Part shown: piece by piece, positions 1-36,330 of the stretch
Layout: the number at the start of each line of letters is the position of its first letter
How positions within the stretch are numbered: the stretch's first letter is position 1
Source: Jimgerdemannia flammicorona
Lineage: Eukaryota
Direction: 5' to 3'
Assembly: GCA_003990765.1 (NCBI GenBank)
Contig: RBNJ01000223.1
Span: forward strand, 1-36,330
DNA length: 36,330 bases
The notes under the pieces: model-generated
What the model was told of the DNA's origin: nothing
Seen by the model: only the letters and a program-made list of their open reading frames with translations
Databases searched by the model: none
Translations under genes and position numbers: made by a program

Positions 1-17
1 AAAAAAAAAAAAAAAAA
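1..17 (+). repeat. Poly-A run at the window edge, possibly the tail of another LINE
   Basis: 17 consecutive A; the upstream context is outside the window. Confidence 0.4.
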
Positions 18-317
18 GAGGAATATCAGAAGAGATGAGAGGAGTATATAAAGAATTAGATCTAGATCTAGAAAGAAGGAAGAAGAAAGAGAATATAAAA
101 AAAGAAATGAGAGAGATTGCAGAAAGTAATGAATTATACTGAAATAAAGATAAGAGAGAGAATTAGAAAGATAAGAGACAGAATAAGAAGGTGGAAGAGA
201 CTAAGATTTCTATCTTATATTTGGGAGATATTGATAACTCTCAGTATATATTAGAAGAGAACAAGAGATATAACAGAGATGGAAAGTAGAAAAGAGTTAT
301 TGAGAATGAGATAAAAG

Positions 318-604
318 TAATATTCTCAAATAAATTGAATTAATTCAATTGAGGGTCTAATTTGAATCCTATTTTTCAAAATATAATAACTTAATAAAAA
401 TATATCTAAATTTAATAATCTTTAGCTTATTAGATTACTCTTATATAGAAGAATCTAATAAGTCAAAAATTATTAAATTTGGACATATATTTGTCAAGTT
501 ATTATATTTTGAAAAATAGAATTTAAATTAAATTTCAAATTGAATTAACCTTTGATTCAATTTAAATTGAATCAAATTAAACTTTCAATTTATTGAAAGT
601 ACTA
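318..604. mobile_element. AT-rich foldback element / MITE
   Basis: Arms 340-436 and 452-548 are reverse complements, with mostly transition mismatches. Outer inverted termini at ~318-339 and 584-604. Perfect 26-bp palindrome at 551-576. Flanked by direct repeat GATAAAAG (310-317, 605-612). Confidence 0.75.
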
Positions 605-1307
605 GATAAAAGTAATACTAGAGATCTAGATAGAGGATATAAGAATAACAAGAATAGAGAGAATATATTAAAGCTATTTAAATAAAGGAGAAGTAAAGAA
701 ATAGAGACTTAGATATATTTAATATATTATAGAAAAAGTAGAGTAATTTTATAAATATTATATTTAAGAAGATTATATTAGTAATAATATTAATAATAAT
801 ACTAGTTGAGAAGAAAAAATACCAAATAGATGAGAAAAGAATAACTAAAATTAGAAAGATAGTAAAAGAATATATATATATATTAGTTTTATATAATATT
901 ACATAGTGGGCACTAAGTTTTCCAAATATATGTATCAGATTCTCTTCAAGGTATATCTCTTAGACCAACTATAAGTTTCTTATAAGTAAGTTCTATTAGA
1001 GTATCTTCCTAAGGTCTTATAGTTCTTAAACTTCTTATCTCTAAACTATTCTGTTATCTCCTGGATTTACTTGCTTGAAATTGAGTAGAGAACTAGAACT
1101 TCTATACTTCTTAAGTAGTTGGAGACTTAAGTATTTGAATACTTAACTGCTGACTTTATTTCAAAAGAAATGAGAGGGGTATTTATATAAAATATAATTT
1201 AATAGTTGTTAAGTTATAAAATAAAATATAAATTCCAATAACTAAATAAGATATTTGAATATAGAAAACTTTAGATTGTAAGTACAAATTCAAGTATCTA
1301 TACAATT

Positions 1308-1410
1308 AGTTATATAAGATCAGAATGCTGAAATAATTTCTGAGTTATGTAAGATCAGAATACTGAAATAATTTCTGAGTTATGCAAGATCAGAATATTA
1401 GAAGAATTTC
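1308..1410. repeat. Tandem repeat, 3 x 35 bp
   Basis: AGTTATRYAAGATCAGAATRCTGAAATAATTTCTG units start at 1308, 1343 and 1378; the third unit is more diverged. Confidence 0.9.
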
Positions 1411-1608
1411 AACAGTTATATAAAGAACTTAGAGCAGAATGTTCAGGATCCTGGAGACTTTATCTTTATCACTATTATTAAGACTAAAGGTCAGAGATAG
1501 AATATATTTGAAGGAAATAAGATCAGTGAATATTTTGTCTATTTTATATATTTTACATATATCACATATTTTGATTAGCAGAATGATATCATTATATTCA
1601 GTAGTAGT

Positions 1609-1624
1609 AAGAAGAGCAAGGAGA
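1609..1624 (+). repeat. LINE-a target-site duplication, left copy
   Basis: AAGAAGAGCAAGGAGA, repeated exactly at 7515-7530. Confidence 0.92.
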
Positions 1625-1709
1625 CATCATCTCTTTCCAGTACCATTCAGGTTACACAACCTTTGGAAGGCACTTTCAACATCATTTTCAGAGAAAAGAG
1701 ACTAACAAC

Positions 1710-3733
1710 ATGACAATCAACAGGCAACCTGAGGTGCGTACTGGGCAGGGTGGCCCAAGCGCTTTTAACTGGCAGCAGGTGGAGAGGGGTCCAGGCCTGG
1801 GGGAGGTATGAGGGGCCTGCTGGCGGGTGGACATAGAAGGGGTGGAGGAGGGGGTGGAGAATCAGGATCTGGGAGGGCAAGCTTCATGGAGATGGTGAAG
1901 GGGAGATAGCAGGCATCAGGGCTGGAGGGCTGGCTGAGGAAGGGCAAAGAGACTGAGAAGGCAACAGTGCCAGGGGGAGTGGCCCTTGGAAAAGGGGGCA
2001 GTGGAGCTGGGGGAGTAGTGGCTGGGGGGGGTGTGACTGCTGATGGTGGTGGGACTGTTAATCTGGAAAAAAATCCAGATGTGATGGCTGATGGTGAGGC
2101 TGAGTGGCTGCAGCTTAGAAGACAAGGGGACTTGGCAGATGGTGTAATGGGTCTGGCAGTGGCCCCATTACTCAAGAAATCGATTTTAGCATTCGCAGTC
2201 ACACTGTGCTTCTGGGGCCTAGTGGTGATGGCAAAAATGGTGCTGGGGCTCATCACTAAGCAGGTGGTAGAAGCGGCATCTGTGAAGTTTTTGAAGGGAC
2301 TGGAAGGAGTGGAGGTGGGTTTTGAGGAGGTGGCACTACTGGAGGAGGCACTGAAGGTTGGATTGGTGGTTGGAGAGGTGTGTGTTCCAATGGCGTGGTG
2401 CCTGAAGTGGGACCCCAGGGTGGTCCAACTGCTGGTGAACGGAGTGCTGATGGTGACAGCAATGGAGACAAGGAAGAGAGTTGAGGATTTCATGACGGAA
2501 TATGGTGAGGTGGTGGATATCAGGTTCAGGGTCTGGAAAGGGACCTCACTCAGGACTGGTGATGTGGATGTGAGGATTTGGCTGGCTGGGAGAGAAGCCA
2601 CTGGGAAGATAAGAGATTGGCCTTTGGCAATGGTCTGGGGAGTAATCCTGTGTAAGGTGACAAGAGTGAAGGGAAGTGAGGAGGAGAAGGAGGATTTATT
2701 GGAAGTACTAGAAGAGCCGAGTTGTGCTGTGGAGAGGCAAGCGAAGGCTTGGGAGGCTTTTGTGGAGGCGACACACTTGGAGATGGTGGATGGAAAGCAG
2801 ATTCGAGTGACCAAGGAGCAGTGGGAAAAGGCTCAGAGGCGTAAGAGACAGAAGGAGTTGCTGGCCAAGCTGGATAGCAGACCACTGGGGGAGGCAAGCA
2901 AGGTGAAGGGTACAGGGGAAGCTGAAGCGAGTGTCTGGGCCAGTGAGGGGGAGGGGAAGGACAAGAAGGAGGCAGGGGAGGACAAGAAGAAGACTGGAAA
3001 GGACCTGTATGCAGATGGTATGCTAGAGGTATGGGAGGAGGACTGGGTGGACTCCCCTACCCCTACCCCTCTCATCAGGCATAGCCTGGCTTCCTGGAAT
3101 AGGGTGGTAGAAGATGTGCCAATGTGAGGAGCCCAGAGGGTGCAATTCGGAGTTCCAGAGGTGGCATATGGGAGACAGGTGGTGGCAGCTGGTGAGGAGG
3201 AACTGGTGGATGTCCTGGAAGTATGAGATGAGTCTACAAGTGCTGGAGCTGACACCACAATGTTGGATGGAGGGAGGCCAGCAACTCCAGGGGAGAAAGA
3301 GGTGGGGAATTTGCTTTGGATGTGCCAGATGATGAACAATTTAGCGGCAGAAGAGTTGGGGGAAGTGGACTTGCGAGTGATGAGTGATGAGCATTGGGCA
3401 GGGATACTGCAGAGGGATGGCGTAATAAAGACATTGAAGGCGGAAATTCTTACAGTGTACCTGGAGGAGGAAGGGTATGAGGTGGATAAGGAGAGGGAGG
3501 AGGAGATGGTGGTCATTGCTGGAGAAAGGGCTGAATACTGCTGGAACAAGCATCATGGACTACAGCTCTGGCAGGAGGTATGCATCGAATACTGAGAGGA
3601 GTTCGAGGAGAAGGCTGATAGAGAGATGAATGAACTGCTGGCTGGATTGGAGGCTCAGAGGGCAGAAGAGGAGGAGGTGGCTGCGGAACATAATTTGGAC
3701 AGGGTGCAGGAGGAGATGAGCATGGAGCAGTAG
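1710..3733 (+). pseudogene. LINE-a ORF1 with RRM-like core; stops and an early frameshift
   Basis: One frame covers 1967-3733 when TGA codons are read through. Segment VVQLLVNGV...YGEVVDIRFRVWKGTSLRTGDVDVRI is RRM-like. The terminal TAG is at the equivalent position in LINE-b (22498-22500). Confidence 0.75.
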
Positions 3734-3766
3734 AGGCTGATTGATGACATTACATATATCATCAAT

Positions 3767-6700
3767 ATGAACAGTACAACCAACATTTTCTCTTTGAATG
3801 TGAATGGGTTACAGGGTGCTTCTCGATGTAGGAACATTTTTACTTGGATGAAGGGATTGGAGGCCGATCTCTTCCTCTTGCAGGATGTCCGGTACGAAGA
3901 TGACTCTGATAGGTTAGAATGGACGAAGGAATGGAGAGGTGTGGTGATTTGGAAGGGCAAGGTTGAGATTTTGGTTAGAAAAGGTAGAGGGGAGATATAG
4001 AATGTACAGTGCTGGGGGGAGAGACTGGTCTGGGGAGAGTGGATTCAGGCAGGCTGGGGGCCAGTTATGGTTGGCTCCTGCTACTGCCCTGCAGTATGGG
4101 GTGAGAGAGTAGAGTGGGGGAAAGGCTTACAGGAGAGTGAATTACTTGCGGAGGCTGGAGTGGATGTGCTTGGGGGAGATTTCAATATGGTTAGGGATAT
4201 ACTGCTGGATAGAACAGATGGAGGACGAGGTGCTGAGAGCAGGAGTGGAGGACTGGTGGCATGGGAGGAAGTAGAAAGACTAAGTGCGCTATTGAATGCT
4301 GGAAGGGAGTGCTGGGGGAGTAGAAGGGTCTATACACATTGGGCAGGGGGTCTGGGGACTAGAATCGACTGGATTTTGATGGCCTGCTGCTGGGGACTAG
4401 ATGTTTGGAAGTCATTGGAGGTGGAATGGTGTCCATGGTTGGATCACTGGAGGCTTCTGGGACAGGGGTGCTTTGGGGGAAGTGGGGATGGGCCTGGACA
4501 TTGGTATCTCAATTTCTCTTTGTTAGATGACAAGACTCAGTAGGATGAGTGGGCTAAAGACATTCAACTGAGGGTAGAGAACTGGAGGCAGGAAGGGGCC
4601 TCAGTTGGGACTCGGTAGATGAGGATGAAGGAAATGGCCAGGATTTACTGGAGGGAGGCTGGCAAGGAGGCAGGGAAGCAGCAAAAATAAGAGTGTATTG
4701 GGCCTCCACCAGATTGACAAGGCTCCTGGAGGAGTGGGCAAGGCTGACAATATTGGAGGGAGAAGAAGATTGGAGATTAATGAGGGTGAAAATAGAGGTT
4801 GGGGAACTTCAACAGGTGCTGCAGGAGGAGGAAGAGGCAAGGGTACAGAGCTTGGCAGTACATCTTTGCTGGCAGGATCTGGAGGAAGATGAGAGGCCTT
4901 CCAAGCTTCTTACAAGGGCCCTTAGGGCAAGGTGGGTCCAGCAACAGTGGGAAGGAGTATTGGACTCTGATGGTGTACTGGTGCATGGTGTATAGGACAT
5001 TCTTGGATCACTGAAGGAGAGATGGAGTGGATTGTGGAGTGAGGAGGAGGGTGGGGCAGATGTCGCTACAATTGAATGAACATTGGAGGATTGGCACCCA
5101 CCACAAGTTAAAGGGCTAGGGGACCTGATGATGCCTGTACAGGAGGATGAGATCCACCAGGTTCTTGCCACAACAATACCCAGTATAGCACCTGGAGAGG
5201 ATGGTCTGCCCTGGGACTTTTGGAAGAAAATGGTTGGAGTCCCAGGGGTGATGGAAGAGATGACAGTATTGTGTGACCTTATTCTACAAACAGGGAGATG
5301 GGTGGGGGAGCAGGACCTTAGGCTGGTGACACTGTTTTATAAAAACAAAGGAAGGCAGGAGGATTGGAAGAACTGGTGGCCAATAATATTGCTATATATG
5401 GACAGAAAGTTGGTAACTAAGGTGGTGGTGGCAAGACTACAGAAGGTGGCCCAGCAAGTCATGGGTGTTGAGCAGAGGGGATTTGTGGGTGGTCGGCTCA
5501 TCAGAGATGGCACTGCCTAGGTGTATAGCATTATCGAAGGGGTAAGGGCCTGTGGACTAGATGGGCGTCTAGTCTTCTTGGACCAGAAGAAGGCATACGA
5601 CCAGGTGCAAAGAGTCTGGCTGGAGAAAGTTTTAGATAGAATGGGGGTACTGCATCAATTCTGGTCAATAATGGTCAGCCTACTGAAAGGGAGTAGGGCT
5701 GCACTCATGTGTAATGGACATAGAGGGGTAGCATTCCCCTTGGGTAGGGGGGTGCCCCAGGGGGATCCATTGTCCCCCATTTTGTATACTCTTTCCCTAG
5801 AACCACTTATGGACTGAATTAGGTGGAGGATAGTGGGGCTCTCTGTCTTTGGCATAGGATGGAAGGTTGGGGCCTTTGCTGACAACATGGTGGTGGGTTT
5901 GGGTTTGATTGCTGATGTTGAGGAGCTTAAGAGAACTGTGGAGTGGTATGAGGAGCATTCTGGAGCTAAGCTGAACTGGCATAAGTGTGAGACGATGGTA
6001 CTTGGTAACAGTCTGGTGGGAGGGGAAGTTATAGGAACAATTGTCCCCACTGGTGAAGCAGTGCAGTACTTAGGTATCTACTTGTCAGTCTATGGGTCAG
6101 TTCTGCCCAAGCTTTGGTGGGAGCAAAGGATTGAAATCTGGGAGGAGACTCTGCGGAGTTGGGGGGGAAGACATTTTTCTCTGGCAGAGTGGGTCTCGAT
6201 TTTGAATGTCTACTGGCTGCCAAAGTTGTGGTACCTGGCATATCATCTGGACTTCCCAGCCTGGGTGGTGAAGAGATTGATGAAGTTGGCAAAGGGATGG
6301 ATTTGGGCTGGCAGGCGGAGTCAAATTAGTTGGGAGACCTTGTCCCTACCAGTGGCAAGAGGTGGTCTTGAGCTGGTTGACTTTCCAAAATGGTTACACT
6401 GCTTGAGAGCATGGTGGCTGAAGAGGGTGGTGGAGTTGAGAGGAGGTGGATGGGTTCCTCTGTTACAGAAGATATGGGAGAGGCAGGTATCGCCAAGGGG
6501 CTCAACTGGTGATCTCCTCTCCTTGGTTGGGCTTCAGAACACTGCCCAACTACGATATAAAGGATTTTGATGGGGGATTGCAGAAGGAGTGCACCGCATT
6601 GGTATTTGTTGGCAGGGGAATGAAGGCGAGGAGGATTGGGACCCGGCAATATGGAGATGGGATCGTATACTGCTGGGTGGTGCTCCTTTAGTTGAGTTTG

Positions 6701-7422
6701 ACATCGGTGATGGAATGGAATGCCAAAGGGGACCAGGCCAGGATCTGTGGCCTAGTGGTTGGCAAGGAGTTGGAATTGGCGAAGAGTGGAACTGGTATGG
6801 TGTTTGGACCTGGAGTGCTGCAGTGAGAGCATGGCTGCCACCAAAGTACTGGGTGATCTGGTGGCGTATGCTGTGGAGGAATGTTATGCTCAACTTTCAC
6901 TCAGGGCATCTTGTTATAGGGGGTTGCTTCGACTGTGAGGAGTGCTATGATATAGGGCAGGAGGGGGAGTATGTACAGATGCCAGAACATTGGCTAGGAG
7001 AGTGTGAGGTGTTAGGGGATTTTTGGCAGACAATTAGGGACTGCTTAGGGGTACAGAATAGGGGTGATGAAGTACGGGGGCAGTGGGAGGACTTGAGGGA
7101 TAGATTGGTAGGGAGAATAGAGAAGGAGTGGCTTACTTTAGGTTGGGCTTTGGCTATTTGGGTGGGGCTGGCCAGTCATTGGCTATTTGTTTTTGAGGAT
7201 GGGAGGAGACAGAGCTTGGGGGACTGGCTGCTGCGATGGCATAGGCTTATGGAAGACACCTTAACAGGCTGATGGCTGGGTTGGGGGATGCGGGGTGGTC
7301 AGAGACACTGCTTAGTGGAGAAAATTTGTAAGCAAAGTGGGGGGAGAGTTGGGGTAGTTGGTGAAAGGGTGATTTTCATTTGTGAGGAAGTAGGGAGGGG
7401 CCCCCCTGTGGGGATTGGATAG
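3767..7422 (+). pseudogene. LINE-a ORF2: AP endonuclease, reverse transcriptase and C-terminal Cys/His motif
   Basis: IFSLNVNGL, LFLLQD, GGDFN, RIDWI, LDH (APE); APGEDG, PIILL, LDQKKAYD, GVPQGDPLSP, AFADN, YLGI (RT); CFDC...EHWLGEC. Multiple stops and frameshifts. Confidence 0.93.
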
Positions 7423-7458
7423 TGGGTCAGAATGATGTATATTTACTCATAAACTGGT

Positions 7459-7481
7459 AATAAAGGCGGAGTCTAAGTGAC

Positions 7482-7516
<35 letters not shown>
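7459..7516 (+). terminator. Polyadenylation signal and poly-A tail of LINE-a
   Basis: AATAAA at 7459-7464; 32-A run at 7485-7516. Confidence 0.85.
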
Positions 7517-7518
<2 letters not shown>

Positions 7519-7530
7519 AGAGCAAGGAGA
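7515..7530 (+). repeat. LINE-a target-site duplication, right copy
   Basis: Identical to 1609-1624. Confidence 0.92.
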
Positions 7531-8212
7531 TGAGAGGCTCTCCAATTTATGAGGTTCTCCTCTACAAAGTAGGGAATAAAGATAGGATCTTGAGAAGATC
7601 TAATCTGGATACTGGAGCCTTGAAATACTAAGATTAATTCTTATAGGAATTAATCTAAATTATCCTAGAGAATGGAATTCCAGAACTTTTCTATCTTATC
7701 ACTTTTGAGAGTAATGATGAATTAGGCTTCTGTGGCCACTATAGCCTCCAGTATATTTATATGGTAGGCTGACAATTTCTTGAAGTCTGAGACTTTAGTA
7801 TACTCCAAGTTAGAGATTGACTAAGATATATACCTGAAGATCTGATAGATCTTTTTAGCTACCCTCAATTTATATGTATTCATAGGAGTGATATCTTATA
7901 TCTCTTGGAGACTGGTCTGAGAGAATTCCTAGTAGAGGAGGTTTCTTATTTCATATTTCTGCTATATTCAGAGGCATTTGGTAGTAATGGTGATCCTTGT
8001 TTCCATTTTATAGTGATAGAGAATAAAGTGGTAAGGGTCATCAGTACTCAGGTTGAGACTAGAAGTCCTTCTAGTATAGGTTCTCATAGCTCTTCTGATA
8101 TCTTAGAATATCTTTTCTTGAACTGAGAAGCCTTGGTAGTTCCTGAACTTTGAGGTTTCATGGGTGATAGATATTTTGTTTTTTGTTTTTTGTTTTTTGT
8201 TTTGGTAGACAT
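7531..8212 (-). pseudogene. Accessory ORF of element D (unknown function); C-terminus continues left of LINE-a
   Basis: Read-through translation LNLSTDDPYHFILYHY...KYEIRNLL...RVAKKIYQIF...NLEY..SDFKKLS aligns without gaps to the ORF at 23728-24630. KIFTDLISF near 1510-1540 matches ELFADLIDF in B. Confidence 0.75.
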
Positions 8213-8823
8213 TTTGTTTATAGTGAGTCTTTGAACTATTTTGAGATTTTATAAGTCTTGTTTGAGTTGCTGCTACTACAGTTCCTTAGTTCTTCTTTTA
8301 TATTCCTTGATATCTATCTTGTAGTTGTAATGACTTATGATTGGTCATTATTACTCATCTTATAGCCTAGATGAGTCATATTGTATTATCTTCTTATACT
8401 CTAATCTAGTAGCTTGTAAGAAAAGACTGTTTTCTGTAATAATATCACCATTCTGAGGTCACTGTTATCTTTCTCCTGAATAAGGATCTTCTCTTGAATG
8501 TCCTTATTCATTAGTTCAGTCTGAAAAATTTGCTAATCTTATAACCTCTGGCAGGGGGTCAAAAAGTGGTATTTATGGACTGGCATCTTTCTTATGTATT
8601 TTGGCATAATGGTGAAGAGTTGCTCCCTTTATATAGAGCAAGGGTCTAATTCTGATCTTGACTAATCAGTTGATAGTTCAAACTCCTCTGACTTTGAAAG
8701 TCTCATAGATGAGTGGTTACTGATGCTATATCTCTTAAAAAATAGTTCAGACAGATTGTCTGCTGGTCACAAGATATACTGTTATGATTTATAAACTAGA
8801 ACCTTATGGGTAGTCATCACATT

Positions 8824-10139
8824 TTACTTCTCTTGTATAGGTTCATAGTACTTCTTAAGTCTGTTCTTATATACTATAGTAGGCAGTATAGTCTCTGAGA
8901 GTTTTCTAAGCCAGAAGGTAGTTCTCTTGATATTCTATATATAGAAGAGTTCTTTCTATTTGGGCTCCAATTTTTATAACCATGAGGCTTTTACTATATT
9001 TGATACAGTAGAACCTTTTCTCTGATTTTAATGAGTTCTAGGGTCTTGTAATTCTTTTCTGCATTCTTTCTTATTAGCACTTGTGACTTGATGATATAAT
9101 CCTCTGCCTTCTTTCTGATTTGATATAGTCTCTGAATTTCTGAGTCAATCCATCACCAAGTTAGGTCTAGATTTGTAGCTAAGATTCCATTAGAATCTTC
9201 TTCTCTAAAGAGCAGTTCTCTTAAGATAAAGTGTATACTCTATGACTATATATCTCATAGAATAGAGAGAGCAGTTTGGGAGATAGTTATCCCAATTCTC
9301 ATATATATCTGAGATCTTGGCCAAGATATTCTTAAAGATCTTATTAGTTCTTTCTATCTATCTATTTTCTTGAGGATGATATATAGTAGTCTTGATATGC
9401 TGAATCTTGTAGTTTTGATATATTATCTTATAGAATCTATTGACAAATTCTATACTATGGTCTGTAGTAATTTGTCTTGATGTCTTATATGTAGTAGCAG
9501 ATGATTTCTCAGTATAAAAAGTCAGTAATAGAGAGAGCATTGGCTTCTTGTAATGCTCCTGCTTTTATCTATTTAGTAAAGAGATCTATAATAACTATGA
9601 TATAGTGGTTTCTTGATAGAGTTACTAGTAGTGGTCTAATGATATCTATTGCAATATAGTAGAAAGGAATAGATTCAATTCTTGATGACCTGGATATCTA
9701 GTCTTACTGATCTTATTTCTATTTTTGACACTTATCACACTCTTTGACAAATTGGTGCAGATTCTCTTCTATCTTAGACCACTATATAGTTCTTCTTGCC
9801 TTATTATATATATTGGTTCCTCTTAGGTATCCTTGTTCATATACTTCTTTCATTACTTGATACTTTTTGTATTCAAGTATAATGAGCTTTCCTCCTTTTC
9901 TGAGTATGATGTTATCTAGTTTGAATTGTTTCTAAGTCTAGTTGATAATAATAATAGTTCAGAATTCAAGGTGGTTCTGCTCAAGATAGCTAATTAATCT
10001 ATAGTATAGCTTCTTATTCATGTTAAATAGTCTTGATGAGAGTGTTTCAGGATATCCTTAAAAGTGTATCAGTATTGGCATTAGTTCTTCCTAAGTAGTA
10101 TTTGATAGTATAGTTATACTCTTGCATCTTTCTCTGCTA
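8824..10139 (-). pseudogene. Element D pol fragment: RNase H C-terminus and integrase
   Basis: KMQEYNYTIKY..G.TNANTDTL; FVKECDKCQK (H2C2 region); IAIDII...NHYIIVIIDLFTK; ITTDH; TTIYHPQEN. Heavily mutated. Confidence 0.85.
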
Positions 10140-10144
10140 TAATT

Positions 10145-11685
10145 CACATTATATACACTTTTACAACATACTTTCAAATTGTTTATTAGAGAAAGATATT
10201 AAGGCAATATCAACCAGCAAGTAAGCCAATGTATGTACTAGGTTGGGTGGACCTGGGGCCTTCGACTGGCAGTATGTCGGGAGAGGGTATGGGCTGGGGA
10301 TGGGGTCTTTCAGTGGCTCAAGTGGGCAGGACAGCTTGGGCAGTAGAGGAGGTGCTGGTGGGGGGGCTGGCGGGTGGTAGGGAAGGAGCTTTGTGGACAT
10401 GCTGAGGACTGGGGATTGGCTGATGGGAACCTGTAGTGGACAGGCAGGAGGGAAGGGAAAGCAGAAGGTTGGGGATGCTGAGGGAGCTGGGTCTTTACTG
10501 GTGGGAGGTAGAGGTAGTGGAGTAGCTGCTGGAGATAGTGGCAGGACTACTGATGGTGGCATGACAGCGAATTAGGAAAAAAAAAAAAGATGTGACAGCT
10601 GATGGCCAGAGGGGACAGGGGTCCCTGATGTGGAAGGGAGACCTGGTAGATGGTATAATGGGGCTGGTGGTGGCCCCATTGCTCAAGAAGTCAATCTCAG
10701 AGTTTGTGGCTACCTTGTGCTTCCAGGGCTTGGCAGTGATGGTGAGGATAGTCCTGGGGCTGATTTCAAAGCAGGTGGCTGGGGCAGCCTTAGTGAAGTT
10801 CTTGAAGGGTTTGGAGGAGGTTGAGGTGGGCTTTGAGGAAGTGGGCCCACTGGATGAGGCCCTGAAGACTGGAGTAGTAGTTGGGGAGGTGGTGGTCTCT
10901 ATGGTGTGATGCTTGAGGTGGGACCCCAGAGTGGTGTAGCTTCTAGTGAGAGGAGTGCCCACAGTGATTAAGGAGGAGACTAGGAGGAGGGTGGAGGAGG
11001 TGATGATAGAGTATGGTGATGTGGTGGACATTGGCTTTCAGATGTGGGAGGGGATAATGTTTCAGATGGGTAATGTTGATGTCAGGATTTAGCTGGCAGG
11101 GAAGGAGGCCACAGGGAAGACGAGTAACTGACCCTCAGTACTGATGTGGGGGGTATTTGTCTGTAAGGTGTCAAGGGTGAAGGGGAGTGAAGAGGAGGAG
11201 AAGGAGGACTTGTTGGAGGTACTGGAGGAGTTGAGTGGTGCTGTGGAGAGGAGGGCAAAAGCCTGGAAGCTATATGAGGAGTTGATGCATCTGGAGGTTG
11301 TGGATGGGAAGCATGTCTGTACTGACAGGAAGCAGTGGGAGTAGGCCCAGGGACACAAGAGGCAGAGGGAGCTGTTGGCTAGTATAACAGGAGGGGGAGA
11401 GAAGAAGTTGGTTGGAGCTGAGAAGAATAAAGGTATCAAAGCCAGCATCTGGACTAGTGAAGGAGGAGAGAAGGTGGAGGCAAATGAGAAAGAGGCTGGG
11501 AAGATGCTGGGCAAGGATCCATATGCTGATGGTACCTTTGAAGTCTGGAAGTAGGAGTTGGATAGCACCCCCCCCCCACTTATCAGGAGGGGCTCAGTTG
11601 GGAAGAGAGGAGCAGTGGAGGATGTGCAGATGCAGGGGGCCCAGCGAGTTCACTTTGGGGTCCCAGATGTGGTGAAAGGGGGCCA
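10145..11685 (+). mobile_element. LINE-b 5' part (5'UTR and ORF1 pseudogene), a diverged relative of LINE-a
   Basis: GDLVDGIMGLVVAPLLKKSI...FLKGLEEVEVGFEEV and CKVSRVKGSEEEEKEDLLEVLEE match LINE-a ORF1. The start is approximate. Confidence 0.88.
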
Positions 11686-13693
11686 TGTAAGAGGGTTGCT
11701 TTTTAGAGTAACTGTTACATAGTTCTGGAAGAGTTTTCTGGAAGTTCTAGATATTCTGGAAGACTGTTTTCTTATGGTCAAGATCAATTTCATATGGAGT
11801 ACATCCTCTACACTTATTGATTTCAAGATCAGATTGACGTCTCAACCTAAGTTCTCTTTTGGACTAGTTCTGGATATTTAGGATTTTCTGTATTTCAGGA
11901 AGTTCAAGAAACTAAGACCAGTTTAGTTGAATTGGTGTATTGCTGCAGACAATACCCAATTAGGAAATTTCGTGACAGGGTTAGGAGTGGGACCTAATGG
12001 GGAGTAGATTTACTTAAGGGTGGTTTGTGGGTTATTTGAATAGATTTATTTGCTATTCATGATATTGCTATACTAGGAGTAGTTGTGTGAAGAGATATTG
12101 TGGGGAAGTATTCAGGAATGTTCTTGTGTGTTTGAGTCTGAGATTCTGAGTTCTGGGGGAGGGGGTATTTATACTAGTGAGGGGCTATCTGGACTATGCT
12201 AGATATGGATGTAGCACTAAGTGCTTTGCTGAGTTGGAATGCAGTCACATAGTACAAGTGTGATCTGACATGTCAAGAGATCATCTGACTGCTGAGTCAG
12301 TTCACAGTCACATCGTATAAAGCTAATCTAACTATACTATGACTGCTAGGCTATTTATGGGTTTAGGTGCTGTCTGGATAGTCCTCAATGACATCACCAT
12401 TGATGACATCATCTCTGATGAAGTAGTCATCTAGAAAGAGTGGTTCGCAGATTACTTCTTCTTGTTCACTGAGGTAATAATACATTGGAACTTCGTCTCC
12501 ATCCCACAAGATGGTGTCATCTGTCTCATATGCTGGATAAGGTGTTGGTGGGTGAAGGAGGGGTACATCATCTTCACTTTCATCGGATTCGCTGTCTGCA
12601 TACCTTCTGTAGGTTACAGCACTATGAGTTGCGGGGTTATAGTAAGCTGGTGGCTGTGGTTCATGTTGCTCGTACTCAGGTGGTAGAGTGGTTGGTTCAA
12701 TCTTGAGGGTTGTCTGGAGGTACAGGTTATGTTCTCCAGTCTCTTCATTGTAGTTGAAGTAATTGGGAGTGTTATGAATTGTTATAAGTTCATCGGCAAG
12801 ATTGGCGGTGTGATCAGGGTTGGCAGAGATCCTTGGCTAGAGGTCATGTCGACATCAGAGAGATCATTGTCTTCTGCTTCATCTTCATCGAAGTAGATTA
12901 TATTATAGATGTTCTTCATGGTATATCCAACTTGGGGCATTTGCAGGATATGATCATTGGGGTGTGGGAAGGTTCTGTCTGTGGTTTCGACATACTCAAG
13001 GTACTTGTGGTTGAGTTCTTGTATCATGTCATCGATTTGGCCATAGGACAGGGTAGCAATCATTTCGCTGGTAGTGACTCAGAGGTAGGGAATAATGGTA
13101 CTGTACTCATAGAAGAGTTCTCGATATTTGCGGGTGATGAGCTTCTGGTGTTGAGACATCTGGGTAATATCTGTATCATGGTGGTGTTCGACCATGTCTT
13201 CCAGGAGGCAGCTGATCTGGTAGTAGCTTGAGATTTGTCTGATTCAGTAGGCCTTGCTAAGTATGTTCAGAGTATTCTATCAGGCTTCCATGAAGTAGAG
13301 GGGTGCTAGGCTATGGATATTCATAAGGGGCAGAGGGGGTGTGGCTCGGTTGACAATGGTATTTCAAATATCAGCACGAATATAGGTATAGATCTCAGTG
13401 GTCATGTTTGTATGTTTGGAAGTTGTAGTTGTTATTTGTTTTGGTTCTCTGATTTGACGTATCTCGGTGCTCAGTATATATGCATTTGGTCCTGATTGGT
13501 AAGATTCTGTTTGTGTAGATCTTGTATTCTGTGACTTTATATTGACTCAGCTTTGTGTGCTGTAACTTTGGTTTGACTCAGCTTCATGATCAAGCAGGTG
13601 ATTTCCAGATTTGTTCAGATGTCATATGTGATTTCAGTGGCTTGTTCAGAGGGTGATGTGTAATTTCGGTAGCTTGGAGGTTGTGCACTTACA
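11686..13693 (-). repeat. 3' LTR of element A (2008 bp)
   Basis: Direct repeat of 19999-22061 with a 55-bp deletion near 12770; TG...CA termini. Confidence 0.95.
12363..13405 (-). pseudogene. LTR-encoded accessory ORF of element A, 3' LTR copy, frameshifted by the 55-bp deletion
   Basis: Homologous to 20676-21773; includes track ORF 12782-13063. Confidence 0.7.
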
Positions 13694-13710
13694 ACACTCC
13701 CCTTCTTAGC
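13694..13710 (-). promoter_or_regulatory. Polypurine tract of element A
   Basis: GCTAAGAAGGGGAGTGT immediately before the 3' LTR on the minus strand. Confidence 0.85.
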
Positions 13711-13905
13711 TTTCGACATCCTCATTGGGGCCTTCTAATTTTGTTCAGTGATACAGGGAGAATAGGCTTACTTTCAGTTTTGCCCTTTTTCCAGAGAGTC
13801 AGTATTCTTGTCTTGTTTTACTGAGTTCTTGGTTTGGTTTGCAATAATTATAATGTTCAGGAGGATAATATATAGTATGTATAGATAGGTGTGGAATATT
13901 TGATT

Positions 13906-16900
13906 CTAGTTATTCAAGGAATCATATTCCTAAACTAGGTCAGTAGCATTCTAGAGATTGGTCTTGAGTTCCCAGGTTGCATCATAGATTGGGTAACCTT
14001 TCTATTTGACAAGGTACTCAGGATGGTTCTTGTTGCCACGTTTGTTGAGGATTTGTTCAACTTCATACTCTTCTTGGTCATTAATAATGACAGGTGCAGG
14101 TGGTTTGGTGGTCCGGTTTGGAAATAGCTCATCATCATTCTCATTATATTGCTTGAGACGTTGGATATAAAAGACTGGGTAAATCTTAATGGTGTCTGGT
14201 AGTACCAGTTTGTAGGAGGTAGGAGAGACTTGTGTAATGACTTCAAATGGTCCAATGAACTTGCTGTTCAGCTTTGTAGATGGTCTGTGCTTGAGGTTGT
14301 CAACTTGATATCCTCTGATGTCTAGTAGAACTTTTTCTCCAATATCAAAGGTTTCTTCTTGGCGGTATTGATTAACATACTGTGACTGTTGTTCTTGAGC
14401 TCGTGATAAATTCTCAATGGCAATCTGGCTTAGATTGTGCATTTGGAGTAAGAATTCTTCAATAGCTTCGACTGTGGAGGGTTCCTCAGTGGTTCAGATA
14501 AGTGTCAAAGGGGTGTTTGGGTTTTGTCCAGTGTTGGCGAAGAATGGGGCCATTCCAAGAGAGGCTTGCTTGCTATTGTTATAGACAAACTCAACTATGG
14601 TGAGGTGTTCATACCAGTCATCTTATCTGTAGGAAATATAGTTCCTTAGCATTTATTCCAGAGTTCAGTTCATTCTTTCAGTTTGGCCATCGGTTTCAGG
14701 GTGAAAGGCTGTGGATAGTGCAAGTTTCATTCTAAGGTATACATGAAGGGCTTTCCAAAAATGGCTGGTGAATTTCAGATCTCAGTCACTAACAATAATC
14801 TTGGGAAGACCATGATAGCGGAAGATGTTGTCAAACAAGAGTGTGGCTATATCTGATGCTGTTGCAGTAGTGGTAGTAGGCACAAAGTGGGCTTGTTTGC
14901 TGAGATAGTTCACAAAGACAACAATTGCATCTTTCCCATTCTTGGTTTGGGATAGTTGTACAATGAAGTCTATAGAGATTTGTTCCCAATTCGTAGATAG
15001 TACTGGGATAGAGTGAAGTAAGCCAGGTTTTGCTAGTGTTGAGGACTTGTTTTGTTGGCAAGTATCACAGGAAGTGATATAGGTCTTGAGCTGATCTGCC
15101 ATGCGGGGCCAATAGAAGTTTCGGGAGATAACTTCATAACATTTATCAAATCCTAAATATCCAGCTGTAGGGGCATCATGACATTCGAATAGGATAGTCC
15201 TTCAGAGGTCTCAGTTGTTTGGGACATACAGTCTGTCCTTATAGTAGATAGCATTATCCTTCAGTTGGTATTGATGATACTGTGTATACTTATCTGCATT
15301 GTCACTATTCAGGATTTCTTGCAGTGCTTGAGCTTCCTTATCATTGACACATGCTGTGATAATTTGTTCCATGATGGAGTTTGTAACCAAGGTGAGAGTT
15401 TGGATAACCTCTTCGATTGGTGGTCTAGACATTGTATCAGCAACAATATTTTCCTTACCAGGGTGGTACTGGATTTTATAGTCAAAGTTGGTGAGGACTT
15501 TCATCTATCTGGCTTGCTTTCGAGAAAGAGTAGCCTGTGTCTTGATGTTGACTAATGACTTGTGGTCGGTCAATACAGTAAAGTGTACTCCTTCTAGGTA
15601 GGGTTGCCATTTAATCAGAGTGTCCACAATGGCTAGCATCTCCTTCTCGTGAGTTACATAGTTGATTTCAGCATCATTGAACTTATGGGAGTGATAGGCC
15701 ACAGGGTGTCCTTCTTGCATGAGTACTGCTCCAAGGGCTAGGTCAGAGGCATCAGTGGTAACTTTATATGGCAGTGTAGGGTTTGCCACTTGAAGTACTG
15801 GAGTGGTTATCAGGGCATCCTTTAGTGCTTGAAAGGTGGTATCTTACTCAGGTCCCCAAGTTACAAGATTGTTGAAGTCTTTTTCTTATTTTATGGTTCA
15901 GGGTTGTTCTTATTTCTTGTTATGCTTGGTCATTTGAGTGAGAGTGGTAGCAATTTTAGCAAAGTTGGCAACAAATCACCTGTAATAGTTTGCTAATCCC
16001 AGGAATGACTGCAGGTCTTTCAGCTTCTTGGGTCTGGGCCAATTATTGATTGCAGAAATTTTGCTGGGGTCTACTTTGATTCCATTTGGAGTAACAATGT
16101 GTCTAAGGAATTGAATTTCTTTCAGGAGAAATTCACACTTGCTGAGTTTTGCAAAGAGTCGGTTTTCTCAGAGTTTCAGTAGTACTAGTTCAAGGTGTTC
16201 AAGATGTTCCTCCAGGGTTTTGCTGAAGACTAGGATGTTATCAATGTAGACAACAATGAATTTGTCTAGGTATGGATGCAGAATGGTATTCATCAGTATC
16301 TGGAAGGTTGCTGGAGCATTAGTTAAGCCAAAGAGCATAACTAGGAACTCAAAGTGTCCATAGCGAGTTCGGAAGACTGTCTTGTAGATGTCTTCTTTCA
16401 TGGCAATTTGCTAGTAACCATTTTGCAGATCAAAGGAGCTCATGAATTATGGGTTAGTAAGTCTATCGAATATTTCATCGATCCTTAGTAGTGGGCAATA
16501 GTTCTTGATGGTCTGTTCATTGAGATCATGGTAGTCAATACACATTCACAGGTCTCCTCCTTTCTTGACAACAAAGAGGACTGGTGCACCATAAGGTAAT
16601 ATGCTGGGTCTGATGAATCCTTGTTCTAGGAGTTCATCAATTTCCTTCTTGAGTATATTAATTTCTCTCAGAGACATGTGGTAGATTGACTTGAAGGCTG
16701 GTTTGGCATCTGGGATAGTCTTGATAGCATGGTCTACTACTCATTTGAGAGGTAGGCCTTTTGGGAGCTTCTTTAGAAATATGTCCTGGAATTTCTGGAG
16801 TAGTGGTCTGACATGGCTGTCAACTTTGGAAAAATCTTCTTCAGAGTTCTCAGGTTCTCCTTTGGATGGACAGATGGAGATGGCGAAGAGAGTGCATTTC

Positions 16901-19900
16901 TTGGCCAATTTCTTAAGTTGTAGCTTGTTGATATGGGTAATCTTTGGTCCAGGATCACTCGAACTGAGTGGGTCCTTTTCACCTTATAGTTTGAAGTTGT
17001 GGCGTACTTTCTTGATGGTCAGAGAATGGTTTACCCAATCAATCATAGGGTTCTCTTATTTCAACCATGGGGTTCCAAGGATAATTTCGTTGTCAGGGAG
17101 TGGTATGATCTGAAGGGTAACATATACTCAGTAGTTGCCAATTTGGAAGGGTAGATTGCGGACTTCTTTGCTAATAACATGTGAGGTTCCATCAGTTGTA
17201 GCAACTGCTTGAGTTTGCTATACTGGAGAGGTGAAGACCTTAAGTTTGTTGGCTGTCTCTTCACTGATAAAGTTACCCGAGGCACCACTGTCTATCATGA
17301 TCTTGACAGGTGCTTGATTGACAAAAGCCTTAAGTGTAAGCAGTTTGTCTGATCCAATGGTGGTGATTTCAGTTGTTTGAGCTTTCCTTCTATTGGTTCT
17401 TCTTTGAGCCAGTTCATTGACACAAGAGAAGCAATCATCAATCATTCGGGAAGAGTATATTCCAATGCCATAGAGACATCGGCCACTTGGTACATATCCA
17501 TCTTTAATTTTCTTGTAGAATTGTTCTTCTTTACCATGGTAGGTTGGGCTGGGGCCTTGTTTGATGAGCCAAATCCTTTGGATTCTCTGATGGTGGGCAA
17601 TAGTTCAGGGACTTTCTTGACTGTCAGGGTTGACTCAATTTTTTCGAATAGGATCTGGGTGATGCAGAAATCAATAGGGATCTTGAAGAGTATCCAACTG
17701 TGGTTTCTGATGAGGACAATAATTTCGCCTGTATAATCCTTGTCAATGACTCCTCCTTCTACTGGGAGTCCTTTTAATGCTAGGCTGCTACGATAGCATA
17801 TTCTTCCAATATGTCCTTTGGGGATTTGGATGCTGATTCCTGTGTAGACTTGTTTGACTTCTCAGTTGGAAACTGTAGCTTCTTTGGCTGCATACAGGTC
17901 ATATCCAGCTGCTTTCTGACTTCCTTTGGTTGGGGCCTTAGCAGTTTGTCTTAACTTGATAAAGTCTAGTGTTCTGGTGGTCAGGTTGTTGAGGTGGTGA
18001 AGAGTGGTAACAGTTGCTCTTGTTGCTGTTCAGGGTTTTTGGTTAGGGCAGACACTGGCCATGTGTCCTGTCTTTCAGCAATAGAAGCATGCTCCGCTTC
18101 TTCGAAGTTCATTCCTTTTACCTTCAGTAAGTTTCTTGAAGGTACTTGGCTGAGTGGGTTCATGATTTCTGGGTGTCCAGGAGGTGGATGTAGAGGGAGC
18201 TCGAGATGCTTCATGCTTAGGTTCTTCTTTCTTGGTCCAAGTCTTTTCCTTATTATTGAATTGTCTTCGAGGCAGAATTGGTCTGGCTGTTAGGATTCAC
18301 TTGACCATGGTCTTGATTCTTGCCAGGCACCATTGTTAGTGATCACAACCAGCTGGGCAGCCTTGTTCTCGGATTTTTCTAGTGAGCTATTCAGGTAAGG
18401 CATTGAATAAATGGTCTGCTCTTGTATCATTTTGTACTTCATCATTGGTGATATATCCTAGGCCAACAGTGTTCAGGAGTGACTTGAGTTTTGTACAGAA
18501 GGTTTCGAATTCTTCTTTGCCATATACATCGAATTTGAGGTTGTGGAGTTTTACTCGAGATTCAGCAATCATGGTTTCACTACGATATTGAGCAATCATG
18601 AGTTGTTTGAGTCCAGGGGCTGCAGGATGGGCTCCATATCCTAAGGCATTGTTTGCTACATTCTGAGCAACTACTGCAGGTTGGGTATCCCATGTGAGGA
18701 GTTTTTTAGGAAGAGTTTGCCACCATTCTTCAGCAGGTCTTCAGAAGAATATAACAACTTGGCAGACATAGGCTGTAGTGGTAGCAAAGAGTTGTTCCAG
18801 AGTGTGGTCTTGATTGTTTGTCAGAACGCAGTCAGCAACTCACTCATTGGTCCATTGATTGGCTTTGAAGTTGGTGTCAACTACACTAATGAAGCTTTGG
18901 ACTTCTTGTGCAGTACCATTAAAGGTAGGTAGGCTCAGATTTTTGGTAGGTTGGGTCTGTTCAGCTAAGGCAGTAATGGTTGCTACCATTATGGCTATCT
19001 GGGCTGTGAGGTCAAGAATCTGTTGGTTCGCCATATTGTTTACTGGAGGTGGTTGGGCCACTGGTAGTGGTGTTACTGGTACTACTTGAGGTACTGGTGC
19101 AGAGTGTGATGGGGTTCTTTAAGTCTGGGTAAGTTATTGAAGTAGTAGTTGTGGATCTGGAGTAAGGGCTTGATAGATAGCTGTTTGTTGTTGTATAGGT
19201 GTATTCTGTTCTGATGGGAGTGTGTCTCCTTTGGTGGTATATCTGGGATTGAATTCAGTGAGATACTCCTCCTCCTCTTCTTCGGTTTGGTCCCCATGTA
19301 ATTGAGTTTGCTTGGTGTTGAAGTAGATAGAATCAGTTGTATATCTGATTTCAGAGGGACTTAATTCAAGGTCAAGTTTAGGTTCGGTGTTGGTTTCGGA
19401 TTCAGGTAGGGCTGTAGCAGAGCCTGCTTCAGGTTCAGGGTCAGGTAGTTGATGAAGGGTTTCTCTCACTTCTTCTTTAAGAATATGACAGGCCTTGCTA
19501 TTCTGGAATCAGTAGTATAATACAGTCTTGGTCCTGGTATGATGAAAGTTGGTAGAGTTGAGCCACTTGGCTATAGAGGCTTGGGCTTCATGAGGAACTA
19601 AGGCTAGAAAGACTGCTGCTGGTTGTCCTAGGTTGCTCAGATTTGTGGAGCTGACAAAACTCTTATTGAGAAGAGTAAAGAAGGCTTCAATAAGACCTTC
19701 TTCATCTTGACTTACTGGGTGTAGTGTAAGGAGCTTAGTGAATAGAGTTTCGCCTATTTGCTGATTGAACTGAAGTACTTCTTTCTTTGAATAAAGTTTG
19801 TCCCACTTATTGCAGGTGTGGAGGTCAAATTGTCCTTATATATCAGATTCAATTCTCTCCAGATTATCAGATAGTTTGGGTAAATTCCAGTTCAGAGGTT

Positions 19901-19960
19901 GGGCTTTATACCAACTTGTAGGAATTCTCAGAAGGGTTTGTAGTGGAGTGAGGAAGCATC
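13906..19960 (-). pseudogene. Element A gag-pol polyprotein
   Basis: LPTFNG (gag); [89 protein letters not shown]...EYLVK.KGY...ATWE. Ends are approximate. Confidence 0.92.
17560..17970 (-). pseudogene. dut: Trimeric dUTPase domain in element A
   Basis: AAGYDLY, GRICYRSSL, GGVIDKDYTGEI, ITQILF, RESKGFGSS; in frame with the Gag zinc knuckle. Confidence 0.93.
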
Positions 19961-19980
19961 TTGAAGCAGAATTGGATTGT

Positions 19981-19995
19981 AACCCGCTGCTACCA
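19981..19995 (-). promoter_or_regulatory. Primer-binding site of element A, probably for initiator tRNA-Met
   Basis: TGGTAGCAGCGGGTT lies 3 nt after the 5' LTR; TGGTAGC complements the 3' end of eukaryotic tRNA-iMet. Confidence 0.8.
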
Positions 19996-19998
19996 AGT

Positions 19999-22061
19999 TG
20001 TAAGAGGGTTGCTTTTTAGGGTAACTATTATGTAGTTCTGGAAGGGTTTTCTGGAAGTTCTAGATATTCTGGAAGACCATTTTCTTATGGTCAAGATCAA
20101 TTTCATATGGAGTATGTCCTCTACACTTGTTGATTTCAAGATCAGGTTGACATCTTAACCTAAGTCCTCTTTTGGACTAGTTCTAGATGTTCAGGATTTT
20201 CCGTATTTCAGGAAGTTCGAGAAACTAAGACCAGCTTAGTTGAATCAGTGTATTGCTGCAGACAATACCCAATTAGGAAATTTCGTGATGGAGTTAGGAG
20301 TGGGACCTAATGGGGAGTGGATTTACTTAAGGGTAGTTTGTGGGTTATTTGAATAGATTTATTCGCTATTCATGATATTGCTATACTAGGAGTAGTTGTA
20401 TAAAGAGATATTGTGGAGAAGTATTCAGGAATGTTCTTATGTGTTTGAGTCTGAGATTCTGAGTTCTGGGGGAGGGGGTATTTATACTAATAAGGGGCTA
20501 TCTGGACTATATTAGATATGGATGTAGCACTAAGTGCTTTGCTGAGTCAGAATGCAGTCACATAGTACAAGTATGATCTGACATGTCAAGAGATTGTCTG
20601 ACTGCTGAGTCAGTTCACAGTCACGTTATACAAAGCTAATCTAACTATACTATGACTGCTAGGCTATTTATGAGTTTAGGTGCTGTCTGGATAGTCCTCG
20701 ATGACATCACCATCAATGACATCATCTCTGATGAAGTAGTCATCTAGGAAGAGTGGTTTGTGGATTACTTCTCCTTGTTTGCTAAGGTAATAATATATTG
20801 GAACTTCATCTCCATCCCACAAGATGGCGTCATCTGTCTCATATGCTGGGTAAGGTGTTGGTGGGTGAAGGAGGGATGCATCATCTTCACTTTCATCAGA
20901 TTCACTGTCTGCATACCTTCTGTAGGTTACAGTACTATGAGTCACAGAGTTATAGTAAGCTGGTGGCTGTGGTTCATATCACTCGTACTCAGGTAGTAGA
21001 GTGGTTGGTTCAATCTCGAGGGTTGTCTAGAGATATAGGTTGTATTCTCCAGTCTCTTCATTGTAGTTGAAGTAATCAGAGGTGAATGCAGGTTGGTATT
21101 CATGCCAGTGGTCATTGTCCCAATAAGTCTCGTATGCTATTATAAATTGTTATAAGTTCATCAGCAAGGTTGGCGGTATGATCAGGGTTGGCAGAGATCC
21201 TTGGCTAGAGGTCATGTCAGCATCAGAGGGATCATTTTCTTCTGCTTTATCTTCATCGAAGTGGATTATATTGTAGATGTCCTTCATGGTATATCCAACT
21301 TGGGGCATTTGCAGGATATGATCATTGGGGTATGGGAAGGTTCTGTCTGTAGTTTCGACATACTTGAGGTACTTGTGGTTGAGTTCTTATATTATATCAT
21401 CGATTTGGCTATAGGACAGGGTAGCAACCATTTTGCTGGTAGTGACTCAGAGGCGGGGAATAATGGTACTGTACTTGTAGAAGAGTTCTCAATGTTTGTG
21501 GGTGATGAGCTTCTGGTGTTGAGATATCTGGGTAATGTCTGTATCATGGTGGTGTTCGACCATATCTTCCAGGAGGTGGCCGATCTGGTAGTAGCTTGAG
21601 ATTTGTCCAATTCAGTGGGCCTCACTAAGTATGTTCAGAGTATTCCATTGGGCTTCCACAAAGTAGAGGGGTGCTAGGCTATGGATATTCATAAGGGGCA
21701 GAGGGGGTGTGGCTCGGTTGACAATGACATTCCAAATGTCAGTGCGGATATGGGTATAGATCTCAGTAGTCATATTTGTGTGTTTGGAAGTTGTAGTTAT
21801 TGTTTGTTTTGGTTCTCTGATTCGACGTGTCTCGGTGCTCAGTATATATGCATTTGGTCCTGATTGGTAAGATTCCATTTGTATAGATCTTGTGTTCTGT
21901 GACTTCGTATTGACTCAGCTTTGTGTGCTGTGACTTTGGTTTGACTCAGCTTCGTGATCAAGCAGGTGATTTCCAGATTTGTTCAGATGTCGTGTGTGAT
22001 TTCAGTGGCTTGTTCAGAGGGTGATATGTAATTTCGGTGGCTTGGAGGTTGTGTGCTTATA
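19999..22061 (-). repeat. 5' LTR of element A (2063 bp)
   Basis: Direct repeat of 11686-13693; terminal CA mutated to TA; followed by GGCCA. Confidence 0.95.
20676..21773 (-). pseudogene. LTR-encoded accessory ORF of element A, ~365 codons, unknown function
   Basis: Track ORFs 21612-21878 and 20676-20945 share a frame. At least one internal TGA is CGA in the other LTR, and the other stops fit C>T changes. The ATG at 21773 follows a TATATA motif and an A/C-rich leader. Confidence 0.75.
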
Positions 22062-22909
22062 GGCCAAGTGGTGGCAGTTGGTGAGGATGAGCAAGGTGAT
22101 GGATAACCTTGCGGCAGAGACATTGGGGGAAGTGGACCTATGTATAATATCTGAGAAGTATTGAGTGTGGGTTCTATGTAGAGATAGAGTGATGGAGGTA
22201 CTGAAGGTGGAGATTCTTGCAATCTTCCTAGAGGAAGAGGGATATGAGGTTGATGAGGTTAGAAAGGTGGAGCTGGGGGTTATCGCTAGTGAGCAGGCTG
22301 TCTACTATTGGGCAGAGCATCATGGTTTGCAGCTCTGGTAGGAGGCCTGTCTGGAGTATCATGAGGACTTTGAGAAGAGAGAAGATGGGGTGATGGTGGA
22401 ACTTCTGGGAGGGTTGGAGGCATGGGAGGCTGGTGAAAGAGAGCTAGATGCTGAACATGACTTGAACTTGGTACAGGAGGAGCCAAATGTGAACTTGTAG
22501 AGGATGGGATCACTATATAACATTTTTCTTATGAGCAGTACAACCAATATTTTCTCTTTGAATATAAATAGATTAAGGGGAGCAGGGCAGCATAAGAACA
22601 TTTTTACTTGGCTCAAGGGATTGGAGGCTGATCTCTTTTTACTACAGGATGTATAGTGTAAGGATGAGGACAATTGGGTAGAGTGGACTAGGGAATGGAG
22701 TGGGGCTACTGCTTGGTTTAGAAAAGTGGTAATTCTAGTGAGGAAGGGCAGAGGAGATTTGGAGGGAATCAGGAGCTGGGGGGATCGATTGGCCTGGGGA
22801 GATTGGCATCAGCCAGGGTGGGAGTTAGTGAGAGTTGGCTCTTGCTACTGTCCAGTAGTTAAGGGCGAGAGGACTGTATGAATTAAGGAGCTGCTGAAGG
22901 AGGGTGTTC
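22062..22909 (+). mobile_element. LINE-b continuation (ORF1 end and ORF2 endonuclease start), cut by element B
   Basis: Resumes colinearly with LINE-a at ~3175; ORF1 stop at 22500; MSSTTNIFSLNI starts at 22531; LEADLFLLQD; VGSCYCP. Confidence 0.9.
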
Positions 22910-23716
22910 TGTAATAACTCTCACTTCTACCCCTCTCTTATCCTTAGAATAATTAGGGAAGTAGACTATTACTTAGAGACTTAGTATACAATATATACCA
23001 AGAAGCCTTCAGTTTGAGGAAGCACTTGCTTATAAGTAAGTATAGTGGCAGTGCCTTATCTTTCAAAGGTCTTTCTTAGATTTGCCTTCTATTTCAAAGG
23101 TCTTTCTCTTATGCCCTATTTCGAGGGTCTTGTTCTTTGCTATACACAGACTGAATTCGTCTTGGAATTCAGGTTCAATGGGTTTACTTAAGTCTTTGGG
23201 GATTTATATACTGGTCTCAGTTCTGGCAGAAGTTAGCTAGACTTCTGGAGTTTAGTCAGAAACACTAGAGTCACTTAGATGTCATTACTAAGACTCAGGG
23301 GAATGTGTGTGTGTGGGGGAGACTTGATTCTTATATCAAGGACTGAACTAAAACTACTTTATTTCGGATGGAAACTGGGGGGTATTTATACAAGTTGGTC
23401 CATGATTTCTGACTAAGTATGAGTGACTAATTTGGTAACTATAATGAGGTTTGTGATCATGACCTTTGTTAGGTGATTTTTGGTAAAGAATATCTTTGTG
23501 ATCAGGACCTCAATTACTAGGCAATGATCAGCAGCTATGGCAACTGTTGCTGCAGTGCCAGTTGTCAGGGATAAGCTGGATATCATTTTCCACGTCATTT
23601 CACATTGTTTATTCATTATTCATATGCCGCACTCGATCGTATGATGATATCATCGCCAGGTCATGTGATCATTTGTCTCATCGCATCCTATCTGTTTGCT
23701 CATTCATTCTATTACA
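22910..23716 (-). repeat. 3' LTR of element B
   Basis: Direct repeat of 31266-32079. Confidence 0.95.
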
Positions 23717-23729
23717 TCCTTCCCCCCTT
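23717..23729 (-). promoter_or_regulatory. Polypurine tract of element B
   Basis: AAGGGGGGAAGGA abuts the LTR. Confidence 0.9.
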
Positions 23730-24630
23730 AAAAATCAATATCCTTGTTGATTGAGAAATTGAGAACCAGGGGAGAGAAAGGTGGGGAATCCTCCTCAGGA
23801 TTGTTACCCTCTTTTGCAGGGGGAGTGGTTACTGGTGGTTTGCTATCCAGAATGGAGAAGTCAATGAGGTCTGCAAATAGTTCTTGTATTGGAATAGGTG
23901 CTGGTATAGGGGTTCTCTATCTGATGTAGTTGGGGCCATCCAAGTAGAGCTCTTGATCTTCATACCTGGGAATATCCATTTGGATAGGTGGTCCTTCAAA
24001 GAGGACAGAGAGACCTTGGAGCCATTGGTCAGGGTTGTTATTCAGGAGAGGGCTCCAGTAGGGTTCACAGTCAGTAGACTTGAGGGCAATTCAGGAGTTG
24101 GCTTCTTGAGCGACCTTGACTTCTAGGGCATCGACCTCAGGGAAAGAGAGGTTCTGGAAGTCCTTCAGTTGTATATAGTTGAGGTTGAGGATCATGAAGG
24201 ATGTATGGCATATGATTTGATGGACCTTCTTGGCAAGTCTTTGCTCGTGCCTATCTAGGTGGGTTCAATCAGAGACTTGGTCCATGGGCAGGTCCCTTAC
24301 TCATTGGAGGAGTTGATGGCCAATCTCATATTCATGCCAGATCTCTAGGCGGCTGGTGGCAAGATAGGCTCTTTCAATGACTTCATAGTGGTTGAGGACA
24401 TAGTGTCCTAGGTCCTGGCTGGAGAGGTTAAGGGCCTCTGAGCAGTGGTTCCTTCCTTGGATGGCAACCTGGATGTGTCCAAAGAGGCGGTCAACCTGGC
24501 TTAGGAGGGGCTGGCTACAGCAGGCAGTTTGGCAGCAGATGGCAGGTATTCTTGTCTTGTCTTTTCTTTGTAAGGAAAGGAGGATGAGAGTTGCAGGGTA
24601 TTCTTGCCTTGGGTATTTATACTTATTCAT
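23728..24630 (-). pseudogene. Accessory ORF of element B between pol and the PPT, ~270-300 codons
   Basis: One frame with 4 internal stops (3 TGA, 1 TAG) ends with TAA at the PPT. GTATAAATACCC at 24611-24622 suggests the true start is just downstream of 24610. Confidence 0.8.
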
Positions 24631-25197
24631 CCATCTGATGTGACCTTCCTTTGGTCACGCTTTCTGGCAAAATGCATGACCTGTGCTATAAGTGGAGCAT
24701 GTGCTGGTTACATAAGAAAATCTTGATTTCAAAGATCTCGTCACCCATAGTTGTGGTTACACAGAGTTAACAGGTCTTGGTCCACTTTTTTTTTGTCTGG
24801 TTGGCATATTTGCAAGGACTGGCCATCCTTGTCTAGGGCAAGGGCTCCCATTGTCGTGGCTGGGGGTTTAAACCTCTCGGAAATAGACTTTTCTTGTAAT
24901 CTGAGGCAATTCCTACTAACAATATCTGTCACATGGATGGACTTAGACTGGTTTCGACATTGTCGGCTTTCCTAAGTTTCACATGAAGCATCCGTCATCA
25001 TCCAGTGGAGATGACACAGATGGTATAAACTGGAGTTGTTCAAATGTGTTTTGCTGTACTATACTAGATTGTTCTTTTGCTCAGGTATCTTCTTGTTGGT
25101 TATCCATAGTATTCCTTTTTTTTTTCACAATGTTTGGTATTATATGTTTTCAGATAAAAATATGTGGTACCCTTCTGCTCGCTGTGTGCTTCTATAC

Positions 25198-28100
25198 TTA
25201 GAGCTGTAGTTCCTTCCTTTGCTGGGGGGTGAGTATTTCCATATAGTCCTGGAGGGCTTGGCATGTATTCTTTAGGGCTTCTTCTTTTTCCCAGGTAGCA
25301 TCATGGGTGGGGTAACCCTTCCACTTGATCAGGAAAAAGTGCTTGACTGTTTTGGGATATTTGCGGACCTTGTGGTCAAGTACTTCCTCAATTTCGAATT
25401 TCTCATGATCATTGATCCTAATTGGGGGTGGTGGTGGAACTGTACACTCAGGGAATGGGTTCTCATGGTAGTCTACCAATTGGCTGATATGGAATACTGG
25501 GTGTACTCGAATATTGTAGGGAAGTTGCAACTTATAGTTGACTTCGCTAATTTTTTCCACGATCTTGTATGGTCTAATTCTTCTAGTACAGAGTTTCTTG
25601 GCTGATTGTTGTGCCAGGGTGTCTGGGTGGAGGTGGTCTGTTCTAAGCATGACCTTATCACCAATATTATAGGAGGCTTCTCTTCATTTCAAGTTCGCAT
25701 ACTTGGTCTAGTAGTCTTGTGCTTCTATGAGAGCATCTCTTGTCATTCGGGTAAGATCAGAAATGGTCTCAGCCAGATCTTAGGCTGCTGGGACTGCTGA
25801 TTTCGTGGTAGTACTTGGGGTCCTTGGGTGTTGACCATGGTTTAGGAAGAATGGAGTCTTCTTTGTAGAGGTTTGCTGACTGTTGTTGTAGGCAAACTCA
25901 GCATGAGCTAGGTACTTGTCCCAATTGTTTTGCTTGTAACAGCAGAAGATGCTAAGCATCTGTTTGAGAGTCCTGTTTGTTCACTTGGTTTGACTGTCAG
26001 TCTGAGGGTGGTAGGCAGTAGAGAACTTCAGCTTGGTTCTATGGAGGGAGAAAAATGCCTTCCAGAAGTTGCTTGTGAACTTGGCGTCTTGGTCAGATAC
26101 AATAGTACTAGGCATGCCATGTAGCCTGAATACTTGATTGAGGAAAATCTTGGCAATCTCTAGTACTGTAGCAGTAGTTTTGGTGGGTACAAAATAGGCT
26201 TGTTTACTTAGGCGGTCCACGAATACCATGATGGCATCCTATCCTGCCTTGGTCTTGGGGAGTTGGACAATGAAGTCTATTGCAATCTGGTCCCAATTGT
26301 GACTCGGGATAGGCAAGGGTTGCAGGAGTCCTACTAGTAGCTTGTTACCACTTTTGAACCTTTGGCACATCTCACATGAGGCCACAAAGTCTTTGATATC
26401 CCTGGTCATATTTGGCCAGTAGAACTCTCTTGAGAGGAGGTTGTAGGTCTTTTCAAAACCAAAGTGTCCTGCTGCAGGAGTATCATGGAGTTCCTGCATG
26501 ATCTTGAGTCGCAGAGTATCATTGTTGGGTACAACCACTCTGTTATGGTCCCTGTAGATAAGTCCATCATGGTAGGTGAATCTCTTGGCCATTTGCCTCA
26601 TGGGTTCTGGAACCTCAGCCTCTGGGTCTTGGTAGAATTGAAGGAAATTCATCAGGGGGCTGTCTTGCTGGTAGCCGTCCTTGATCATTTAGGTAAGGTC
26701 TCCAATTACTTTGACCATGAAGACAAGTTTGTCTTCCATGTATCTGGAGAAACCATCAGTCACATGGTTGGTTTTGCCTGGGATATACTTGATTTCCATA
26801 TCAAAGTTGGCAATGATTTCTATCCAGCAGGCTTGTCTATGGGTCAGCATAGGCTGTGTGTGAATATACTGCAGTGCATGGTGATCAGTGTAGGCTACAA
26901 ATGGCTGTCCTAGGAGAAAATGGCACCATTCCTGGAGTGCAGTGACAATAGCCAGGAGTTCCTTCTCATAGGTGGTATACCGGGTCTCAGCTGGCTTGAG
27001 CTTTTGGGAAAGGTAGGCCACTGGGTGGTCTTCTTGACTGAGTACTGCTCTAATAGCAATATCGAGGCATTGGTGGTCAGAGTGAATAGTCTGGTGGGAT
27101 CAGGTACAATTAGCACTGGGGCCTTAGTAAGGAGTCTCTTGAGGTGGTCCATTGCTAGGGTGTATTTGGGGGTCCATTCAGCTTTGATGTTCACTCCTTT
27201 GCAGGCCAGACTGGTTAATGGAGCTGCAATAGCAGAGTATCCTTGGATAAACCTTCGGTAATAACCGGCAATACCCAGAAAGCACTAGAGTAGCTTGAGA
27301 GTAGTAGGGATAGGGATATCCTTAAGGGCTGATACTTTTCGGTGGTCCACATTGATATCTTCAGCAGAGATGATGTGTCCTAGGTATTCAATCTGGTCTT
27401 GGTAGAACTTACATTTGCTCATCTTGGCATAGAGCTGGTGTTCTCACAGGAGGGTCAGTACTTGTCTGAGATGGGTGTAGTGTAGCTCTACTGTCTTGCT
27501 GTAGATTAGTATATCATCAATATACACAAGAACACAGATGTTGAGGAGTGGTCCAAAGATATCATTCATCAGATACTGGAATGTTGCTGGTGCATTGGTC
27601 AATCCAAAAGGCATGACTTAGAACTGGTAGTGTCCAAACTATGTTCGGAAAGCTGTCTTCTCAATGTCCTTCTCATCAATGAGAATCTAGTGGTAGCCAT
27701 TTCGCAAATCCAGTAGAGAAAAGGTCTTGGCCTTGAAGATTTGGTGTAGCAACTCATCAATCCTGAGCAAGGCATATTGATTCTTGATAGTGATCTTATT
27801 GAGGGCTCTGTAGTCAATACACATTTGCAGAGAGCCATCCTTCTTCTTGAAAAATAGAATGGGGGCTCCAAATGGAGAGTGGCTGGGTTCAATATATCCT
27901 TGGGCCAGTAATTTGGTCAATTCATCCTTGAGAGTCTTGAGTTCAGGTTGAGCCAGTTGATAGATACTCTTGTATGGGGGTTCAGATTCTAGAATAAGAT
28001 CAATTCCATGTTGGATTTGGCACTTAGGTGGGAGTCCTTGAGGATCTTGGAATACATCTTGGAATTCTTCAAACAGTTCTTGAGCTTCTGTTGGAATTGG

Positions 28101-31100
28101 ACTACTTATAGCTTCAGTGACTTCTTGTACTGTACAGATGAAGTAAGTGTTTCCCTTTTTTCGAGATAGTCTCTTTATTTGAATGGTAGAGATGATTTCG
28201 ATTCCTTGGTAGTTGGTACCTTCCTGGGGTGTCAGAGTGATCTTTCTGCCTTCATGGGTCAGGTTAACCTCATTGGTTCTCCAGTTGATGTCTGGGTTGT
28301 GCTGGGTCAACCAGGCTTTTCCTAAGATAATGTCTTGTCCTGGGAGGTCTACAATGCTGAAGTCCAACTTCTCTTGATATTTGCCAATCTTGAGCAAAAG
28401 GTCTTCACAGATCTTAGTTAATGGTGCAGTCTTTCCATCACCAAAGGTAACACTTCTTTTCTCAATAGTTGGTCTACTTCGGGCTCCTATCCTCTTGGCA
28501 GTCTTGGTGCTGATGTAGTTTCCAGTAGCACTACTATCAAGCAAAACATTGACATTTTGTCTGTGGACTTGGCCTGTGAACTTGATGCAATTATCCTCCT
28601 TCTTGATGGTGTTGAGCTCTTCATCCTCAGTGTTGTCCCATTTGCTATCAGTCTCCTCAAAGTCAGTTTTTCCCCATCCTTCACAAGGAGGGTTGTCTTG
28701 TTTGGGTTCCTCAGTCTGTTGAGCTTAGCGCTTCTTGGATTGAATTTTGAAAACTTTGGAGAGGTATGCATGGTATTCACCAATATGTTCTATACAGTAC
28801 ATTTGAATAGAATGAGGGCATCGTCCACATGATGCATAACCATCTGCAATTCTCTTGTACCAGTTTTCATCATCTTCCTTCATGGTAGTGACCTTTTGAC
28901 TGAGAGGTTTGTTGGTGGATCCAAACCCTTTCTTGCCACGATCTGTCTGGGAGAGTTCAGGGACTTCTTCAATGGTGAGATCTTGACGGATTTCTTCAAT
29001 GATTGCTTGGGCAATTCTTTGGCCTACTTTGACTTCAAATGATATGTCTCAAAAATTTCGTAAGATGACATGGATTTCACCAGTAAATCCTTGGTCAACT
29101 ACTCCTCCTCCTAGCCCAATATTGAACTCTTTGGCTAGGCTGCTTTGCTCAGCAAGGCGGATGTATGTACCTCTGGGGGCTTATATTGCAATTTCTGTTT
29201 GCACTATAGTATTGATACTTGGTGGGATGGTGAGGTCTTGGCGGCTATAGAGGTCATATCCAGTATCAGTTGGGTGGGCCTTAATGGAGATGGTAGCCTT
29301 GTATCATATCTTCTATACTTTGATGACATTCTTGGGATTCTTCTTTCCTGGACCTTCTCCAATAACAGTAATGTTCTGGTTACTGGGTTCACCTGTTCTA
29401 TTCTTCTTCTCAGGGCATCTGAATGAGATGTGTCCTGCCTTCTTGCAGATGAAACACAATCCCTTTTTATGGAGTTGCCTCTTTTCATCCTCAGTAGGAG
29501 GTCTGGGTCCTCTGGGGTTTCACTGGTTCCTTTGATCATTCTGTTGATCATATCTTTGATCATTTCTCCTGGTGGGGTTTCTCCTATCTTGGTTATCCTT
29601 CTTGTGTTCTTGATTCCATGGAGCTTGTACAGCTAGGATTTCGCAGGCTCTTCTTTGTACTTGGGCAAAGCACCATGAGTAGTGGGGACATCCTTGGGGA
29701 AGACCTTGTTCCTTGATCTTCTGGGTGAGCCAGTCTGATAGGGCTACAAAGAGATGGTTGGCTTTGGTACCATTGATGGCCAAATTGTTTCCTGATAGGT
29801 AAGTCTAACAGTTTTGAGATAGGCATCCATTCTGGTGGCAAAAGTCTCTAGATCCTCTTCGCCATTCTTGTGGAACTTCATCTGGGACAGTTTGTTCCAT
29901 GTTTCTTATATGTAAGCTACATTTCAGAATTTGGTCAGTAGCAAGGCCTTGAGTCCTGGGCCTGCTTCATAGTCATCTCAATCTGGTCTATTGTTGCTGG
30001 GTACTTGTCTATTGACTTAAGGGCAGCTTCTCAGGTTACTGGGTGTTGTTCCAAGGTTCACCAGAATTCAGCTGCTATTCCAGTGAAGAATGTGGCTACT
30101 GTTTCTACTTGTGCTGCTGATGTGGCAAACAGCTGGTGAAGGATGCTGTTCTGGTTGTTGGTGAGCATTCCTATAGGTACTCAGTTGTCATTCCATTGGT
30201 TTACTCAGTAGCCTGTGTCAACTACATTAATGAAGTTTTTAATGTCACTATTTTTTCCACTGAATGTTGGGATTCGCAAAGTCTTGGTTAGTTTGTTCTG
30301 TTCAGCAATCTGTCCTACTATCCCTGCTAGTGCTGCTAGCTGGGTGGTCAGTGCTGCAATATTGATATCTACCATTGTGCTGACTATTGGTGGTGGGCCT
30401 GTTGGAGTAGATTCTCCTGAAGATTGTTCTGCTTAGTGGGGTTGTGGTGCTGTATGACTTGGAGTTACTTGGTTCCCGGATATTAAGTCAAAGAGTCCTG
30501 TGAGAGAGGGTAAACCAAACCTCTGTATAGGTGGCTAGGTTGGTTCTGGGGTCTGATCTTCTTAACCTGTGGTTCCTTGGTAAATTCCTAGGCCTACTGT
30601 TCCTTGTTGGCTATCATCAGACTGGTAACCTATAGAGTCTTCATCTGACTCCCTTCCCTGATGAGATAGTGCATCCTCATACTGACTAGGTCCTTCAAAG
30701 AGGATATCAGTCTCTGGCTGGGTTGATGGGCCTGCTCCTTATTCAGCAGTAGGGGATGGATGGCCTGCTTGCTCATTCTCGTACCTCATTATGGCAGAGG
30801 CATAGTATACAACTAGCCTGTAGTAGAGGGAGGTCTTGGTTGGTGTATGATGATACCTGTCAGAGGCAATCCACTTGGCAGCTGCTTCTCTTATAGCAGG
30901 GGGTGTAATATAATCTAAAAAATCCTGAGTGGCTGCAGCAGTAGATTCTGGGGTCCTAGTGGTTCCAATGTGTCCTCAGAGGAGTTTGTAGAACCTATGG
31001 TGGCTAACAATATTCCTAAGTCCTGGGTGGTATGTCCTAAAGGCCTGGTATAGATCCTTGTAAGCCTGGTCAATTACAAGCTGGTGGGTCCTTGGGTCTA

Positions 31101-31200
31101 TGGTTTCCTGGTACCACCTGGTCCTAATGGCAAGGGCTTCTCTGGCTCTGGTTTGAGGATCTACAGTTATTTCTAGGGGTTACTTCTGTCCAAGATTGGT
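25198..31200 (-). pseudogene. Element B gag-pol polyprotein
   Basis: [66 protein letters not shown]...CEMCQ; IAIDFI; chromodomain FEIEEVLDH...FLIKWKGYPTHDATWE. The 5' end is approximate. Confidence 0.93.
28910..29330 (-). pseudogene. dut: dUTPase domain in element B
   Basis: TGYDLYS, SSLAK, GGGVVDQGFTGEI, RIAQAII, RGKKGFGST. Confidence 0.92.
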
Positions 31201-31247
31201 CTTGTTCCAACTTCAGGAGTGTGTTCTTTGGTGTCTTCTTGGCTGGT

Positions 31248-31262
31248 AATCCACTGCTACCA
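31248..31262 (-). promoter_or_regulatory. Primer-binding site of element B, tRNA-iMet-like
   Basis: TGGTAGCAGTGGATT lies 3 nt (ACT) after the 5' LTR, the same spacing as in A. Confidence 0.8.
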
Positions 31263-31265
31263 AGT

Positions 31266-32079
31266 TGTAATAACTCTCACTTCTACCCCTCTCTTATCCT
31301 TAGAATAATTAGGGAAGTAGACTATTACTTAGGGACTTAGTATACAATGTATACCAAGAAGCCTTCAGTTTGAGGAAGTGCTCACTTTAAGTAATTGTAG
31401 TGGCAGTGCCTTATCTTTCAAAGGTCTTTCTCTGGGTTGCCTTCTATTTCAAAGGTCTTTCTCTTGTGCCCTATTTCGAGGGTCTCGTTCTTTGGTGTGC
31501 ACAGACTGAATTTGCCTTGGAATTCAGATTCAATGGGTTAACTTAAGTCTTTGGGGATTTATATACCGGTCTCAGTTCTGGCAGAAGTTAGCTAGGCTTC
31601 TGGAGTTTAGTCAGAAACACTAGAGTCACTTAGATATCATTACTAAGACTCAGGGGAATGTGTGTGTGTGGGGGGAGACTTGATTCTTATATCAAGGACT
31701 GAACTAAAACTGCTTTATTTCGGATGGAAAACTGGGGGGTATTTATACAAGTTGGTCCATGATTTCTGACTAAGTATGAGTGACTAATTTGGTAACTATA
31801 ATGAGGTTTGTGATCGCAACCTTTGTCAGGTGGGTTTTGATAAAGAATATCTTTATGATCAGGACCTCAATTACTAGGCAATGATCAGTAGCTGTGGCAA
31901 CTGTTGCTGCAGTATCAGTTGTCAGGGATAAGCTAAATATCATTTTCCGCATCATTCGTTTGCATTGTTTAACACTCATTATTCATATGCCATGCTTGAT
32001 TGTATGATGATGTCATTGCCGGGTCATGTGATCGTTTGTCTTGTCATGTCCCATCTATTTGCTCGTTCATTCTATTATA
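31266..32079 (-). repeat. 5' LTR of element B
   Basis: Direct repeat of 22910-23716; terminal CA mutated to TA. Confidence 0.95.
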
Positions 32080-35000
32080 CCAGACCCCCACCAAGGATGA
32101 GAAGAAGCAGCTCCATGAAAAGGGATTGTGCTTTATCTGCAAGAAGGCAGGACACATCTCATTCAGATGCCCTGAGAAGAAGAACAAAACAGGCAAACCC
32201 AGTAACCAGAACATTACTATTATTGGAGAAGGTCCAGGAAAGAAAAACCCTGAGAATGTCATCAAAATACAGAAGATATGGTACAAGGCTACTATTCCCA
32301 CTAAGGCTCACCCAATCAATGCTGGATATGATCTCTACAGCAGCCAAGACCTCACTATTCCACCAAGTACCAATGCTATAGTGCAAACAGGAATTACAAT
32401 GCAAGCTTCCAAAGGAACATACATCTGCCTTGCTGAGTGAAGCAGCCTAGCCAAAGAGTTCAACATTAGACTAGGAGGAGGAGTAGTTGACCAAGGATTT
32501 ACTGGCAAAATCCATATCATCTTACAAAATTTTGGAAACATATCATTTGAAGTCAAAACAGGCCAAAGGATTGCCCAAGCAATCATTGAAGAAATCCGTC
32601 AAGATCTCACCATTGAAGAAGTTCCCGATCTCTCCCAGACAGATCATGGTAAGAAAGGGTTTGGATCTACCAACAAACCTCCTAGTCAAAAGGTCACTAC
32701 CATGAAATAAGATGATGAAAACTGATATAAGAGAATTGCAGATAGTTATGCACCATGTGGATGATGCCCTCATTCTATTTGAATGTACTGTATGGAACAT
32801 GTTGGTGAATACCATGCATGCCTCTCCAAAGTTTTCAAAATTCAATCTAAGAAATGCCAAGCCCAACAGACTGAGGAACCCAAACAAAACAACCCTTCTT
32901 GTGAAGGATGGGGAGAAACTGATTTCGAGGAGACTGACAGCAATTGGGACAATAATGAAGATGAAGAGCTCAATACCATCAAGAAGGAGGACAGTTGCAT
33001 CAAGTTCACAGGCCAAGTCCACAGATAAAATGTCAATATCTTGCTTGATAGTGGTGCTACTGGAAACTATATCAGCACTAAGACAGTCAATAGGATTGGA
33101 GCCCGAAGCAGACCAACTACCAAGAAAAGAAGTGTTACCTTTAGTGATAGAAAAACTGCACCATTGACCAAGATCTGCGAAGATCTTGGCTCAAGATTGG
33201 CAAATATCAAGAGAAGTTAGACTTCAGCATTGTAGACCTCTCAGGACAAGATATTATCTTAGAAAAAGCCTGGTTGACCCAGTACAATCCAGACATCAAC
33301 TGGAGAACCAACAAGGTTAACCTGACCCATGAAGACAGAAAGATCACCCTGATACCACAGGAAGGTACAAACCACCAAGGAATCGAAATCATCTCTGCCA
33401 TTCAAATGAAGAGACTCTCTCGAAAAAAGGGAAACACCTACTTCATCTGTATAGTATAAGAAGTCACTGAAGCTACAAGTAGCCCAATTCCAACAGAAGC
33501 TCAAGAACTGTTTGAAGAATTCCAAAATATATTCCAAGACCCCCAAGGACTTCCACCTAAGTGCCAAATCCAACATGGAATTGATCTCATTTCAGGATCT
33601 GAACCCCCATACAAGAGTATCTACCAACTGGCCCAACCTGAGCTCAAGACCCTCAAGGATGAATTGACCAAACTACTGGCCCAAGGATATATTGAACCCA
33701 GCTGCTCTCCATTTGGAGCCCCCATTCTATTTGTCAAAAAGAAGAATGGCTCTCTGTGAATGTGTTTTGACTACAGAGCCCTCAATAAGATCACTATCAA
33801 GAACCAGTATGCCTTACCTAGGATTGATGAGTTGCTATACTAAATCTTTAAGGCCAAGACCTTTTCTCTACTGGATTTGTAAAATGGCTACCACCAGATT
33901 CTCATTGATGAGAAGGACATTGAGAATACAGCTTTCTGAACATAGTTTGGGCACTACCCATTCCAAGTCATGCCTTTTGGATTGACCAATACACCAGCAA
34001 CATTCCAGTATCTGATGAATGACATCTTTGGACCACTTCTCAAAATCTGTATTCTTGTGTATATTGATGATATACTAATCTACAGTGAGACAGTAGAGCT
34101 ACACTACACCTACCTCAGACAGGTACTGACCCTTCTGCGAGAACACCAGCTCTATGCCAAGATGAGCAAGTTTAAGTTCTATCAAGACTAGATTGAGTAC
34201 TTAGGATACATCATCTCTGCTGAAGGTATCAATGTGGACCCCCAAAAGGTATCAGTCCTTAAGGATATCCTTATCCCTACTACCCTTAAGCTACTCCAGC
34301 ACTTTCTGGATATTGCCAGTTATTACTGAAGGTTTATCTAAGGATACTCTGCTATTGCAGCCCCACTGACCAGCCTGGCCCACAAAGGAGTGAACATCAA
34401 AACTGAATGGACCCCCAAATGCATCCTGACTAGGGGCCATCTCAAGAGACTCCTTACTGAGGCCCCAGTGCTAATTGCACCTGACTCTATCAGACCATTC
34501 ACTCTGATCATAGATGCCTCTGACATTGCCATTGGGGCAGTGCTCAGCCAAGAAGACTGCCCAGTGGCCTACCTTTCTCAAAAGCTCAAGCCAGGGGAAA
34601 CCCAGTATACTACCTATGAGAAGGAACTCCTGGCTATTGTCACTGCACTTTAGGAATAGTACCATTTCCTCCTAGGACAGCCATTTGTGGCCTACACTGA
34701 TCACTATGCATTGCAGTATATTCATACACAGCTTATGCTGACCCACAGACAAGCCCGCTGGATAGAAATCATTGCCAACTTTGATATGGAAATCAAGTAT
34801 ATTTCAGGCAAAACCAACTGTATGGCTGATGGTTTCTCCAGGTACATGGAAGATGAACTTGTTTTCATGATTGAAGTAATTGAAGATCTTACCCAAATGA
34901 TCAAGGATGGCTATCAGCAAGACAGCCCTCTGACAAATTTCCTTCAATTCTGCCAAGACCCAGAGGCCAAGATTCCAGAACCCATGAGGTAAATGGCCAA

Positions 35001-36321
35001 GAGATTCACCTATCATGATGGACTTATCTACAGGGACCACAACAGAGTAGTTGTATCCAACAATGATACTCTGTGGCTCAAGATCATGCAGGAACTCCAT
35101 GATACTCCTGCAGCAGGACATTTTGGTTTCAAAAAAACCTACAACCTCCTCTCAAGAGAGTTCTACTGGCCAAAGATAACCAAGGACATCAAAGACTTTG
35201 TGACCTCATATGAGATGTGCCAGAGATTTAAAAGTGGTAATAAGCTACCAGCAGGACTCCTGCAACCCTTGCCTATTCTGAGTTACAATTGGGACCAGAT
35301 TGCAATGGACTTTATTGTCCAACTCCCCAAGATCAAGACAAGATGGGATGCCATTGTGGTATTCATGGACCGCCTAAGTAAACAAGCCCATTTTGCACCC
35401 AACAAGACCACCACTACAGCACCAGAGATTGCTGAGATTTTCCTCAATTAAGTATTCAGGCTACATAGCATGCCTAGTACTATTGTATCTGACCAAGATG
35501 CCAAGTTCACAAGCAACTTCTGGAAGGTATTTTTCTCTCTCCATGGAACCAAGCTGAAGTTCTCTACTGCCTACTACCCTCAGACTGATGGTCAAACCGA
35601 GCATACCAACAGAACTCTCAAGCAGATGCTTAGCATCTTCTGCTATTACAAATTAAATAATTGGGACAAGTACCTAGCCTATACTGAGTTTGCCTACAAC
35701 AACAGTCAGTAAACCTCCACGAAGAAGACCCCATTTTTCTTAAACCACAGTCAACACCCAAGGACCCCAAGTACTACTGTGAAATCAGTAGTCCCAGCAG
35801 CCCAAGATCTGGCTGAGACTATTTCTGACCTTACCTGAATGACAAGAGATGCTCTCATAGAAGCACAAGACTACCAGACCAAGTATGCAAACTTGAAGCA
35901 AAGAGAAGCCTCCTACAATATTGGTGACATGGTCATGCTTGGAACAGACCACCTCTACCCAGATACCCTGGCACAACAACTAGCTAAGAAACTCCATGCT
36001 AGAAGAATTAGACTATACAAGATCATGGAAAAGATCAGCAAAGTCAACTACAAGTTACAACTTCCCCACAATATCCAAGTGCACCCAGTGTTCCATATCA
36101 GCCAATTGGTGGACTTCTATGAGAACCCATTCCTCAAGCATACAATTCCATCACTACCCTTAATCAGGATCAATAATCATGAGAAATTTGAAATTAAGAA
36201 AGTACTTGACCACAAGGTCTGCAAATATCCCAAAACAGTCAAGCACTTTTTCCTGATCAAGTGGAAGGGTTACCCCACCCATGATGCTACCTGGAAAAAA
36301 GAAGAAGTCCTGAAGAATACA
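32080..36321 (+). mobile_element. Element C: internal gag-end to chromodomain segment of the B family, opposite orientation, no LTRs in the window
   Basis: Reverse complement of 25264-29506; CFICKKAGHISFRC, dUTPase, LLDSGATGNY, VYIDD, DASD, integrase, chromodomain. Confidence 0.93.
32255..32676 (+). pseudogene. dut: dUTPase domain in element C
   Basis: NAGYDLYS, GGGVVDQGFTG, IAQAII, KKGFGST. Confidence 0.92.
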
Positions 36322-36330
36322 TTTTTTTTT
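36322..36330 (-). repeat. Poly-T run interrupting the chromodomain of C; probable tail of a minus-strand LINE
   Basis: Homology to B stops abruptly at 36321 and is replaced by T9 running to the window edge. Confidence 0.5.

Follow-up and report, generated by a model that had tools for sequence, protein, structure and literature searches.

Element A, a Ty3/Gypsy chromovirus in the 36,330-nucleotide stretch of Jimgerdemannia flammicorona DNA analysed here (contig RBNJ01000223.1; hereafter the window), carries in its 2-kb long terminal repeats (LTRs) a decayed open reading frame, ORF3. We consider it virtually certain that ORF3 lies inside the LTR. The explanation we favor, and regard as probable overall, is that this frame is the decayed ORF3 of a clade of dUTPase-bearing Ty3/Gypsy chromoviruses, placed in U3 by a polypurine tract (PPT) upstream of it. 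The coordinates of the features are collected in Table 1.

Table 1. Positions in the window of elements A, B, and E and of the ORF3 copies.
Feature	Position	Strand	Details
Element A 5' LTR	19999..22061	-	2063 bp; TATAAG...CTTACA ends; TSD TGGCC at 22062-22066
Element A 3' LTR	11686..13693	-	2008 bp; TSD TGGCC at 11681-11685
Element A internal region	13924..19982	-	gag (CCHC), dUTPase, PR, RT, RNase H, IN, chromodomain
Element A PBS TGGTAGCAGCGGG	19983..19995	-	3 nt after 5' LTR
Element A PPT GAAAGCTAAGAAGGGGAG	13697..13714	-	3 nt before 3' LTR; upstream of ORF3
Main LTR TATA box GTATAAATACCCCC	20479..20486	-	downstream of ORF3; marks U3 end; 14-mer identical in B's LTR
AATAAA in element A 5' LTR	20363-20358	-	
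ORF3 copy, 5' LTR	20676..21773	-	ATG 21773 to TAA 20678-20676; 365 codons; 7 in-frame stops; no frameshift
ORF3 copy, 3' LTR	12366..13405	-	6 stops; frameshift caused by a 55-bp deletion after 12773
TATATA, candidate ORF3 promoter	21843..21848	-	75 nt upstream of ORF3 ATG; also in 3' LTR copy at 13480
Element B ORF3 (probable homologue)	23728..24549	-	273 codons + TAA; 4 in-frame stops; start now ATA; between pol and PPT
Element B PPT GGGGGGAAGGA	23717..23727	-	adjoins ORF3 stop and 3' LTR
Element B 3' LTR	22910..23716	-	807 bp
Element B 5' LTR	31266-32079		
TATAAAT box, element B	24621-24615	-	72 nt upstream of ORF3 start
Third ORF3 copy, decayed element E	7533..8168	-	P0006-P0009 subfamily; cut by LINE insertion; tail ~1435-1551

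Element A is a dead Ty3/Gypsy chromovirus with a dUTPase domain, as identified by its LTRs, target site duplication (TSD), primer binding site (PBS), PPT, and domain order. Its LTRs have inverted ends of the TG..CA type (TGTAAG/CTTACA), and the TSD TGGCC is present on both flanks. The order of Pfam domains is dUTPase, RVP_2, RVT_1, RT_RNaseH, Integrase_H2C2, rve, SH3_Tf2-1, and Chromo in both A and B. Read from the 5' edge of the LTR at 22061, ORF3 (21773-20676) is followed by the main TATA box (20486) and then by AATAAA (20363), which places the ORF within U3, with the U3/R limits judged from the TATA box. The LTR boundaries, the TSD, the PBS, the PPT, and the position of the TATA box downstream of the ORF all agree with the preliminary description, in which ORF3 was located in U3 and duplicated together with the LTR. 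As part of the LTR structure, ORF3 would also persist in solo LTRs; no solo LTR was seen. In element A, the ORF3 ATG is found 283 nt downstream of the PPT, so the frame is not situated between pol and the PPT.

From 21878 to 20676, the minus strand forms a single reading frame of 401 codons, from an initial ATG to a terminal TAA, without a frameshift. The preliminary description gave this span for its ~365-codon gene. The position of the ATG at 21878 reads ACA in the 3' LTR, and the CA/TG pair is typical of CpG decay. Because of the ACA, this ATG is probably a mutation artefact and not ancestral. The supported start of ORF3 is the ATG at 21773, which is codon 36 of the frame counted from 21878, while the additional 35 codons up to 21878 are without support as coding sequence. 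The 365-codon part corresponds to 1098 of the 2063 bp of the 5' LTR (53%), as expected from the claim that over half of the LTR is one reading frame. The statement that the gene is in frame in the 5' LTR holds only with regard to the lack of a frameshift, as seven in-frame stops interrupt it (frame codons 89, 130, 144, and 300 are TGA; 164 and 243 are TAA; 284 is TAG). Over the same stretch, the remaining sense frames contain 17 and 37 stops, and the remainder of the LTR outside ORF3 has 17 to 19 stops per 225 codons in every frame. One antisense frame over ORF3 likewise contains only seven stops; thus, stop counts alone cannot decide between a gene and chance, and it is the relatives that decide. 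The density of stops in ORF3 (7 in 365 codons) matches that of the element A pol frame, which has 25 stops in the 1145 codons from PR to the chromodomain. The ORF3 copy of element A is dead, the remnant of what is almost certainly a real gene.

When 1.84 billion representative proteins were searched with a profile, three hits were obtained at E<=1e-3. Two of them, both from metagenomes, are without stops and together cover nearly the whole frame: with codons numbered from the ATG at 21773, P0002 (128 aa) spans codons 1-128 and P0001 (247 aa) spans codons 115-363. P0002 carries R at the three stop positions that it covers and P0001 carries Q at its four; each of the seven stops is one C-to-T change away from an R or Q codon of the relatives. 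Between P0001 and the element A frame, identity is 61% and similarity 80%, and the alignment contains two gaps, each 2 codons long. Of the 90 replacements between them, 51% are positive in BLOSUM62, as compared to 30-32% (maximum 47%) in neutral simulations at equal identity; the observed conservativeness was attained in 0 of 600 simulations and 9 of 600 were stop-free, with the A-type constraint resting on two predicted proteins that, coming from a gene caller, are open by definition (an ascertainment bias). These comparisons indicate that the A-type frame is almost certainly a real conserved gene that was once under purifying selection. P0001 starts with a Met aligned with codon 115, and the N-terminal third is therefore possibly non-coding in some lineages. 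The third hit, P0003, is a repeat protein of 436 aa whose similarity covers 36 profile positions (E 5.9e-6); it was dismissed as a match arising by chance or at the level of a motif. With the A-type alignment as the query, metagenome, genome, and viral contigs gave pattern matches and no true relative.

The ORF3 copy in the 3' LTR lacks 55 bp, equivalent to about 21139-21085 of the 5' LTR, and the frame is shifted as a result. Because P0001 has the residues that are lost there, the change is a deletion in the 3' copy; the LTR alignment and the P0001 residues hence uphold the 55-bp deletion described earlier as breaking this copy. The two LTRs are 89.7% identical across 2061 aligned columns, and 157 of their 158 differences are transitions. 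The host mutates elements of this kind heavily. Between the ORF3 copies of the 5' and 3' LTRs, the differences at codon positions 1/2/3 amounted to 15/11/15 and 23/11/25, without codon-position bias, which is expected from decay after insertion and is thus silent on earlier selection. At one codon, where P0001 has Q, both LTRs share a TAA that is not a CpG site. Judging from this shared stop, ORF3 may already have been broken when this copy of element A inserted, which, if correct, would mean that ORF3 is not needed in cis.

In element B, the ORF3 TAA at 23730-23728 is followed at once by the PPT, and the LTR starts at 23716. The same layout is found in L001, a metagenome copy in which an intact ORF of 291 codons is followed by TAA, PPT, and TGTAAT. 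The homologue in element B does therefore end exactly at the PPT and outside the LTR, as had been proposed, with TAA, PPT, and LTR abutting. Element B has the LTR ends, but the sequences on its two sides, TCTGG and GAACA, differ from each other. The comparison of B with L001 gave a dN/dS of 0.17 over 264 codons, with 76/59/128 differences at codon positions 1/2/3, while shifted frames gave a dN/dS of 1.29 and 1.33. The B-type homologues P0004-P0009 are open in every case. ORF3 relatives with readable surroundings (those of B, L001, and the decayed element E) are all located within retrotransposons.

The preliminary description also regarded the gene of element B as the homologue of that of element A. 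BLAST detected no similarity between the two ORF3s, and it was profile comparison that bore the claim out. With four B-type sequences, hhalign gave a score of 30.6 (P 0.0016; attained by 0 of 160 shuffles), and with eight B-type sequences a score of 38.5 over 122 columns (P 1.2e-4; attained by 0 of 193 column shuffles), with a reversed control score of 17.1 and an A-B probability of only 55%. The alignment is collinear and begins close to the N-terminus of each protein (A 5-131, B 25-149), and the HMM of the B family finds the element A copy at 21809-21393 (i-E 0.0037). Furthermore, gag-pol of A and B aligns in the same order at 30-52% amino acid identity through the end of the chromodomain, and ORF3 occupies the same slot in both, between the chromodomain and the main TATA box. 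Profile scores and gene order together argue that the A-type ORF3 is very probably a distant homologue of the ORF3 of B. The non-coding flanks of ORF3 in A showed no similarity to those of B and L001 except for a 14-mer around the main TATA box, so the old and new PPT sites cannot be mapped onto one another.

According to the explanation we favor, ORF3 would be the last gene of the genomic RNA in each of these elements, with pol on one side of it and the main TATA box and R on the other. The PPT directly after the ORF3 stop in B and L001 leaves ORF3 internal and the LTR at ~0.8 kb. In element A, plus-strand priming at the upstream PPT would instead put ORF3 together with a TATA-like box in U3, and reverse transcription would then copy both into each LTR, giving rise to the 2-kb LTRs. 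ORF3 would presumably use its own promoter and the LTR poly(A) signal, and the A-type LTR would constitute a self-contained ORF3 unit. The presence in one window of ORF3 homologues before the PPT (element B) and after it (element A) implies that the LTR boundary can cross a whole gene while the gene order of the RNA remains unchanged. Such boundary movement would be a simple route to very long LTRs, to gene duplication, and to gene survival in solo LTRs.

TATA-like boxes are found upstream of the ORF3 start in all copies examined, at -75 in A (both LTRs), -72 in B, and -80 in L001, a match in position that was noticed post hoc among words that arise easily in A-rich DNA. In element B, the 12-mer GTATAAATACCC is present both at the LTR promoter and at the promoter predicted upstream of ORF3. 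On these grounds, we see an even chance that ORF3 is transcribed from its own predicted promoter.

The ORF3 proteins are acidic, with a pI of 4.05-4.94 in the seven sequences that extend through the C-terminal third and 6.28 in the N-terminal fragment P0002, and their negative charge clusters in the final third. The top 19-residue Kyte-Doolittle mean was 0.57-1.59 in all eight proteins and never exceeded 1.6; the predicted product is without a membrane segment and does not qualify as an env-like ORF3. AlphaFold2 run on the eight-sequence B-type alignment produced a poor model (pLDDT 42.7) with weak helix and disorder calls, and so it is more speculative that the product is helical at the N-terminus with an acidic, aromatic-rich, and disordered C-terminal third. 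Pfam (E<=0.01) assigned no family to the A frame or to any of the eight B-type members, one of which had ATG5_HBR at E 0.088, and no PDB entry matched the ORF3 family. In the ESM Atlas, the P0001 model was poor (pLDDT 0.39) and had no look-alike, and P0005 had no hit at 0.9 or above. The composition of the product suggests a regulatory or adaptor protein, and our best guess, a tentative and doubtful one, is an acidic transactivator of the element's promoters.

It is possible that the same gene, in the same architecture, serves another role, either by counteracting silencing or restriction by the host or as an adaptor for the particle or for nuclear import. Disordered acidic tails that carry short conserved motifs are typical of adaptor proteins too, and the heavy mutation by the host makes counter-defence plausible. 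The more far-reaching alternative is that ORF3 encodes an acidic transactivator like the Tas of foamy viruses, and that a move of the PPT to a site upstream of ORF3 made all LTRs of the A lineage, solo LTRs included, autonomous cassettes (promoter, ORF, and poly(A) signal) that supply this factor in trans to the entire family. We consider it unlikely; if true, the cassette would outlive the element as a retrotransposon counterpart of complex-retrovirus regulation, and a transposon gene would survive LTR-LTR recombination.

The long LTR might also be a one-off, in which the plus strand started at an accidental upstream purine run, and hence a trait of a single insertion and not of a lineage. 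The window indeed contains a single full A-type element, and no other complete copy bounded by two LTRs was seen. Seven sequencing runs were listed for this sequence, six of them soil metagenomes and one labelled "organism A"; each had a small share, and no RNA run was among them. Two soil-metagenome contigs of run X4 and one of run X6 nevertheless join the PPT region to the start of an A-type LTR, and the PPT of the X6 contig differs in sequence, pointing to another copy. Moreover, thousands of short contigs of 80-99% likeness, from four runs, cover the A-type LTR, a comparison of which the 40 best-supported of >2,500 differences do not allow stop positions or codon-position bias to be read. 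The new end of the LTR forms a proper 6-bp terminal inverted repeat; integrase used this end, and a clean 5-bp TSD resulted. A one-off is thus improbable. Even less probable is that the A frame is a captured fragment of a host or foreign gene unrelated to the ORF3 of B, with a profile likeness that is purely compositional (helical, acidic). Such a capture would fit the failure of BLAST to see the similarity and the modest hhalign probability, and column shuffling, which destroys local compositional patterns, may understate chance scores. It is at odds with the collinear alignment from the N-termini and the rise in score upon addition of four B-type sequences, far above the reversed control. 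It also leaves aside the same slot in elements whose gag-pol aligns end to end, and relatives in B, L001, and E that are inside retrotransposons, with no cellular family matched. That there is no gene at all, only a piece of non-coding U3 that is open by chance or as a relic, is barely credible. The stops in both copies, the frameshift in the 3' copy, the equally open antisense frame, and the lack of a match to a known family would agree with it; open relatives with conservative replacements and whole-codon gaps, the derivation of all seven stops from R or Q codons by single C-to-T changes, the far denser stops in other LTR parts, and the low dN/dS of the homologous B-type gene would not. The preliminary description's gene of ~365 codons embedded in the U3 of a 2-kb LTR is therefore maintained, with open relatives, LTR boundaries, and the downstream TATA box in agreement.

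A few complex retroviruses are characterized by accessory genes that lie within their LTRs: sag of MMTV is located in U3, and lentiviral nef overlaps U3. Like ORF3, these genes are duplicated in the provirus and lie at the 3' end of the genomic RNA. Foamy-virus bel2 has a U3-embedded architecture of this kind as well. The A-type ORF3 differs from them in having no sequence or family relation (no Pfam match), in belonging to a Ty3/Gypsy chromovirus without env, and in that the ORF lies in full inside the U3 of element A, together with a candidate promoter for it. No Pfam or PDB match placed ORF3 in the sag, nef, or bel families. A keyword-based literature search of limited scope returned no publication describing a complete ORF located within an LTR of a Ty3/Gypsy retrotransposon.

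In foamy viruses, as described in the part of PMC3798896 used here, the accessory genes tas/bel lie downstream of the structural genes and have a second, internal TATA promoter, called unique among retroviruses; their product activates both promoters. ORF3 resembles them by analogy in its position downstream of pol and in a box resembling that of the LTR, while an activator role of ORF3 is a guess. In contrast to foamy viruses, which are vertebrate retroviruses with env, the internal promoter of ORF3 is predicted from sequence, and no homology was found. Within the excerpts of PMC5408684 and PMC2864245 considered, additional ORFs between pol and the 3' LTR occur in bdelloid rotifer elements, where such ORF3s are typically separate transcription units (PMC5408684), and an "add. 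ORF" is given for fungal chromoviruses (PMC2864245). B, L001, and probably E fit this pattern of an extra ORF after pol and before the PPT. In element A, the ORF is inside the LTR, and its protein matches none of the ORF3 types named in that portion of PMC5408684 (env-like, GDSL, DEDDy, TM, CC). The bdelloid elements, by the same excerpt, have no chromodomain and a dUTPase between PR and RT, whereas the dUTPase of element A precedes PR. Another likeness, by description and not by sequence, is provided by PosPlaTy3 of Postia placenta, a fungal chromovirus with dUTPase; in the relevant section of PMC2864245, the dUTPase position varies and can be the N-terminus of Pol, as in A, and these chromoviruses share with A a chromodomain after IN. 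ORF3 itself represents an orphan protein family under selection, with about ten members among billions of predicted proteins.

The window consists of nested retroelements. Among public sequencing runs, parts of it occur only in soil metagenomes and in one run whose sole label is 'organism A'. Based on its Pfam domain order (dUTPase, protease, RT, RNase H, integrase, SH3-like domain, and chromodomain), element A is a Ty3/Gypsy chromovirus with a dUTPase before the protease. This layout agrees with that given for basidiomycete chromoviruses in a published account (PMC2864245).

Features of elements A, B, and E in the window
Feature	Position	Strand	Details
Element A LTRs	22061-19999 and 13693-11686	minus	89.7% identity over 2061 aligned columns
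Element A LTR ends			TGTAAG...CTTACA
Element A target duplication			5 bp, TGGCC, both flanks
Element A PBS			TGGTAGCAGCGGG, 3 nt past 5' LTR
Element A PPT			GAAAGCTAAGAAGGGGAG, 3 nt ahead of 3' LTR
Element A main LTR TATA box	20486		GTATAAATACCCCC, downstream of ORF3 stop
Element A LTR AATAAA	20363		downstream of ORF3 stop
Element B LTRs	32079-31266 and 23716-22910
Element B ORF3 stop	23730-23728		TAA, followed directly by PPT and LTR
Element E ORF3	8168-7533	minus	third subfamily copy (P0006-P0009 subfamily), i-E 1e-80

On the minus strand, 21878..20676 forms a single 401-codon frame without frameshifts, interrupted by seven in-frame stops, of which four are TGA, two are TAA, and one is TAG. 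This frame, which holds the accessory gene ORF3, lies entirely within the LTR of element A. Because the main TATA box and AATAAA are both downstream of its stop codon, the frame belongs to U3. The ATG at 21878 in the 5' LTR corresponds to ACA in the 3' LTR, a CA/TG pair as left by CpG decay, and is thus not regarded as ancestral; the following in-frame ATG, at 21773, gives 365 codons, which occupy 53% of the LTR. The preliminary description had placed a gene of about 365 codons in U3, with 21878 as its upper limit and an in-frame 5' copy. The length and the location hold with the start at 21773, while 21878 is probably not the ancestral gene start, and the 5' copy is in frame without being intact. 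The 55-bp deletion reported for the 3' LTR copy is present and shifts the frame; this copy also carries six stops of its own. The ORF3 copy of element A is dead, and a TAA common to both LTRs, at a non-CpG site where the related metagenome protein P0001 has Q, suggests that ORF3 may have been disrupted even before this copy was inserted.

Across 2003 aligned positions, the two LTRs of element A show 158 differences, 157 of them transitions. In both elements A and B, the LTR-pair changes are almost only transitions focused on CpG and CpA, with very few at CpT (2% and 1% of sites changed). The pattern is that of deamination, whether methylation-driven or RIP-like. Counts of CA/TG, CG/TG, and CG/CA pairs lead to the estimate that roughly four-fifths of the CpGs in each LTR copy of element A have decayed; thus, the two TGA stops at CGA codons common to both LTRs are unremarkable parallel hits. 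The sense strands of both elements are strongly A-rich and G-poor.

As gene evidence, stop counts helped only in part: the other two sense frames contain 17 and 37 stops against the 7 of ORF3, but one antisense frame also has 7. The evidence is instead supplied by relatives. A profile search with A-type ORF3 against 1.84 billion representative proteins gave three matches at E<=1e-3. P0002 (128 aa) starts with MTTEIY, as at ATG 21773, and is open over codons 1-128. P0001 (247 aa) begins only at codon 115, covers codons 115-363, and ends at the identical position; both are gene-caller products and hence open by construction. P0002 has R at three of the stop positions of element A, reflecting CGA-to-TGA changes, and P0001 has Q at the other four, so all seven stops are single C-to-T changes from codons intact in relatives. 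P0001 and element A ORF3 are 61% identical and 80% similar, with two gaps of exactly two codons each. Among their 90 replacements, 51% are BLOSUM62-positive (mean +0.32), a share reached in none of 600 neutral simulations at equal identity (mean 30-32%, maximum 47%); only 9 of the 600 remained without any stop. The stop density of ORF3 (7 in 365 codons) equals that of pol in the same element (25 stops in 1145 codons), as expected of two frames that were still intact around the time of insertion and then decayed jointly. Thus, the open relatives, their R or Q at the stops, and the conservative replacements bear out the claim of a real gene. The third match, P0003, was set aside as a 436-aa tandem-repeat protein; its repeat motif LSFDKIADFIEKLNNGY resembles LSYSQIDDIIxELNHKY of ORF3 over 36 positions only (E 5.9e-6), probably by chance.

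Element B has the same Pfam domain order as element A, and their gag-pol regions align end to end at 30-52% amino acid identity, with the similarity ceasing where the chromodomain ends. In element B, there follows a stop-dense spacer of ~650 bp (8-11 stops per 216 codons) and then a 273-codon ORF3 frame that contains just 4 stops. Its stop codon directly abuts the PPT, so that the homologue does end exactly there, outside the LTR, as had been proposed. The related predicted proteins P0004 to P0009 are all open, and their start Met aligns to ATA in element B. The JGI metagenome contig L001 carries an intact ORF3 of 291 codons with the same TAA-PPT-TGTAAT junction. Between element B and L001, dN/dS was 0.17 over 264 codons, with 76/59/128 differences at codon positions 1/2/3, while the same DNA in two shifted frames gave 1.29 and 1.33. 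Thus, B-type ORF3 is clearly under purifying selection. Directly after the ORF3 stop of element E, we found no purine tract. Element E is a fourth, heavily decayed chromovirus (7533-10100 and about 1435-1640, both minus) with an integrase zinc domain; a LINE (1640-7516) sits inside its ORF3, and the duplicated target reads LLALL at both ends.

BLAST detected no similarity between A-type and B-type ORF3. Profile-profile comparison with four B-type sequences scored 30.6 (P 0.0016), equaled in none of 160 column shuffles, and with eight it scored 38.5 (P 1.2e-4, probability 55%), pairing residues 5-131 of A with 25-149 of B. In 193 column shuffles, 38.5 was never attained (highest score 24.8, mean 15.2, sd 2.8); the reversed control gave 17.1. 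The B-family HMM matched element A ORF3 at the corresponding place (i-E 0.0037). Both families have an acidic C-terminal third, and by eye only, short RDDVIDxDVI-like motifs were seen at the A-type end and in the P0006-subfamily tail. Furthermore, both genes occupy an identical slot within elements otherwise alignable end to end. Judged from these comparisons, the two types are likely homologous.

The genomic RNA order is alike in A and B: gag, dUTPase-pol, ORF3, main TATA, and R. The PPT follows ORF3 in element B and L001, whereas in element A, it is located 283 nt ahead of ORF3. The stretch between the PPT and R constitutes U3. With its PPT upstream, ORF3 of element A is therefore within U3 and written into both LTRs by reverse transcription; this duplication is a consequence of the mapped features and of the way in which LTRs are known to form. 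The two elements differ in the priming site of plus-strand DNA synthesis. As extra ORFs usually lie upstream of the PPT, the arrangement in B would appear to be the older one. The noncoding flanks of ORF3 in A, as compared to B and L001, have nothing in common but a TATA 14-mer, and so the two PPT sites cannot be placed onto each other. The A-type layout could represent a one-off event, but the junction of a PPT with an A-type LTR start was also found in further soil-metagenome copies (two contigs in run X4 and one in X6), and the PPT sequence of the X6 contig differs, which speaks against a single event.

The finding of ORF3 within the LTR is real, and the reading given in the preliminary description stands once corrected as described above. 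Genes in or overlapping U3 occur in MMTV and lentiviruses. A keyword literature search, which cannot show wider absence, turned up no case of a Ty3/Gypsy element whose LTR contains a complete ORF. LTR retrotransposons of plants, rotifers, and fungi include examples with extra ORFs past pol (PMC5408684, PMC2864245).

Upstream of the ORF3 start codon lies a TATA-like box, at a distance of 75 nt in the two A copies, 72 nt in element B, and 80 nt in L001. In element B, the 12-mer GTATAAATACCC is common to this box and that of the LTR. If the upstream box is a promoter, an A-type LTR with promoter, ORF, and poly(A) signal would be a self-contained unit. ORF3 proteins that include the C-terminal third have a pI of 4.05-4.94, with the negative charge mostly in the last third, alongside aromatic residues. 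No hydrophobic segment was found in ORF3 proteins, and thus they are not env-like. The predicted structure was poor (pLDDT 42.7), with helices modeled within the first 190 residues and nothing structured past 219. The family, which had no match in Pfam, PDB, or Atlas, is an uncharacterised gene family. Foamy-virus Tas is expressed from an internal promoter and stimulates both promoters (PMC3798896); by analogy, the best guess for ORF3 is a regulator bearing an acidic activation region, though this assignment is rather doubtful.

Element B is flanked by TCTGG and GAACA, with no matching TSD, and a 5'-truncated, inverted B-type copy (32080-36322, plus), 90% identical to 29506-25263, adjoins its 5' LTR. 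These surroundings suggest a rearrangement between copies, not a simple insertion. Element B also adjoins, without matching TSD, one end of the LINE copy hosting element A. This host belongs to the family of the non-LTR retrotransposon at 1640-7516 (plus; APE endonuclease and RT by Pfam), which has a very G-rich sense strand (G 37%, C 14%), a terminal 33-nt poly(A) tail (7484-7516), and related fragments at 10508-11379 and 22085-22871.

What the first reader, a model, noticed from the sequence alone, without database searches (positions are those of the whole stretch)
23728..24630. Unrecognised accessory gene family shared by three different Gypsy retrotransposons
Reading through deamination stops gives three homologous proteins, each on the sense strand downstream of integrase. 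B: LNLSSQDLGHYVLNHY...IWHEYEIGHQLL...HEQRLAKKVHQII.HTSFMILNLNYIQLKDFQNLSFPEVDALE...YWSPLL...FEGPPIQ. D (7531-8212): LNLSTDDPYHFILYHY...I*QKYEIRNLLY...LRVAKKIYQIFRYIS*SISNLEYTKVSDFKKLSAYHINILE...FWNSIL...FQGSSIQ. A (in its LTRs, consensus of both copies): SYYQIGHLL...HQKLITRKYRELFYEYSTIIPRL*VTTSEMIATLSYGQIDDM. B and D align without gaps over ~140 aa; A matches a ~70-aa core more distantly. The elements have unrelated LTRs, so retention suggests a selected function. I see no signal peptide or transmembrane segment, so it is not env-like. In A and B a likely helical core is followed by an acidic/Pro-rich tail; a transactivator or anti-silencing role is a guess only.
Basis: partly seen in the sequence, partly recalled or inferred. 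Interest (0 to 1): 0.9.

Follow-up and report, generated by a model that had tools for sequence, protein, structure and literature searches.

The report
Accessory gene in chromodomain Gypsy retrotransposons
Three decayed Gypsy-type retrotransposons in this window carry versions of one unnamed, selection-constrained extra gene placed after integrase, in one element inside the long terminal repeat itself, and what the protein does is still unknown.

Summary
B (24549->23728, minus strand), D (8111->7531, split by a LINE and resuming at 1608->1429) and A (13405->12782 and 21773->21150, inside both 2-kb LTRs) encode homologous proteins downstream of integrase. Public protein sets hold only nine relatives, all unnamed metagenome proteins. 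Several are intact (247-342 aa), including an A-type one. There is no Pfam, PDB-sequence or fold match. AlphaFold confidence is low (pLDDT 43-48).

Purifying selection is clear. B versus an intact metagenome copy (L001) gives dN/dS of about 0.17. pN/pS is 0.28 in frame and 1.2-1.4 in shifted frames. Outside the ORF and the stop/polypurine-tract junction the DNA does not align.

A and B are distinct families (pol 36-41% identical). They share the order gag-dUTPase-PR-RT-RH-IN-chromodomain and the primer-binding site, so the gene is most simply inherited within one lineage.

A TATA box lies 72-80 nt upstream of the start codon in B, L001 and A. This suggests an own promoter and a subgenomic mRNA. 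The protein is soluble and acidic, with a helical core and an acidic tail carrying short motifs.

A regulatory or adaptor role is inferred only. I class it as a new family within the known class of sense additional ORFs. Interest is moderate.

The parts
23728..24549 (-). Element B accessory ORF: 273 codons plus stop. The start codon is decayed to ATA. There are 4 internal stops.
   Evidence: It is 62% identical to intact P0002. dN/dS against L001 is 0.17.
24614..24621 (-). TATAAATA, 72 nt upstream of B's start codon. It is the only TATA[AT]A in the 300 nt upstream. Candidate internal promoter.
   Evidence: 3.3% of shuffles place one at -90..-60.
23717..23730 (-). ORF stop codon TAA running into the polypurine tract, directly before the 3' LTR start (TGTAATAG...).
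   Evidence: The same arrangement occurs in L001. This junction is the only non-ORF stretch that aligns between L001 and B.
22910..23716 (-). Element B 3' LTR.
   Evidence: 91.9% identical to the 5' LTR.
31266..32079 (-). Element B 5' LTR, followed by the primer-binding site (ACTTGGTAGCAGTGG).
25240..25398 (-). Element B chromodomain at the integrase C-terminus. About 600-700 nt of non-coding spacer separate it from the accessory ORF.
   Evidence: Pfam Chromo E 1.6e-11.
28914..29297 (-). Element B dUTPase domain, between gag and protease.
   Evidence: Pfam dUTPase E 7.4e-28.
7531..8111 (-). Element D accessory ORF, first part. The start is decayed to ATA. There are 10 stops in 194 codons.
   Evidence: tblastn against B gives E 9e-27. 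D-type intact relatives are P0004, P0009 and P0005.
1429..1608 (-). Element D accessory ORF, last 60 codons. It resumes in frame beyond the LINE and ends ...NILL, like P0005.
   Evidence: (protein 5).
1625..7515 (+). LINE (endonuclease plus reverse transcriptase, poly-A tail) inserted into D's ORF. The 15-bp target duplication lies at 1610-1624 and 7516-7530.
   Evidence: Pfam RVT_1 E 1.9e-24. Exo_endo_phos E 0.0011, below its curated cut-off. Sequence.
12782..13405 (-). Element A accessory ORF copy inside the 3' LTR (207 codons plus stop, 5 internal stops).
   Evidence: The intact A-type relative is P0010.
21150..21773 (-). Element A accessory ORF copy inside the 5' LTR (4 internal stops).
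11686..13693 (-). Element A 3' LTR (2.0 kb). The polypurine tract lies just upstream at about 13696-13707, that is upstream of the ORF. The 5-bp target duplication TGGCC is at 11681-11685.
19999..22061 (-). Element A 5' LTR. The target duplication TGGCC is at 22062-22066. The primer-binding site follows at 19998 downwards.
13475..13480 (-). TATATA 75 nt upstream of A's ORF start in the 3' LTR. The same site in the 5' LTR is at 21843-21848.
12045..12173 (-). Second TATA (12168-12173) and AATAAA (12045-12050) downstream of the ORF in A's 3' LTR. The 5' LTR equivalents are 20481-20486 and 20358-20363. These are the presumed LTR promoter and poly-A signal, which would put the ORF in U3.
   Evidence: The U3/R assignment is inferred.
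13921..14067 (-). Element A chromodomain.
   Evidence: Pfam Chromo E 4.6e-10.
32080..36330 (+). B', a second B-family copy in inverted orientation (89.8% identical to B 29506-25263). It runs off the window before its accessory ORF.

Best explanation
This is a genuine protein-coding accessory gene, a sense additional ORF between pol and the 3' LTR. It belongs to one lineage of chromodomain-bearing, dUTPase-bearing Ty3/Gypsy retrotransposons of an unidentified soil eukaryote, probably a fungus and possibly a basidiomycete.

Shown here:
- The family exists. Intact 247-342 aa members occur elsewhere.
- It evolves under purifying selection.
- It sits directly before the polypurine tract in B-type elements and inside U3 of a 2-kb LTR in A-type elements.
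- All copies in this window are dead through transition-type decay.

Inferred, about 50%: the gene is transcribed from its own TATA-box promoter about 75 nt upstream of the start codon, giving a short subgenomic mRNA that is polyadenylated in the 3' LTR. In A-type elements this would make every LTR a self-contained expression unit.

Inferred, about 25% for a transactivator-like role and about 20% for a host-factor adaptor or anti-silencing role: the protein is a soluble acidic regulator. A folded helical core would recognise a partner. The acidic C-terminal tail carries repeated DLIxF and P-x-(V/I)-L-N-F motifs and would recruit host machinery. The nearest functional analogy is the foamy-virus Tas gene with its internal promoter.

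The confidence given (0.55) is for the whole layered statement. For 'genuine selected accessory gene' alone it is about 0.9.
For: Family and coding status:
- Intact ORFs were found in independent metagenome records: P0003 (342 aa), P0004 and P0009 (247 aa), the L001 ORF (291 aa), and P0010 (128 aa, A-type).
- B versus L001 over 265 codons gives pN 0.237, pS 0.666 and dN/dS 0.17 (core 0.10, tail 0.43). Differences by codon position are 76/59/128.
- In the core, pN/pS is 0.28 in frame against 1.20 and 1.44 in the two shifted frames.
- As a neutral control, the two LTR copies of A's ORF differ at 23/11/19 positions by codon position.
- Between L001 and the window, only the ORF (69% over 627 nt) and the stop/polypurine-tract junction align.

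Context:
- Pfam shows integrase and chromodomain upstream in A and B, and an integrase zinc finger upstream in D.
- The polypurine tract and LTR start follow the stop codon in B and L001.
- A has a 5-bp target duplication and 2.0-kb LTRs that contain the ORF.

Promoter:
- TATA[AT]A lies at -72 (B), -80 (L001) and -75 (both A LTRs) although these upstream regions do not align.
- It is the only such site in the upstream 280-300 nt of B, L001 and A's 5' LTR.
- Each has about a 3% chance under shuffling.
- A's LTR has a second TATA and an AATAAA downstream of the ORF.

Protein properties:
- No hydrophobic segment. pI is 4.6-4.9 in the four longest relatives tested.
- Net charge of the tail is -8 to -21. 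The tail motifs recur.
- Predicted secondary structure is mostly helical.

Decay:
- 155 of 156 differences between A's LTRs are transitions. CpG observed/expected is 0.0-0.24.
- Soil-metagenome contigs read G where B has the A of two of its TGA stops.
Against: - There is no RNA evidence. No listed holder of this DNA is on record as RNA.
- The -90..-60 window for the TATA test was chosen after I had seen the sites. In D the TATA-like sites lie at -111, -142 and -191, in AT-rich decayed DNA.
- Structure models are of low confidence (pLDDT 42.9 and 47.8), so the 'helical core' is tentative and no fold assignment is possible.
- No shared sequence word above chance links the candidate internal promoter region with LTR U3. 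A Tas-like autoregulatory circuit might predict such a link.
- Only nine database relatives exist, and their genomic flanks, apart from L001, could not be seen.
- Both LTR copies of A share stops at codons 54 and 109. P0010 has Arg at both positions. Either that copy transposed with an already broken ORF, so the gene is dispensable in cis, or both sites decayed in parallel at CpG.
- The A-type link rests on E-values of 3.5e-6 to 1.5e-3, not on overwhelming similarity.
Confidence: 0.55

Rival explanations
1. The protein is a host-defence antagonist or adaptor, comparable in logic to lentiviral Vif, Vpr or Vpx. Its tail motifs would dock onto host trafficking, SUMO, autophagy or ubiquitin machinery. 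This would protect element RNA or cDNA, or counter heterochromatin- or methylation-based silencing, rather than activate transcription.
For: The tail is made of short, repeated hydrophobic motifs in an acidic context that are conserved across B- and D-types. The tail evolves faster than the core (dN/dS 0.43 against 0.10), as expected for a host-interaction surface. The elements live under heavy deamination-type genome defence.
Against: No partner is known. The motif readings (clathrin-box, SUMO-interaction or LIR-like) are recalled resemblances and were not tested. Acidic and hydrophobic tails fit activation domains equally well.
Confidence: 0.2
2. The protein is a structural or chaperone factor of the particle. 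It would be a second Gag-like or nucleic-acid chaperone protein that aids packaging, reverse transcription or nuclear import.
For: D-type proteins have an arginine-rich N-terminus (net +4 in the first 45 residues). The literature has suggested chaperone roles for some sense additional ORFs (PMC7264820, passages seen).
Against: The basic N-terminus is not conserved in the B- and A-types. The protein is strongly acidic overall. The family HMM finds nothing in the gag regions of A or B (noise only, E>=1.1). There is no zinc knuckle.
Confidence: 0.1
3. The ORF is a transduced host-gene fragment carried passively, with no role for the element.
For: Transduction of host sequence by LTR retrotransposons is known (PMC7264820, abstract).
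Against: It is present in at least three divergent element families (pol 36-41% identical) at the same position. It is under purifying selection. No longer or host-type homologue was found: 0 of 3488 'longer' candidates scored, and only 6 proteins reached E<=0.001 among 1.84 billion representatives. According to the review, transduced ORFs occur in one or a few copies only.
Confidence: 0.05
4. The stretch is not translated. Its conservation would reflect a cis-acting RNA or DNA element, such as an extended polypurine tract or U3 region, or an enhancer.
For: It abuts the polypurine tract and, in A, lies in U3, where regulatory DNA is expected.
Against: Third-position excess and the frame-specific pN/pS. 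Open frames of 247-342 codons persist across 40-60% protein divergence. No Rfam family matches anywhere in the window.
Confidence: 0.03

Closest known systems
Sense additional ORFs between pol and the 3' LTR (aORFs-3S) of plant Ty3/Gypsy elements, e.g. env-like ORFs of Athila/Tat and barley Bagy2 (Vicient & Casacuberta 2020, PMC7264820; abstract and passages seen)
   Same: Position and orientation (sense, between pol and the 3' LTR). Presence in most or all members of whole families rather than in single copies. Function unknown.
   Different: No transmembrane segment or signal peptide. No sequence similarity to any Pfam family. The carriers are dUTPase-bearing chromoviruses, apparently non-plant. 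Expression is more likely from an internal TATA promoter than by the splicing reported for Bagy2.
[quoted passage not shown] 2010 (PMC2864245, Figure 3 legend; passages seen)
   Same: Fungal-type Gypsy or chromovirus elements, some with dUTPase, that carry an extra ORF of unknown function.
   Different: The figure is not held and the structural tables are old .DOC supplements that I could not read. One search covered the one supplementary file held as text and found 0 occurrences. I cannot tell whether their ORF is this family. The main text passages retrieved do not discuss it.
Foamy-virus Tas (Bel1) gene with its internal promoter (PMC8670036, PMC13220597, PMC4929722; search-listing abstracts only)
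   Same: A 3'-proximal accessory gene downstream of the structural and enzymatic genes with its own promoter (here inferred from a TATA box). The acidic C-terminal region has an activation-domain-like composition.
   Different: No sequence or fold similarity was detected. DNA binding and transactivation are untested. No shared promoter or LTR motif was found. The host element is a retrotransposon without env.
ORF inside the LTR U3 region, as in mouse mammary tumour virus sag (recalled from general knowledge; no paper read)
   Same: In element A the whole ORF lies within the LTR and is therefore duplicated at both ends of the integrated element.
   Different: Sag is recalled as a membrane glycoprotein. 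This protein has no hydrophobic segment. There is no sequence relationship. In the sister families (B and the L001 contig) the same gene lies outside the LTR.
Additional ORFs of bdelloid rotifer LTR retrotransposons (PMC5408684; only the start of the abstract seen in search listings)
   Same: Additional ORFs shared between divergent retroelement families.
   Different: Different host group and, as far as the abstract goes, different proteins.

Membership tests
Sense additional ORF between pol and the 3' LTR (aORF-3S class) | ORF on the gag-pol strand, located between the end of pol and the 3' LTR | tested here: met
   B: ORF 24549->23728 lies between the chromodomain (ends 25240) and the polypurine tract/3' LTR (23716). 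D lies 3' of the integrase zinc finger. In L001 the ORF ends at the polypurine tract/LTR start. In A the ORF is 3' of pol but inside the LTR.
Sense additional ORF between pol and the 3' LTR (aORF-3S class) | Conserved across copies and families rather than present in a single transduced copy | tested here: met
   Three element families in the window plus nine database relatives. Soil-metagenome contigs cover the ORF region of B in 4 of 4 runs laid.
Env-like ORFs of Ty3/Gypsy elements | Signal peptide and/or transmembrane segment | tested here: not met
   Maximum 19-residue Kyte-Doolittle mean is 0.57-1.05 in 5 of 5 proteins. No dedicated signal-peptide predictor was available.
Chromoviruses (chromodomain-bearing Ty3/Gypsy), as carriers | Chromodomain at the C-terminus of integrase | tested here: met
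   Pfam Chromo E 1.6e-11 (B) and 4.6e-10 (A). It was not found in D, which is heavily decayed.
Foamy-virus Tas/Bel1-type transactivator | Sequence or structural homology to Tas/Bel proteins | tested here: not met
   0 Pfam families at E<=10 for 3 family members. 0 PDB sequences at E<=10 for the family profile. The best Foldseek hit has E 0.5 on a low-confidence model.
Foamy-virus Tas/Bel1-type transactivator | Own internal promoter upstream of the accessory gene | tested here: inconclusive
   TATA[AT]A at -72, -80 and -75 in three lineages, about 3% chance each. There are no RNA data.
Foamy-virus Tas/Bel1-type transactivator | DNA binding to the LTR and internal promoter, and transcriptional activation | not testable with these tools
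   Only indirect evidence exists. The acidic tail composition fits. No shared word above chance links the internal promoter region and U3.
LTR-encoded (U3) retroviral genes such as MMTV sag | ORF contained within U3 of the LTR | tested here: inconclusive
   The ORF is certainly within A's LTR. Its placement in U3 rests on a second TATA and an AATAAA downstream, not on a mapped transcription start.
Gag duplicate | Similarity to the element's own gag | tested here: not met
   The family HMM gives no hit better than E 1.1 outside the accessory ORFs among 487 tiles, which include the gag regions of A and B.

The most novel reading that the evidence does not exclude
The family is a retrovirus-style regulatory gene of fungal-type chromoviruses with its own promoter. 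In A-type elements the promoter, the ORF and a downstream poly-A signal all lie inside the 2-kb LTR. Every LTR, including solo LTRs left after recombination, would then be an autonomous gene producing a trans-acting factor. That factor could be a transactivator or an anti-silencing adaptor that serves the whole element family. This would be the first accessory regulator with an internal promoter described for LTR retrotransposons outside animals and plants. It would also be a route by which dead elements keep feeding live ones.
Probability: 0.15. Interest if true: 0.8.

Novelty: new member of a known kind. Interest (0 to 1): 0.5.

Why it matters
LTR retrotransposons are usually treated as gag-pol machines. 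Conserved accessory genes show that some lineages have retrovirus-like regulatory complexity.

Here a protein family with no known domain has been kept under purifying selection across element families whose pol genes are only 36-41% identical. It also has a conserved promoter-like signal. This gives a concrete, testable candidate for how a retrotransposon lineage manipulates its own expression or its host's defences.

The shift of the same gene from just outside the LTR (B and the L001 contig) to inside the LTR (A), through a change in polypurine-tract position, shows how LTRs can grow and acquire coding capacity.

On the practical side, the family is invisible to Pfam-based annotation. Its members appear in protein databases as 'hypothetical proteins', and they should be recognised as transposon-derived.

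Tried and rejected
- **Whole genome:** none is held for this window, so copy censuses and a search for intact copies in the host were impossible.
- **Earlier scan notes:** none by sequence or by place.
- **Pfam:** 0 families at E<=10 on P0001-P0003.
- **PDB sequences:** 0 at E<=10 for the family profile.
- **ESM Atlas:** best scores were 0.88 (P0003) and 0.86 (P0004), below the 0.9 level, so they are leads only. The P0004 neighbours were unnamed clusters with a few basidiomycete records, a weak hint on the host.
- **AlphaFold2:** two runs, one on the full-length alignment of 9 sequences and one on the core alignment of 13. Mean pLDDT was 42.9 and 47.8.
- **Fused forms with pol:** the 'longer' search gave 0 of 3488 candidates. 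The tool calls this weak evidence.
- **Viral-contig scan:** 73 pattern matches, none confirmed.
- **Genome-contig scan:** the one locus, L002, from an archaeal MAG, is a pattern-only chance match. The family HMM gives E 0.66 and the surrounding frame reads like an unrelated protein. Rejected.
- **P0007:** it matched only B's tail through a repeated low-complexity stretch (E 4.6e-5, 3 stretches). I left it out of all alignments.
- **RNA evidence:** no RNA holder was listed.
- **Metagenome contigs:** the contigs laid are metagenome DNA contigs and cannot show starts, strands or splicing. The joints listed there are LTR-LTR joins or short low-depth skips, and I did not interpret them.
- **Shared response elements:** the longest shared words between the internal promoter region and LTR U3 were 7-9 nt. 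These were reached by 130-291 of 300 shuffles.
- **Rfam:** 0 families over the window.
- the 'D2' row was read out of frame, so its stop count is void.
- **Host identity:** not established.
Full report
**1. Map of the window**

All three Gypsy elements lie on the minus strand.

- **Element B.** It spans 22910-32079, with 807/814-nt LTRs that are 91.9% identical.
  - The internal region reads gag, dUTPase, protease, RT, RNase H, integrase (zinc finger, core, SH3) and chromodomain.
  - I found no target-site duplication. The 5' end abuts B', an inverted second copy of the same family (32080-36330, 89.8% identical over 4245 nt) that leaves the window before its own accessory region.
- **Element A.** It spans 11686-22061, with 2.0-kb LTRs (92.2% identical) and a 5-bp target duplication, TGGCC.
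  - It has the same domain order, including dUTPase and chromodomain.
  - A and B have nearly the same primer-binding site. Their pol proteins are only 36-41% identical. They are distinct families of one lineage.
- **Element D.** It lies at about 7531-10160 plus 1-1609, with GC near 32% and CpG observed/expected of 0.0.
  - Only an integrase zinc finger reaches Pfam significance, together with a weak integrase-core match to B.
  - I saw no chromodomain.
- **LINE.** It occupies 1625-7515 on the plus strand and carries RVT_1 and a poly-A tail. It sits inside D and is flanked by a 15-bp duplication.

**2. The observation**

I refined the boundaries using intact relatives.

- B's ORF is 24549->23728. 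Its start codon reads ATA where relatives have Met. It has four internal stops.
- D's ORF begins at 8111, also with ATA, and has 10 stops in 194 codons. The LINE cuts it, and it resumes in the same frame at 1608->1429. It ends like relative P0005. The D2 row was out of frame through my slip and is void.
- A's ORF is 13405->12782 in the 3' LTR and 21773->21150 in the 5' LTR.
- B and D align without relative gaps: 33.7% identity over 172 aa, E 9e-27.
- A is about 20% identical to the others.
  - hhalign of the B/D-type alignment against the two A copies gives E 0.0015 but probability 16.5%.
  - An HMM built only from B/D-type members was searched against 487 six-frame tiles of the window plus the database protein P0010. 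After the B and D tiles it ranked P0010 at E 3.5e-6 and the A LTR tiles at 5.8e-4, 0.039 and 0.15. Unrelated tiles began at E 1.1.
  - A also shares the start region, the acidic tail and a C-terminal L-x-x-N-L ending.
  - I accept A as a distant member.

**3. Relatives elsewhere**

- The word-indexed search found 2 proteins among 593 candidates.
- The exhaustive HMMER search of 1.84 billion representatives found 6 at E<=0.001, of which 3 were at E<=1e-30.
- Cluster look-up added P0008 and P0009.
- A profile search added P0010, an intact A-type fragment that starts at the same Met and runs to its contig end.
- I dropped one of the six, P0007, because it matches only the low-complexity tail.
- None carries a name other than 'hypothetical protein'. 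All come from JGI/IMG or ENA metagenome sets on contigs of 0.9-4.8 kb.
- No fused, longer form was found.
- One metagenome contig, L001, could be fetched.
  - It holds an intact 291-codon ORF from ATG to TAA.
  - As in B, the stop codon runs straight into a polypurine tract followed by an LTR start, TGTAATA.
- Scans of viral and prokaryote collections gave nothing real.
- Laying contigs of four soil-metagenome runs on B showed many B-family fragments in all four runs. In run X1, 2454 contigs were laid.
  - The differences are dominated by the window having A or T where the contigs have G or C.
  - At two of B's TGA stops the contigs read G in place of A.
  - At two stops (one of them among those same two) the protein relatives have Trp.

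**4. Is it coding and selected?**

- B versus L001 over 265 aligned codons: pS 0.666, pN 0.237, dN/dS 0.17. dS is near saturation, so the ratio is approximate.
- The core gives 0.10 and the tail 0.43. Differences fall 76/59/128 on codon positions 1/2/3.
- In the gap-free core, pN/pS is 0.28 in the annotated frame but 1.20 and 1.44 in the two shifted frames.
- The two LTR copies of A's ORF have diverged only since insertion. Their differences show no third-position excess (23/11/19), as expected for neutral decay.
- At the DNA level L001 matches the window only over the ORF and the 42-nt stop/polypurine-tract junction. The spacer upstream and the LTR downstream do not align.
- Open frames of 247-342 codons persist across proteins that are 39-56% identical.
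- The stretch is therefore a protein-coding gene under purifying selection. All copies in this window are dead.

**5. Decay process**

- 155 of 156 differences between A's LTRs are transitions.
- 57 of 66 differences between B's LTRs are transitions.
- 396 of 429 differences between B and B' are transitions.
- CpG observed/expected is 0.0-0.24 in every element.

**6. Anatomy that bears on expression**

- In B, about 600-700 nt of non-coding spacer separate the end of pol from the ORF.
- A TATA[AT]A hexamer lies 72 nt (B), 80 nt (L001) and 75 nt (both A LTRs) upstream of the start codon.
  - It is the only such hexamer in the upstream 280-300 nt of B, L001 and A's 5' LTR.
  - In shuffles of each upstream region, 2.8-4.4% have one in the -90..-60 window.
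  - These upstream regions are otherwise not alignable, so three lineages agree independently.
  - I defined the window after seeing the data. D's sites lie elsewhere, in AT-rich DNA.
- In A the polypurine tract lies upstream of the ORF, so the ORF is part of the LTR (positions about 289-912 of 2008).
  - Downstream in the same LTR there is a second TATA, and an AATAAA 123 nt after it.
  - This is the expected LTR promoter and poly-A signal, which would put the ORF in U3.
- My reading, which is inferred, is a short subgenomic mRNA from the internal TATA that is polyadenylated in the LTR. In A, each LTR would contain the complete unit.

**7. The protein**

- No hydrophobic segment. pI is 4.6-4.9 in the four longest relatives tested.
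- The N-terminus is mildly basic in the B- and D-types.
- The tail has a net charge of -8 to -21 and carries one or two D-L-I-x-F motifs and a P-x-(V/I)-L-N-F motif.
- AlphaFold2 predicts several helices in the core, but with mean pLDDT of 42.9 and 47.8.
- There is no Pfam, PDB-sequence, Atlas or Foldseek relative.
- It is not a gag duplicate.

**8. Mechanism**

- The acidic, hydrophobic-studded tail resembles activation domains or docking motifs. This is a resemblance recalled from general knowledge, not a test.
- Together with a 3'-proximal gene that has its own promoter, the closest functional analogy is foamy-virus Tas with its internal promoter (abstracts only).
- A simple test for words shared between the internal promoter region and U3 was negative.
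- An adaptor or anti-silencing role fits the faster-evolving tail equally well.
- My estimates: genuine selected accessory gene 0.9; own promoter 0.5; transactivator-like role 0.25; host-factor adaptor 0.2; particle chaperone 0.1.

**9. Comparison with what is known, and novelty**

- Sense additional ORFs between pol and the 3' LTR are an established class in plant elements (PMC7264820; abstract and passages).
- Novikova et al. list an 'add. ORF' of unknown function in their figure of fungal Gypsy structures, and they report dUTPase-bearing basidiomycete elements (PMC2864245; passages). Their figure and .DOC tables were not readable.
- Muszewska et al. do not discuss such ORFs in the passages retrieved (PMC3248453).
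- Five text searches turned up no description of this protein family. Sequence cannot be searched in text, so prior description under another name is not excluded.
- I class it as a new member of a known kind. The LTR-embedded version in A and the promoter signal are the unusual features.

**10. Limits**

- The host is unidentified. Soil and root metagenomes hold the family, and Atlas neighbours hint weakly at Basidiomycota.
- No genome and no RNA were available.
- The flanks of most relatives were not seen.
- The structure is unresolved.

Noticed in passing
window 12366-12782 (minus; 3' LTR of A) and 20560-21152 (5' LTR of A), approximate: Directly after A's ORF stop there is a further acidic, Tyr/Pro-rich reading frame. 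It has about 137 codons without a stop in the 3' LTR copy. In the 5' LTR copy it is in the same frame as the ORF and separated only by the TAA. A 55-nt indel between the LTR copies (near 12764-12771 against 21077-21139) shifts it in the 3' copy. The A-type protein may once have had, or may still have through read-through, a much longer acidic tail like that of P0003.
   Followed up: partly
window 1625-7515 (+), duplications at 1610-1624 and 7516-7530: A full-length-looking LINE (endonuclease-like region, RVT_1, 31-nt poly-A) is inserted into D's accessory ORF with a 15-bp target duplication. Its sense strand is strongly G-rich (G 37%, C 14.5%). Related LINE fragments lie at about 10161-11685 and 22054-22909 (73-76% identity). 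Element A is inserted into one of them.
   Followed up: partly
window 22905-22909 and 32080-32084; B' at 32080-36330: Element B has no target-site duplication. Its 5' LTR abuts an inverted, 90% identical partial copy of the same family. This could be a rearrangement, recombination between copies, a nested insertion with loss, or an assembly join.
   Followed up: no
A: 19984-19998; B: 31251-31265 (minus): A and B have LTRs that do not align, yet they share an almost identical primer-binding site (ACTTGGTAGCAG[C/T]GG) beginning right after the 5' LTR. The matching tRNA was not identified.
   Followed up: no
window about 24818-24839 (minus) and L001 about 12-36: One roughly 20-nt stretch of the pol-ORF spacer (CCCTAGACAAGGATGGCCAG in B) is conserved between B and L001, while the rest of the spacer is not alignable. 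Its function is unknown.
   Followed up: no
A ORF codons 54 and 109 in both LTR copies (about 13244-13246 and 13079-13081; 21612-21614 and 21447-21449): Both LTR copies carry TGA at the same two codons, where the intact relative P0010 has Arg. Either the element inserted with an already broken ORF, or both CpG-containing Arg codons decayed in parallel.
   Followed up: partly
window about 1330-1428 (minus): A tandem repeat of a roughly 36-nt unit, about 2.5 copies, follows D's ORF stop. No polypurine tract of 11 nt or more was found in the remaining 1.4 kb, so D's 3' LTR start was not located.
   Followed up: partly
whole window: The mutation spectrum is almost purely transitions (155 of 156 differences between A's LTRs). 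CpG observed/expected is 0.0-0.24 in every repeat. Differences occur in both CpA and CpG contexts. This indicates a strong deamination-type process acting on repeats in this genome.
   Followed up: partly
P0007 (database protein, 232 aa): An unrelated-looking repetitive protein with a hydrophobic N-terminus carries three copies of a stretch resembling B's C-terminal motif (acidic-S-P-P ... L-V-L-N). It is either a chance low-complexity match or a shared short motif.
   Followed up: no
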